NCBI GenBank assembly: GCA_005768725.1
Contig: VAFM01000002.1
Coordinates: 438,512-502,511 of the forward strand
Length of the DNA stretch: 64,000 bases
DNA from: Blastochloris viridis
GTDB lineage: Bacteria; Pseudomonadota; Alphaproteobacteria; UBA2136; UBA6156
Direction: 5' to 3'
The notes beneath the pieces were generated by a model. That model had not been told where the DNA came from, ran no database searches, and was given only the letters and a program-made list of their open reading frames with translations. The number at the start of each line of letters is the position of its first letter. Position 1 is the stretch's first letter. Shown here one piece after another: positions 1 to 64,000 of this stretch. The translations under genes and the position numbers were made by a program.

Positions 1-778
1 TGTCCAGCAGGCGGCTCACATCCTTGGCCGAGATATCACCCACCACGGCAATGCGCAGGTTGGCCTTGGTAAAATAACGGTCGTGCCAGGCACGCGCATC
101 GGCCTCATTCAGGCTCGCCACCGTGGTCAGGGTACCGTCACCGCCATTGGCGTAAGCGTGGTCGCCATACACGGCCGGGCGGAACAGACGCCACGCCACG
201 GTACTCGGATCTTCATCCCCCTGACGGATATCCGCCAGCAACGCATCGCGCATGCGGGCCACGGCATCGGCGTCATAACGCGGCGCATTCACGGCCAGGC
301 CCATCAGCTCAAACGCACGTTCCTTGTGCTCGCTCAAGGTGGTCAGATTGATCCCGAAATCCTGCATATCGGTATTCGCGCCAAAACGGGCACCAATAGC
401 GTCCAGTTCTTCACGGAAGGCCTTGGCGTCGTACTCACCGGCACCTTCATCGGTCAGCGCGGCGGTAAACTGGGCCACACCCTGCTTGTCCTTGTGTTCC
501 AGCATGGCACCGGCTCTAAAATTAAGCTCCACCGCCACCATCGGCAGTTCCGGGGCATTGATCAGCCATACATGCAGCCCTTTCGGGGTGACGATGTCCT
601 GAATCTTGCTGCTGTCAAATCCGCCGGAAACCGCGGCCTGCGTCTGGTCTTGGGTCATGCTTTTCTCGCTTACATTAAGGGGAGTTGTCGGGGCGCAGGC
701 GCTCATCGCCCAACCTGCTGCAGCCATCAGTACGCCCGCCGTCAGGCCACGCACTTTGTTGCTATGTGTTTTTATCAT
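1..778 (-). CDS. M16-family peptidase-like protein, non-catalytic type (5' part only; gene runs off the left edge)
   Basis: My own minus-strand translation from ATG 778 gives MIKTHSNKVRGLTAGVLMAAAGWAMSAC (lipobox-like), then ...ELNFRAGAMLEHKDKQGVAQFTAALTDEGAG..., which is M16 N-domain-like but has no HxxEH. The frame is open to position 1. It is absent from the ORF track because there is no stop in the window. Confidence 0.7.
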   Translation of the reverse strand, partial: MIKTHSNKVRGLTAGVLMAAAGWAMSACAPTTPLNVSEKSMTQDQTQAAVSGGFDSSKIQDIVTPKGLHVWLINAPELPMVAVELNFRAGAMLEHKDKQGVAQFTAALTDEGAGEYDAKAFREELDAIGARFGANTDMQDFGINLTTLSEHKERAFELMGLAVNAPRYDADAVARMRDALLADIRQGDEDPSTVAWRLFRPAVYGDHAYANGGDGTLTTVASLNEADARAWHDRYFTKANLRIAVVGDISAKDVSRLLD

Positions 779-834
779 TCGGTAACCCCCGTTTACCGGC
801 GCATCCTAGCCCGAAATAAGGCTCCGAGGCAATC

Positions 835-1713
835 TTAAGCGGCACCCACAGCAACCAAAATAGCGCCAGCAAGAAGAAGTACCCCACCCCACCAGTTCGT
901 ACGCTCGTTATGCGCGTAATAACCATGGATCGCCAGCCACAGTGCCGAAAGCATCGTAATCGCCCCCACATACCCAGGGTTGGGCGCTAATGCCAATGCC
1001 AGCAGAAACACACTCAGGCTCACCATCAGAATCGCCCCGAACAGCGCACTCAACAGCACCTCGCGCCGGGTCGGTACAAAGCGCCGGGTCATCATCAAAC
1101 CCACCGCACAGCCGATGCTATTCGTCATGGCCAGAAACGCCGTGGCACTGCCCACCACGCGCCACACATCACCGCTCGGCGCCTCCAGCGCATATTTAGC
1201 CACCACATCCCCGATCGCCAGCAGCACCGCCACCGGCACGATCGCCAAAATCGCCGCCTTGCTGGCATCGTTCCGGCGCAGATGCGTAAACGCATAAACG
1301 CACGCGGCAAAGCCCGCCGCCACCAGCACACCGCGCCACGGCACCGCCGCCAGCAGCGTCACACTCGCCGGGTCCAGCAGGCCCCACAGCACAAACCCCA
1401 GCAGCATTTTCATCGGAATATACAGCGCGGTCAGCCGCCCGCCATGCTTGGCCGCAGCATCAAACAAAAGCTTGTCAGAGAGCGCCAGCAGCACCCCCAT
1501 CGCCAGCGCAATCATATAAAACGCCGGCGTCTCCGGCCACGGCAATACCAGATACGATGCCACCGCCAGCGGCGCCACACCCAGCCAGCGCAGCACGACA
1601 AGCTTGCCGCCATCCACCTTGGCATAATGGTTGAACCCGACGATCACCGCCCCGCAAAAACTGAACACCAGCGCCAGAACAGGCCACAGCGGAAAAGCAG
1701 ATGGCAGATCCAT
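835..1713 (-). CDS. Polytopic membrane protein, possibly DMT/EamA-like (paralog 1)
   Basis: 292-aa ORF that is hydrophobic throughout. It is paralogous to the upstream ORF (HGGRLTALYIPMKMLLGFVLWGLLDP vs HNGRVAILYVPLKAVLVFVLWAIIDP). Its ATG overlaps the upstream stop (TAATG at 1713). Confidence 0.6.
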   Translation of the reverse strand: MDLPSAFPLWPVLALVFSFCGAVIVGFNHYAKVDGGKLVVLRWLGVAPLAVASYLVLPWPETPAFYMIALAMGVLLALSDKLLFDAAAKHGGRLTALYIPMKMLLGFVLWGLLDPASVTLLAAVPWRGVLVAAGFAACVYAFTHLRRNDASKAAILAIVPVAVLLAIGDVVAKYALEAPSGDVWRVVGSATAFLAMTNSIGCAVGLMMTRRFVPTRREVLLSALFGAILMVSLSVFLLALALAPNPGYVGAITMLSALWLAIHGYYAHNERTNWWGGVLLLAGAILVAVGAA

Positions 1714-2615
1714 TACGACACCAGATACATCAGGATGATTGCCGCCGCGACGACCACAGTCCCGGCCATCGGGTTGGCGTCGTCCTTAATGCCCGCATAG
1801 CGGTGGTACACCAGCAGCCACACCGGCGTGAGCATGATCACCATGCTCGCATAGGCTGGGCTGGGCGCCAGTACCAGCGCCATGAAGAAGCACACCTGAT
1901 TCCCCATCTGCCCCAACGCCGCACGGAACGCACTGGTCACCAGTTTCGGCGTGTAAAACGGCAGTTCCGGCTTGGGGCGGAACGGATAGATCATCAGACT
2001 GACCAGCGAACTGGTCGCGGTCATCAGGAACAGGAAGATCAGCAAACGCTGGTGCAGCACCTCCGGCGTAATGCTCAAACGCGCCAGAATATCGCCCACA
2101 CCGTACAGCACCACAATCGGCATCACCGCGCGGAAACTGCTCCAGCTCACGTCGTTCTTGCGAAACTCCGCCAGCGCCGCGATCATGGTGCCAAGGCACA
2201 CCATCACACCCATCGTCACCAGCGGTTTGTCCATCACATGGTGGCGCGCCACGGGATCGATGATCGCCCACAGCACAAACACCAGCACGGCCTTCAGCGG
2301 CACGTACAGAATCGCCACACGGCCATTGTGCTTGTTGGCCAGGTCGTTCTGAATGGTAAAACCGACGATCATCGACACCCCGCCGAAGAACGCCACGGCA
2401 TAGAACGACCAGTCCGTCGGCCACGGGTTAAGAAGCGTCAGCGGCAACCAGAATCCCGCCGTCATCGCCGAGCGCCAGAAGTTCAGCCGGAACCCCTCCT
2501 GCCGCGCACGGCGGTTCACTTCCACGTTCTGGGCAGCAAGCAGGCTGCTGGCAAGGGCCAGTACAAGCCACAGCCACGGCCAGGTCAGCACGGGCAGGTC
2601 AAGAGAATCGGGCAC
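1713..2615 (-). CDS. Polytopic membrane protein, possibly DMT/EamA-like (paralog 2)
   Basis: 300-aa hydrophobic ORF with a GTG start at 2615. It shares the FRKNDVS/LRRNDAS and LAPSPAY/LAPNPGY blocks with its neighbour. Confidence 0.6.
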   Translation of the reverse strand: MPDSLDLPVLTWPWLWLVLALASSLLAAQNVEVNRRARQEGFRLNFWRSAMTAGFWLPLTLLNPWPTDWSFYAVAFFGGVSMIVGFTIQNDLANKHNGRVAILYVPLKAVLVFVLWAIIDPVARHHVMDKPLVTMGVMVCLGTMIAALAEFRKNDVSWSSFRAVMPIVVLYGVGDILARLSITPEVLHQRLLIFLFLMTATSSLVSLMIYPFRPKPELPFYTPKLVTSAFRAALGQMGNQVCFFMALVLAPSPAYASMVIMLTPVWLLVYHRYAGIKDDANPMAGTVVVAAAIILMYLVS

Positions 2616-2693
2616 GGTATGGGTCTTTCCACTAAAAAAGGGGCTGAAGCACAGGCTTCATCCCCTCTTTGTAGCAGCGAAACGGCCGGTTAC

Positions 2694-4097
2694 CTACTGA
2701 TCTTTGGTCACCTTCAGTTTTCCAAGCTGGGCGGTGTTGCCCGCCAGCACGGCCAGCGTGCGGCTTTCGGGTTTAAGGTACTTCCGCGCCAGCGCATTCA
2801 CGTCAGCCACGGTCAGGTCTTCCAGCTCATCCTGCCAGCTATTGAAGTCCGCGATCTTGCCACCCACGGTCACCCACATACCCAGGCGGTACAGGCTCGT
2901 GAACGGATCATCACGGGCATAAATTTCATCCGCCTTCAGGCTCACCTTGGCGCGCTCCAGCTCGGCATCGGTCACGCCGTTGGCCAGCAGCTCATCCACC
3001 AGCTTCTGCACGGCGTCACCAATCTTATCCGCCGGCACGGTCTCCTTCGGCTGAACCGACAGGTCAAACGTACTTTCCCCCGCACGCACCACGTCGTACT
3101 GCGCGCTGGCGCTGTCGGCGAGCTGCTGCTTCACCACCAGCTCCTGATACAGACGCGCGGTCGAGCCGCCGCCTAAGATCTCGGCCAGCACCCACAAACC
3201 GGTCGCTTCACCCTTCACAACCGGTGCACCGGCCACGCCCTGAAACTGGCTCGGCGTGCGGTACATCGCGGTCCAGCTCGCCACCTGCACCTGCGGATCA
3301 ATCTTGATGTACTCCAGCGGCGTGCTGCGCAGCGGTTCCACCGGCACCACACGGGCGGGCACGTTCTCGCGGGCCAAACGTCCGTAGTACTTCTCTGCCA
3401 GCGGCTTCACCTGCTCGGCGGTCACATTCCCCACCAGGATCAGCGTCGCGTTGTTCGGCGCATAGTGGGTCTTGTACCAGTCGATGGCGTCTTCAAACGT
3501 GTAGCCCTGAATATCCGCACCCCATCCAATGATCGGGTGACCATAAGTATGGTGAATGTAATGGCGACGCATCACCTGTTCAAAAAAGCGGTCGCTCGGG
3601 TCGCTGTCGGTGCGCAGTTTGCGCTCTTCCGCCACCACATTGCGCTCGGGCTGGAACACCGCATCCGAAAGCTGCAGGTTCTCCATACGGTCGCTCTCAA
3701 TGTCCATCATCGGCTCAAGCTCGGTTACCGGAATCTTCTCGTAGTAGGCCGTAAAATCGTAGCTGGTGAAGGCGTTCAGCACACCGCCCTTACGCTGCAC
3801 CATCTTGTCCATCACACCCGCCGGGTAGGTCTTGGTGCCCTTGAACATCAGGTGTTCGGTCATGTGGGCCAGGCCGGTTTTGCCGGGTTTTTCGTCCATG
3901 CTGCCCACGTTGTACCACACGCTGTGGGTTACCACCGGTGCACGGCCGTCATGCACCACCACCACCTTCATACCGTTCTCAAGCGTAAAATCCTGAATAT
4001 CCATCTCAGCGTATCCTTTATTCGCAAATGTCATGCTTCCCAGCAGCAGCAGGGCGCCCATGGCGCCCCGCATGCCGAAATTCAAGCCGAAGCTCAT
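2694..4097 (-). CDS. M16 (pitrilysin) family zinc protease, catalytic type
   Basis: 467 aa with an N-terminal signal-like segment. The inverted zinc motif HMTEH (HxxEH) is followed by the typical FKGT context. Confidence 0.9.
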   Translation of the reverse strand: MSFGLNFGMRGAMGALLLLGSMTFANKGYAEMDIQDFTLENGMKVVVVHDGRAPVVTHSVWYNVGSMDEKPGKTGLAHMTEHLMFKGTKTYPAGVMDKMVQRKGGVLNAFTSYDFTAYYEKIPVTELEPMMDIESDRMENLQLSDAVFQPERNVVAEERKLRTDSDPSDRFFEQVMRRHYIHHTYGHPIIGWGADIQGYTFEDAIDWYKTHYAPNNATLILVGNVTAEQVKPLAEKYYGRLARENVPARVVPVEPLRSTPLEYIKIDPQVQVASWTAMYRTPSQFQGVAGAPVVKGEATGLWVLAEILGGGSTARLYQELVVKQQLADSASAQYDVVRAGESTFDLSVQPKETVPADKIGDAVQKLVDELLANGVTDAELERAKVSLKADEIYARDDPFTSLYRLGMWVTVGGKIADFNSWQDELEDLTVADVNALARKYLKPESRTLAVLAGNTAQLGKLKVTKDQ

Positions 4098-4105
4098 AGC
4101 CGCGT

Positions 4106-4555
4106 CTACTCGTCGTCCGACTGTCCGCCGAACCAGCGGCCGAACAGGCCCTTCTTGGCCTTGGCCTCTTCACGGGCCTGCAGTTCTTCAGGCGTGACCA
4201 CACGCAGATCTTCGCGCACGCTCGGGTCAGCAACCACGCCTACCTGCTGGCTGGTCTGCTTCACAAGCCAGTCGTCACCGGCCGGAACAGCCCCAGCCGA
4301 CGGCGCCACAGCGGTTGCACTCACACCGGTGATCAGGCTCTGGGCTTCCACGGTCTTCTGGGCGCGCAGCACGCTTTCATAATCGGCGGCTTCACGGGGC
4401 GGACGCAATTCATACTGCGGCGGCAGCGCCAGCGTCGGGCCATCGATAACCTGCGTTTCATCCGGCAGGCTTTTGCCCATCAGTTTACCGGCACTGTTGC
4501 CGCAGGCTGCCAGCAGCAACGCTGTTGCCACCATGGCTATCTGCACTTTACGCAT
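4106..4555 (-). CDS. Small lipoprotein (DUF3035-like)
   Basis: MRKVQIAMVATALLLAACGN has a lipobox. I chose the ATG at 4555 over the track start at 4597. It lies directly after lspA. Confidence 0.65.
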   Translation of the reverse strand: MRKVQIAMVATALLLAACGNSAGKLMGKSLPDETQVIDGPTLALPPQYELRPPREAADYESVLRAQKTVEAQSLITGVSATAVAPSAGAVPAGDDWLVKQTSQQVGVVADPSVREDLRVVTPEELQAREEAKAKKGLFGRWFGGQSDDE

Positions 4556-4599
4556 GAGAGGAATCCCCTTTTCTTGAAACTGGTTTATTGAGCGCAATA

Positions 4600-5076
4600 C
4601 TAAGCACGTTGCCGCCAGCTGTCCAGCAGCAGCATCACCACACCTACCGTAATCGCGGCATCGGCGATATTGAACGTGAACGGGAACATCCCGTTCGGAT
4701 TGAACAGTAGAAAGTCAACGACCGCACCATGCTGCACGCGGTCTACCACGTTGCCAACGGCACCGCCGATCAACATACCGAGACCCCACTGGTGCATCCA
4801 GCGCGTGCTTTCGCCCAGCCAGTGAACGAACCAGACGCACGCAGCGACCGCCACAGCACCTAATACCCACGGTCCCCAGGCCACGTCATTGAGCAATGAA
4901 AAACTCATGCCCCGGTTCCACGCGAACCGGAATCCCACCTCACCCGGCACCAGCCACAACGGCAATGTACCGGCGGTTTCAGCAGCCAGCGCCCAGGCCT
5001 TGCTGGCATAGTCCAGCAGCAGCGCCACTAGCGCCACAGCCAGACCACTCTGGCGCACCATCAGATAGGCCTTCAT
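4600..5076 (-). CDS. lspA: Lipoprotein signal peptidase (signal peptidase II)
   Basis: Contains ...FNIADAAITVGVVMLLLD and the WNRGMSFS block. I chose the internal ATG at 5076 (MKAYLMV), which lies 1 nt after the stop of the upstream ORF and gives the usual size of about 158 aa. Confidence 0.85.
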   Translation of the reverse strand: MKAYLMVRQSGLAVALVALLLDYASKAWALAAETAGTLPLWLVPGEVGFRFAWNRGMSFSLLNDVAWGPWVLGAVAVAACVWFVHWLGESTRWMHQWGLGMLIGGAVGNVVDRVQHGAVVDFLLFNPNGMFPFTFNIADAAITVGVVMLLLDSWRQRA

Positions 5077-5077
5077 C

Positions 5078-5788
5078 TTAGTCGCGTGCATCGTCATCGT
5101 CCTCTTCGGCTTCTTCAATAATCTCGGGCAGATACACGATCGGAACAGAGGTCTTCATACCCTCCGGTACTTCGGGAAAGATCTGCGCCATGCTCACGGT
5201 ACTGGTCTTGTCCACCACCTGCATGGTCTCCGCGCTCCAGCGGCCGTATTCATCACCGATGAGCGCATCCAGATCACGCTCAATGCCGCGCGTCGCCACG
5301 TAAAAATTCTCGCCCAGTTCTTCCACGTAGGTGTCATGCGCCTGGTCAAGCAGCAGCATGGCGCTGCCCAGCAGCTCCAGCGCGCTGTCGTCGTCCACGT
5401 CAAAACTGCGGGCGATCTCGGCCCACTCCGCCATCATTTCACGGTCCACCGGCAGGTCAAAGGTCAGGCCGTCCCCGCTTTCCGAAAGTTCGGTCTGCGC
5501 TTCCGCAATGGCGCGCTCGGGGTGCCAGCCGCTTAATGTGGAAAGCTCGCCGATCTGATAATGCGGCATCATTTCCACGCCGCGCGCATCGCGTACCTGC
5601 ACCACCACAAGGCGGCACTTTTTGGCACGCACGGCCATCAGCCAGCGCCAGTGCCAGTAGGCATGCTCCATGGCTTCGCCCACGGCACGTGCCAGCGCGG
5701 CATCATCAGCTTCTTCCCAGCCTTTCAGGCAGATCTCCAATACGCGGGAGGGCAGGAAGACTTCCTTCGTTTCAATCTCGGGTGCCAA
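5078..5788 (-). CDS. Hypothetical acidic protein
   Basis: 236-aa ORF with no family I recognise. Its C-terminus is EEAEEDDDDARD. The TTG start lies 3 nt after the ileS stop and its stop lies 1 nt before the lspA ATG. The start codon is uncertain. Confidence 0.55.
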   Translation of the reverse strand: MAPEIETKEVFLPSRVLEICLKGWEEADDAALARAVGEAMEHAYWHWRWLMAVRAKKCRLVVVQVRDARGVEMMPHYQIGELSTLSGWHPERAIAEAQTELSESGDGLTFDLPVDREMMAEWAEIARSFDVDDDSALELLGSAMLLLDQAHDTYVEELGENFYVATRGIERDLDALIGDEYGRWSAETMQVVDKTSTVSMAQIFPEVPEGMKTSVPIVYLPEIIEEAEEDDDDARD

Positions 5789-5791
5789 AAC

Positions 5792-8686
5792 CTAAGCGGC
5801 TCCTTGTTGGGTTTTGCGGTCTGCAACGGCTTCGTCACAGCGCAAGCATAGGCCGGATTGCTCCACCTTCCCATAGTAACGCCAGCAACGTGGGCACTTA
5901 TGTCCATCATGTTTGGCCACGCGCAAATCTGAACCTGTGTTCACACGGCTCACACCCAGCACTTCGCGCACCAGTTCGGCATCCGTACCCGCATCGGCCA
6001 CGGTAACATCCGCCTCGGTATTGGCCCCGATGCCACCGGCCGCACGCAGCTTTTCAAGCTCGCTGTTCACAGCATCGCGCATGTCAAACAGCGCATTCCA
6101 GCGGCTGGTATCCACCGTCACCTCCGGCACAGTCTGGAAACGCTCCAGATGCACGCATGCGCTTTCACCATAACGCTCGCGCCAGGCTTCATCAGTGGTG
6201 AACGGCATCACCGGCGCCAGATGCGTCACCAGACCACGGAACACCTGCACCAGCACGGCCAGCGTCGCGGTGCGAGTCGGGCTGGTCGCGGCGTCGCAGT
6301 ACAAGACGTCCTTGCGCACATCAAAGTAGAAGTTCGATAGCTCGGTACCGCAGAACTCATACAGCGCGCGGTAACCCTTATGGAACTGGTACGCATCGTA
6401 ATGCGCGCGTACCTCACCTAGCACGGTACCCAGGCGGTGCAGCATGTAACGCTCCAGCTCCGGCAAGGCCTGCACATCAAGCGGCATATCCTCAACACCG
6501 TTCAGGGTGCCCAGCAGCCAGCGGAAGGTATTGCGGAAACGACGGTACGCATCGGCCATGGAATCCATGATCTGCGGGCTGTAACGGATGTCCTCGCTGT
6601 AGTCGGTCGATGCCACCCACAGACGGATGATATCCATCCCGTACTTTTCCATCAGCTGGTGCGGCTCAACGCCGTTGCCCAGGCTCTTGGAGAACTTACG
6701 GCCTTCACCGTCCACCACAAAACCGCTGGTCACCACGTTCTCATACGGTGCATCGCCATAATTGGCCACGCTGGTCAGCAGCGCCGAGTGGAACCACCCG
6801 CGGTGCTGGTCAGAGCCTTCCTGATACAGATCGGCCGGACGCTTGCCGTCTTCGCGGTGGAAACGCTGCCCCTCGCCGCTCTCGGCACGCAGCACGTGGG
6901 CATGAGACGTCCCGCTGTCGAACCACACATCCAGAATATCCGTCACCGGCTCCACATCGGCCACGGTCAGGCCACGGCTTTCCAGCCAGTTGGCCGGGAA
7001 GAGTTCTGCCACACGGCCGCTTTCGATGCGGCTGTCCCACGCATCAATGGTCTCGGCTTCAATCAGCTTGGCCACATGCTCAAATACGGCCGGGTCGGTC
7101 ACCAGACCCTCCGTCACGCCGTCAATGCCGGTCTTCTTGACCATGAAGATCGTGATCGGCACACCCCACGCACGCTGACGGGAAATACACCAGTCCGGGC
7201 GGTTCTCGATCATGCTGCCGATGCGGTTCATGCCGTACTCCGGCACCCAGTTCACCTTGCGGGCCTCATGGCCTTTGCCGTCCTTGCCGTAGATGCGTGC
7301 CAGGCTGGCATCGCGCAGCGAAATTTCCAGCTCCGGCTGCTCGGCGATCAAACCCTTGATCGGTTTGTCCAGCGTCACGAACCACTGCTCGGTGGTGCGG
7401 AAGATCAGCTTTTCTTTGGAGCGCCAACTCACCGGGTAACTGTGCTGGAAGTCCTTGGCGGACAACAAACGGCCATTCGCTTCAAGCTCCGCCAGAATCT
7501 TCTTCTGCATCGGCCAGATAAGCTGACCCTCGATGCTCTCACCGGTCACGGGCAGATTGGGCGTACCCTTCACGTACTTGCCGGCACCATCCACCGGACA
7601 GACAAGCTCCAGCCCGAACTGCTTGCCGATCTGGAAATCTTCCGCGCCGTGCGCCGGTGCAATATGCACCAAACCGGTCCCGGCATCAGTGGTCACATGG
7701 AAGCCCTCAACAACAGGCTGCAAGGTGTCATACAGCGGGTGCTTGTACTGCCAGCCCACCAGCTGTTCACCGCTGCGGGTTTCCATCTCTTGCGGCAACA
7801 CACGTCCCACGGCACCACGGAAGCTGTCCGCAAGCTCTTTGGCTACCCAGAACGACTCATCAGCCGTACCCAGACGCACATACGTCTCATCCACCTTCAC
7901 CGCCACAGCCCGGTTGGCCGGCAGCGTCCACGGCGTGGTGGTCCAGATCACCAGATGCTCATTATCCCGACCGACGATCGGCAGGGCCACATACACAGCC
8001 GTGCTGGTCACGTCCTTATACTCAACTTCCGCTTCCGCCATGGCGGTCTCTTCGGCCCAGCTCCACTGGGTGCTGCGCAGGTTCTTCTCTACCAGACCAC
8101 GTGCCACCAGCTTGCCCAGCTCGCGCACAATCCCGGCTTCGTTCTTCGGCGCCATCGTCAGGTAAGGGTGTTCCCAGTCGCCAAGGGCCCCAAAGCGCTG
8201 CCAATCGGCCTTCTGCACGTCCACCCACTTCTGGGCGTAGGCACGGCAGCGCGCGCGCAGTTCGGTCTTGGAAATATCATGCTTGCTCTTGCCCTCGGCG
8301 CGCAAATCCTGCTCCACCTTCCACTCGATCGGCAGACCGTGGCAGTCCCAGCCCGGCGCATACGGGCTGTAAAAACCGGCCATGAATTTGCTGCGCACCA
8401 CAAAATCCTTCAGGGTGTAGGTCAGCGCGTGACCCATGTGCATGCGGCCGTTGGCATAGGGCGGGCCTAAGTGAACGATATACACCGGCGCCTTTTCCGC
8501 CAGACGCGTGCGGCACAGTTCGTTGTAAACATCGTTGTCCAGCCAGCGCTGTACCCAGCCCGGCTCACGCTGGGCAAGCCCGGCGCGCATCGGAAACTCC
8601 GTCTTCGGCAGATGAAGCGTGTCGCTCCAGGCGTTCTGCTCGGGCTTTTCGGCTTTTTTACTCACAGCATTTAGGGCTTCGGACAC
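5792..8686 (-). CDS. ileS: Isoleucyl-tRNA synthetase
   Basis: 964 aa. PPYANGRMHMGH (HIGH region), KFSKSLGN (KMSKS) and a C-terminal CPRCWRY...CLRC zinc knuckle. GTG start. Confidence 0.97.
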   Translation of the reverse strand: MSEALNAVSKKAEKPEQNAWSDTLHLPKTEFPMRAGLAQREPGWVQRWLDNDVYNELCRTRLAEKAPVYIVHLGPPYANGRMHMGHALTYTLKDFVVRSKFMAGFYSPYAPGWDCHGLPIEWKVEQDLRAEGKSKHDISKTELRARCRAYAQKWVDVQKADWQRFGALGDWEHPYLTMAPKNEAGIVRELGKLVARGLVEKNLRSTQWSWAEETAMAEAEVEYKDVTSTAVYVALPIVGRDNEHLVIWTTTPWTLPANRAVAVKVDETYVRLGTADESFWVAKELADSFRGAVGRVLPQEMETRSGEQLVGWQYKHPLYDTLQPVVEGFHVTTDAGTGLVHIAPAHGAEDFQIGKQFGLELVCPVDGAGKYVKGTPNLPVTGESIEGQLIWPMQKKILAELEANGRLLSAKDFQHSYPVSWRSKEKLIFRTTEQWFVTLDKPIKGLIAEQPELEISLRDASLARIYGKDGKGHEARKVNWVPEYGMNRIGSMIENRPDWCISRQRAWGVPITIFMVKKTGIDGVTEGLVTDPAVFEHVAKLIEAETIDAWDSRIESGRVAELFPANWLESRGLTVADVEPVTDILDVWFDSGTSHAHVLRAESGEGQRFHREDGKRPADLYQEGSDQHRGWFHSALLTSVANYGDAPYENVVTSGFVVDGEGRKFSKSLGNGVEPHQLMEKYGMDIIRLWVASTDYSEDIRYSPQIMDSMADAYRRFRNTFRWLLGTLNGVEDMPLDVQALPELERYMLHRLGTVLGEVRAHYDAYQFHKGYRALYEFCGTELSNFYFDVRKDVLYCDAATSPTRTATLAVLVQVFRGLVTHLAPVMPFTTDEAWRERYGESACVHLERFQTVPEVTVDTSRWNALFDMRDAVNSELEKLRAAGGIGANTEADVTVADAGTDAELVREVLGVSRVNTGSDLRVAKHDGHKCPRCWRYYGKVEQSGLCLRCDEAVADRKTQQGAA

Positions 8687-8838
8687 GGGAAATTCTTTCG
8701 TCTACATCATCTGGGGTACATGTGGGATAGGCGCCAAACCTACCGAAAAAGCTGGCGTTTCGCAACCCCCTGTGGCAAAATAGGGACGTAAATACCAAGG
8801 ACCATCCCGACATCATTCCGACCAGAGGAGGAACCGAA

Positions 8839-9204
8839 ATGAATGTCTTTTCCCGCTTTCGTAAAATCACTGAAACCGGACCGCCATCCATGATCGTGAA
8901 CCCGTTGATGAAGGCCGAACAGGCCGTCACACGCCAGCGACTGGAACGCCTGACCGACGACGAGCGACGCCTCATCAACGACGCCCTGGACATGCTGACA
9001 TGGGAGGAACTGGAAACCCTTATTCCTGAATCCAATCTCAACCCGACATCCAAAGCCCGTATCGACATGGAAAATACGGTCTTTTACCTTCAGGACAAAG
9101 ACGATGACGCCGCAAGAACAACGATCCGGCTGCTCCAGCAGCTTGGCCTGCACACCGCCACCTTTAAACGGCCGGACTTCCGCTTCGAAGGCCGCAAAGT
9201 CTAA
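8839..9204 (+). CDS. Hypothetical protein
   Basis: 121-aa ORF preceded by a strong SD (GAGGAGG, then 8 nt, then ATG). No recognisable family. Confidence 0.6.
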   Translation: MNVFSRFRKITETGPPSMIVNPLMKAEQAVTRQRLERLTDDERRLINDALDMLTWEELETLIPESNLNPTSKARIDMENTVFYLQDKDDDAARTTIRLLQQLGLHTATFKRPDFRFEGRKV

Positions 9205-9713
9205 AGGGAGCGTAAACGACTCGAGCTCACCACCCCGGCTTCATCCGTTAACAACGGTACAGCCAGGGTGGTGAATTCTGTCCGTGCCTTGAGGGTCGTC
9301 ACATCACCCGCCGCCTTGTGCCCGAAACGGAAGTTCTCGCCCACACATACGCCTTTTGCGCAAAGCCAGCCCACCAGCACATCGTCCATAAACCGTGCAG
9401 GAGACCACCCCGCCACATCCAGACTGAAATCCACCACTGCCACACCGTCCACCTCGGCAAAGGCCAGACGCTGGGTCTTCTCCTCCAGCGTGGTCAGGCG
9501 CTTCAGCGGCACGTCGGGGCGCAGAATACTGCGCGGATGCGGCTCGAACGTCAGCACCACCAGCGGCAGGTGCCGCCACTGCGCTTCGGCCCGCGCCAGC
9601 GCCAGCAGGTGCCGGTGGCCTTCGTGCACGCCGTCAAAATTACCGATGGCCACCACACATCCACCCTCACAGGGCACACTTTGCGGAAAATGCACACGCC
9701 AGACCATACACAT
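9201..9713 (-). CDS. ribF: FMN adenylyltransferase (FAD synthetase) domain protein lacking the riboflavin kinase half
   Basis: GNFDGVHEGHRHLL nucleotidyltransferase motif. The ORF ends at ...VVSSSRLRSL, which is about where bifunctional RibF continues into its kinase domain. Confidence 0.7.
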   Translation of the reverse strand: MCMVWRVHFPQSVPCEGGCVVAIGNFDGVHEGHRHLLALARAEAQWRHLPLVVLTFEPHPRSILRPDVPLKRLTTLEEKTQRLAFAEVDGVAVVDFSLDVAGWSPARFMDDVLVGWLCAKGVCVGENFRFGHKAAGDVTTLKARTEFTTLAVPLLTDEAGVVSSSRLRSL

Positions 9714-9743
9714 CACTCGTCATTGAAAGAAAAAAGAAAAAAC

Positions 9744-9827
9744 TGGTGCCGGTGGTCAGACTCGAACTGACACTCCTCTCGGAATCGGATTTTGAATCCG
9801 ACGCGTCTACCATTTCACCACACCGGC
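9744..9827 (-). tRNA. tRNA-Leu (anticodon CAA)
   Basis: The reverse complement folds as a cloverleaf: acceptor GCCGGTG/CACCGGC, anticodon loop TTCAAAA, long variable arm, T-arm GTCAG-TTCGAGT-CTGAC, encoded CCA. Confidence 0.93.
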
Positions 9828-9886
9828 ACCGGGTACGGATGTGCCAGAAAACGGAGCCTCTGGCAAGAGGCCCCGTGCACCGGGTT

Positions 9887-11722
9887 TTACAATCCCAGCT
9901 CGTCGGCCAGTTTTTCCGCCTCGGCCAGCCATACACCGGCACTGCTGGCAATCCCCGCTTCCCAGAATTCGCGGCTGTTGGGGTTAAGCCCGAACGGCTC
10001 CATCAGCTCCACCGCACTCTTGGTGCCCCCGGCCCGCAACAGGTCCAGATACAACGGCTCAAACCGGTCACCCAGCCGCGCACGCTGTGCCATCATGCTC
10101 TGCGTGAACAGTTCACCAAAGGCATAGGCATACACGTAGAACGATTCATAACTATAGAAGTGACTCACGTAGCACCACATGTTCTCAATGTCGGCATAGG
10201 TGAAAGTTTCCCCCTCCGGCCCATAGAAGCGCTTGGTCATCTCCATCCACAGACGCGAGTAATCCTCCTCCATCAGCTTGCCGTTCACGCGCTCGGCAAA
10301 AAACGCCTGCTCAAACTGAGAGAAACAGATCTGACGCACCACGGTGTTCATGAAGTCGTTGATCTTATCCATATACAGCGCCAGCTTCTCGGTCGGGTCG
10401 CTGAGCTGAGACATAAGACTTTCAAATGTCAGCATTTCCCCGAACACACTCGCGGTCTCGGCATACGGCATCGGCGCATGCCACGTCAGGCTGCTTTGCG
10501 CCTCCAGCGCCAGCAGGCCGTGTACGGCATGGCCCAATTCATGCGCCAGCGTCATCACGTCCCCCGCACTGCCCAGGTGGTTCAGCATCATATAGCTACG
10601 GTCATCCTTGTCCGGCAGCGCCACGGTATAATCAAACGCCCCGCCGCTCTTGTTCGGCACCGGCGGTGCATCCACCCACCCCTTTTTCGGGTCCAGTACG
10701 GTGTCCACCAAGGCACCCAAGGTCGGCGAAAACGCACGATACGCCTTTTTCACCACATCGCAGCTGGTCGCCCAGTCATAAATGGTATCCGCCGCAAACG
10801 GCATCGGTGCATTGCGGTCACTCCAGGCCAGCGTTTCCAGGCCCAGCATTCGCGCCTTCAAGCGGTAAAACCGCTGCGCCAGCTTACCGGCCTTGTCTTC
10901 CACGCCCTCATGCAGCACCTGCACGGTGGCATCGTCCACCATATTGCTCAGGTTCTTTTTCTGCATCGGGTGCGTAAATCCACGCGCCTTGTCATTGGCC
11001 AGATGCGACCCCACATGAACGTTCAGCGTCCGCGCCGCATAAAAATCGTGTTTGGAGGCTTTGAGCTGGGCATTCAGCGCTTTCATCGCCGCTGCCCGGC
11101 GTGCACGGTCGCGATCTTCGGCCATCACGTGCAGAATTTCCGGCAGATTATAGGTCTTACCTTCAAAATCGATCCGCAGGTCACCCTCCAGTTCGTCCAT
11201 CAGGTTCGACCACGCGCCTGCACCGAACGGCCCCTGCATGGTCAGCACCGACTCCGCCTCTTCGCCCAGATAATGCGCCTGCACCTTCTGGTTATGCCGG
11301 ATGTACGACAGATGCTTGACCACCTGCGGATGACCCATCTGCTGCTCCACCGCGGCATCACTCAGCTTTCCCATTTCCAGGTCAAAGAAGGTCAGGTGCA
11401 TCGCGCTGGCCTGGGCCAGTTTTTCGTTCACGCGGCTGGAAACCTTTTCCGCCGCCTTGTCGGCCGAGTTTCGCGCCAGCGTGAGGAAGAAATAGATCCC
11501 GAGCTTCGACCCGCGGCGGTTCAGCGGTTCCATCGCCGCAAACGCCTCACCCAGCTTATGGTCAAGCTTGCCCTTATAGGCCGCTTCAAACGCGGCCATA
11601 CCCTGCACCTGCGCCGCCACATCCGCCTCAATCTGTGGGTCATCGAGACCCTTATACAGTTGTGTCAGATCCCAACGGATCGTCTCGGTGCCAAGCGCAG
11701 AAGAGCTGGTATCACGGGCCAT
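9887..11722 (-). CDS. pepF: M3-family oligoendopeptidase F
   Basis: HELGHAVH zinc motif. I chose the ATG at 11722 (MARDTSS..., 611 aa) over the longer track ORF. Confidence 0.88.
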   Translation of the reverse strand: MARDTSSSALGTETIRWDLTQLYKGLDDPQIEADVAAQVQGMAAFEAAYKGKLDHKLGEAFAAMEPLNRRGSKLGIYFFLTLARNSADKAAEKVSSRVNEKLAQASAMHLTFFDLEMGKLSDAAVEQQMGHPQVVKHLSYIRHNQKVQAHYLGEEAESVLTMQGPFGAGAWSNLMDELEGDLRIDFEGKTYNLPEILHVMAEDRDRARRAAAMKALNAQLKASKHDFYAARTLNVHVGSHLANDKARGFTHPMQKKNLSNMVDDATVQVLHEGVEDKAGKLAQRFYRLKARMLGLETLAWSDRNAPMPFAADTIYDWATSCDVVKKAYRAFSPTLGALVDTVLDPKKGWVDAPPVPNKSGGAFDYTVALPDKDDRSYMMLNHLGSAGDVMTLAHELGHAVHGLLALEAQSSLTWHAPMPYAETASVFGEMLTFESLMSQLSDPTEKLALYMDKINDFMNTVVRQICFSQFEQAFFAERVNGKLMEEDYSRLWMEMTKRFYGPEGETFTYADIENMWCYVSHFYSYESFYVYAYAFGELFTQSMMAQRARLGDRFEPLYLDLLRAGGTKSAVELMEPFGLNPNSREFWEAGIASSAGVWLAEAEKLADELGL

Positions 11723-11788
11723 GCAGGCGTTACTCCTTATTATAGACGCGCAAAATCCCACACCCCCCGTTCCAGCACAACCCCAAAA

Positions 11789-11925
11789 TCCGGCGCAAAG
11801 CGCCGTTGCCCCCGCGCACGAGACATAAACGGACATCCAGGCATGTTTTGACGGGGCGCCGTGTACGGCAAAAGGGTACATCAGCCACGTCAAAACGTGG
11901 TCGGGGGCCGTCTGAGTCCGCGCTC
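11789..11925 (+). repeat. Nested-hairpin intergenic repeat, copy A
   Basis: GGCGCAAAGCGCC hairpin, then GTTGCCCCCGCGCACG, a stem CATGTTTTGACG/CGTCAAAACGTG, the apex GTGTAC-GGCAAAAGG-GTACAT, and a closing GGGGGC. It aligns with copies at 22193, 60334 and 43210. Confidence 0.8.
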
Positions 11926-12157
11926 TTAAGTGCTTCAAAGCCACACAGGTGTGACTCATGTCACAACTACCCCTTCCCAACCTGAACGAACCTGTTACTG
12001 TTCACTCACCCGCGCCTCCTCCCCCCACCCCTCGGCGCGGTTTACAATAAGGCCCGTCCCCCTACGGGCCCTTTTTTTGCCTTGGATTTTTACGGCTAAC
12101 CGACACAGATTGCGGCAAGAGTTGCCCCCACGCCCAGAAACGGGTACAAACGCCGCC

Positions 12158-13042
12158 ATGACATCTACACCTGCCAACGTCCTGCTGCCCTTCCAGTTTC
12201 ACAACCTGCCCATCCGCGGGCGCCTGCTGCAATTGCACGGGTTGGCCGAGCACATCCCCAGCCTGCGCGAAGCAACCCCCTGCACCCAGACCCTGGCCGA
12301 ACTCCTCGCCGCCGCCGCCCTGCTGGCGCACGACACCAAGCATACCCTGTCCGTCAGTCTGCAGTTGCAGCATGCCGAACTGGGCGCCCTGATCTTCGCC
12401 AACTGCAGCACAACATCCGATTCCCCCGCAACCCTCAAGGCCTACGCCAACCCGGCAGCGCAGGGCACACCGTTCGAAACCCTGGCCACCACCGAAGGCG
12501 GTATCTTCGCCATCACCATGGAACCGGCCGATCTGTCCAACCGCTACCAGTCGCTGGTGCCGCTCTCCGGCACATCCGCCGCCGAAAGCCTGGCCTATTA
12601 CTTCGAGCACTCGGTCCAGACCCCGACCCTCTTCGTGGTCTTTGCCAATACCGAGCAAGCTACAGCCCTGATGTTACAGGCACTGCCGACCGCCCAGCAC
12701 GAGGACCCGATGTCGGACGACGACTGGAACCGCATGAAACTGCTGCTGCAAACGCTCACGCCGCAGGAAGCCCTCGACCCTTCGATCGCGCCGGAAACCC
12801 TGCTCATGCGCCTGTTCGCTGAAGACGACATCAGCACCTTCGAGGCTGAAACCCCTGCCTTCGCCGCCGACAACCCGCGCGCACGTATGCTGGCCGCACT
12901 GGCCGGACTGCCACAGGAAGAACTGGCCGAACTGATGACGCTGGGCACCATTACCCTGACCGACAACACCACCGGCCAGTCGGTGTCGTTCACGGCCGAC
13001 GAACTCGCCCACCTGCAAGACGTCCCGACCACCGAGAACTAA
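12158..13042 (+). CDS. Hsp33-family chaperone homologue without the zinc-centre cysteines
   Basis: FQFHNLPIRGRLLQL, LAELLAAAALLA and YQSLVPLSG...LAYYFEHSVQTPT align by eye to Hsp33. The CxC...CxxC positions read AAD...TDNT. I chose the ATG at 12158. Confidence 0.7.
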   Translation: MTSTPANVLLPFQFHNLPIRGRLLQLHGLAEHIPSLREATPCTQTLAELLAAAALLAHDTKHTLSVSLQLQHAELGALIFANCSTTSDSPATLKAYANPAAQGTPFETLATTEGGIFAITMEPADLSNRYQSLVPLSGTSAAESLAYYFEHSVQTPTLFVVFANTEQATALMLQALPTAQHEDPMSDDDWNRMKLLLQTLTPQEALDPSIAPETLLMRLFAEDDISTFEAETPAFAADNPRARMLAALAGLPQEELAELMTLGTITLTDNTTGQSVSFTADELAHLQDVPTTEN

Positions 13043-13045
13043 CCC

Positions 13046-13411
13046 ATGGCCATCCGCATCGTCACCGACGACGAAACCAGCCTCGACACCGGCACCCTCT
13101 CCGCCGATGCATCGCTGCATGAAAAGGCGGTCCACGCCCTGCGGAATGTCTACGACCCGGAACTGCCGATCAACATCTACGACCTCGGGCTTATCTATAA
13201 AATCGCCCTGAACGACACCGAAAAAACGGCACATATCACCATGACGCTGACCGCGCCGAACTGTCCGGTGGCCGAAGAATTACCCCGCCAGGCCCAAAAT
13301 GCTGTCGCAAATGCCACAGGGTATGCCACCACGCTGACCCTCACGTTCGACCCGCCGTGGAAAAAAGAGAACCTCCCGCTGGAAGCCAAACTCGCCCTCG
13401 GGCTTCTCTAA
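13046..13411 (+). CDS. DUF59/MIP18-family Fe-S assembly protein (SufT-like)
   Basis: VYDPELPINIYDLGLIY...TMTLTAPNCPVAEELP is the signature block of DUF59 proteins. It starts 3 nt after the previous gene. Confidence 0.8.
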   Translation: MAIRIVTDDETSLDTGTLSADASLHEKAVHALRNVYDPELPINIYDLGLIYKIALNDTEKTAHITMTLTAPNCPVAEELPRQAQNAVANATGYATTLTLTFDPPWKKENLPLEAKLALGLL

Positions 13412-13478
13412 AAACCGTATCCAGAAATCCGTATTCACTTTAACACTACGGATTCCGCGACTCTCCCGCCGCTCCGCC

Positions 13479-13494
13479 TGACAGTATACTGTCA
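13479..13494. promoter_or_regulatory. Perfect 16-bp palindrome TGACAGTATACTGTCA (candidate operator)
   Basis: Read directly from the sequence. It lies 130 nt upstream of the giant ORF start and overlaps a possible -35 (TCACAA-N17-TATAAG). Confidence 0.4.
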
Positions 13495-13623
13495 CAAACG
13501 CTATCGCATACACTTATAAGAGGCCATGGTGTACAACAAGGCGGCCACACCCCATGGTTTGAATACCCTATGGTGGCGGCTGCATGCCTTCCAAGTGCCG
13601 CAAATCTCGGTAGATTGCTAGAC

Positions 13624-16600
13624 ATGCGCGCCCCCTCGCTCACGTTCCGCCTCATTGCCCTGTTGGGTGTCGCGGCAGCGTGGGTCGCTCCGGCTCATGC
13701 GCAGTGGACGGACATCGCCACCATTTCCAGTACATTAGGTAACAACGCCTCCCGCCTCTGTGTCGGCGGCGGCAAAACCGACCTCGGCTGCCCGGTATCA
13801 GCCCCTTATCTGGATATGGCCACTGGCAACCTCAGCATAGGCACCACCAGCCCCACAACCTATAAGTTGAACGTGGCGGGCGGTGCGAGCTATCTGCAAG
13901 GTGGTGTATTGGTAGGTAACGTGGCCAACGGGGTAAATAGCGCCCGTATTACAAGTGGCCTGGATAGCGCGACCTATATCAGTTTCCACTGGGGTCAGCC
14001 CGACATGACCTTCTATACCAATAACGCGCGCCGCATGACGATTGCCTCAGGCAACCTCGGCGCCGAATACGCCGGCCGCGTCGGTATCGGCAACATGACC
14101 TACCCGTCCGCCACACTGCACGTCTCCGGTACCATCCGCATGGCCAGCGGCGGCGAAGCCTGTGACGTAAACCGTACCGGTGCTATCCGTTACCAGGGCG
14201 GCATGTTCCAGATCTGTCAAAGCCCGGCCATCGGCTGGGAAGCCTTGGCCACGACCGGCGAAAATTCGGCGGTCGACCGCATCACCAGCAGCTCCATGGC
14301 CGGCGTCACGGCCAACGCCACCGGTTATATCAGCCTGACCACCGGCGGCGTGACCGGTACCGCCTACTTCACCCCGGCAAGCGTGTTAGTCAACGCCGGC
14401 GTCAGCGCCACCAATACCGTCTCCGCCAGCGGTGGTTACTTCGGCAGTATGCGTATCGGCCAGACCGGTGCCTTTACCAATGCAATCAGCCCGTTCCAGA
14501 GTTACGCCGACATTGTCGGTAACTATACCGGTATCGGCGGGGTAGAAATGCGCAACCAGAGCAATGGACCGAACGCCGAGTTCCGCTTCATGGTCTCCGA
14601 CGAGCGCGGTGGGGCGGGAACCCAGCTGGCCTTCACGATGCCGTCCAGCAACAATACGTCCAACCTGTTCGGCATACCCCGCAACCTGCTGGCAACGATT
14701 TTCGTCAACGCCACAAACGATGCTCAGAGCCGCGCCCTCGCCATCGGTACGCTCAAATCCAACCCGGTTATCTTTGCCGCCAATAATGCCGAACGCATGC
14801 GTATCGCGCCCAACGGCAACGTAGGTATCGGTACCACCACTCCCAGCTCCACACTTCACGTGATCGGCGACATCCGCGGCAGTAACGACATTTACATGCC
14901 CTACGGAAACAGCCTGCGTGCCGGTAGTTTCAACTACACCACAGTCCTCCAAACAGGCTGGAACGGCTGGGCCGATTACACCGCTCTGTTTACTCCGGGC
15001 AACGACGCCTCGAACGCTCTGCCGCGCATGGTATTGCTTTCCAACGGCAATGTCGGTATCGGCACCACCACCCCGACAACCGCTCTGCAGATTTCCGGTA
15101 CGCTGCGTGTGGCCTACGATAACGCTACCTGTGATGCCGACCACCTCGGTGCCATCAAGTACCAGTCCGGCCAGTTCCAGATCTGCCGCAACGGCAGCAC
15201 ATGGGAATACCTTGTTGCAGGCACCAATGCGACAGTGGATACCGACCGCATCACCTCCGGCACCGCCAGCGTGATTACCAGCGGTGCTTCGAACACAATT
15301 CAACTCCGCACCTTTAGCACCCCACGCATGACGGTTACCTCAAACGGCTTTGTAGGTATTGGCGAAACGTTACCAAGCGGCTTCCTCCATATCTCTGGAG
15401 CAAGCCTCGGTACGGCTGTTAATGATGTCGTTCGTCTGCAACGCCTGCAAACTCTCAACAATAGTCTAAGTCGTCTTGATTTCCTGAGCCTGCGCCATAC
15501 GGCTGGTAACAGCGCGTCCGAAGCCTCAAGCCGTATCCAGCAGATGACGGATGCCACATACCAAGGCTATATGGAATTCAATGGCCTCAATAATACAAAC
15601 GGTCTGGCCTTTGGTACAGGAAGTGCCCTCAGCAACTACGCAGGCGTACCGGAACGTATGCGCATCACAGCCGATGGTAACGTCGGTATCGGCAGCTCCA
15701 GCCCTACAACCAAACTGGATGTCGCAGGCACCCTGAAAGTCGCTGCGGGCGGAGAAGCCTGTGATGCCAACCGCACCGGTGCCATCAAGTACCAGTCCGG
15801 ACAGTTCCAGATCTGCCGCAACGGCACGAGTTGGGAAACGCTGATCGCAGGTAACAGCGGTACCGTCGATGCCGACCGCATCACCTCCGGCACCACCAGC
15901 ATGATTACCTACAATAACGACAAAGCCACCATCGCTACCGCCGGTGTCGAACGTGTGGTCGTCGGCGCTACCGGTAGCGTAGGTATCGCTCAGCAACCGG
16001 CTGTAGGTGTCGCTCTAGCGGTCTCGGGCAACACCTCCGTTTCCGGACGCCTTGGTGTTATCACTCCCGGTACAAACAACGTGTTTGTAGGTAATTTTGC
16101 AGGCGCCAACGCAACGGGTACCGAAAACACAGGTTTCGGTCAGGGGGCCCTGCAAGGTGTCAGCGGTCAGAACAACACGGCGGTCGGTCGTTATACCGCC
16201 CAGAACAACAGCGGTAACGACTCCTCCTTCTTCGGTAGCGGCAGCGGGCTTACCAACGCAGGTAATTCAGTTACGGGTGTGGGCCTCAACAGCTTACAAA
16301 ACAACTCGGCCTCTTATGTGGTAGGTGTCGGTACCAACGCAGGTCAAAGCAACCGTGCTACAGGTACTAACTCAGTCTTTGTCGGTAACGATTCCGGTCA
16401 ATTCAATTCAGGCGCAAGCACGGCCGCAATCGGTGCCGCGGCCGCCCAGCGTAATAGTGGCGACAACCTCAGCGCCATCGGTGTGAATGCGGGTCAATGG
16501 AACAGCGGTGCCAACGTGGTTGCAGCCGGTTTCAACGCCGCCCAGTTCAACGCAGGGAATTACGTCACCGCCGTCGGTCAACTGGCTGCCAACAAGAACA

Positions 16601-19428
16601 CTGCCGACCAGGTCACGGCTCTCGGTTACAATGCCGTCAGCGCCGTCAGCAATACGTTCAGCAATATCACCGGCTTGGGTTACGACGCCCAGCCGACCAA
16701 ATCCAACCAGATCATGCTGGGTAATACGCTGATCGACGAAGTCTTCAGCTACGGTGCCGGTGTCTTCGGTAAGTACATCCGCCCGGGCGGCCAGACCACG
16801 GCCCTGATGACCTCCGCTACCCTTGCTGGTGCCGGTGCCATTATGTACGACACCACCCTGAACTCGCTGCGCTACTCCGACGGTACCCAGTGGAACACGC
16901 TGGTAGGCCAGACAGGTTCCAGCGCGATGAATGCCGACCGCATTATCTCCGGCACCACCGCCGTGGTCGCCAATACCAACGCCAATACCGTCAGCGTAAC
17001 CACCGGCGGAACGACCACTTCGTACTTCCATTCCACAATTGGTCTGGTCGCACCGGGTGTATCTGCCACGGGTACGGTTTCGTCGGGAAATGTGAATACA
17101 GGCCTGGTCGTTCTGCGCGGTGTCGCGGGCGGCGCCGGTATTAGCCTCACAGCCCCGGGCGACAACCTCGGCAACCACACCGCCACACAAGACCTCGACA
17201 TGGCGGGCAACAACATTATCAACGCCAACACTATCAGTGCGACCAGCTTTACGGGTGACGGTTCCGGCCTCACCAACATCAACGCCGCGAACATCACGGG
17301 CCTCACCGCCGACCGCATCACCTCCGGCACCACGCAGGTAATAGCCAACCAAAACACCTCCCTCACCCTCGCCACAGCGGGCGTAGAGCGCATGGTCATC
17401 GGCACTGATGGCCGCGTCGGTATTGGTCAGCAACCGGCTACAGGCCGCGCACTCTCGGTATCCGGCAGCGTTGCCGTTGCCACAGGCTATGGCGCGTTGA
17501 ATAGCGGCCTCGCCATCGGTGGTCTCGGAGATTCCCCGAACATGGGTTCTATCGCATGGGGCGATAACAGCGGCTGGAAACTAAATTTCGGAACGGGGAT
17601 TGCGGGAGTATTTACGCCACGTGTCACCTTTATGGATACCGGCAACGTCGGTATCGGTACCACCAACCCGACGAGCAATCTTCATTTAAGCGGATCCAAC
17701 ACATTTATTGTCGGAATGATAGAGAATACAAACAATGTTGGTGCCGCTGAATTAGGACTAAAACGAGGTAATGTGGGCTGGTGGTGGTCTAACCGTCAAA
17801 CAGGGCTTGAGCTCGTTAATACTCAAGATGGCGGCACCACTTACCAAATTCCCATAGCTTTCGCTAACAACGGAAATGTCGGTATCGGTACATCAAACTT
17901 CAGCGCAATGGCACAGTTGGTTGTATCAACCACCACCAACCAATTCAGCGATGGTATCATTTCGTACGCAAACGATAAGTCCAACGGAGAATCGCAATTC
18001 ACCGCACTCGGTACAACCGGAAGCCTGCGACTGGCGGCTCAAAGCCATCCTGGCTCTTTCAATCCATTGGTTCAACAAGACGATGCCCGCATAACCTTTA
18101 ATGGAGGACTCAACACCGGCGGTTTGGTCATTGCCCCTTGGACTCCATCAACAAACGGCTTGCGTATGGATAACTTTGGTAAAATCGGTCTCGGCAAGGT
18201 AACGCCTACCACCACGCTAGATATCGCCGGCTCCGTCCGCCTCGCGGCTGAAACCAGCAGCACGCTGAACATCTGCGATGCTAACCGCACCGGTGCCATC
18301 AAGTTCGAATCCAACCAATTCCAGATCTGCCGTAACCCGGTAAGCGGATGGGAGACCCTCATTGCCGGCGCAGGCGGTTCGGTCGCCACCGACCGCATCA
18401 CCTCCGGCACCACCGGCATGTACACCTATAACAATACTTCGGCCACTATCGCCACGGCGGGTGTCGAGCGTGTGATTGTGGGCAGCAACGGCCGCGTCGG
18501 TATTGGCCAGCAGCCGGGTACCGAGGCCCTCTCCGTCTCGTCCACCCTGCGTGTGGGAGACGTCATCGTCGGCAACGAGAACGCCACCTCCAACCGCATG
18601 GAGATCGGTTACAACATTTCCACCAACAAGAGCGCCTATATCGACCTCATCGGCGATACCACCTACTCCGACTACGGCCTGCGCCTCTGGCGCACCGGCG
18701 GCGGCGCCAATGCCGACTCCTACCTGATGCACCGCGGTACGGGTACCCTCCACTTTACGGCTGAAGAAGCTGCCCCGATGCTCTTTAAAACCACCAATAC
18801 CGAGCGCCTACGCATCACCCCGGCAGGTCTGGTAGGTATCGGCACCTCCGCCCCCAGCAACAATCTGGAAGTGCTGAGCAATATTCAGGTCGCCACCGAC
18901 CCGTCCGCCAGCAGTCAGGCACAGATCAAGTTCGTCACGCAAGCCGCCTCGGGCCTCACCGGTAACGTCGGTGTCGGCGCTACCAAGGGCTGGACCATGT
19001 ACGCCCGCAACAGCATCTACGGCACGGCGCACGAGCAGAATGACCTCGGCTTCGCCTACTACGACGGCAGCACCTGGAAGACCCCGCTCTTTATCGACAG
19101 TCAACTCGGCTACATCGGCATGGGTGGCATCTCCAGCCCCACCGTGCAGCTCGATATCTCGGGTACCGTGGCCGGTAACATGCTGGTACTCAAAAACGTC
19201 TCGGGCAGTGCAGGTATCAGCCTCACCAGCGCGGGCGACAACCTCGGTAACCACACCGCCACGCAAAACCTCGACATGGCCGGTTTCAGCATCGTCAACG
19301 CCAGCAATATCACCGCCACCGGTAGCGTGCAGGCCGGTAATGCCGACACCGTCTGCTCCAGCACGGCCGACTACGGGAAGATGCGCTTCAACCCGGCAAC
19401 TAAAAAGATGTTCATGTGCCGTCCGTAA
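13624..19428 (+). CDS. Giant secreted fibre/adhesin-like repeat protein (1,934 aa)
   Basis: Signal peptide MRAPSLTFRLIALLGVAAAWVAPAHAQ. Reiterated GNVGIGTTTPxxxLxVxG and DRITSGT blocks. A run of YadA-head/Hep_Hag-like N-S-G repeats. DNLGNHTATQ[DN]LDMAG and SFTGDGSGLTNI are tail-fibre-like motifs. Five Cys-bracketed modules, the last one at the extreme C-terminus. Confidence 0.85.
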   Translation: MRAPSLTFRLIALLGVAAAWVAPAHAQWTDIATISSTLGNNASRLCVGGGKTDLGCPVSAPYLDMATGNLSIGTTSPTTYKLNVAGGASYLQGGVLVGNVANGVNSARITSGLDSATYISFHWGQPDMTFYTNNARRMTIASGNLGAEYAGRVGIGNMTYPSATLHVSGTIRMASGGEACDVNRTGAIRYQGGMFQICQSPAIGWEALATTGENSAVDRITSSSMAGVTANATGYISLTTGGVTGTAYFTPASVLVNAGVSATNTVSASGGYFGSMRIGQTGAFTNAISPFQSYADIVGNYTGIGGVEMRNQSNGPNAEFRFMVSDERGGAGTQLAFTMPSSNNTSNLFGIPRNLLATIFVNATNDAQSRALAIGTLKSNPVIFAANNAERMRIAPNGNVGIGTTTPSSTLHVIGDIRGSNDIYMPYGNSLRAGSFNYTTVLQTGWNGWADYTALFTPGNDASNALPRMVLLSNGNVGIGTTTPTTALQISGTLRVAYDNATCDADHLGAIKYQSGQFQICRNGSTWEYLVAGTNATVDTDRITSGTASVITSGASNTIQLRTFSTPRMTVTSNGFVGIGETLPSGFLHISGASLGTAVNDVVRLQRLQTLNNSLSRLDFLSLRHTAGNSASEASSRIQQMTDATYQGYMEFNGLNNTNGLAFGTGSALSNYAGVPERMRITADGNVGIGSSSPTTKLDVAGTLKVAAGGEACDANRTGAIKYQSGQFQICRNGTSWETLIAGNSGTVDADRITSGTTSMITYNNDKATIATAGVERVVVGATGSVGIAQQPAVGVALAVSGNTSVSGRLGVITPGTNNVFVGNFAGANATGTENTGFGQGALQGVSGQNNTAVGRYTAQNNSGNDSSFFGSGSGLTNAGNSVTGVGLNSLQNNSASYVVGVGTNAGQSNRATGTNSVFVGNDSGQFNSGASTAAIGAAAAQRNSGDNLSAIGVNAGQWNSGANVVAAGFNAAQFNAGNYVTAVGQLAANKNTADQVTALGYNAVSAVSNTFSNITGLGYDAQPTKSNQIMLGNTLIDEVFSYGAGVFGKYIRPGGQTTALMTSATLAGAGAIMYDTTLNSLRYSDGTQWNTLVGQTGSSAMNADRIISGTTAVVANTNANTVSVTTGGTTTSYFHSTIGLVAPGVSATGTVSSGNVNTGLVVLRGVAGGAGISLTAPGDNLGNHTATQDLDMAGNNIINANTISATSFTGDGSGLTNINAANITGLTADRITSGTTQVIANQNTSLTLATAGVERMVIGTDGRVGIGQQPATGRALSVSGSVAVATGYGALNSGLAIGGLGDSPNMGSIAWGDNSGWKLNFGTGIAGVFTPRVTFMDTGNVGIGTTNPTSNLHLSGSNTFIVGMIENTNNVGAAELGLKRGNVGWWWSNRQTGLELVNTQDGGTTYQIPIAFANNGNVGIGTSNFSAMAQLVVSTTTNQFSDGIISYANDKSNGESQFTALGTTGSLRLAAQSHPGSFNPLVQQDDARITFNGGLNTGGLVIAPWTPSTNGLRMDNFGKIGLGKVTPTTTLDIAGSVRLAAETSSTLNICDANRTGAIKFESNQFQICRNPVSGWETLIAGAGGSVATDRITSGTTGMYTYNNTSATIATAGVERVIVGSNGRVGIGQQPGTEALSVSSTLRVGDVIVGNENATSNRMEIGYNISTNKSAYIDLIGDTTYSDYGLRLWRTGGGANADSYLMHRGTGTLHFTAEEAAPMLFKTTNTERLRITPAGLVGIGTSAPSNNLEVLSNIQVATDPSASSQAQIKFVTQAASGLTGNVGVGATKGWTMYARNSIYGTAHEQNDLGFAYYDGSTWKTPLFIDSQLGYIGMGGISSPTVQLDISGTVAGNMLVLKNVSGSAGISLTSAGDNLGNHTATQNLDMAGFSIVNASNITATGSVQAGNADTVCSSTADYGKMRFNPATKKMFMCRP
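14100..18500 (+). repeat. Intragenic tandem duplications inside the giant gene
   Basis: 15130-15195 and 15760-15825 are almost identical at DNA level (tgtgatgcc..ggtgccatcaagtaccagtccgg.cagttccagatctgccgcaacggc). GACCGCATCACCTCCGGCACC recurs near 15244, 15874, 17314 and 18394. Confidence 0.8.
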
Positions 19429-20816
19429 TCCGCCATCTCGTCCTCGTTGCGGGGCTGGTTCTGGCCAGCCCCGTGGCCGTCTGGGCTGCATGTACCTCTC
19501 CGGCGGGCAATGCGGGCGCGGTCATTTTCAGCACCACGGCTAAAACCATGCAATACTGCAATGGCACCAACTGGGTGAACACCGGCGCCTCCGTCCCGGC
19601 CGCCACGCAATCCGGCTGTACCAATCCCACCGGCGCGCCGGGCGCGGTCATCTATGCCAAACCCCGCGGTGTCGTGCAGTTCTGTAACGGACAAGACTGG
19701 GTCGATACCTCCTGCGCCGCCGACCGTTCTCCCAACGGCTCGGGCTGCGGCGGCAAGGCCCCTGGCACCATCCAGTACAGCAGTACCGCGAATGAGCTCC
19801 AGTTCTGCGACAGCACCAACTGGGTCGCCATGGGCTGGGGCTGCGCCGGGAGTAGCGGCGGGAGCAGTGGCGGTAGCTGCGGCAGCGGAGATCTGGGCTG
19901 GACGAATATCGCAGGGGCCGGTAACCACCAATGGTCTCAAATCTTCGTGACGGCCGATGGCAGCAAGATCTACGCATTGGCCACCGACGGCCTCTACCGC
20001 AGTACCGACAGTGGCGCAACATGGAGCGGGCCGATAGCGACCGGCGGCCAGACATTCAATTCTTTAACGGGCAACAGCGACGGCAGCATTCTCTACGCCA
20101 TAAACGACAGTAACAAACTGTACAAAAGCACCAACAACGGCACAAGTTGGAGTCTCATGACCACCAGCCACGACGTAAGTACAGTCTCGATCAATACCAC
20201 AGGTTCACTGATATGGATTTTTGATTCTTCCAATTACATCCTCAGTTACAGTAGTAACGGAGGTGCGTCATGGACCACCGTTACAAAACCAGACCCGGGA
20301 GCCAGTCGGGTTTACACAAGCGTAAGTATATCCGCCGACGGTTCCAACGCCTATGTCGCCGTACTCAACCTGATGACCTCTGGTTCCAAACTCTTCCGCA
20401 GCACCGACTCGGGCGCATCCTGGACTGAAATCTATTCAGTTCCAAACGCATACATATACTTATCTCCTATATCATCCAACGGCAGCATTATTTCAATGCA
20501 AGTTATAGGCCTTTCAGGTTCAGGCAGCACAACCATGTTAAGTACCAACAGTGGTACATCATGGGCCAGTTCGGGTTTGCCACAAGACATCATTATATTC
20601 TCCATGTCAGCCGATGGCACAAAGATGATTGCAGGCCCCTTGGAAGCAGATGTGCTCATACGTCCGCGCATGAGCGTAAACTCCGGTGCCACTTGGACAG
20701 AGCAGACCAGCTTGAACACAACGATGTATGTGGGGGCTATTTCCGCGCAAGGAAACAAGTTTGTGATTTCCGAAGTTGGCGCCAGCACTCCATTGCAAAC
20801 CAGTAGCTGCCCATAA
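19416..20816 (+). CDS. Secreted protein: triple Cys-module N-terminal cassette plus BNR/Asp-box beta-propeller-like domain
   Basis: The GTG start overlaps the end of the giant gene. Signal peptide, then 3 modules (ACTSPAGNAGAVIFSTTAKTMQYCNGTNW, GCTNPTGAPGAVIYAKPRGVVQFCNGQDW, GCGGKAPGTIQYSSTANELQFCDSTNW). Six Asp-boxes (STDSGATWS, STNNGTSWS, SSNGGASWT, STDSGASWT, STNSGTSWA, SVNSGATWT). Confidence 0.85.
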   Translation: MPSVIRHLVLVAGLVLASPVAVWAACTSPAGNAGAVIFSTTAKTMQYCNGTNWVNTGASVPAATQSGCTNPTGAPGAVIYAKPRGVVQFCNGQDWVDTSCAADRSPNGSGCGGKAPGTIQYSSTANELQFCDSTNWVAMGWGCAGSSGGSSGGSCGSGDLGWTNIAGAGNHQWSQIFVTADGSKIYALATDGLYRSTDSGATWSGPIATGGQTFNSLTGNSDGSILYAINDSNKLYKSTNNGTSWSLMTTSHDVSTVSINTTGSLIWIFDSSNYILSYSSNGGASWTTVTKPDPGASRVYTSVSISADGSNAYVAVLNLMTSGSKLFRSTDSGASWTEIYSVPNAYIYLSPISSNGSIISMQVIGLSGSGSTTMLSTNSGTSWASSGLPQDIIIFSMSADGTKMIAGPLEADVLIRPRMSVNSGATWTEQTSLNTTMYVGAISAQGNKFVISEVGASTPLQTSSCP

Positions 20817-20827
20817 CAGAACACGCT

Positions 20828-21598
20828 ATGTCTATGCGCTTCACCCTCACCCTCCTCGCGGTTTTCCTCCTGCCCCTGGCAGCCCATGCTGCCTGTACCT
20901 CTCCCGCGGGCAATGCCGGAGAAGTGGTGTTCAGCACCACCGCCAAGACCATGCAGTACTGCAATGGTACCAACTGGGTGAACACCGGTGCCTCCAATCC
21001 CGCCGCCACGCAAAGCGGCTGCACCAGCCCCACCGGCCCTGCCGGTGCCGTGGTGTACAACGGCAGCCTCGGTGTCATTCAATTCTGTAACGGCCAGAAC
21101 TGGGTCAATACCGCCTGTGCATCCAACCGCACACCGGGCGGCTCCGGCTGCGGCGGCAAGCCCGCAGGCGCCATCCAATACGTTGGCGGATCCGTCAACG
21201 AACTCCAGTTCTGCGACAGCACCAACTGGGTCACCATGGGCTGGGGCTGCAGCGGTAGCGGTGGCTCTTCTACCCCCGCCGACACCACCCCCCCTGTCTG
21301 GCAAACCGCCGCCACGCTCCCTGAAACCGAAGCCGGTTCAGGGGTTCCCTACTCGGTCACCTTTACCGCGACAGACGCCGTCTCCAGCGTCACCTACTCG
21401 CAGGATGCCCCCATGTCCCCCGCGGTGCCCCCGGGCATGGCCTTCAACTTAGCAAGCCGCACTCTCAGCGGTACCCCCAACTATGGAACCGAAGGTACCT
21501 ACACACTTATCCTCACGGCGACAGATGCCTCTGGAAATGCGATAACCCGTACTTTTACACTCAAGATCAACCCGAACTCGGCACCCGGACCAGAATAA
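20828..21598 (+). CDS. Secreted protein: triple Cys-module N-terminal cassette plus putative Ig (He_PIG/cadherin-like) domain
   Basis: Signal peptide MSMRFTLTLLAVFLLPLAAHA followed by the same 3 modules. The C-terminal LSGTPNYGTEGTYTLILTATDASGNAITRTFTLKI is typical of the putative Ig domain. Confidence 0.85.
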   Translation: MSMRFTLTLLAVFLLPLAAHAACTSPAGNAGEVVFSTTAKTMQYCNGTNWVNTGASNPAATQSGCTSPTGPAGAVVYNGSLGVIQFCNGQNWVNTACASNRTPGGSGCGGKPAGAIQYVGGSVNELQFCDSTNWVTMGWGCSGSGGSSTPADTTPPVWQTAATLPETEAGSGVPYSVTFTATDAVSSVTYSQDAPMSPAVPPGMAFNLASRTLSGTPNYGTEGTYTLILTATDASGNAITRTFTLKINPNSAPGPE

Positions 21599-21613
21599 AC
21601 AACCGGATCATAT

Positions 21614-21642
21614 CAAAAAAACCGCCCCAAGGGCGGTTTTTC
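21614..21642. terminator. Bidirectional rho-independent terminator
   Basis: AAAAAAACCGCCC-CAA-GGGCGGTTTTT lies between convergent genes. Confidence 0.8.
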
Positions 21643-21653
21643 ACATGCCAGCC

Positions 21654-22067
21654 TTAATTAGCGCGCACAAAGCTGTACACCACATTCCCCATCGGGCTGA
21701 CCATGCAGTGGAAGCGCACGCTGCGCCATTCACCCATACTGCCAGCCGGGCGGCCGTACCATACGCCGTCGCCGTCATACACGGCACCTACGTCCTGGCT
21801 GCCCACCTTGTTCATCGGGCTGGCCAGTACCAAGCCTGCACGGTTGAACTGCAGGGCACGGAAGGTATCGCCAAACGCCTGACGCTGGCCGCGGGCGGCG
21901 TGCTCGGCGCAGGCTTGCAGCACGGGGGTGGCAGGGGCATCGGTCACGGTCGGCACGGCAATGTACTGTACCGGCTGGGCACACCCACCGATCAGCATGG
22001 CCAGCAGACCAAGCGCAACCATCACAAGCAAGCTCTTCCAGCTTTGCAGACTCTGTACTCCAGCCAT
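21654..22067 (-). CDS. Hypothetical lipoprotein
   Basis: Lipobox LLAMLIGGCAQP. SD GGGAGG upstream of the ATG at 22067. Confidence 0.65.
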   Translation of the reverse strand: MAGVQSLQSWKSLLVMVALGLLAMLIGGCAQPVQYIAVPTVTDAPATPVLQACAEHAARGQRQAFGDTFRALQFNRAGLVLASPMNKVGSQDVGAVYDGDGVWYGRPAGSMGEWRSVRFHCMVSPMGNVVYSFVRAN

Positions 22068-22192
22068 CTCCGGCCTCCCTCTCTAGGGTCAGACGCCGTA
22101 CCGGCCCCTGACGGTTAAATTGAATACAGTATGCATATAAACCCATTTCACCAAAATGCAACCCTAAAAACAAAGAGGGTTGCTACCCCCTT

Positions 22193-22330
22193 CCGCCGCC
22201 TTTAGGCGGCGTTGCCCCTGCGCACGCGATGACAAACGGCCATCCTGATTCTTTTTCGTGGGGCGCGGTGTACAGGAAAAGAGTACATAAGCCACACGAA
22301 AAAGGATTAGGGGGCCGTTTTAATCCGTGC
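22193..22330 (+). repeat. Nested-hairpin intergenic repeat, copy B
   Basis: GCCGCCTTTAGGCGGC hairpin, GTTGCCCCTGCGCACG, stem CTTTTTCGTG/CACGAAAAAG, apex GTGTAC-AGGAAAAGA-GTACAT, closing AGGGGGC. Its 3' end overlaps the cmk stop. Confidence 0.8.
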
Positions 22331-23035
22331 CTCTATCACCCGCACCGCCTCAGCCAAAACTTCTGCCTGATTCAGCGACGTCCCATCAATCACCACCGCA
22401 TCCTCACACACCAGCGTATTGTCGCGGTCACGCGCATCACGCGCTGCCACCTGCTCGATCACCTGCTCCAGCGGGGTGGTATCGCCTTTGGCCGACGTCT
22501 CCAGCCAGCGCCGACGCCCGCGCTCGGCCACATCGGCGGTCAGAAACAGCTTCACTTCAGCCTGCGGACAGATCCGTGCCCCGCAGTCACGGCCATCTAA
22601 AATCACACCCACCAGCGGCTTCCAGTGGTTGGCGTAGTTCACCTGAAATTCCTTCAGCGCCGCGCGCACAGCCGGCTGAATCGCCACCACACTGGCAATT
22701 TGCCCCACTTCCAGGGTACGGATCTCTTCGGTCACTTCGACCCCGTCCACCCACACGCCGAACACATTGTCGCCCTTGTGGCGGAAATCAAAGTTCAGGC
22801 TCTTGGCTGCGGCTTCGGCCACCGCCGGATCAGCCGGGTCCTGACCCTTTTTGAGAATAGAGATCGCCACGGCACGGTACACGGCCCCGGTATCCAGAAA
22901 CTTGAGGCGATATTTACGCGCCAATGCCTTGGCCACGGTACCTTTGCCGCTACTAGTGGGGCCGTCCACCGTAATCGCAAAACCGGCCAGCGGGTTGCGG
23001 GCGGTATCGGCGGGGTAAATCTCGTTAGTAACCAT
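22307..23035 (-). CDS. cmk: Cytidylate kinase
   Basis: ITVDGPTSSGKGTVAKALARKYRLKFLDTGAVYRAVA (P-loop plus cmk context). I chose the ATG at 23035 (MVTNEIY). Confidence 0.9.
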   Translation of the reverse strand: MVTNEIYPADTARNPLAGFAITVDGPTSSGKGTVAKALARKYRLKFLDTGAVYRAVAISILKKGQDPADPAVAEAAAKSLNFDFRHKGDNVFGVWVDGVEVTEEIRTLEVGQIASVVAIQPAVRAALKEFQVNYANHWKPLVGVILDGRDCGARICPQAEVKLFLTADVAERGRRRWLETSAKGDTTPLEQVIEQVAARDARDRDNTLVCEDAVVIDGTSLNQAEVLAEAVRVIEARIKTAP

Positions 23036-23648
23036 GGTCGTCCTTTCGCATCGGATCCGGCGCACGCGCGACCGGATCATCACTCTGCGGTTTGCTGTAA
23101 TCCATCCGCTCATGCACGGCAAGGCTGCCTTTGCCCTTGGCCGAGCTCAGCCAGATGTAGCCGCCAAAGTTCAGCAGCGTCCACAGCCACCCGAACGGCA
23201 TGATGCCATCCCCGATGAACGCCGCGATCAGCGCATCCACCACCGAAATATTGAACACGATCGCCCAGCCCAACTCCTGCCGGCCGGTATAGCCCATGTC
23301 ACGCAGGCGCATCCGGCACAGCGGGAACAGCGCCAGCAGCAGCACATTGTTCAGCACCGCCATCCACGCGATGCCATTCGGCCCACCACTGCCGCCGTTT
23401 AAGGTATTCATGGCGTTCTGGGCGCTCTCCAGCGCGGCAGAGGCATCACCCCCCGCACTCACGCCCTTCAAAGCGCCCACCACGTCCAACATAGGCCCGA
23501 TGAACCCGCCTGCCCCTTCGGCCATGGTAAACACCGCCAGCAGGCTGGGCACACTCACAATAAGTAACGCTAAACCGAACCCCTTGCGATCGATGCGGCG
23601 CCACGACGCCAGATACCAATGGAGAAAATCTTCGAGAAAGTCCGGCAT
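23025..23648 (-). CDS. Inner-membrane protein, DUF805-like
   Basis: Multi-TM protein. MRLRDMGYTG resembles the RRLHDxGxSG block of DUF805. It overlaps the cmk start by 11 nt. Confidence 0.6.
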   Translation of the reverse strand: MPDFLEDFLHWYLASWRRIDRKGFGLALLIVSVPSLLAVFTMAEGAGGFIGPMLDVVGALKGVSAGGDASAALESAQNAMNTLNGGSGGPNGIAWMAVLNNVLLLALFPLCRMRLRDMGYTGRQELGWAIVFNISVVDALIAAFIGDGIMPFGWLWTLLNFGGYIWLSSAKGKGSLAVHERMDYSKPQSDDPVARAPDPMRKDDHGY

Positions 23649-23651
23649 AAT

Positions 23652-24077
23652 CTAGTTAAGAGCTCCCTTCGGACCACCCAAGTTCGGGAGTCCAGGGGCA
23701 AGTGTAACCTCTTCCACCGCGGTATCCAATAAAATCCGCGAGGTGGTGGCTTCGGCCAGCGCGGCCAATAAAATGCAGTCGTTCACAAACACATCGCAGC
23801 GGCGCTGCAGGCGCGGGGTCATCAGTTCACCCTCGGTAGGGAACGGGCTTTCTGCCGTCGCTTCGCGGATGCTCATTCCCATGCGCTGACGCTCGTCGGC
23901 GGGCATGCGCACAAAGTCGCTCACCAGCTTCAGCCATTCGGTACGGGGCAGGCCCAGCGCCAGTTCCTGGCCGGGCACGTTCAGGCGCACACGCACCGTC
24001 AGCATGTCGTCCATGCGCAACCCGGCAAAGGGGGCAAGATCATCGGCAACAGGCAGGGCGGCGGTACGGGAACTCAT
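23652..24077 (-). CDS. Hypothetical protein
   Basis: ORF in an operon position 3 nt upstream of the DUF805-like gene. I chose the ATG at 24077 (the track start at 24086 is TTG). No recognisable family. Confidence 0.5.
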   Translation of the reverse strand: MSSRTAALPVADDLAPFAGLRMDDMLTVRVRLNVPGQELALGLPRTEWLKLVSDFVRMPADERQRMGMSIREATAESPFPTEGELMTPRLQRRCDVFVNDCILLAALAEATTSRILLDTAVEEVTLAPGLPNLGGPKGALN

Positions 24078-24260
24078 GGTGGCCAACTTACGCCACCCCC
24101 CTCGCCCTTACCAATACCCCCTGCCCGCAGTCTCATCAGCGTGGGGCAGGCTAATGCCATACAAAGCATCAATTGGCGGATTTCCGCCAACCCCCCTGTG
24201 TCACCGCGGCCTCACTCCCGCCTTTCCTCTCCTCATGCCACGCTTTTTCACACCAGAGTA

Positions 24261-24289
24261 TTGACAAACCCGCGCACAAACCGTAATCA
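24261..24289 (+). promoter_or_regulatory. Sigma70-type promoter candidate for tRNA-Ala
   Basis: TTGACA-N17-TAATCA, about 38 nt upstream of the tRNA 5' end. Confidence 0.4.
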
Positions 24290-24327
24290 GCACACCAGCC
24301 GAAGCCCACAAGGTTTCAGCAGCCTTC

Positions 24328-24403
<76 letters not shown>

Positions 24404-24410
24404 AGTTTCA

Positions 24411-24436
24411 AAGCCTCCCATACGGGAGGCTTTTTC
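24411..24436 (+). terminator. Rho-independent terminator after tRNA-Ala
   Basis: AAGCCTCCC-ATAC-GGGAGGCTTTTT. Confidence 0.75.
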
Positions 24437-24448
24437 ATCGCGTGAGGT

Positions 24449-25501
24449 TTACTCAGTCAGCGCCCGCGTCTCACCCACCGCCATCACCCACACATCCTCG
24501 GGCTTATACCCCTCAGCGGCAGCCGCAGCCGTAAACCGGCCCGGTGCTTCAAATGCGGGTTCCGGCGTCAGCACCACGGTCCCCCAGTGCTGTGCCACAA
24601 TCCGTTTGCTGCGGGTCTGCACGCCTTGCGCGGCCGCTTCTTCGGGTGTCGTATGGCTGCCCATCATAATAGAGCGCGGCTCATACGCCCCGATACCCAC
24701 CAGCCCATGTGTGAACGGCCCGTATTTGCTACCAATGTCCTTAAACACCTGTGGATGCACGGTCGTATCACCGGAAAGCCAGATATTCACCGGTGCCTTC
24801 ACCCCGCGCTCCTTGATCGCATAACCACCCCACAGGGTCTTGTTACGGTCATCGGTCCAGCGCGCTGAAAAATGGATCGCCGGAACCAGCGTAATATCGA
24901 GATTCCGGAATGTCAGGCTCTGGTGCCAGTCCAGCTCCACCACCTGTGTAATACCCGTCTCCTTGATAACCGGCCCCACACCCAGCGGCACCACAACCAC
25001 TACCGTATCTTTGTTCGGCAGGCGTTTCAGGGTCTCTATGTCCAGATGGTCATAGTGGTTGTGGGTGATCAGGATCAGATCCGCCCGCGCCTCTTCCGGC
25101 GCCAGCGGGCTCGGCACATAGCGGTACGGACCGGCCCACTGGAACGGGCTCGCCATCTTGGTCAGCAACGGGTCGGTCAGCAGGGTCGTCCCGCCGATCT
25201 CCATACGGAACGCGCTATGCCCCAGCCATTGCATCTTGTTCCCGGTCTGGGCCACCCAGCCATGCGCCGCCTCGGCCAGCGGCATCACATGTCCGGCCGG
25301 AGGGGTCGGGCTTTTATCGCGCAGCAAACCGCCCCAAAAGAACTTCTGGAATTCCCAGCGCCCCGCCGTCCGCTGCGGAGACCCCGGCGGATTGGCAAAA
25401 CGCCCGTCCTCACGCTTGCACGAGGCTTCACAGACAATGTCACCCTGCGGCACGTTGCCTCCACATCCTGCCAGTAAAGCCGCTACCCATAGCCAACGCA
25501 T
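24449..25501 (-). CDS. MBL-fold metallo-hydrolase lipoprotein
   Basis: HNHYDHLD (HxHxDH) motif. I chose the ATG at 25501, giving MRWLWVAALLAGCGG with a lipobox. Confidence 0.8.
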   Translation of the reverse strand: MRWLWVAALLAGCGGNVPQGDIVCEASCKREDGRFANPPGSPQRTAGRWEFQKFFWGGLLRDKSPTPPAGHVMPLAEAAHGWVAQTGNKMQWLGHSAFRMEIGGTTLLTDPLLTKMASPFQWAGPYRYVPSPLAPEEARADLILITHNHYDHLDIETLKRLPNKDTVVVVVPLGVGPVIKETGITQVVELDWHQSLTFRNLDITLVPAIHFSARWTDDRNKTLWGGYAIKERGVKAPVNIWLSGDTTVHPQVFKDIGSKYGPFTHGLVGIGAYEPRSIMMGSHTTPEEAAAQGVQTRSKRIVAQHWGTVVLTPEPAFEAPGRFTAAAAAEGYKPEDVWVMAVGETRALTE

Positions 25502-26151
25502 TAACGTCCTTTCCCTAAAATCTTGACCAGCACTACACCGGCCACAAATCCACCGATGTGCGCCCAGAACGCCACGCCGCCGCTGCTCGCATCCGCCAGC
25601 AGGCCATACAGCAACTGGTACCCGAACCACATCCCCAGTACCGCCATCGCTGGCAACTGCGTAATACCCATGTTCGGCACAAGCACGGTGATAGGCTGCC
25701 GCGGGTGTAATATCAGATACGCTCCCAGTACGCCGGAGATCGCCCCACTCGCTCCCACCATCGGAATGGTGGACGACGGATCGACCGCCATCTGCGCAAA
25801 TGCCGCGACGACACCGGACAGCAGGTACAGCAGCACGAACCGCCCGCGCCCGAGGTCATTCTCGATGTTATCACCAAACACCCACAGATAAAGCATGTTC
25901 CCGGCAATATGCATCAGGCTGCCATGCAGGAACATACTCAGGAACAGCGTCTCCACCGCACTGCGCGCACCGGGCACGCCTCCCGCCTCACCCAGCAGAC
26001 GCGCCGGGATGAACCCCATCGCCTGCACGCTCCATTCAAAGCCATAGGGGCCGAACATCTGCCCGGCGAACATGACGATATTCATCCCGATCAGCAGATA
26101 GGTCAGAACAGGGGTAATATGGGTGGGGTTGCGGTCGGAAAGCGGAATCAT
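25501..26151 (-). CDS. Rhomboid-family intramembrane serine protease
   Basis: GASGAISGVLGAY (GxSG) and HIGGFVAGV (catalytic His helix). I chose the start MIPLSDRNP at 26151 because a strong hairpin covers the longer start. Confidence 0.85.
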   Translation of the reverse strand: MIPLSDRNPTHITPVLTYLLIGMNIVMFAGQMFGPYGFEWSVQAMGFIPARLLGEAGGVPGARSAVETLFLSMFLHGSLMHIAGNMLYLWVFGDNIENDLGRGRFVLLYLLSGVVAAFAQMAVDPSSTIPMVGASGAISGVLGAYLILHPRQPITVLVPNMGITQLPAMAVLGMWFGYQLLYGLLADASSGGVAFWAHIGGFVAGVVLVKILGKGR

Positions 26152-26184
26152 GGCACCGAGTATAAAGCCTCTGTCCAAATGCAC

Positions 26185-26210
26185 AAGGCGGGCCCGTTAA
26201 GGCCCGCCTT
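26185..26210 (-). terminator. Strong hairpin between the orphan gene and the rhomboid gene (terminator/attenuator candidate)
   Basis: AAGGCGGGCC-loop-GGCCCGCCTT forms a 10-bp stem. The T-tract on the minus strand is weak. Confidence 0.4.
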
Positions 26211-26217
26211 GCAATAA

Positions 26218-26742
26218 TCATCTTTGTAGTCCCGGAAAAGCCGGCAACGCATACCGGGCACTCTGATAGGAATACCCGCGCTTCTCCAGTTCCAGCTTGA
26301 TGATATTATCAAGCAGATAGGTCTCAATCCGGGCCATACTCTCAATCGAGTGCCCTTTGCGGATGTTAAGACGGATACGCGCAGAATACACGCTGAGATA
26401 TCCATTCATATCATCGTCGACATCATGAAGATCGAAGTCGATATCGTTGTAACCGTCCAGCCGGTAATTCATATTCCCGCCCTGGATGGCACGGCCGCCA
26501 TTATCCAGAAATACGGTGGCGGCATGCTGCCCTGCCTCCGGGCTGTAGGTGGGGCTGCAATTCACCATCACGGTCGGAAAAACGAACTGGAACAAGCTGT
26601 CAGCCGCAGGCTTTCCGGATATTCCGATGAATCCGCCACCACTGGGAAACACATCCACAGGGAGGTCGCAGATGTGCAGCAGGCCCGAGATCAGGCGGTC
26701 TTTGTCGGTTTCCAGACGATAGGTATCGGAAGAAAGGGTCAT
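26218..26742 (-). CDS. Hypothetical protein (orphan)
   Basis: 174 aa from the ATG at 26742 with SD CAGGAG. It looks AT-richer than its neighbours. No family recognised. Confidence 0.55.
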   Translation of the reverse strand: MTLSSDTYRLETDKDRLISGLLHICDLPVDVFPSGGGFIGISGKPAADSLFQFVFPTVMVNCSPTYSPEAGQHAATVFLDNGGRAIQGGNMNYRLDGYNDIDFDLHDVDDDMNGYLSVYSARIRLNIRKGHSIESMARIETYLLDNIIKLELEKRGYSYQSARYALPAFPGLQR

Positions 26743-26831
26743 TAAAGATAACTCCTGTAAGAGGGCAATCGCACGTTGCATACACGAACCGTCCAACGCA
26801 CGCAAGATTCACGAAAACACCACGAATTACC

Positions 26832-26860
26832 TTGACATACCCCCCTATCCTGCCTATTTA
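26832..26860 (+). promoter_or_regulatory. Sigma70-type promoter candidate for rpsL-rpsG
   Basis: TTGACA-N17-TATTTA, about 100 nt upstream of rpsL. Confidence 0.5.
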
Positions 26861-26963
26861 GGCGTCACGGAGTATCCCCTGCCCCTCCATAGGCAGCACG
26901 GAGAAGCGTTCCCCTTTCCGGTGGAAAGGTCTGGAAAAACAAACGTATTGGAGAAGATTGGCC

Positions 26964-27365
26964 ATGCCAACCGTCAACCAACTGGTACGCAAGCCGCGCG
27001 TTATTCAAAAGGCTCGTACCAAGTCCCCCGCCATGGAAGGCAGCCCGCAGAAGCGCGGCGTTTGCACCCGTGTTTACACCACCACCCCGAAGAAGCCGAA
27101 CTCGGCGCTGCGTAAAGTAGCCAAGGTTCGTCTGACCAACGGTTTCGAAGTCATCGCCTATATCCCGGGTGAAGGCCACAACCTGCAAGAACACAGCGTC
27201 GTGCTTATCCGCGGCGGCCGTGTAAAAGACTTGCCAGGTGTGCGCTACCACATCGTCCGTGGTGCACTGGATACCCAGGGCGTTAAGGGCCGTATGCAAG
27301 GTCGCTCGCTGTACGGCGCCAAGCGTCCGAAGCCGGGCCAGGCCGCTGCTGGCGGTAAGAAGTAA
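26964..27365 (+). CDS. rpsL: 30S ribosomal protein S12
   Basis: [12 protein letters not shown]...[22 protein letters not shown]...[17 protein letters not shown]. Confidence 0.97.
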
Positions 27366-27388
27366 TTGACGGTAAATAGGAGATTTAA

Positions 27389-27859
<471 letters not shown>

Positions 27860-27877
27860 TAAGCTACGCCCGAAACA

Positions 27878-27906
27878 AAGCCCCGATCTCCGGGGCTTGT
27901 TTTTTA
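27878..27906 (+). terminator. Rho-independent terminator after rpsG
   Basis: AAGCCCCG-loop-CGGGGCTT followed by GTTTTTT. Confidence 0.8.
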
Positions 27907-27986
27907 CTCTAGCCACACCATACTTCTGTCATTGCCACATCCGGCGCTAACAGGCTCCGGAATGGAGCCATCTGGAGATCGACATC

Positions 27987-28376
27987 ATGAACATCGTCCT
28001 CGCTCATTTCTTCGCATTCCTCTGCGGCCTCGTGTTCAGCGCCAGCACCGCAAGCTTCTATGCCGAAACCCTCAATTGGACGGTCAGCTCCGGACTCCTG
28101 CTGCTGTTCCTCCTCGCAACGGCTGCCTTGGTCCTCGTCCTATACACATTCAACATGCTGAATGTACAAACGCCGACCATCCCGCTCGGTCTCAGCCTGT
28201 TGGCGGGCATCAAGCTGATCGCCTTCCTCATGGCACCCGACAGCATGTGGAACTGGACCATGGACGCCGCCGCCGCCCGCAACCTGCAACTCGCCGTCAT
28301 CAGCGGTGTGATGCTGACACCCGTTGCGATGGGAACGCTCCACGCTCTGGCCTATAGCCGTACCAACAAGGCCTGA
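27987..28376 (+). CDS. Small 4-TM membrane protein (hypothetical) inserted between rpsG and fusA
   Basis: 129 aa with four hydrophobic segments and GGAG 9 nt upstream of the ATG. It has its own terminator. Confidence 0.6.
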   Translation: MNIVLAHFFAFLCGLVFSASTASFYAETLNWTVSSGLLLLFLLATAALVLVLYTFNMLNVQTPTIPLGLSLLAGIKLIAFLMAPDSMWNWTMDAAAARNLQLAVISGVMLTPVAMGTLHALAYSRTNKA

Positions 28377-28401
28377 CCGCCTGCAAAGGCTCTCCCGTGT
28401 T

Positions 28402-28436
28402 CAAGCCCCGCCACTCAACGGCGGGGCTTGTTTTTA
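28402..28436 (+). terminator. Rho-independent terminator
   Basis: CAAGCCCCGCC-ACTCAAC-GGCGGGGCTTG followed by TTTTT. Confidence 0.85.
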
Positions 28437-28459
28437 TGTAGGTACCCCGCCCCAAACCC

Positions 28460-28488
28460 TTGCTTATTTGGTCAGCATCCGTTATATC
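28460..28488 (+). promoter_or_regulatory. Sigma70-type promoter candidate for fusA
   Basis: TTGCTT-N17-TATATC, about 38 nt upstream of the fusA ATG. Confidence 0.4.
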
Positions 28489-28525
28489 CCGCAAGAAGTT
28501 TAGTAAAAGCAGGAAAGTACCTTAC

Positions 28526-30607
28526 ATGGCCCGCACAACCCCAATGAGCAAAGTCCGTAACATCGGCATTATGGCGCACGTTGACGCCGGTAAAACCACC
28601 ACGTCCGAACGTATTCTGTACTACACCGGCCGTACCCACAAAATCGGTGAAGTGCACGAAGGCGCCGCCACCATGGACTGGATGGCTCAGGAGCAGGAAC
28701 GCGGTATTACCATTACCTCGGCCGCGACCACTGCCGAATGGAAAGGCTACACCTTTAACCTGATCGACACACCGGGACACATCGACTTCAACATCGAAGT
28801 AAAGCGTTCGGTCCGCGTTCTCGACGGCGTTATCGCCGCCTTCGACGCCGTATCGGGTGTTGAGCCGCAATCCGAAACCAACTGGGGCCACGCCTCCAAC
28901 TACGGTGTGCCGCGTCTGTGCTACGTCAACAAGATGGACCGCGTCGGTTCCAACTTCCTGCGCTGCGTCGACATGATGAAGGAGCGCCTGCGTGCCAACG
29001 CTGTTCCGATCCAGCTGCCGATCGGTTCCGAAGACAACTTCAAGGGCATGATCGACCTCGTCGAAATGAAGGCTCTGGTTTACAACGGCGAAGAGCTGGG
29101 CGCGACCTGGGACGTTCTCGACATCCCGGCCGAACTGAAGGCCGAAGCCGACAAGTGGCACAACAACCTGGTCGAAGTGGCCGTGGAATTCGATGACGAA
29201 GCCATGAACGCCTACCTCGAAGGCAACGAGCCGTCCGTTGAAACCCTCAAGAAGTGCATCCGTAAGGGTACCGTGGAAATGAAGATGTTCCCGGTTCTCT
29301 GTGGTTCGTCCTTCAAGAACAAGGGTGTTCAGCCGCTGCTCGACGCTGTTATCGCTTACCTGCCGGCTCCGGATGAAATCGACGAAGAGAACGTCAAGGC
29401 CGAACTGCCGGATGGCTCCGAGATCACCCTCAAGATCGGCGACGATCAGCCGCTGGGCGCCCTGGCATTCAAAATCGCCACCGACCCCTACGTTGGTACC
29501 CTCACCTTCGTACGTGTTTACACCGGTGTGATCAGCTCGGGTACCGCCGTGTACAACGCCACCCGTCAACGTTCCGAGCGTATCGGCCGTATCGTGAAGA
29601 TGCACGCCAACAAGCGCGAAGAAGTGACCGAACTGCGTGCCGGTGACATCGGCGCTCTGATCGGCCTGAAGGACACCCGTACCGGTGACACCCTCTGCGC
29701 TGAAGGCAAAGACTACATGCTGGAAACCATCAAGGCGATGGATCCGGTTATCGCCATGGCCGTTGAGCCGAAGTCCAAGGGCGACCAGGAAAAGATGGGT
29801 ATCGGCCTCGGTAAGCTGATGGCAGAAGACCCGAGCTTCCGCGTTTACACCGATGAAGAAACCGGCCAGACCATTCTGGCAGGTGTAGGTGAGCTTCACC
29901 TCGACATCATGGTGGACCGCCTCAAGCGCGAACACAAAGTCGAAGTTAACACCGGTGCGCCGCAGGTATCGTACCGCGAAACCATCACCAAGACCGCCGA
30001 GTGCGAAGGTTCGCACAAGAAGCAGTCCGGTGGTCGTGGTCAGTACGGTCACTGCTGGGTCAAGTTCGAGCCGAACGAAACCGGTAAGGGCTTCGAATTC
30101 GTTAACGCCATCGTCGGTGGTGTGGTTCCGAAGGAATACATCCCGGCCATTCAAGCGGGTATTGAAGAATCCCTCAAGAACGGTATGTACGCTGGCTACC
30201 CGGTTGTCGACGTCAAGGCCACTCTGTTCGATGGTAGCTACCACGACGTAGACTCCTCCGAAATGGCGTTCAAGATGGCCGGTATTCTTGCCGTGAAGGA
30301 AGCCGCCAAGAAGTGTGCACCGCAACTGCTCGAGCCGATCATGAAGATGGAAGTCACCGTACCGTCCGACTTCATGGGCGACGTGATCGGCGACCTGTCC
30401 TCCCGTCGTGGTCAGATCACCGGTACCGAAGACCGCTTCGGCCAGACCGTGGTCAAGGCTTTCGTACCGCTGGCCAACCTGTTCGGTTACGTAACCTCCC
30501 TGCGCTCCATGACCCAGGGCCGCGGTTCGCCGTCCATGGAATTCGACCACTACGATCCGGTACCAAGCAACGTAGCGACCGAAATCGCTGCCAAAAGAGC
30601 CGCGTAG
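28526..30607 (+). CDS. fusA: Elongation factor G
   Basis: [35 protein letters not shown]...DTPGHIDF. 693 aa from the ATG at 28526. Confidence 0.97.
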
Positions 30608-30657
30608 CAGCTCTTTCAACGCGAAGCGTAACCAAGCTGCCTAAGGCAACCGCCTCA

Positions 30658-30687
30658 CAAAAAGAGTCCTTCGGGGCTCTTTTTGTA
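30658..30687 (+). terminator. Rho-independent terminator after fusA
   Basis: AAAGAGTCC-TTCG-GGGCTCTTTTT. Confidence 0.8.
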
Positions 30688-30766
30688 TTTTAATCCATTT
30701 TACTGGACGCCTTACATTACATTGAATACACTTAATAAATACCATCCTCCGCAAAAGGGAAACATC

Positions 30767-31327
30767 ATGCGACTTCATACCGAACGCCTCCTGCTCCGAG
30801 CCTACGCCGATACCGATGCCGCCGCACTATGCGAAGCAAAAGACGTTAGCCACGACCATCTGAAACCTTGGATGCCATGGGCACAAGAACGCCCCACACT
30901 GGAAAAAGAATACGGCACCATTGCCTACTTAGCCAAGAAGGAAGCCGATGGCAGGGAATGGACCCGCGGCCTGTTCCTCCACGACGGTACCTTCATCGGT
31001 AGCAGCGGCTATAAGCTGAAAGACGTCGACGTCCCCAGCTACGAAATCGGTTATTGGCTGGATGTCCGCCATACCGGCAAAGGCTATATGCAAGAGGCTG
31101 TTCGCGCCCAAACCGACTATCTGTTTAAGCAGAGAGGCGCCAACCGCGTCTTTATCCAATGCCATGCCGCCAATACCGCCAGTGCCAAGGTCGCCCGTGC
31201 ACTGGAATTCGTGCAGGAAGCCATGCTCCGCAACGAGCGCCGCCATATTGACGGCACGCTGGCCGACAGCTTCATCTTTGCTCACACACCGGAAAGCTGG
31301 CAGAACACCCTCACCAAACGCACCTAA
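30767..31327 (+). CDS. GNAT-family N-acetyltransferase (RimJ/RimL-like)
   Basis: MRLHTERLLLRAY..., YEIGYWLDVRHTGKGYMQEAV. I chose the ATG at 30767. Confidence 0.8.
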   Translation: MRLHTERLLLRAYADTDAAALCEAKDVSHDHLKPWMPWAQERPTLEKEYGTIAYLAKKEADGREWTRGLFLHDGTFIGSSGYKLKDVDVPSYEIGYWLDVRHTGKGYMQEAVRAQTDYLFKQRGANRVFIQCHAANTASAKVARALEFVQEAMLRNERRHIDGTLADSFIFAHTPESWQNTLTKRT

Positions 31328-31370
31328 ACCACGCCGCCCTCATGGGGCGGCGCTTGGTATTTCGCCAACT

Positions 31371-31394
31371 GAACTTTTCCCGTCCCGCCGCGGT
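31371..31394 (+). promoter_or_regulatory. Degenerate copy of the ECF-type promoter-like motif (GAAC-N16-CGGT)
   Basis: GAACTTTTCCCGTCCCGCCGCGGT closely matches 32106-32129 but runs straight into a terminator. Confidence 0.25.
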
Positions 31395-31402
31395 AGACGC
31401 AC

Positions 31403-31431
31403 AAAAAACCCGCCCTACAGGCGGGTTTTTT
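31403..31431. terminator. Bidirectional rho-independent terminator
   Basis: AAAAAACCCGCC-CTACA-GGCGGGTTTTTT. Confidence 0.85.
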
Positions 31432-31443
31432 GTTTCAAAGTGG

Positions 31444-32013
31444 TTATTCACACGCGAACAGGTCATACCAGGTCGAGGTCGTCGTCACGTTGCCTCCACC
31501 CGAGCAAGACTGGCTATCTCCAAAGTGAACCTTTTGACAGGTTTCGGGCTGATAGACCGTACTGGACGCACTGGCCGTACGTGCGCAGCGCTGGTTGGTA
31601 TCACCGCACTTGCGCGCCACAACGCCGTCATTTCCCCCACACATCGGGTAACCGGCCGGCGGGCTGATACCACGGGTTTTACAGTTGAAATAGCCCTGAC
31701 ATCCATATGTTTCGGTAGTTGGCGCCGTCCCCACTTTATACCAGCGCCCCTCTCCGCCGGATTTGATGCAGCCATCACTACCGGCCGGAGCACTCGCAGG
31801 CGCATAGACCATCTTTTTCTCGTTACATTTGATGATCTGATTCACAAGCACATTGACCGCACTTACACGGCCATTGGTGGCGTCCAGACGCGACGACATC
31901 GCGGTCCACGTCATTTGGGCGTCTAACGCCCCACCGGCGGTGCGCTCTTGCGCAACACCTGTTGTTAAAAGCAGGCAAACGCCAAGCGATGCCAGAATAA
32001 GGGATGTTTTCAA
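31444..32013 (-). CDS. Small secreted Cys-rich protein, paralog 1
   Basis: Signal peptide, then AQERTAGGALDAQMTWTAMSSRLDATNGRVSAVNVLVNQIIKCNEKKMVYAP, then a variable C-terminus with about 12 Cys. TTG start. Confidence 0.7.
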   Translation of the reverse strand: MKTSLILASLGVCLLLTTGVAQERTAGGALDAQMTWTAMSSRLDATNGRVSAVNVLVNQIIKCNEKKMVYAPASAPAGSDGCIKSGGEGRWYKVGTAPTTETYGCQGYFNCKTRGISPPAGYPMCGGNDGVVARKCGDTNQRCARTASASSTVYQPETCQKVHFGDSQSCSGGGNVTTTSTWYDLFACE

Positions 32014-32105
32014 AGGAAAGGGTCTTTCTTCATGTTTTTAAACTCTCTTTGGGGTTACGCACTCTTTATATCCCTGCCCGCAATAGTTCCTGACATAGGC
32101 AAAAC

Positions 32106-32129
32106 GAACTTTCTCCGTCCCGCCGCGTT
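32106..32129 (+). promoter_or_regulatory. ECF (EcfG-like) sigma-factor promoter candidate
   Basis: GAAC-N16-CGTT (cGAACtttctccgtcccgccgCGTT) lies 38 nt upstream of a 24-codon membrane-peptide ORF. It matches the GGAAC-N16-CGTT consensus known for alphaproteobacterial general-stress promoters. Confidence 0.35.
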
Positions 32130-32166
32130 AGTCCCTCACATCACTCAACAAAAGGGAGAACTCACC

Positions 32167-32241
32167 ATGGCAGGCATTATCATGTGGCTGATGGGCGTAC
32201 CGCTGACCGTCATCATTCTGCTCTATCTGTTCGTCTTCTAG
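32167..32241 (+). CDS. 24-aa hydrophobic peptide
   Basis: MAGIIMWLMGVPLTVIILLYLFVF, with SD AAGGGAG 7 nt upstream and a terminator directly after it. Confidence 0.45.
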   Translation: MAGIIMWLMGVPLTVIILLYLFVF

Positions 32242-32245
32242 AGCC

Positions 32246-32274
32246 AAAAAACCCGCCATCAGGCGGGTTTTTTT
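32246..32274. terminator. Bidirectional rho-independent terminator
   Basis: AAAAAACCCGCC-ATCA-GGCGGGTTTTTTT. Confidence 0.85.
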
Positions 32275-32797
32275 AGCGTTTGTAGCAGATTGCCGTCACA
32301 ACGATCTGACCATAGTAATAGGAATCATAACACACAGGCTGGTTGGCATATCCCACGCAGCGACGATTCTTGAAATCCGGTTGCAGTACCCAGAATTCGC
32401 CTTGCTCGTATTGGTCACCCGGCCCACCGGCGCACGAAAGCAACTCTTCATCCGCGCCACAGGTAGCGACAACCTAGTGATACCCGCCTCTCACACACAG
32501 CGTCTGTGTATGCGACTGAATATTCAGAGAAGACGGCGCCGCACTCACGGCCACGCATCCTTTCGCATCTGCGCCCTGGGTTCCCGGCGCATAGACCTTC
32601 AGCTTCGCATTGCACTTCATCATCTGGCTCACTTGGGCGTTCGTGGCCGTAACACGGTTATTCACCGCATCAACCCGCGAGGACATCGCGGTCCACGTCA
32701 TTTGAGAATCCAATGCTACACCTGCCGTACGCTCCTGCGCCGACACATTCATGCACAGCAGGAAACATACCCCCAGAACAACACGCATCATTTTCAT
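32273..32797 (-). pseudogene. Small secreted Cys-rich protein, paralog 2, interrupted by an in-frame TAG at 32474-32476
   Basis: MKMMRVVLGVCFLLCMNVSAQERTAGVALDSQMTWTAMSS...CVRGGYH, then TAG, then VVATCGADEELLSCAGG...ICYKR and TAA. Both halves are in the same frame (201 nt apart) and the combined length is similar to the paralogs. Confidence 0.65.
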
Positions 32798-32819
32798 GGC
32801 TAAGTTTTCTTGACGGTTC

Positions 32820-33320
32820 TTATTTGCATTCAATAAACGACGCGACGTATTTACCGGGATCCACCTGCACATCCCACTTGGTTTTACCCTTCAGGCTGGC
32901 GGTCACGTTAAAGTCGCAGTTCGCGCCAGTACGGCCGCAGGCCATCTGGTTGGGGTTAGTGCTTACGTTACCCATCGCGTAGCTGATAACACGACCCTTC
33001 GTGCACTCCAGAGTATAGGACGGACGCTGCCACCCTTTGCTTTCCACATATTCGGTCTCTTTCACGAAAGGTAATTCCATGCAGCCGTCACTATCCACAC
33101 CCGCCACAGCCGGGGCATACAGCTTCATCTTCTCGTTGCATTTGATGATCTGGGTCACCTGAGCGTTGGTGGCGGTCACCCGCTTGTTCATGGCATCCAA
33201 CTGCGAGGACATCGCCGTCCACGTCATCTGGGCATCCAAGCCCGCGCCTGCCGTACGCTCTTGCGCATGACCGACCGAAATCACAAGTGCGAGACCAAGA
33301 ACAACCGCAGACACATTCAT
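32820..33320 (-). CDS. Small secreted Cys-rich protein, paralog 3
   Basis: MNVSAVVLGLALVISVGHAQERTAGAGLDAQMTWTAMSSQLDAMNKRVTATNAQVTQIIKCNEKMKLYAP followed by a different Cys-containing C-terminus. I chose the ATG at 33320. Confidence 0.7.
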   Translation of the reverse strand: MNVSAVVLGLALVISVGHAQERTAGAGLDAQMTWTAMSSQLDAMNKRVTATNAQVTQIIKCNEKMKLYAPAVAGVDSDGCMELPFVKETEYVESKGWQRPSYTLECTKGRVISYAMGNVSTNPNQMACGRTGANCDFNVTASLKGKTKWDVQVDPGKYVASFIECK

Positions 33321-33406
33321 CGTACACATCCTATTTTGGTACCCATTTTCACCTCCTTTATAACCAGTTTCCGCAAAAAAGGCTGACACATCCCAACCTG
33401 AAGCCC

Positions 33407-33434
33407 AAAAAAACCCGCCATCGGCGGGTTTTTT
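33407..33434 (-). terminator. Rho-independent terminator after rplY
   Basis: AAAAAAACCCGCC-ATC-GGCGGGTTTTTT, read on the minus strand. Confidence 0.8.
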
Positions 33435-33446
33435 CGGTAACAGTCG

Positions 33447-34103
33447 TTACTCAGCCTTCGGTGCTTCGGCAGCCGGGGCAGCTTCGGCGGTGGCAGCGGC
33501 ATCGGCAGCTTCGTCAGCTATGTTGCTGGCGCGGGTGGAAACCACGCTGGCAATGGTCAGGTCGCGGTCGGTCACGGCCGGCTTGACGCCTTCCGGCAGC
33601 TTGATGTTGGACAGGTGAACGCTGTCACCGATTTCCAGTTCAGCAACGGAAACAACCAGTTCTTCCGGAATGCTGTCGGCGCGGCAGATCACTTCGATCT
33701 GGGTTTCGATCAGCTGCAGTACGCCACCGATCTTGATGCCCGGGCTCAGCTCTTCGCCTTCCAGACGCACGGTCACGTTGACGTGAACGATGCTCTTCGG
33801 GTTGTAGGGGATGAAGTCGACGTGCAGCGGCAGGTCGGTGACCGGGTCGCGCTGGATGTCGCGGGCCAGAACCTTAACGGCCTTGCCATCAAGGCTCAGC
33901 TCGTGGTTGTGGGTAAAGAAGTGGCCCTTGCGCAGGCTGGCAGCCAGGTCGGTGGCCTTGATGGCGATGGACTGGCTGTCTTCGCCCTTCTTGTAGATAA
34001 CAGCCGGCAGATAGCCGTTGCGACGCAGTTCGCGGGCGGCGCCCTTGCCGGACTTCGGCTTGGCGATGGCGGCGATCACGCTGTGGGTGGAGGTTGCGTT
34101 CAT
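33447..34103 (-). CDS. rplY: 50S ribosomal protein L25 / general stress protein Ctc
   Basis: KPKSGKGAARELRRNGYLPAVIYKKGEDSQSIAI..., 218 aa with an Ala/Glu-rich tail. Confidence 0.9.
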   Translation of the reverse strand: MNATSTHSVIAAIAKPKSGKGAARELRRNGYLPAVIYKKGEDSQSIAIKATDLAASLRKGHFFTHNHELSLDGKAVKVLARDIQRDPVTDLPLHVDFIPYNPKSIVHVNVTVRLEGEELSPGIKIGGVLQLIETQIEVICRADSIPEELVVSVAELEIGDSVHLSNIKLPEGVKPAVTDRDLTIASVVSTRASNIADEAADAAATAEAAPAAEAPKAE

Positions 34104-34200
34104 AGACGTAAACCTTTCTTATACTTGGAACTCTTTTCCGGCCGGCATGACCCCATGTCATGCAACCCGTTGCCCAGAGAACCTTTAGGCTGCCTGCCTT

Positions 34201-34629
34201 TTACTCAGAGACCAGAGTAACGTCAAGGGTTTCGCGCAGGGTTTCCACCATTTTTACAAGGGCATCGGCATCGTAGGGGATGGCCTCGGCATTGCCCCAT
34301 ACCGGCTTGGGCCAGCAGGCATCATCTTTAAAGCGCGCAATCAGGTGAATATGCAGCTGCGGCACCATGTTGCCGATGGCGCCCATGTTCATCTTGTCGG
34401 CGCCGGTCAGGTCGCGCAGACCATCGTGAGCGGCCCGCACTTCCTCCATCACCGGCAGGTAGTCCTGTTCAGGCATATCGGTCAGGTCGCGCAGCGCCGT
34501 GCGCTTGGGCACCAGAATCAGCCACGGGAATTGCGAGAACTGCTTGTTCAGCAGCACGCGGCAAATGGGGTAATCGCCAACTACAGCGCAGTCATTGGCC
34601 AGTTGGGGGTGCAGGGTAAACATCGGCAT
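34201..34629 (-). CDS. HIT (histidine triad) family protein
   Basis: 142 aa with a QLHIHLIARF triad-like motif. Confidence 0.8.
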   Translation of the reverse strand: MPMFTLHPQLANDCAVVGDYPICRVLLNKQFSQFPWLILVPKRTALRDLTDMPEQDYLPVMEEVRAAHDGLRDLTGADKMNMGAIGNMVPQLHIHLIARFKDDACWPKPVWGNAEAIPYDADALVKMVETLRETLDVTLVSE

Positions 34630-34718
34630 ATCCTTCTTAAAGTACCCTGTTATACAACCCCGCCCCTACAAGCGGCAATCCTTTCCTTACCCATGCACTT
34701 TTTGGGTGTATTCCAGCC

Positions 34719-34747
34719 TTGTCAGGCACTGTCTATAGGGGTATAAC
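34719..34747 (+). promoter_or_regulatory. Sigma70-type promoter candidate for sufB
   Basis: TTGTCA-N17-TATAAC, 44 nt upstream of the sufB ATG. Confidence 0.4.
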
Positions 34748-34767
34748 CCCGCATGTTACTAGGTTAT
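34743..34767. promoter_or_regulatory. Inverted repeat ATAACC-N13-GGTTAT overlapping the -10 (candidate Rrf2/IscR-type operator)
   Basis: Read directly from the sequence. Only the outer positions fit the published IscR type-2 pattern AxxxCC...GGxxxT. Confidence 0.3.
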
Positions 34768-34790
34768 TAAAGCGGAATAAAAGACGACAC

Positions 34791-36272
<1,482 letters not shown>

Positions 36273-36298
36273 TGCCCGCCCTCAACCGCATCCGCATG

Positions 36299-36328
36299 CA
36301 AAAAGCCCCACCGGTTACGGCAGGGCTT
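36299..36328 (-). terminator. Rho-independent terminator for the antisense small ORF
   Basis: On the minus strand: AAGCCC(TGCCGTAACCGGTG)GGGCTTTTT. Confidence 0.55.
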
Positions 36329-36340
36329 ATGCAAACGCGT

Positions 36341-36553
36341 TCAATGGCACGTCTCGCAGAGTCCGTGGACAACATCGGTCACACGCACTGGACGACCATG
36401 TTCATGGCAGCACTTCACAAAACGAAGGCTTTCTTCCAGATTCGGAAGCTGTTCGGGGTCGGGGCAGGCCGTCATCAGGTCAGCCATCGAACCCAGAACA
36501 CGGGCATTGATCAAACTTTTCATGAACGTCATGTGTTTCTGCGTGGGGTTCAT
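36341..36553 (-). CDS. 70-aa Cys/His-rich protein encoded antisense between sufB and sufC
   Basis: MNPTQKH...VKCCHEHGRPVRVTDVVHGLCETCH. SD GGGAGGGAG 8 nt upstream of the ATG and its own terminator. Confidence 0.5.
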   Translation of the reverse strand: MNPTQKHMTFMKSLINARVLGSMADLMTACPDPEQLPNLEESLRFVKCCHEHGRPVRVTDVVHGLCETCH

Positions 36554-36629
36554 GTGAATATCTCCCTCCCAAACAAGTAAACCTTACATAAGCCTTTCCA
36601 ATTCAAATTTCAAGTCGGAGCCTAAAAGT

Positions 36630-37391
36630 ATGAGCCTTCTCACCATCCAGAACCTGCACGCCACGGTCGAAGAAGCCGGTAAAACCATCCTGCACGGTTT
36701 GTCGCTGGAGATTCCCGCCGGCCAGGTCCACGCCATCATGGGCCCCAACGGCGCCGGTAAATCCACGCTGGGCTACACGCTGGCGGGCCGCGACGGCTAC
36801 ACCGTCACCGAAGGCGACATCGTCGTCGACGGCGAATCGGTGCTGGAGGCCGAAGCCGACGAACGCGCCCGCAAAGGCCTCTTCCTCGCCTTCCAGTATC
36901 CGGTGGAACTGCCGGGCGTGAACACCGCCGCCTTCCTGCGCACCGCCGTCAATGCCCACCGTGCCGAACGCGGTGAACCGGAACTCTCCGCCCTCGAATT
37001 TCTGAAACTCTGCCGCGCCGAGATGAAGAACCTCAACATGAGCGAAGACTTCCTCACTCGCAGCGTCAACACCGGCTTTTCGGGTGGCGAGAAGAAGCGT
37101 TTCGAGATCCTGCAGATGGCCCTGCTGCAACCGAAGGTCGCGGTGCTGGATGAAACCGATTCCGGCCTCGACATCGACGCCCTCAAAATCGTCGCCGAAG
37201 GCGTCAACCGCCTGCGTCAACAAGACCGCGCGTTCCTCGTCATCACCCACTACCAGCGCCTGCTCGACTACATCAAGCCGGACGTCGTGCACATCATGGC
37301 AAACGGTAAGATCGTCAAAAGCGGCGGCCCGGAACTGGCCCTGCAACTGGAAGCCGAAGGCTACGAAAACCTGCTGAAAGGCGCCGCCTAA
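36630..37391 (+). CDS. sufC: Fe-S cluster assembly ATPase SufC
   Basis: [10 protein letters not shown] Walker A, FSGGEKKR signature, LDETDSGLD Walker B. Confidence 0.96.
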
Positions 37392-37393
37392 TC

Positions 37394-38641
37394 ATGGCCA
37401 CCGCCGCTGCCCGTACCCCGGAAATTCTCCCTGCACGCCCGCAGCTCAATCTGCCGCGCGAGCCATGGAAATTCACCAACCTGCAACGCGTGGTCGATAC
37501 CCTCGCCTGCACCGAGCTCTGCACCACCATCGGCTGCCTGGAAGCCGCACTGCCGGTCGTCTCCGGCCCGCAATACGTCTTCCATAACGGCGCACTGGCC
37601 GAGAATCTCTCCGGTTCCGCCATCCTCGCCCACGGCGTCACCCTGCACACCACCACCACCGATGATGTGCTCAGCCGCTCGCTGGATGCCCTCGACACCC
37701 TGCCCCTCACTGCTGGCGTCACCCACACGTTCAAGGTCACCGGTAAGGGCAAACTACCGCTGCACCTCATCCATGTCGCCAGTGGCGAGCCCTCCACCAG
37801 CCGCTTCCGTATCGAACTCGAGGCCGGTGCCGAACTGACGCTGATCGAACACCAGGTCGCCGCCCCGCACTTCACCACCTGGCAGAACCTGAGTGTCGAG
37901 GTTGTCCTCGCCGAAGGCGCCATCCTCACGCACAGCGTGCAGCAAACCCTCCCCGCCACCTGCGTGCTCTCGCGCCGCACGTTCGTAAAATTGGCCGACA
38001 CCGCCACCTACACCGCCACCACGTTCCAGTCGGGCGGTACCTTCAGCCGTATCGAGACCCACGCCGAACTGGCCTCCAACACGTCTTTCCGCCACATCGG
38101 CCTCAGCCTCGCCCGCCGCGAGCAGCACCACGACTGCACCTTGCACGTCCATCACACAGGCACGGCCAACAGCACGCACATCCGCCAGCGTAACCTGATA
38201 GACGACAAGGCCCACGCGGTTTTTCAGGGCAAATTCCATGTCGACCAGGCCGCCCAGAAGACCGATGCCTACATGCACTGCCACAACCTGCTGCTGAACG
38301 ACACCGCCCGCGCCAGCCACAAGCCGGAGCTGGAGATTTACGCCGACGATGTGAAATGCTCGCACGGCGCCGCCACCGGCGGCCTCAACGCCAATCAGCT
38401 GTTTTACCTGGAGGCCCGCGGCTTCATGCCCGCCCAGGCCACCTCCCTGCTGACCGAAGGCTTTGTGAATGAGTTCATCGACGAATTCCCCGAAGTCCTG
38501 CAAAAAAACATGGGCGCCGCTCTCTTCGCATGGCAGACGAATACCGTCGATACCTCCGACCCCACCCCGGACTTCGGCATGGACGCCATCCGCCGCGAAA
38601 CCAACCTGCCCCTCACGCCGGAAATCATCATCGAGTCATAA
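37394..38641 (+). CDS. sufD: Fe-S cluster assembly protein SufD
   Basis: 415 aa in the position between sufC and sufS. C-terminal beta-helix blocks (PELEIYADDVKCSHGAATG, LFYLEARG). Confidence 0.9.
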   Translation: MATAAARTPEILPARPQLNLPREPWKFTNLQRVVDTLACTELCTTIGCLEAALPVVSGPQYVFHNGALAENLSGSAILAHGVTLHTTTTDDVLSRSLDALDTLPLTAGVTHTFKVTGKGKLPLHLIHVASGEPSTSRFRIELEAGAELTLIEHQVAAPHFTTWQNLSVEVVLAEGAILTHSVQQTLPATCVLSRRTFVKLADTATYTATTFQSGGTFSRIETHAELASNTSFRHIGLSLARREQHHDCTLHVHHTGTANSTHIRQRNLIDDKAHAVFQGKFHVDQAAQKTDAYMHCHNLLLNDTARASHKPELEIYADDVKCSHGAATGGLNANQLFYLEARGFMPAQATSLLTEGFVNEFIDEFPEVLQKNMGAALFAWQTNTVDTSDPTPDFGMDAIRRETNLPLTPEIIIES

Positions 38642-38644
38642 GCC

Positions 38645-39841
38645 ATGGATGCCACCAGCCACTTTCCCGCCCTCACCGTTCAGCCCTACGGAAAGCGCCT
38701 GGCCTTCCTCGATAGCGCTGCAAGCGCCCACAAGCCGACCGCGGTCATAAACGCCCTCACAGAGGCTCTCAGCGGCCCCTACGCCAATATTCACCGCGGT
38801 CTCTACCACAATAGTGCCGAAACCACCGCGGCATTCGAAAACGCCCGCAGCACACTCGCCACTTTCTTCGGTGCCAAGCCGGACGAACTGGTCTTCACCC
38901 GCAACAGTACCGAAGCCATCAACCTCGTCGCCCAGACCTGGGGCCGCGCCAACCTCACGGCATCCGATACCGTGGTGCTGACCGAGATCGAGCACCACGC
39001 CAACATCGTGCCGTGGCAACTGCTGCAGAAGGAGATCGGCTTCACCATCAAGGTGTTGCCCCTCGCCCTGCTGGTAAACCCCAGCCCGATTGACCTGTAT
39101 CCGTATTTCGAGGACGCCAAACTGCTGGCCATCACCGCCATGTCCAACGTCACCGGCCTGCGCCCCAACCTGCCCGTCCTGCTGCATGCCGCCCGTACCG
39201 AGGGCCTCACCACACTGGTCGATGCCTCCCAGTCCGTGGTCCACGGACCTGTTCCCTTCCCGTTGGTGGGGGCCGACTTCATCGTCTGCACCGCCCACAA
39301 ACTCTACGGCCCCAACGGCATCGGCCTGCTCTGGGCTCAGCCGGAAACACTCAATGCCATGCCTCCCTATCAGGGCGGCGGCGATATGATCGAAACGGTA
39401 AGCCTGCCACTCGGCACCACCTTCGCTCACGGCAACGCCAAGTTCGAAGCCGGCACCCCCGCCATCGCCGAGGCCATCGCCTTCGGTGCTGCGGCCGACT
39501 TTATCTCCGGCCTCGGCTGGGAAACCATCACCGCGCATGAAAAAGCCCTCGCCGAAGAACTGAGCCAGACACTGTCCGACCTGCCCTTCATCACGGTGTA
39601 CAGCCCGGCCCACACCGGTATCGCCGCATTTAATATCGAAGGCGCCCACGCCGCGGATGTAGCGACTTTACTCGACCAGCAGGGCGTCGCCGTCCGCAGC
39701 GGCCACCACTGCGCCATGCCCTACATGAAGATGCTGGGCATCGAAGGCTGCCTCCGTGCCAGCCTCGCGCTCTATTCCTCCAGCCGCGACATCGCCCAAC
39801 TGGCCGAAGCTCTCCACAAAGCGGCCAAGATCCTGCTCTAA
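38645..39841 (+). CDS. sufS: Cysteine desulfurase SufS
   Basis: HHANIVPW, the PLP lysine context CTAHKLYGP, and the catalytic loop RSGHHCAMP. Confidence 0.93.
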   Translation: MDATSHFPALTVQPYGKRLAFLDSAASAHKPTAVINALTEALSGPYANIHRGLYHNSAETTAAFENARSTLATFFGAKPDELVFTRNSTEAINLVAQTWGRANLTASDTVVLTEIEHHANIVPWQLLQKEIGFTIKVLPLALLVNPSPIDLYPYFEDAKLLAITAMSNVTGLRPNLPVLLHAARTEGLTTLVDASQSVVHGPVPFPLVGADFIVCTAHKLYGPNGIGLLWAQPETLNAMPPYQGGGDMIETVSLPLGTTFAHGNAKFEAGTPAIAEAIAFGAAADFISGLGWETITAHEKALAEELSQTLSDLPFITVYSPAHTGIAAFNIEGAHAADVATLLDQQGVAVRSGHHCAMPYMKMLGIEGCLRASLALYSSSRDIAQLAEALHKAAKILL

Positions 39842-39869
39842 AAAACCGGCCCGCAGGCCGGTTTTTTTT
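39841..39869. terminator. Bidirectional rho-independent terminator (sufS / clpB)
   Basis: AAAAACCGGCC-CGCA-GGCCGGTTTTTTTT. Confidence 0.85.
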
Positions 39870-39873
39870 ACCT

Positions 39874-42453
<2,580 letters not shown>

Positions 42454-42492
42454 AGGTCAGTCCTCCTCATAGATGGCTTATAGCAAACTCCA

Positions 42493-42519
42493 TTAGCACT
42501 CACATGTCAAGAGTGACAA
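42493..42519. promoter_or_regulatory. CIRCE-like inverted repeat (HrcA operator) upstream of clpB
   Basis: TTAGCACTC-N9-GAGTGACAA versus the consensus TTAGCACTC-N9-GAGTGCTAA. It lies 40-66 nt upstream of the clpB ATG. Confidence 0.55.
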
Positions 42520-42845
42520 TATAGATCAACAAACGAAGCTAAACCCGTGAAACAGCACATCTGCCACAGGGGGTTAGTGCCGCATTCAGGAAAAACTTGT
42601 CAGCCGAATTGGTAAACGGCACCATACACCTAAGCCAACCACCAAAGCGTTTCTTCGGAAGCGTGGCGGTACAAGCAAGGAGGGCGAATGCAATGATCCA
42701 GCACACAACGAAAGGAGGTGGTCCAATGAATAGCATCACAAATGAGGGTATCTCAGGACGGACGACTTCCACGAATAAGGTGACGACCGCCTAGTTTCGG
42801 CTAGCCGGCGCACCTCAGGCAGGTCCGCCTTGCCTCAGAGATGCG

Positions 42846-42873
42846 AGGGCGCCCCGCGAGGGGCGCCCTTTCT
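42846..42873 (+). terminator. Terminator-like 10-bp GC hairpin in an unassigned region
   Basis: AGGGCGCCCC-GCGA-GGGGCGCCCT followed by TTCTC (a weak T tract). Confidence 0.4.
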
Positions 42874-42917
42874 CATGCCCACTAGTCAAATCAGTCCGTT
42901 CGGCCTATATAAACCCC

Positions 42918-43157
42918 ATGAGCGAACCGATTTCCAAACCCTGCGAGCACTGCGGCGAACCGATCGTCCAGACGCGCAATACCAAGGCCGAGTGGGACAC
43001 CATCCGGTTTTGCAGCACCCGCTGCCGCCGGGTCTTTAACCGCAAGGCCTTCCAGAACGGTACGTTCATCGAGGACGAACCGGAACCGACCAAGATCGAA
43101 ATGCCGAATCCGCACGTCAACTGGCGTCCCAAGGGCAAAAAACACCAGCCGAAATAA
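42918..43157 (+). CDS. Small zinc-ribbon protein (DUF2256-like)
   Basis: CEHCGEPI...WDTIRFCSTRCRR resembles the CxxC...W[DE]xxxYCSxxCR pattern of DUF2256. Confidence 0.55.
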   Translation: MSEPISKPCEHCGEPIVQTRNTKAEWDTIRFCSTRCRRVFNRKAFQNGTFIEDEPEPTKIEMPNPHVNWRPKGKKHQPK

Positions 43158-43209
43158 AGCGTAACGCTGGATTTCCAGCCAACACCCTGCTAGATTCTAC
43201 CTAAGAGTG

Positions 43210-43368
43210 CGCCAACCAACGGTTGGCGTTCGTTTCGGCCCCGGAATTCGCTGTGCAGGAGGGATTTTTGATTTTCTCCGCAGACGCGAGCACCGCAAGT
43301 GTACAAACAAGTACATGCGGAGCGCAGGGGCAAGGAAAAATCAAAAAGCACCCTGCACAGTAGAATTC
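43210..43368 (+). repeat. Nested-hairpin repeat, divergent copy D
   Basis: A short hairpin CGCCAACC-AAC-GGTTGGCG, then a 125-nt hairpin (GAATTC..CTGTGCAGG..GATTTTTGATTTT..CTCCGCA / TGCGGAG..AAAATCAAAAAGC..CCTGCACAG..GAATTC) with the apex GTGTAC-AAACAA-GTACAT. Confidence 0.7.
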
Positions 43369-43373
43369 GGATC

Positions 43374-45164
43374 ATGAAGAAGCACTTAATCACCTCAGCT
43401 ATTCCCTATGTAAACGGCGTTAAGCACTTAGGTAACCTCGTCGGCTCCATGCTCCCCGCCGACGTCTACAGCCGCTTCCGCCGCCAGTTGGGCCAACTCG
43501 ATGGCTCCGCCACGCTGTTCATTTGCGGTACCGACGACCACGGCACACCGGTGGAGATTGCCGCCCAGAAGGAAAACACCCCGGTGGCCGACTTTGTGAA
43601 GCACTGGCACGACTTCCAGGCCGACATCTACACCCGTTTCGGCCTCAGCTTCGACCACTTCGGTTCATCCTCCAGTCCGCAGAACCGCGTCCTCACCCAG
43701 CATTTTGCCCAAAAATTGAAGGACGCCGGTCTCATCGACGTCCGCACTCAGACCATGCTCTACAGCAAGGCCGACGGCCGCTTCCTGCCGGACCGCTACG
43801 TCGAGGGCGAATGCCCCAAATGTCACTTCGGCAAGGCCCGTGGCGACCAGTGCGACAACTGTGGCTCGGTGCTCGACCCCACCGACCTCATCAATCCCTA
43901 CTCCAGCATTTCGGGCAGCCGCGACCTCGAACTGAAGGACAGCAAACACCTGTACCTCAAGCAGTCGCAACTGGTCGACAAACTCCGCACCTGGATCGAC
44001 GCGCAGGACTGGCCGAACCTTAGCAAATCGATCGCCTACAAGTGGCTGGATGAAGGCCTGGAAGACCGCGGCATCACCCGCGACATCAAATGGGGTGTAC
44101 CGGTGCCGCCAGAGGTCTTCGGCGACGACTTTGCCGACAAAGTCTTTTACGTCTGGTTCGACGCGCCCATCGCCTACATCGCCGCCACCAAGGAGTGGGC
44201 CGACAAACAGGGGCTGGACGACTCCGCCTGGCGCGACGACTGGTGGTTCGGCAACCCGGATGTCGAGTACACCGAGTTCATGGGCAAGGATAACGTCTAC
44301 TTCCACACTCTCTCCTTCCCCGCCACTCTCATCGGCAGCGGTGAACCCTGGAAGAAGGTCGATACCCTCAAATCCTTCAACTGGCTCACCTACTATGGCG
44401 GCAAATTCTCCACCTCCATGGGGGTCGGCATTTTCACCGATACCGCCCTGGAACTGCTGGAAAACATCGACAACGGCCCGGACTACTGGCGCTACTACCT
44501 TATCGCCCGCACACCGGAGTCCGACGACAGCGCCTTCATGTGGCCGGACTTCCAGGCCGTGGTGAACAAGGACCTCGCCGACGTGCTGGGCAACTTCATC
44601 AACCGCACGCTTCAGTTCACACACAAGAATTTCGGCACCAGCGTTCCCGCCTCCTCCGGTACCTACACCGAGGCCGACCAGGCCTGCGCCAAGCGCCTCA
44701 ACGATATCCTCGTGCGCTACACCACGCACATGGAGCGTGCCGAGATGCGCAAATCGCAGGAAGCCCTGCGCGAACTCTGGGTTGCCGGCAACGAGTATCT
44801 GGCCGAACAGGAACCGTGGAAGGTCATCAAGACCGATAAAGACCGCGCCGCGACCATCCTCAATCTGGCGATCCACATGATCGTGCTCTACGCCCGCGCC
44901 ATGGCGCCCATCTGCCCGTTCTCGGCCGCCAAGATCATGGCCCTGTTCCCGGAGCTTGAGGCCCCGACCAGCATGGTACCCGCCGCCAAAGGCATGCCCG
45001 CCCACATCAACACGCCGTGGGCCTGGCCGCGTAGCCTGCAAGACTTCCACGGAACCCTGCCGCAGCTCACCACCTTCACCCTGCCCGAAGGCGTGCTCTT
45101 CCCCAAAATCGCCGACGAACAGATCGCCGAATGGGAACAGCGCTTCGGCAACCAGAAAATCTAG
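43374..45164 (+). CDS. metG: Methionyl-tRNA synthetase
   Basis: ITSAIPYVNGVKHLGNLVG (HIGH region), CPKC...CDNCG zinc knuckle, KFSTSMGVG (KMSKS region). I chose the ATG at 43374. Confidence 0.93.
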   Translation: MKKHLITSAIPYVNGVKHLGNLVGSMLPADVYSRFRRQLGQLDGSATLFICGTDDHGTPVEIAAQKENTPVADFVKHWHDFQADIYTRFGLSFDHFGSSSSPQNRVLTQHFAQKLKDAGLIDVRTQTMLYSKADGRFLPDRYVEGECPKCHFGKARGDQCDNCGSVLDPTDLINPYSSISGSRDLELKDSKHLYLKQSQLVDKLRTWIDAQDWPNLSKSIAYKWLDEGLEDRGITRDIKWGVPVPPEVFGDDFADKVFYVWFDAPIAYIAATKEWADKQGLDDSAWRDDWWFGNPDVEYTEFMGKDNVYFHTLSFPATLIGSGEPWKKVDTLKSFNWLTYYGGKFSTSMGVGIFTDTALELLENIDNGPDYWRYYLIARTPESDDSAFMWPDFQAVVNKDLADVLGNFINRTLQFTHKNFGTSVPASSGTYTEADQACAKRLNDILVRYTTHMERAEMRKSQEALRELWVAGNEYLAEQEPWKVIKTDKDRAATILNLAIHMIVLYARAMAPICPFSAAKIMALFPELEAPTSMVPAAKGMPAHINTPWAWPRSLQDFHGTLPQLTTFTLPEGVLFPKIADEQIAEWEQRFGNQKI

Positions 45165-45166
45165 AC

Positions 45167-45733
45167 ATGTCCCCCACGCGCGCCTTCACCTTCGTCCGCC
45201 ACGGCCAGACCGACTGGAACCTCGAAGGTCGCATGCAGGGCCATACCGATATCCCGCTGAATGCCACCGGCATCGAACAGGCCCACGCCGCCGCTAAACG
45301 GCTCACGTCCGGCAGCTTCACGCGCATCATCGCCAGCCCCCTCTCCCGCGCCCGCATCACGGCCGAGATCATCGCCGCAGCCCACAACCTGCCATTAGAG
45401 CTGTGCGACCAACTGAAGGAACGCACCTTCGGCAGCCTCGAAGGTGAACTGCGTGACGAGATCCGCCGCAAACACATGTTGGGCGAAGATCAGGACTTCA
45501 ACAGCATCCTCCCCGCCGATGCCGAACAATGGCCGCAAACCCAACTCCGCAGCCAGCAGGCCATCGCCAAATGGCTGAGCGCATACCCGGAGGAAAACAT
45601 CCTTTTCGTCGGGCATGGCGCCTTCTTCCGCGCGCTGTACGAAGCCCTCGGCGGCCCCTACATGGAAGCCCGCAACGCCACGCCCTACCACTTCCAGCCC
45701 ACCGCATCCGGCTGGCAACTTACCACTCTTTAG
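45167..45733 (+). CDS. Histidine phosphatase family protein (phosphoglycerate-mutase-like)
   Basis: FVRHGQTDWNLEGRMQGHTDIPLNATG (RHG motif). It starts 3 nt after the metG stop. Confidence 0.8.
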   Translation: MSPTRAFTFVRHGQTDWNLEGRMQGHTDIPLNATGIEQAHAAAKRLTSGSFTRIIASPLSRARITAEIIAAAHNLPLELCDQLKERTFGSLEGELRDEIRRKHMLGEDQDFNSILPADAEQWPQTQLRSQQAIAKWLSAYPEENILFVGHGAFFRALYEALGGPYMEARNATPYHFQPTASGWQLTTL

Positions 45734-45812
45734 GGCTTGTATCCGCGTCGCTTCACCCTACATTAGGGACATATCATCATTCCTCTTTTTTCTCTTATAA
45801 AGGCCAACGCAT

Positions 45813-46391
45813 ATGCTCAGACCTTTCTTCTTCCTCCGACATGGCCAGACAAACTGGAATGTCGACAAAATATGGCAGGGGCAAACCGATGTCCCTCTCA
45901 ACGCCACAGGCGTACAACAAGCCCATTATGCCGCCGAAAAACTGCGCATGCAGAATGTTCCGATTACACGCATCGTTTCCAGCCCTCTGATACGCGCCTA
46001 TCGTACCGCTGAAATCGTGGCCAAAAGCCTCAATATCACGGTCGACGTCGACACACGCCTCAAAGAGCGTGCTTACGGTGCTTTCGAAGGACTAAGCTCG
46101 CAGAAAACCCGCGAAAAATATGGCCTTGCCGAGGATGAGTCTCACGAACATATCCTGCCACCCGACGCTGAAACCCTGCCGGCGCTCACCGAACGGATAA
46201 AGGAGTCTCTCCTCTTCTGGTTTCTCAGCTACCCGCACGATACTATCCTCATTGTCAGCCATGGAGGTTGCTGTAGTGCCCTTCAGGCCGACCTATGCGG
46301 TCAGGGGGGTTACAACCGCGTCCCCACAGGGGCTCCGCATTATTTTCAGCCTGCCAAAGGGTCGTACTTATGGACCTTTAAACCTGTCTGA
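45813..46391 (+). CDS. Histidine phosphatase family protein, second tandem paralog
   Basis: FLRHGQTNWNVDKIWQGQTDVPLNATG. It looks AT-richer than the first copy. Confidence 0.8.
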   Translation: MLRPFFFLRHGQTNWNVDKIWQGQTDVPLNATGVQQAHYAAEKLRMQNVPITRIVSSPLIRAYRTAEIVAKSLNITVDVDTRLKERAYGAFEGLSSQKTREKYGLAEDESHEHILPPDAETLPALTERIKESLLFWFLSYPHDTILIVSHGGCCSALQADLCGQGGYNRVPTGAPHYFQPAKGSYLWTFKPV

Positions 46392-46404
46392 AGATATACG
46401 CCTA

Positions 46405-46437
46405 CAAAAAACGCCCGTGGTATACGGGCGTTTTTTG
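46405..46437. terminator. Bidirectional rho-independent terminator
   Basis: AAAAAACGCCCGT-GGTAT-ACGGGCGTTTTTT. Confidence 0.85.
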
Positions 46438-46448
46438 TCGTTCTGACC

Positions 46449-48971
<2,523 letters not shown>

Positions 48972-49173
48972 TTACTTTTTCTAACGCTGCAAACTAGCCC
49001 AAAACCCGCAAAAAAGCAAGCAAACCGGCTTGTCGGCAAGCCCGCCTTCACCCCTCATCTGCCCAACAAACAGGCACCCGCAGGAACATCCCGCACCCCG
49101 CACCGTAGTCCTGTCTCAGACCCTCTTAAGGTCTGTCATACAACCCCCCTCCCTCGCCGCTCCCACCCACCTG

Positions 49174-49198
49174 AAACGGGGCCTCTCCGGCCCCGTTT
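49174..49198 (-). terminator. Hairpin directly after the M48 peptidase stop
   Basis: AAACGGGGCC-loop-GGCCCCGTTT. The T tract on the minus strand is short. Confidence 0.45.
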
Positions 49199-49199
49199 T

Positions 49200-50423
49200 C
49201 TACCTCACTTCGTCAACAGCTATTGTCACCTTCCCGCCTCCGCCAACGCCACTCCCCGCCTGACTGAACGTCACATCGAATGTCGCCCCCGGTGCCACTG
49301 CACCGGCACTGGCGATAACCCGCGCCTTGGCGGTTTGCAGCGCCAGCCGCAACTCGGCTAGCGGCTGTGTGCCCTGATACGTCATCTGCACCACCACCGT
49401 ATCAGGGTCCACGCCATTAATGTTCCGCACCACCAACGCCTGCTGCACCGCCTTCACCTGTGCTGCGCGGGCGGTCTGGGCTTCCGCCAGTCCTTGGGCC
49501 GTCTCACGCTCCTGATAGGTCGTCCACGCCGTCTGCGCCACGGCCAGCAAACCGCCGCCCTGCCCCGCCGCCAGCTGTGGCAGGGTACTGCGCTGCCACA
49601 GCACATTGTTCACCAAAATCTCCTGCGCCTGCGGGTTTACGCGCCCTGCCACCCGGTACTGCGCCACCTGCTGACCGATCTGTTTCGTGCTGGCGGCACG
49701 ATCCCCGTTCAGAGGGTGACTCGAGATTAACCCCGCAGACTGCCCTTGCTGGGCATACAAACGGTTCCAGAGCGTACTGGCAGCCATCGGATCATATCCG
49801 GCCAGTGCCGCATATAAAATCCCGATCTGGTCGGCCTGCTGTTCCTGCGCCAGGGTAAAACTTTCGCCAAAGGCATCATTACTGGCATTCTTACGGTCAA
49901 GCAGACTCACGATCTGGTACGCCTGCTGACGCCCCACATGGTTGGCCGCCACGTGGCCCACCTCGTGCCCGATCACCGCCGCAATCTCGTCATCACTCTT
50001 CACCGAGTCCAGCAAGCCCTTGTACACCATCACGTACGAGCCACCGTTCACATAGGCGTTAAAGTCCTTCTCCGGCAGCAGCACCACTTTCCACTGGCTG
50101 GCCTCACCGGCAAAGTGGCTGGCCTGAATAATCCGCTGTGTGATCGTCACCAGTTTCGCATACCCGGCCGGGTCCACGTCAGCATTGATCTTCCCACCTC
50201 CCGCTGTCAGTTTGGCCAACTGCTGATCAATCGCCGCATTGCTTTCAGCGATCTGGGCGGCCCGGTCGCCACTGGCCAGAATGCGGCTGCCTGTCACGCG
50301 GTCCTGCGTGCTTACACTGTTGGCCACGCCGTACAGGCTCTGGTCTAACCCGGAAAGCTGCTCGGCACATCCGGCCAGCAATACAGCCATCGCCACCCCA
50401 CTCATAACCCGCATCATCTGCAT
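49200..50423 (-). CDS. M48-family zinc metalloprotease lipoprotein
   Basis: Lipobox VLLAGCAEQ and the HEVGHVAANH zinc motif. Confidence 0.85.
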   Translation of the reverse strand: MQMMRVMSGVAMAVLLAGCAEQLSGLDQSLYGVANSVSTQDRVTGSRILASGDRAAQIAESNAAIDQQLAKLTAGGGKINADVDPAGYAKLVTITQRIIQASHFAGEASQWKVVLLPEKDFNAYVNGGSYVMVYKGLLDSVKSDDEIAAVIGHEVGHVAANHVGRQQAYQIVSLLDRKNASNDAFGESFTLAQEQQADQIGILYAALAGYDPMAASTLWNRLYAQQGQSAGLISSHPLNGDRAASTKQIGQQVAQYRVAGRVNPQAQEILVNNVLWQRSTLPQLAAGQGGGLLAVAQTAWTTYQERETAQGLAEAQTARAAQVKAVQQALVVRNINGVDPDTVVVQMTYQGTQPLAELRLALQTAKARVIASAGAVAPGATFDVTFSQAGSGVGGGGKVTIAVDEVR

Positions 50424-50485
50424 CGCAAAACCTCCCCTGTGTTCTTAATCTGCAAGCGTACCCCGCCCGCATATCCTGTCAACAC

Positions 50486-50507
50486 AAAGGGCCCCGCAGG
50501 GCCCTTT
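50486..50507 (-). terminator. Hairpin terminator candidate
   Basis: AAAGGGCCC-CGCA-GGGCCCTTT, downstream of the 50529 gene. Confidence 0.5.
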
Positions 50508-50528
50508 GTTCCATGGTTGCGGTAAGCT

Positions 50529-52022
50529 TTAGAAGGCGACCGTCGCGGTCACGCTCATCGCACCCAGCGGCAGGCGGGCCACCGTCGCGGCGTGGGGCTC
50601 GGTGGTATCCACCGGCACGCTCCATACCTGCTCACGCACTTCGTCGGCCAGCATGGTACCTTCCAGCGGCAGGTGCAGGGTCAGCAGCGGGCGCTGGGCC
50701 GCATCGCCGAACTGCACCACCAGACGCGCATCGGTTACAGTGGAGGCGCTGTGGTTGGCTACACGGGCGCGCAGCAGCATGTTGGCGCCACGGCTTTCCG
50801 GCTTGGCAAGGCTTTCCACTTCCACGCTGCCAGCATCCAGTACCGGACGGCCGGTATCAGCCCCCACCACCGGCGCCTGAACGACCTCGGCGTTGGCCGT
50901 GGCATTGGCGGCACGGGTCGCACCGGCGGCAGCTTCGGCCTGTACAATGCCGCTCAGAACGTGCACAAAGTTCGGAATATTCACCACCACCCAGTGGTCA
51001 TCGCGGTGCTCAAGCACTACCTGCAGCGGCAGGGTCAGGGCCAAGTCGCGGCGGTGCAGCGGCACTTCCGCCACGGCTTCACCGGCATCCTGCATGCGCA
51101 CGTTGGCGCGGCCGATCTCCAGGTTATCACTCCCCAACAATCCATACAGGCGCAGCGGCAGGGTTTCGGCGCCGGCAGCATTACCGCGCACGGCTTCTAA
51201 AATATCACGCTGCAGTTCCAGCACCATACCGGGCTTCACCAGCAAAGCGGCATGCACAGCCAGCGCATCACGCGGCGGAAGGCTGAACATCTGGTTCACA
51301 ATGCTGGTCGCCACAGAGGGCAGATCCACTAGTTGCACTACACGATCAGCATCGCGCATCGCAATCGCACGGTTCAGGCTGGTCAGGGTGCTGGCTGGAG
51401 ACTCCTGACGGCTACCCACCCATAGCATGGCACCGACCAGCACTACCAATGCCGCAGCCACCCACATCCAGCGACGGTAGTTACGACGCGGCTTCACCGG
51501 CAGAATCACACTGGCGAAAGGGCTACCCTTGATGGCAATCCCCTTCTTGGCGCCGATGGTTTCCAGCTCGTGCATCACACCCGCTTTCACGGCCGCCATA
51601 TGCGTCGCCATTTCCGCCTTCTCGGCCTTTTTCTCGGCCTGAGCATCACGACGCAGCCAGCCCCACAGACGCTGTAGCGGCGTCAGCTGACGCGGCGCCG
51701 GATGCAAGTCTACGCCAGCAGCCTTGGCCGCCACATCCGCCGAAACGATCACCGCGGGTTCATCCGCCGCACGGGCTTCCAGCATATGGGTTTCCACTTT
51801 CTGAGTTTCTACGCGCAGCTCTTCGGTCGCGCGGAATTTGACGGCATTCGACGACACAAAACGGCCGCCGGTACCACGCTGGATGACCGCCGGACTGGTA
51901 GTCACAGCCTCTTTATCCGCACCCTTGGCACCGGGCTTGCTCACCTGGGCCAACACACCGGCCACGGTCTCACGGCCGGACGAAGGCTTGTTGACAGGCT
52001 TGGGCGTACGTTTGGCCGACAT
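50529..52022 (-). CDS. Hypothetical single-pass membrane protein
   Basis: 497 aa from the ATG at 52022 (SD GAGGAGAG). Basic N-terminus and one TM segment (WMWVAAALVVLVGAMLWVG). No family assigned. Confidence 0.6.
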   Translation of the reverse strand: MSAKRTPKPVNKPSSGRETVAGVLAQVSKPGAKGADKEAVTTSPAVIQRGTGGRFVSSNAVKFRATEELRVETQKVETHMLEARAADEPAVIVSADVAAKAAGVDLHPAPRQLTPLQRLWGWLRRDAQAEKKAEKAEMATHMAAVKAGVMHELETIGAKKGIAIKGSPFASVILPVKPRRNYRRWMWVAAALVVLVGAMLWVGSRQESPASTLTSLNRAIAMRDADRVVQLVDLPSVATSIVNQMFSLPPRDALAVHAALLVKPGMVLELQRDILEAVRGNAAGAETLPLRLYGLLGSDNLEIGRANVRMQDAGEAVAEVPLHRRDLALTLPLQVVLEHRDDHWVVVNIPNFVHVLSGIVQAEAAAGATRAANATANAEVVQAPVVGADTGRPVLDAGSVEVESLAKPESRGANMLLRARVANHSASTVTDARLVVQFGDAAQRPLLTLHLPLEGTMLADEVREQVWSVPVDTTEPHAATVARLPLGAMSVTATVAF

Positions 52023-52158
52023 GAATCTCTCTCCTCTTCGCAGGGTCACGTCCGTGCCCCGCCATGGGCGGCACCATACTGCATACCAACTGCAGCATCA
52101 AGACATGTGTACAACTTTCATGCAATAAGCATACACTTAGCGTAGGTTGCGCAAAAAC

Positions 52159-53856
52159 CTAGCCAATCCGCTCGAAAGCCCACCCCAGACGACACACGCC
52201 ACCCTGCGCCCGTCCATGCACCAGCAGTTGGCGGCAGGGCTTCATCACACCAAAATGCGGCGCATACCGGCTGTCGCGCACGTCCAGACGCCCGCCATCC
52301 ACCTTGACCGCAATGCGGACTCCGGCAGCCGTTTCCAGTTCAGCCTCACTGTCACTTACCAGACGTACATTCACATCTGGATGGATATGGAAATGCGCCC
52401 GCACCCGCCGCGAGGGTTTGCGGAACGTAATCTCATCCTCGCCACGCATCCGGCTGCCATCGGCCGCCATCACCAGTTTACGGCGGTGCTGCGCGCCCAC
52501 GTAGGCGTAGCCGTCATGGCTCCCTTCCACCCAGATATCACCCCCCGGCAACGGCTCGGCACCGCCCTGCAACACCAGTTCCACCTCACGCGGCCGCCGC
52601 CCCACCCGGAACCCGCCCCACACCTCGGCACTATCAACGCCTTCCAGGCTGACCGTGCTGTGGGAAGCTGTCGCACGGAAGGTATTCCGCAGCGCATGCT
52701 GGTAGGCATATGTCCCACCATTGACCACCACCCGCTCGCGGCCAATGTCTAACTCAAAACTCAGCATGTCGGCATGGGCGTGGCCAGGGTTCTCATCCGG
52801 CCCCACTTTGCCTGCATCAAACCACGCGCTCATACCACCCCGGCTCAAACGTGCATACCCGGCATCGGGCAAAATCTCCGGCGCATCATCGGCGCCACTC
52901 TGCCGCAACAGCTGCGCTACATACGGTGCATCCAGTACATCGGCATCATTGAACAAGGCTAACCCGCCATCGCCATGCACAAACATCCCCAGCGCCGTAC
53001 CCAGCTTGCGCACGGCCTCTTCCACCGGTTTGGGTGCGCCCCCGGCGTTGCGCAAAACGGCCCGAATCTCAAGTAAATCGCGCAGCACCTGCGCCGCATA
53101 CAACGGCGAAAGCTCGTAATGCATGCCATCGGGCAGAATCTGCACCGGCAACTGCCGCAACAGCCCGGCCATACCCTGTGCGTACATGTCGGCCTGCTCC
53201 AGCGCCAGACCGCCATAGATCATCGCCTTCAGGTTCTTCAATAAGTGGTTGCCGCCCAGGTCCAGCTCGGGGTTGGCCATCACATACGCTGCCTGACGGT
53301 ACAGACAGGCATAGAACGCCTGACGCAGATCATCATCCGCGCCATCCAGCAACCAATGCCCATGGGTCAGCCACGCCACCACGCGCAGGCTGGTCGGGTA
53401 CGGGTGCCAGGCAACCGGATGATACCGCCCGAAGCTCAGCAGCCAGTCGGCCACCAGTTGCCGCGCCACGGCGCGCTGCCCTGCCGCCCGCAGATCAGCT
53501 AACCATTCATGGTAATGCAGATGAAACACCCACAGGGCACTGGCCTGCGTCGGCAGCCAGGTACGCAGGCTACCATCAGCCCCGGTCGCCAGCGGTAACG
53601 TGATACCGGCAAAGGTGAACTGCCCTTTGGCCATCGCCGTACCGGCCGCAGGGTCACCACCGAATAATTCGACACCCACCCAGTGCGGTTCGCCCGCATC
53701 GTCGGGCATCAGGTCCTGCAGGCCATACAACGGAGAGGCATAATAAAAACGCTTGGCCCGCGCCAATAACCGCCACTTGATGGCCTCCAGTGGCACATAG
53801 CGCAAGGTGCGCCCCAGCCGGAGCGCTTTGGAGACTACATTCGTCGGGGCTGTCAT
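52159..53856 (-). CDS. Heparinase II/III-family protein
   Basis: 565 aa with the GHAHADMLSFEL block characteristic of the heparinase II/III C-terminal domain. Confidence 0.75.
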   Translation of the reverse strand: MTAPTNVVSKALRLGRTLRYVPLEAIKWRLLARAKRFYYASPLYGLQDLMPDDAGEPHWVGVELFGGDPAAGTAMAKGQFTFAGITLPLATGADGSLRTWLPTQASALWVFHLHYHEWLADLRAAGQRAVARQLVADWLLSFGRYHPVAWHPYPTSLRVVAWLTHGHWLLDGADDDLRQAFYACLYRQAAYVMANPELDLGGNHLLKNLKAMIYGGLALEQADMYAQGMAGLLRQLPVQILPDGMHYELSPLYAAQVLRDLLEIRAVLRNAGGAPKPVEEAVRKLGTALGMFVHGDGGLALFNDADVLDAPYVAQLLRQSGADDAPEILPDAGYARLSRGGMSAWFDAGKVGPDENPGHAHADMLSFELDIGRERVVVNGGTYAYQHALRNTFRATASHSTVSLEGVDSAEVWGGFRVGRRPREVELVLQGGAEPLPGGDIWVEGSHDGYAYVGAQHRRKLVMAADGSRMRGEDEITFRKPSRRVRAHFHIHPDVNVRLVSDSEAELETAAGVRIAVKVDGGRLDVRDSRYAPHFGVMKPCRQLLVHGRAQGGVCRLGWAFERIG

Positions 53857-53931
53857 AGGTTCAAGCTATCCCATTTCACCAAGAGCCGCTACTGCCGTGG
53901 CGGCCCCCGTAATAGGTGAAGCGCAGAAAGC

Positions 53932-55971
53932 CTAGACCTTCACACCCATTTGGGTCATCACCTGTTGCATCTGGCTCTTCATGTCACTGAACGCCCCCTG
54001 CACCTCGCCCACAGCCTGATTGACCTGATCGGCCGCCACACCGGTATCGTTGGCAGCCTGTTCGATGCCGATCATATTCTCATCCACGTCTTTCACGCGG
54101 TGGCTGGCATCCTGCACGCTGGTGGCAATGTGCTTGACCACACCACTCTGCTCTTCCACGGCGGCACTCACCGAGGTGGCATTATCACGGATGCGGTGAA
54201 TCGCACTCACCACGGTCTGCAACGCACTCACACTCTCCTTGGTCACTTCCTGGATTTCGCGGATCTGCTCACCAATATCGACAGTTGCCTGCGTGGTATG
54301 GCTGGCCAGTTTCTTCACCTCATCGGCCACCACGGCAAAGCCACGGCCTGCATCACCAGCACGCGCCGCTTCAATCGCAGCGTTCAACGCCAGCAGGTTG
54401 GTCTGTGCCGCCAGATCATTAATGAGCCCGACAACCTCGCTGATGCGCCCGCTGGCCTCACCCAGTTTGCGCACCACTTCATCGGTATGGCGGGCCTTGG
54501 TCACGGCATCATCCACCAGTTGATTGGTTTCATGAATGCTCTGCGAAATGTCATGGATCGACGTATTCAGTTCTTCCACCGCCACGGTCACCGAGCCCAC
54601 ATACTGGGCGGCCTCGGTCGAGTTCCGGCGTACCACGGTGCTCTGCGCGCTGGTTTCCTCGCTGGCCGCGATCATGCTGGCCACAGCGTCACCCACCATG
54701 CCGGTGCTCTGGCCCACACGCTCACTGCCCTTATTAAAGTTCCGACCCATGCGAACGACCGGCTCTGAAAGCTTTCCTCCCAGCCATAAGCCAAATACAG
54801 TGATAGCAATGAGCGCGGCCACGAGAATCACCACCGAAGCCAACGCGTCCTCATAGAAGGCTTGGTACAAGCCATCCATCTCGGTCCGCACGACCAGCGC
54901 CCAGTCCAGCCCCTCGATCTGCAACGGGCGGTATACCGCCACCACCGGCACATTGCGGCTGTTCTTGAAGAACTTGACGCCCGGCTCTTTAAAGAACTCC
55001 GGCACCATCTCAAACGCCTGACCCTTCAACTGGCGCAGCAGGTCATTCTTTTCGACGGTACGCATATCGTTGCGCAGGCGGCCATCACGACCGACAAAGT
55101 AACCGTCGGTGTGGTCGCCATAACCCGCCAGACTCTTGAACAATGCATCAATTTTCAACGAGGGCAATTGGAACGCCAGAACCCCAATGAGCGTCTTGCC
55201 TTCAAACACCGGCACGGCCACAAATCCGGCCCCAGCATCGTAGCTCGGCATATATTTCTGGAAGTCGGCCACGAACATCTCACCCGGCTTGGTGGCTTTC
55301 AGCGCCCGGCGCACCACATCCGAGAAGTTAGTATCCTTCAGCGGACCATCATACACACTGCTCATGAAGTCGATCTCCTTGAACACCGTGAACACCACGT
55401 TCCCCTTGGTATCGATCAGGAAGATGTCATAAAAACCGAACTCCTGCAGATATTCACGAAAGTACGGCAGGTAACGACTATGGGCTTGGCTGTAGGCACT
55501 GTCATCATGCGCCTTGTCCATCTTCTCTTTCTGGCCGATGGGGTTCGGATTATCAATAATGTAAAGCGTCTGCATGGCCTGAATACGCGCATCCTTCGGC
55601 ATCCAGGCATCCACATCGGCAGGCTTGGTGTCCGGCGTGTTCTGTTGCTGGTACTCATAACGCGCGCGCAGTTTACCGAGGTTGACCGGCACCGAGGCCG
55701 GATCAAAGGTCTCTACTCCATCCCGCAGCTCGATCAAGGCCGTGCGGGTGGTGGGGTTGATCGACAACGTCCGCGCCAGTCCATATACGGTATTGAAGTA
55801 GTCTTCTGCCGCCAGCGCGATATCCTGACGCGAGACAGTCAAATCACTGACCGTCCCCTTCTGAATGGTCTGAAAACCGCTATAGATGGAATAACCGCCC
55901 ATCACCAGCATCGGCAGAACACCGACCAGCAGAAGGGAACCAATGATTTTTTGTTTGAACGAGATATACAT
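53932..55971 (-). CDS. Methyl-accepting chemotaxis protein (Cache-type sensor)
   Basis: N-terminal TM, a periplasmic domain, a second TM, then the signalling hairpin [31 protein letters not shown]. Confidence 0.92.
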
Positions 55972-56157
55972 GACTAAGCCTTTCCGGCGTATTCTTCTTA
56001 TTAAGGATTATTGGTCATACATTACAAAAAACGGTTTACCCCGCGAAGCCTTTTCCCGAAAATCCGCCTTTCAAGCGTCAGAGCTGTGGTTTCTCCATCA
56101 CCCCACAACGTAATGAAGCGCCCCGCAGGGCGCCCCATTATCCGATACATACCAACC

Positions 56158-56634
56158 TTAGTTGATGATCTTCCAGCTGCCATCGGCTTGCTTGCAGGCG
56201 GTACCGTAGGCGCGCTCGGTCTTGCCGCCGATGGTCACGGTCTGCTGGTACTCACGGCAGGCGCTACCGGTGCTGTCACGACCTTCACGGACCGGTACGA
56301 TGGTACCTTGGTTTCCGCTTTGCGGGTTGTACCAGGTGATCTGCTGACCAACCGGAGCGGTAGCGGCACGGCTGGCGGCACCTTCATAGTAGCCACGGTC
56401 TTGGGCGGTCATGCCTTGGGCCACTTTGTTACCAACCCAGGCACCGGCCAGGGCACCGACCACAGCCGCAACGGTCTGGCCGCTACCACCACCGAACTGG
56501 CTACCGATCACGGCACCACTTACCGCACCGATACCGGTACCGATGTCAGTCCCGGACAGGCCGGCACCTTCGCTACAGGCGGTCAGGGCTACGCTGGACA
56601 GCAGGGCAGCCATCACAAATTTCTTGCTCATCAT
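56158..56634 (-). CDS. Glycine-zipper outer-membrane lipoprotein (17-kDa surface antigen-like)
   Basis: Lipobox VALTACSEG and glycine zipper GAVSGAVIGSQFGGGSGQTVAAVVGALAGAWVG. The C-terminal CREYQQTVTIGGK..GTACKQADGSWKI is similar to that of the family. Confidence 0.8.
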   Translation of the reverse strand: MMSKKFVMAALLSSVALTACSEGAGLSGTDIGTGIGAVSGAVIGSQFGGGSGQTVAAVVGALAGAWVGNKVAQGMTAQDRGYYEGAASRAATAPVGQQITWYNPQSGNQGTIVPVREGRDSTGSACREYQQTVTIGGKTERAYGTACKQADGSWKIIN

Positions 56635-56829
56635 CGTAAGAGAATCCTTTTGTTGAGGTTATTCAGGAAAGCGATGGTACTCCACACCAACCGCTTCGCT
56701 CTGTCAATCAACCATTAAACGCACGTAAGGTTCCAACCCCTTCGCGAAGTCAGCCCTCAGTAAGAAAATACACTCAAGAGAGAATGAGCAAAAACACCGT
56801 CGCGCCGCAACTTGCCCCCGCGCACGCGG

Positions 56830-58845
56830 TTATTGCTTGCACACCTGCAGGCGGAAGTCTCCCCCACCCACATCAATATAACGCATCTGTCCGCGCTGGC
56901 CTGGCGCACAGGCCTCGGCACCGGTACCTGCCACCTGCACAGTCCCGGCTACGGCCAGATTCTTGTTGGTCTGATTCCAGACAATACTGTTGGAGCCGGA
57001 AATCTCATTCAGCGCACCCTTGAACTGCACACTGCCGACGATACCGGCCGCTTCAAGGTTACCGGCATTGATACCCGTCAACTGGCTCCCGTCACCGGAG
57101 AACGACGTCGCACTGACCGTTCCGGTCGCCTGCAAACCGCCGTTGGCAAAACTCACGCCGTCAATGCTCTGGCTACCGCTCACATACAGGTTGCCTGTTA
57201 CGCGCAGATTGGTGAACGTCCCGGCCGCCGGGTTCGTACCGCCGATCACGGTGCCGTCGATCGCACCACCATGGATCACCACGGTATTGCTGTTCTGCAA
57301 GGCCATATCGCCCAGACCCAAAGCCGTATTGGCCGCCACACAGGCAAAGGCATTAGTGCTGCTATTCCAGCTTAACACTTCACCGGTGCTACATTGGGCG
57401 GGGGCACCGCGGTCACACACCACACTGCCGCTGGCATGGTCGTAATAACACCATTTGCCGTCATTACCGGCACCAAGACCCGCCAGCTTGTCCTGCACGG
57501 CTTTCCATTTGCCGTTGTCATAGCGCAGAAAATCGTTGTTATTGGGGCTCAACGTCGTATTAGCATCCACGCGCACGTCACCCAGTTCCACAAGGTCAAG
57601 GGGGTCAGAGGCACCACCGGCATCACTCACACAGGTCAAATTGGTACCATCCCCGGTCAATACCTGCCCGGTGGTACAGGTCGGCAGAGTATTCTGGGCA
57701 AAGCCCTGAACCGTGCCCGGTACCCATTTCTGGCTGGTCAGGTCGTATTTCACAAACTGCCCGTCAGCAACACCGCTCACGTTCACGTCGTCCAAGTTAG
57801 CAAAGGTCAGCGGGTCAGCGCTACCACCCGCGTCGTTCACACAGGTCAGGCTGGTACCATTGTAAGTCAGCACCTGCCCGGCGGCACAGCTGGAAAGCGT
57901 CGTCTTAGCCCAATCCGGCACGGTCGGATCCATTTCACTCCCGGCCACCCACTCGGTGCCGTTGTAAATCAGTACGGTACCGCTGGTCTGGGCGCTGGTG
58001 TTCACATCACTCAGGTCGCCCAGTGCCAAGGCACCTTCCAGTGCATCACCGGCCGCTTCACATTTCAGAATCACTTTCCCATCCTGCGTGACCGAACGCA
58101 GAATTTCGCCGCTGCCACAGGCTGCCAGGCTGTAACCGGGGATATCGGTACGGGCAAACGCCGCCGTGAACGGGTCAGCTTCCTGCGTGATACCCACACT
58201 GTCCACACGGCAAAGCAGATTACCGCCAACCATGGTCAGCATTTCATTGGTGGCACAGTTCGGCAGGGCCGGGTTGGTGTCGGTGCGTGCAAAGCTATGC
58301 ACCAGGGGGTCTTGTTCACGCGTAATCCCCTTCTGGTCGGGGATACACGTCAACGAGTCACCGCTCGCACTCAGAACCTGCTCGCTACCACAGTTCGGCA
58401 GCGGAGACTTGGCAAAACCTTGCACGGTCGGGTCGGTTTCGTTGCTCACAAAGCCGCTCTGTACACACGAGAACTCACCGCCGGTCACACCCAGAATGCT
58501 GCCGCCACTACAGGTCGGCAAAGCTTTCTTGGCAAAACCCTGTACGGTCGGGTCGGTTTCGCGGTCACATACCCAGTTGGTACCGGTATAGCGCAATTTG
58601 TCCCCGGCATCGGGGCAGCTGCCCAACTGGGCTTTGGCGTGGGGCTGTACCTTGGCCATTTCGGTATTCAGCACATCCACATCGCCTTCCACTTTAGAAA
58701 GACGGGCATTGGTCTTGGCATTCTGCAATCCGCGGCCACCGCTCTGGGTAAAGAACTGTTCCTGCGCCTGGGGGGCCGCCAGTGGCAGCAGCAAACCGGC
58801 CAGCATAGGCACCGCCAGCACCAGCCAAAGGCGCGAACGCAGCAT
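56830..58845 (-). CDS. Secreted Cys-pair repeat protein with tail-fibre-like C-terminal region (671 aa)
   Basis: Signal peptide MLRSRLWLVLAVPMLAGLLLPLAAPQAQ. At least 7 repeats of [ET]DPxVxxFAxxxLPxCxxGxxLxxxGxxLxC. L[GD]DV...G..L.Y.G..W repeats. SFSGDGSQLTGINAGNL. It ends with ACAPGQRGQMRYIDVGGGDFRLQVCKQ. Confidence 0.8.
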   Translation of the reverse strand: MLRSRLWLVLAVPMLAGLLLPLAAPQAQEQFFTQSGGRGLQNAKTNARLSKVEGDVDVLNTEMAKVQPHAKAQLGSCPDAGDKLRYTGTNWVCDRETDPTVQGFAKKALPTCSGGSILGVTGGEFSCVQSGFVSNETDPTVQGFAKSPLPNCGSEQVLSASGDSLTCIPDQKGITREQDPLVHSFARTDTNPALPNCATNEMLTMVGGNLLCRVDSVGITQEADPFTAAFARTDIPGYSLAACGSGEILRSVTQDGKVILKCEAAGDALEGALALGDLSDVNTSAQTSGTVLIYNGTEWVAGSEMDPTVPDWAKTTLSSCAAGQVLTYNGTSLTCVNDAGGSADPLTFANLDDVNVSGVADGQFVKYDLTSQKWVPGTVQGFAQNTLPTCTTGQVLTGDGTNLTCVSDAGGASDPLDLVELGDVRVDANTTLSPNNNDFLRYDNGKWKAVQDKLAGLGAGNDGKWCYYDHASGSVVCDRGAPAQCSTGEVLSWNSSTNAFACVAANTALGLGDMALQNSNTVVIHGGAIDGTVIGGTNPAAGTFTNLRVTGNLYVSGSQSIDGVSFANGGLQATGTVSATSFSGDGSQLTGINAGNLEAAGIVGSVQFKGALNEISGSNSIVWNQTNKNLAVAGTVQVAGTGAEACAPGQRGQMRYIDVGGGDFRLQVCKQ
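57340..58620 (-). repeat. Intragenic Cys-pair repeat array
   Basis: 20 cysteines arranged as 10 consecutive pairs, with 10-22 residues between the two Cys of a pair (counted in my translation). Confidence 0.75.
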
Positions 58846-59058
58846 GCGGGCGACGAATCTGTTCACTCTTGTTCCTTTTTGGGGGCTTGCACGAGGATTT
58901 CTGACATTTACTCTCGCAAACCAGCGCTCATTCCACAATCGTCCTACCGGCTTTTACACCAAACGAGCGCACCCGCTATGGCCGCTCCGCCACAAATCAG
59001 GGCCCTTACAACAGGCAATCCGCTTGCCCAAAAAGACGCGAGGGCGTATGCACTTTGC

Positions 59059-60276
59059 ATGAGCAAAGCACCGTCCAAAAACATCCAGAAGATCATGGTT
59101 GTGTTCGGCACCCGTCCGGAAGCCATTAAAGTCGCTCCCCTTATTCTGGCGCTGAAGAACGACCCGCGCTTTAAACTCTGCACTGTCGCCACCGGCCAGC
59201 ACCGCGAGATGCTGTGGCCGATCCTCGAATGGTTCAACATCACTCCAGATTACACGCTGGATGTGATGGCACCCAAACAGCCCTTAGCCTTCCTGTCTGG
59301 CAAGGTGCTCGCCGGTCTGCATCCCATCATGGAAGCCGAACAACCGGACATCGTGATGGTGCAGGGCGATACCACTACCGCATTCATGGCCGCGCTGACC
59401 GCCTATTACGGCTACGATTACTTTGTACGGAATGAAACCGGGCAACGCCGCCATATCCAGATCGCCCATATCGAGGCGGGCCTGCGCACGCATGACAACT
59501 ACGCCCCCTTCCCGGAAGAAGTGAACCGCCGCCTGATCGGCCACATCGCCAACTGGCACTTCGCCCCCACCGCCACGGCGGCCGAGGCCCTTTTCCAGGA
59601 GAATATCAACACCAATGTCTTCATCACCGGCAACCCGGTCATCGACGCACTCCATGTGACGGTCGAACGCCTCGGCGACGGCGCCACACTCAATCTACCG
59701 CCGGAACTGACCAACGACATTCTCGGCAAACCCTATATCCTCATCACCGGCCATCGCCGCGAAAGTTATGGCGAAGGCTTCTCCCACATCTGCAAGGCCA
59801 TCGCCAAACTGTCCAAGCGCTATCCCAAGCACACGTTCATTTATCCAGTACACCTCAACCAGCACGTGCAAGAGCCCGTCCACGCCATGCTGGGTAATCT
59901 GCCCAACGTGATCCTCACTCAACCGCTCGACTATCCCGCCTTCGTGCACGTCATGCGCCACGCCCACCTGATCCTCACCGACAGCGGCGGCCTGCAGGAA
60001 GAAGGCCCGGCCCTGGGCAAACCGGTGCTGGTGATGCGCGAAGTGACCGAACGCCCGGAAGGCATCATGTCCGGTACCTGCCGTCTGGTCGGCACGTCCG
60101 AGAAAAGCATCATCGACAATGTCACCGATCTGCTGGACAACCCGCAAAGCTACGCCAAAATGGCGCGCGCCGCCAATCCGTACGGAGACGGCCTTGCCAC
60201 GCAACGTATTCTCAATCTGCTGGCTGGCGGTTCCGCCCGCGACAACACCTTCACCCCCGCCTACGCCGAGGCATAA
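59059..60276 (+). CDS. wecB: UDP-N-acetylglucosamine 2-epimerase
   Basis: KIMVVFGTRPEAIKVAPLI, HIEAGLRT, SGGLQEEGPALGKPVLVMR. I chose the ATG at 59059; the long upstream part of the track ORF is antisense to the previous gene. Confidence 0.9.
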   Translation: MSKAPSKNIQKIMVVFGTRPEAIKVAPLILALKNDPRFKLCTVATGQHREMLWPILEWFNITPDYTLDVMAPKQPLAFLSGKVLAGLHPIMEAEQPDIVMVQGDTTTAFMAALTAYYGYDYFVRNETGQRRHIQIAHIEAGLRTHDNYAPFPEEVNRRLIGHIANWHFAPTATAAEALFQENINTNVFITGNPVIDALHVTVERLGDGATLNLPPELTNDILGKPYILITGHRRESYGEGFSHICKAIAKLSKRYPKHTFIYPVHLNQHVQEPVHAMLGNLPNVILTQPLDYPAFVHVMRHAHLILTDSGGLQEEGPALGKPVLVMREVTERPEGIMSGTCRLVGTSEKSIIDNVTDLLDNPQSYAKMARAANPYGDGLATQRILNLLAGGSARDNTFTPAYAEA

Positions 60277-60280
60277 AACA

Positions 60281-60306
60281 AAAGCCTCCGACACGGAGGC
60301 TTTTAC
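60281..60306 (+). terminator. Rho-independent terminator after wecB
   Basis: AAAGCCTCC-GACAC-GGAGGCTTTT. Confidence 0.8.
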
Positions 60307-60333
60307 ATATCTGAAGAGCGATTATCCAGTCAT

Positions 60334-60468
60334 CCGGCGCAAAGCGCCGTCGCCCCCGCGCGCGAGGTTGAAACGGACATCCGGATGCGTTTTGGCAGGG
60401 CACGGTGTACAAAAACAAAGGTACATAAGCCATGCCAAAACGTGTTCGGGGTTCGTTTCAAACCGCGC
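60334..60468 (+). repeat. Nested-hairpin intergenic repeat, copy C
   Basis: GGCGCAAAGCGCC hairpin, GTCGCCCCCGCGCGCG, stem CGTTTTGGCA/TGCCAAAACG, apex GTGTAC-AAAAACAAAG-GTACAT. Confidence 0.8.
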
Positions 60469-60479
60469 CTTTCCTAAGT

Positions 60480-61400
60480 CTAAGGAAGACCAACTTCGGC
60501 AGGCGCCAAGAGCCCTTGATCGGTAAACTCCGCAATCGTCCCCTTCTTGCTGCGCAGAATGATGATCGTGATACGGCGGTTCTTAATGGCCTCCGGCTGG
60601 TCCACCAGCAGCGGCTGTTGGCTGGCGTAACCGGCCACACGGCCAATGCGGCGCTCCGGCATACCTTCCTGCATCATCACACGGCGGGTCATCTGGGCAC
60701 GGTCGGAAGAAAGCTCCCAGTTGGTATAAACAGGGTTGGCACCACGATACGGCACCACATCGGTATGGCCACCGATCGCCAGCGCATTCGGCAGCGGCAG
60801 CAGAACATTGGTCACCACACCCATCATGTCGCGGGTGTACGGGAACATCGCGGCACTGCCGTTTTCAAACAACGGACGGTCGGCACTGTCGGTGATGGTA
60901 ATGCGCAACCCTTCCGGCGTCAGGTCGATGATCATATTGTCCATCAGCGCTTTCAGCTCGGGCACGTTCATCACCGCACGCTTAATCTGTTCGGCCACCT
61001 GACGGAACATCGCGTCTTCCTTGGCCTGAACCGCCATATCATCATTGCTGTCGGCCTGGGCGGGCGGCATCACCGGTGTTTCTTCCGGGGCACTGTCATC
61101 GGCCGCAATCGCGCTGCTACCCTTCATGATGCCCTGCCCGCCACCATACTGACTGGCATTGCTGGGGGGGTTAAAGTAGTAGGCGATCCCGGCTTTCTGC
61201 TCTTCCGTGGTGCTGGCCAGCAGCCACAGCAGCAAAAAGAACGCCATCATCGCGGTCACAAAGTCGGCATACGCAACCTTCCAGGCGCCGCCGTGGTGGC
61301 CGTGGCCGTGGCCGCGGCCCTTTTTCTTGACGACAATGACGGTCGCGCCGCCGTTGCCGCTCGAACCGCCGCCGCTGCCGCCGTTCTCTTCGTCGGCCAT
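60480..61400 (-). CDS. motB: Flagellar motor stator protein MotB (OmpA-like C-terminus)
   Basis: WKVAYADFVTAMMAFFLLLWLL plug/TM region and a C-terminal NWELSSDRA OmpA-like block. Gly/His-rich N-terminus. Confidence 0.88.
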   Translation of the reverse strand: MADEENGGSGGGSSGNGGATVIVVKKKGRGHGHGHHGGAWKVAYADFVTAMMAFFLLLWLLASTTEEQKAGIAYYFNPPSNASQYGGGQGIMKGSSAIAADDSAPEETPVMPPAQADSNDDMAVQAKEDAMFRQVAEQIKRAVMNVPELKALMDNMIIDLTPEGLRITITDSADRPLFENGSAAMFPYTRDMMGVVTNVLLPLPNALAIGGHTDVVPYRGANPVYTNWELSSDRAQMTRRVMMQEGMPERRIGRVAGYASQQPLLVDQPEAIKNRRITIIILRSKKGTIAEFTDQGLLAPAEVGLP

Positions 61401-62266
61401 TACTTATCGCCCCCGATGCTGTTCAGGTACTCTTCCGACTGCTGGAAGCTCGGACGGACCGACGCCGGCATGTGCTTGCGGGTAAATTCAACGATGATCT
61501 GCGGGCTCAACTGACGCGCAAAGTTCAGAATGGCGATCTTCATGCAGGTGTAGAAGGCCGCTTCCGCCGCATAGGCATTTTCCATGTTCTTGCCCATCGG
61601 GCCGATAAAGCCGTAGGCGATAAGCACACCCGAGAACGTCCCCACAAGCGCGGCCCCGATCAGGTGACCCAGCACTTCCGGCGGCTCGGTAATGCTCCCC
61701 ATGGTATGGATAACCCCCAACACGGCGGCCACAATACCCAGCGCCGGCATACCGTCGGCCATACCCTGCATCGCGCCCACAATCGCGGCGCGCTCGGTGT
61801 GGTGCACGTGCAGTTCCTCGTCCATCAGTTCTTCCAGCTGGTTCGGCATGCCGCTGCCCATAACGATCAGACGAATATTGTCACACAGGAAGGATTCCAC
61901 ATGGTGATCCTTCATCAGGCTCGGATATTTCTGGAACAGGCTGCTGTCGTGCGGGTGGTCGATGTGTTGCTCAACCTCTTTGATCCCCTTGGTGCGCATC
62001 ATCTTGGAAAGCTCGAAGAAGAAGCCCAGCAATTCCATGTACGGGCCCTTTTTCTGGTAGGGCAGACCGGTCAGCAGCACTTTAAAGCCACCGCCCAGGC
62101 CTTTAAGTACCGGCCCTGGGCTCCCGATCACAAGGCCGCCGATGGCCGCCCCGATGATGATGATAAATTCAAACGGCTGCCACAAAACACCCATGTGACC
62201 ACCCGCAGCGGCGTACCCACCCATAACGCAGGCAACAACAATGACAAAACCAATCAGGAACAACAT
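61400..62266 (-). CDS. motA: Flagellar motor stator protein MotA
   Basis: 288 aa with 4 TM segments. ...ITEPPEVLGHLIGAALVGTFSGVLIAYGF... Its stop overlaps the motB ATG (TAATG). Confidence 0.9.
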   Translation of the reverse strand: MLFLIGFVIVVACVMGGYAAAGGHMGVLWQPFEFIIIIGAAIGGLVIGSPGPVLKGLGGGFKVLLTGLPYQKKGPYMELLGFFFELSKMMRTKGIKEVEQHIDHPHDSSLFQKYPSLMKDHHVESFLCDNIRLIVMGSGMPNQLEELMDEELHVHHTERAAIVGAMQGMADGMPALGIVAAVLGVIHTMGSITEPPEVLGHLIGAALVGTFSGVLIAYGFIGPMGKNMENAYAAEAAFYTCMKIAILNFARQLSPQIIVEFTRKHMPASVRPSFQQSEEYLNSIGGDK

Positions 62267-62473
62267 GGCCCGAGCCTACCAGCCCTGCTGCGCTGCACCA
62301 ATGCTTTCTGCACACCTCTCCCCCGCTTTGACTGACCCCCTGTGACCTTTAAACGCAGGTGAGTCCTCACCCCTCTGTTACCCTGTGTCACCCGTGCACA
62401 GACCCCTCCACCAAAACACATCTCCCTCTCAGGCCTGTCGGGACGGATGAGGTACGCAATGGCATAATAAGAC

Positions 62474-64000
62474 ATGACGATGATTCGCCTGCTTCTTTGC
62501 GCGCTCATAATGCCCTCATGGGCGTTTGCTGTGTGTAGTACCCCCGCCGGAGACGCCGGTCACATCATCTTCAACACCACCACCAAAACCATGCAGTACT
62601 GCAACGGCACCAACTGGGTGAACACCGGTACATCACAACCTTCTGCCACACAAACCGGCTGCACAACCCCAACCGGCGTGGCCGGAGAAGTTATTTATGC
62701 CAGCAGCACCGGCGTGGTTCAGTTCTGCAATGGCCAGAACTGGGTCGACACCGCCTGCGCAGCCAAACGCCAGCCCAACGGCCCGGGGTGTAGCGGCCAA
62801 CCGGCAGGTACCATCCAGTATGCCGCAGCGCATAACGAGCTCCAGTTCTGCGACAGCACCAACTGGGTCGCCATGGGTTGGGGCTGTTCGCACGACCTCT
62901 CCGATCCGGTCTGGAACGGCCCGACCACGTACAGTTACAGCACCATGCAGGGCCAGCCCTTTAGCCTCACCCCCTCGGTCACCGACGACAAACCCGGCCT
63001 CGTGTACAGCGTACAGGGTACGGTCCCCACCGGTCTGTCGTTCAATCCCTCCACCGGCGCCGTGTCTGGCACCCCTTCCGCACTGGGCACCTATACGTTC
63101 ACCCTCCGCGCCACCGACACCTCCGCCAACTATGTCGAGCGTACCTTTACGATAGACGTGACCCCCGCCGAAGCGGTGGCCTACATCGCCTCCAACGCCA
63201 ACAACGTCAATATCCAGTCGCTGTTCAGCGGCGCCGACTGGGCTAACAGCACCCGCCCCAAACGGGTGGTCATCAACAGTGGCGTCACGGTCGGTTCCAC
63301 AAACCCAGCCACAGCCGCCCTGCTCACCGGTACAGGCCGCGGCAGTAATCTGATTATCCAGAACAGCGGTACCATCGCCGGTGCCGGGGGTGCCGCCAAT
63401 GGTGGCGCGGGTGGCCCGGCGATCAACTCTCAGCAGACAGGGGTCACCATCACCAATGCCGGTAACATCTACGGCGGCGGTGGCGGGGGCGGCCGTGGCG
63501 GTAATGGCGGTTCCGGCGGAGCAGGCTCTATTCAACAAGTCGTGCAAGAAGGCCCTTACTATTCGTCTAGCTATCGCTGGTATTTCATGGACTTTGGTGG
63601 ATACTACTATGGAGACATTGTGTGGGCCGGAACTACACTCAGGATAAATAATGGTAACGAACCTGCTTCACCATGGGCTTATGGTGGCTATCTGTATTAC
63701 AAGAGTTACCCGAGTGGTGAAGGTCCAAACGCTATCTATCGCACATACGAGTCAAACACTCCCACCACCGGCGGCGCAGGCGGTACCGGCGGTAACGGCG
63801 GTGCGGGCCAAGGCTCCAACCAAGCCCGCGCCAACGGGGTTGGCGGTAGCGCAGGCGCAGCGGGTGGCACCAACGCCGGTACAGGCGGTACGGGTGGCAC
63901 CGGCGGTAACGGCGGTACATGGGGTGTTGCCGGCACAGCAGGTGCCACAGGCAACACCGGTGGCTCTGGTAATGCAGGTGCTGGCTTGGCAGGAGCCGCC
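62474..64000 (+). CDS. Secreted protein: triple Cys-module cassette plus putative Ig domain plus Gly-rich repeats (3' end outside window)
   Basis: My own translation from ATG 62474 gives MTMIRLLLCALIMPSWAFAVCSTPAGDAGHIIFNTTTKTMQYCNGTNW, then 2 more modules, then VSGTPSALGTYTFTLRATDTSANYVERTFTIDV, then NSGTIAGAGG.. and GGxGG runs. The frame is open to position 64000 (509 codons). It is not in the ORF track because there is no stop. Confidence 0.8.
   Translation, partial: MTMIRLLLCALIMPSWAFAVCSTPAGDAGHIIFNTTTKTMQYCNGTNWVNTGTSQPSATQTGCTTPTGVAGEVIYASSTGVVQFCNGQNWVDTACAAKRQPNGPGCSGQPAGTIQYAAAHNELQFCDSTNWVAMGWGCSHDLSDPVWNGPTTYSYSTMQGQPFSLTPSVTDDKPGLVYSVQGTVPTGLSFNPSTGAVSGTPSALGTYTFTLRATDTSANYVERTFTIDVTPAEAVAYIASNANNVNIQSLFSGADWANSTRPKRVVINSGVTVGSTNPATAALLTGTGRGSNLIIQNSGTIAGAGGAANGGAGGPAINSQQTGVTITNAGNIYGGGGGGGRGGNGGSGGAGSIQQVVQEGPYYSSSYRWYFMDFGGYYYGDIVWAGTTLRINNGNEPASPWAYGGYLYYKSYPSGEGPNAIYRTYESNTPTTGGAGGTGGNGGAGQGSNQARANGVGGSAGAAGGTNAGTGGTGGTGGNGGTWGVAGTAGATGNTGGSGNAGAGLAGAA

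Follow-up and report, generated by a model that had tools for sequence, protein, structure and literature searches.

The four hairpin copies A, B, C and D of the 64 kb window (the whole stretch of DNA that was analysed, read on its + strand) belong to a multicopy family of structured repeats. The repeats are strand-specific, are gained and lost at orthologous sites, are oriented according to GC skew and prefer gene 3' ends. A, B and C form a single family, to which D is a related type. The arms of the hairpin are free in sequence provided that pairing holds, and between lineages only a small module at the apex is held constant. These features may, with about even chances, reflect a large family of non-autonomous mobile hairpins of uncultured Alphaproteobacteria, broadly MITE- or REPIN-like and recognised as single strands. 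The family is best filed as an unnamed bacterial interspersed hairpin repeat of the MITE/REP-like kind. Hairpin repeats of the REP, ERIC and Correia types are common, and the movement and role of most of them are unclear.

The four copies follow a single plan (Table 1, which also lists one fragment). A short GC hairpin is followed by an unpaired, GTYGCCCC-like leader of 10-25 nt and then by an imperfect hairpin of 105-125 nt. The apex, GTGTAC-N(4-14)-GTACAT, has four matches in the window, all on the + strand, where 0.03 matches are expected by chance; none of 100 shuffles contained four. The + strands of A, B, C and D fold with energies of -60.4, -76.6, -75.1 and -62.4 kcal/mol and z-scores of -2.8, -8.3, -7.1 and -6.5, respectively. 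The minus strands fold more weakly, at -58.2, -66.3, -61.3 and -57.3 kcal/mol, and with DNA parameters the + strand is again the better folder in all four copies. Terminal inverted repeats of the MITE kind extend over the whole unit, the element being an imperfect inverted repeat throughout. The settings of the copies are pairwise unrelated: pepF/hslO for A, two minus-strand genes (a lipoprotein gene and cmk) for B, wecB with its terminator upstream and motB beyond for C, and a DUF2256 gene and metG for D. No sigma-70-like promoter was predicted at any of the four copies. Likewise, a simple terminator scan called none of them, the single terminator-like site being the presumed cmk terminator.

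Table 1. Features of the repeat copies and the solo leader, in window coordinates
Feature	Position	Strand	Remarks
Copy A short GC hairpin	11791..11805	+	CGGCGC-AAA-GCGCCG, AAAATCC before; kept in the orthologous copy of L094
Copy A leader GTTGCCCCCGC	11805..11815	+	Unpaired in the fold
Copy A long imperfect hairpin	11816..11923	+	Apex 11861-11881; model match 11805-11924, 106.7 bits
Copy A neighbours	pepF, probable start ~11723; hslO, ATG 11958	pepF minus; hslO plus	Named from Pfam
Copy B short GC hairpin	22194..22211	+	CGCCGCC-TTTA-GGCGGCG
Copy B leader and long hairpin	22211-22221 and 22222-22330	+	Apex 22268-22288; model match 129.3 bits
cmk last 7 codons and stop (..ARIKTAP*)	22307..22330	-	Encoded by the 3' arm of copy B; Pfam Cytidylate_kin
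Terminator-like hairpin and T run	22172..22193	-	Just beyond copy B; probably the native cmk terminator
Copy D short GC hairpin and leader	43210..43243	+	CGCCAACC-AAC-GGTTGGCG (43210-43228), leader TTCGTTTCGGCCCCG
Copy D long hairpin GAATTCGCTG...CAGTAGAATTC	43244..43368	+	Apex 43299-43316; 5 nt before the metG ATG (43374)
Solo leader	56798..56829	+	Degenerate short hairpin, CTTGCCCCCGC, first 10 nt of 5' arm (GCGCACGCGG)
Solo leader end	Stop codon 56830-56832	-	Gene for a secreted protein, directly adjoining
Copy C short GC hairpin	60335..60349	+	CGGCGC-AAA-GCGCCG
Copy C leader and long hairpin	60349..60468	+	Long hairpin 60360-60468; apex 60405-60426; model match 120.1 bits
Copy C 3' end	11 nt from motB stop codon (60480)	motB minus	Pfam MotB_plug/OmpA

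The earlier note on this DNA had aligned A, B and C end to end and had seen their middle stem change on both sides while staying complementary. The alignment was borne out by a covariance model that scores the three copies at 107-129 bits, and the compensatory changes are present as described (TTTTGACG/CGTCAAAA, TTTTTCGTG/CACGAAAAA and TTTTGGCA/TGCCAAAA). With a strict pattern, 8 loci turned up in 'Alphaproteobacteria bacterium C4_MAG_00017' and 'Proteobacteria bacterium UBA6156', two MAGs of which neither is the source of the window. From 11 copies RNAalifold derived 43 pairs; compensatory changes are present in 19, and several G.U pairs are invariant. The covariance model built from these 11 copies then found more, in which the arms, and even the apical stem (GAATAC/GTATTT), were compensatorily altered. 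A, B and C together with 22 more copies from related MAGs and metagenome contigs fit a single model. In the 26-copy alignment, which was fitted to the model and so favours structure somewhat, 96.3% of cells are paired, both-sided changes affect 32 of the 43 pairs and the covariation score is 0.41, as against 0.10 or less when the partners are slid. None of 500 shuffles reaches the observed values. The selection on structure that the note had argued for is thus supported by strong covariation, which withstands both controls, shuffles and slid partners.

Two further proposals about the structure fared less well. The outer GCCCC[CT]/[AG]GGGGC helix had been thought to covary, and over the 26 copies it does not (0.090 versus 0.087 in shuffles); its G-run pairs instead with CATCC of the 5' arm. 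Copy D does share the plan, the apical stem and the leader with the other three. As a member of the A-C model, on the other hand, it failed, with 9.2 bits and an E value of ~6; the full model leaves it unscored, and we treat it as a sister type. Copies related to D were found in another locus (L031), and leaders similar to that of D occur in two more (L004 and L008).

The suggestion that this is not a named family held up. Rfam 15 run over the whole window at gathering thresholds returned just two tRNAs, a search at E<=10 over positions 11700-12000 gave no match, and at E<=1 ten other loci gave none that overlapped the hairpins. The literature searched on strand-biased hairpin repeats and on the apex sequence held nothing relevant. 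The apex pattern had no matches in viral contigs, and BLAST with the consensus found none in plasmids. In metagenomes an apex-only pattern, GCGCSGTGTAC..GTACATMAGC, gave 116 loci, a few of which are coding-sequence coincidences (L085, L110, L114, L129 and L016). The expected apical stem sits on a hairpin in 145 of 152 apex matches, and 104 of 157 have a hairpin of at least 25 paired bases under the apex; the arms bear no relation to those of the window copies. Removal of redundancy left 87 independent insertion sites with unrelated arms. They are flanked by DNA of 36 to 66% GC, in samples of rumen, gut, soil and water. Named neighbour genes are alphaproteobacterial: relatives of the Cmk and MetRS of the window are labelled as Alphaproteobacteria MAGs, and so are all named relatives of an ArgRS from a locus of 46% GC. 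An apparent link to argS was dropped, as it came from one gut species sampled many times.

The apical module reads C-GCS-GTGTAC-loop-GTACAT-AA-G: the stem GTGTAC/GTACAT, of 6 bp, stands on an internal loop of 3x2 form, GCS/AA. In 36 of the 87 hairpins there is a further 3x2 loop, G(C/A)N/AA, most often 14 bp below the first. Arms and ends vary among subfamilies (GCGCGAGG.., AAAAATCCGG.., GGGCTTGG.. and GAATTCGCTG..) and the apex is the conserved block, its conservation in the metagenome set being partly imposed by the search pattern, which does not impose the surroundings of the apex. That the apex is conserved over so wide a GC range could mean that it has a host function.

Which of the two strands folds? 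We defined the folding strand as the one that reads GTGTAC..GTACAT and counted over the 87 sites. It has 259 G.U pairs, 87 of them the apex closing pair demanded by the search pattern, against 22 A.C mismatches, together with 81 single G.A or A.G mismatches. At 82 of the 87 sites it folds better than its complement, with means of -56.1 and -48.1 kcal/mol. Its unpaired bases are mostly A and G. Since the element is purine-rich and the flanks of the same strand are C-rich, the strand-specific pairing opposes the local mutational bias. Under that bias, C over G and A over T, G.U pairs would become A-U or G-C and A.C mismatches would arise. The surplus of G.U pairs is therefore probably a mark of selection that keeps the folding strand paired, and not of mutation pressure. 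The folding form may be DNA or RNA. The A- and G-rich unpaired positions resemble those of functional RNAs, an observation that speaks against a mobile element.

The copies in the window all point the same way, as had been noticed earlier, and this holds far beyond it. GC skew of the flanks is negative on the folding strand, which thus lies on the C-rich strand, at 82 of the 87 sites (94%); among sites with flanks of at least 3 kb the counts are 66 versus 3. Within any one locus all copies point one way. The + strand of the window is strongly C-rich, with a GC skew of -0.09 to -0.18 in each 8-kb window, and the uniform orientation of its copies comes about because the folding strand follows the C-rich strand. 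The usual rule is that G exceeds C on the leading strand. Together with the negative skew this gives the folding strand lagging-strand polarity.

A second rule concerns the neighbouring genes, which were called with a home-made heuristic that uses the GC content at the three codon positions. At 61 of 71 sites (86%) the gene beyond the 3' end of the hairpin is encoded on the opposite strand. The gap between the hairpin and the stop codon of this gene has a median of 4 nt, and often the stop codon is inside the hairpin. Neighbours on the 5' side are divided 32/32 between the strands and are ~140 nt distant. The second rule is not a mere consequence of the first, because the G-rich strand holds ~60% of the coding bases. 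Where the second rule fails, the first is kept in 9 of 10 cases. Within the window, B, C and the solo leader obey the second rule, and A and D violate it. Both the orientation and the position of the elements are unexplained by any known mechanism.

Evidence for gain and loss comes from orthologous loci obtained via Cmk and MetRS homologues. Copy B is present behind cmk in the window and in C4_MAG (L132; 88% Cmk identity), where its apex is mutated. It is absent from relatives with 81, 79 and 75% Cmk identity (L133, L134 and L135). Without the copy cmk ends differently, for example in IEAKLGTRG*, and in these three loci a promoter-like region and a terminator downstream of cmk are still recognisable; a stretch homologous to the presumed cmk terminator of the window was found in the empty site of L133. 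As B is absent as a whole and the cmk terminator is retained, the entire unit has inserted into the last cmk codons, upstream of the terminator. The small GC hairpin was considered as a pre-existing terminator that served as the target at B, and this was rejected since the whole unit is missing from the empty sites. With unrelated flanks, and with B and D absent at orthologous sites, the copies are not parts of one recent segmental duplication, which the earlier note had named as grounds for giving up the family. The reverse case also occurs: L135 has an A-type copy 21 nt past the gyrB stop codon and antisense to gyrB, where the window has no copy. By lineage, the family is present in that of the window, in C4_MAG and in that of L135; in the 14-22 kb covered for each of the lineages of L133, L134, L136 and L138 no copy was seen.

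Copy D is absent from L134 and L135, where the spacer is 49 nt. In L136 and L137 (a contig of 16.5 kb), which encode the same MetRS, 86% identical to that of the window, the window can be followed collinearly as far as CCGGAATTCG; the small hairpin and leader remain, and the long hairpin of D is absent. The same leader-only state is found in L008 and at the solo leader of the window. The latter is the fragment that had been marked at 56808-56828; it is real, consists of a leader and 10 nt of 5' arm, and extends further than was seen (Table 1). Deletion of the long hairpin has probably produced the leader-only state. Alternatively the leader may serve as an insertion target, and for D the small hairpin may have been there before the insertion. 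No clear target-site duplication was seen at copies B and D. GAATTCG stands on both sides of D when the filled and empty sites are compared, and it also occurs inside the inverted termini of other D-type copies; for B the empty-site relatives are too diverged for a duplication to show.

Other copies have been kept. Copy A has an orthologue in L094, where the flanks share 82-89% identity with those in the window. Of 120 positions, about 25 are different in the two copies, among them the paired GACG/CGTC versus GGCG/CGCC. A and B have thus been retained at the same sites across species that are 11-18% apart in nucleotide sequence, and such long persistence counts against a mobile element.

Arrays are seen in many of the low-GC loci: ahead of a complete element stand 1-3 units with a leader, 5' arm and apex and no 3' arm. 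The truncated units break off 0-9 nt past GTACATAAGC. Nested insertion with re-use of a resident 3' arm was considered for these arrays and was ruled out by one of them (L080): simple nested insertion fails because the sole 3' arm there matches the last, adjacent unit and not the first. For REPINs, too, clusters are reported to form when copies insert in or beside resident ones, and putative intermediates that are asymmetric have been described (PMC3116915).

The earlier note had left the choice between a structured RNA and a REP- or MITE-like element. Insertion and loss, nested and truncated arrays and the finding of no promoter favour the second over an independent RNA gene. How close, then, is the family to the known elements? 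With REPINs of the REP-RAYT system it shares an intergenic, multicopy and non-autonomous nature, single-stranded hairpins of ~100 nt and insertion into or beside existing copies. REPs are often just past stop codons, and RAYTs are Y1 HUH transposases related to IS200/IS605. A REPIN, however, is made of two inverted short REP palindromes with conserved ends, whereas in this family it is the apex that is conserved, with arms that vary freely. Nor is there a GTAG-type conserved head at the foot of the hairpin or a RAYT in the loci, which were seen as pieces of 8-20 kb, and the strict orientation relative to GC skew and to the neighbouring gene is a further difference. Correia/NEMIS elements of Neisseria and ERIC of enterobacteria are similar in being 100-170 bp long with inverted-repeat halves, in forming a long hairpin, and in lying between genes and sometimes in UTRs. 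What defines a classical MITE is that it has the terminal inverted repeats of a parent IS together with a target duplication, TA for instance. In the present family, by contrast, the termini vary by subfamily and neither a known parent IS nor a clear duplication is seen. The unit has, in addition, an asymmetric leader and small hairpin on its 5' side and an orientation that is fixed.

Elements of the IS200/IS605 group have two separate subterminal hairpins, and their active strand is on the lagging-strand template, the G-rich strand. The present family differs in its single long hairpin and in having its folding strand on the C-rich strand. What recalls the ends of IS200/IS605 and the PATEs is the recognition of a hairpin on one strand, replication-coupled transposition and an orientation bias (PMC6006769). 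The skew orientation, which is opposite to that of IS200/IS605, is a point against mobility.

If the hairpins are mobile, a trans-acting protein would recognise the single-stranded apical module and would move or copy the element. Single-stranded DNA at the replication fork would be the most likely form for this, with RNA as a possible one. Only copies whose folding strand still pairs would propagate, and such a requirement would explain the compensatory changes. Insertion between a stop codon and its terminator would put the element into the 3' UTR of the gene, in antisense, where it might be largely tolerated or mildly useful. In ~0.9 Mb of loci no transposase, recombinase or reverse transcriptase was recurrent beside the elements, and in the loci read there was no parent IS with the same ends. 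A regex scan for HUH/Y1 motifs, a crude and weak test on genome pieces of 8-20 kb, had no matches. Clustering of ~3000 ORFs from the loci for recurrent neighbours returned just orthologous loci of the same species.

The family provides clean handles for such questions: a small module conserved at 36-66% GC, a clear folding strand, and rules that hold at 94% and 86% of sites. Filled, empty and leader-only sites can be compared in close relatives, which makes the mechanism testable and may point the way to an enzyme, so far undescribed, that acts specifically on single-stranded DNA or RNA. The repeats also leave long shadow hairpins in 3' UTRs and change protein C-termini, as in cmk. In addition, they are useful as markers of an alphaproteobacterial clade that is little known and has extreme strand asymmetry.

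Next to a mobile hairpin family we tentatively consider a wider description, in which the repeats are a new class of structure-specific elements with paired G(C/A)N/AA loops and a GTGTAC/GTACAT cap. Just one strand would be read by a protein, and the insertion or survival of the elements would be tied both to replication direction and to the places where leading-strand genes end. A new mechanism of single-strand transposition or retro-copying would fall under this description, and so would a host system for strand-specific marking of gene ends throughout a deep clade of uncultured Alphaproteobacteria.

A serious rival, although we think it rather unlikely, is that the hairpins function for the host at gene ends. 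They would then be cis-acting 3'-end modules, such as an exonuclease barrier, an RNase III site, a terminator or an insulator against head-on transcription, that were spread by duplication and kept for their function, with the apex as the putative site of a host RNA-binding protein. The proximity of the hairpins to stop codons, with its median gap of 4 nt, agrees with this, as do the retention of A and B at orthologous sites across species and the purine-rich unpaired bases and common G.A and G.U pairs, which are as in structured RNAs. Some subfamilies also look like terminators. Low-GC ones are flanked by A5 and T5 runs, as bidirectional terminators are, and many A-type copies have the small GC hairpin followed by GGATTTT on the minus strand, which is the strand of the gene. 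As general intrinsic terminators, though, the hairpins were rejected: a T-rich tail (six or more T among the 12 nt that follow the hairpin) is present at just 16 of 87 sites on the folding strand and 18 of 87 on the complementary strand, so that T-tracts are neither general nor strand-specific. The chief argument against a host module is that the strand that folds best is antisense to the adjoining gene. The transcript of the gene is therefore the poorer-folding strand, with A.C and C.U mismatches. Moreover, no promoter for a + strand RNA was found at B, which lies between two minus-strand genes, close relatives are without the element behind the same genes, and truncated arrays and solo leaders resemble the products of mobility or decay.

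The antisense relationship could also be read in another way, which we regard as very unlikely. The 3' UTR of the gene, ending at the small GC hairpin, would be reverse-transcribed, and the cDNA, which is the well-folding + strand, would resemble retron msDNA and enter the genome as lagging-strand DNA. Transcription of the element within the 3' UTR of the adjoining gene is very probable, and the folding strand is both the complement of that RNA and of lagging-strand polarity. Truncated units without a 3' arm would fit a cDNA that stopped at the apex. However, no reverse transcriptase is seen among the annotated ORFs of the window or the loci, there was no sign of homology arms or of poly-A-like signatures, and we know of no bacterial precedent for a retro-copied element of this kind.

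It is about as improbable that the hairpins are attC-like, structure-specific sites for a tyrosine recombinase, integron-like or scattered, which recombine as folded strands. The likeness to integron attC sites is one of behaviour: a single strand recognised by its structure, made active by unpaired or wobble positions and antisense to the preceding ORF. In chromosomal arrays the active attC strand is the leading-strand template, as the folding strand would be here, and the breakpoints of the truncated units cluster just 3' of the apical stem. On the other hand, there are no R/L core boxes (RYYYAAC/GTTRRRY) at the base, and a base that varies among subfamilies under a conserved apex is the reverse of attC. 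The copies lie 10-20 kb apart behind housekeeping genes and not in cassette arrays, and neither the window nor the loci have an intI or other integrase nearby. Finally, the conserved, covarying structure and the preference for one strand would also suit a multicopy family of independently transcribed small RNA genes, but this is extremely unlikely given the lack of promoter-like sites at the four copies, a density of ~4 copies per 64 kb, the overlap with coding sequence at the end of cmk, insertion and loss between relatives, and an orientation that follows GC skew and not any transcription signal.

At window 43363-43376 the metG start codon lies 5 nt beyond the 3' foot of hairpin D, the long hairpin of the repeat copy that stands between the DUF2256 gene and metG. 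In the relative without long hairpin D, which keeps the small hairpin and leader at this site, AAGG precedes the metG ATG; in the window there is no AAGG in that place. Because the foot is so close to the start codon and the AAGG is missing at this point of the window, hairpin D may affect the initiation of metG translation.

One locus of this relative, L136 (QFOU01000004.1), carries a taxonomic label of its own, its MetRS being named at NCBI 'MAG: ... [Pseudomonas fluorescens]'. The contig is syntenic with the alphaproteobacterial window across clpB, DUF2256, metG, gyrB, heparinase and MCP, and the MetRS proteins of the two are 86% identical. On this sequence comparison L136 is probably a mislabelled MAG.

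Elsewhere, the repeat is found as tandem arrays in which truncated units stand upstream of one complete hairpin. The truncated units are comprised of the leader, the 5' arm and the apex, without the 3' arm, and such arrays are present at L017, L028, L044, L055, L066, L078, L080, L084, L100, L102, L109 and L115. At L102 there is also a sub-threshold Rfam match to sRNA-Xcc1 (278-358, minus strand; 39 bits vs a gathering score of 53, E 0.0006); two hairpin copies lie some 1.4 kb away, on the same strand as this match.

The remaining features of the window are listed below.

Additional features of the window, with coordinates
Feature	Position	Strand	Remarks
Paired opposite-strand ORFs	28460-30619	+ and -	715 aa each, same DNA
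A-tract/GC-hairpin/T-tract sites (family D17)	21614, 31402, 32244, 33405, 39838		mutually similar, AAAAAACCCGCC..GGCGGGTTTTTT
Secreted-protein cluster (very large, repetitive proteins)	13570-21598, 56830-58938, 62471-64000
Module of ~290 nt, three occurrences	19484-19777, 20887-21180, 62527-62820		secreted-protein cluster
Gly-rich repeats	63472-63925		secreted-protein cluster

The D17 sites (AAAAAACCCGCC..GGCGGGTTTTTT) look like ordinary bidirectional terminators and are unrelated to the long hairpins. The plus-strand member of the ORF pair is fusA (EF-G); the minus-strand ORF opposite it has no Pfam match and is probably a 'shadow' of base composition.

The GC skew of this lineage is very strong and uniform. 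On the plus strand it is -0.09 to -0.18 in each 8-kb window of positions 1-64000, and its absolute value in relatives, among L004-L011 and L132-L138 (loci with hairpin copies and orthologous loci), is 0.15-0.29. It is independent of gene orientation.

Within the secreted-protein cluster a 1952-aa ORF has no Pfam match, its neighbours contain Sortilin-Vps10/DUF6242 and He_PIG domains, and a C-terminal Cys motif recurs.
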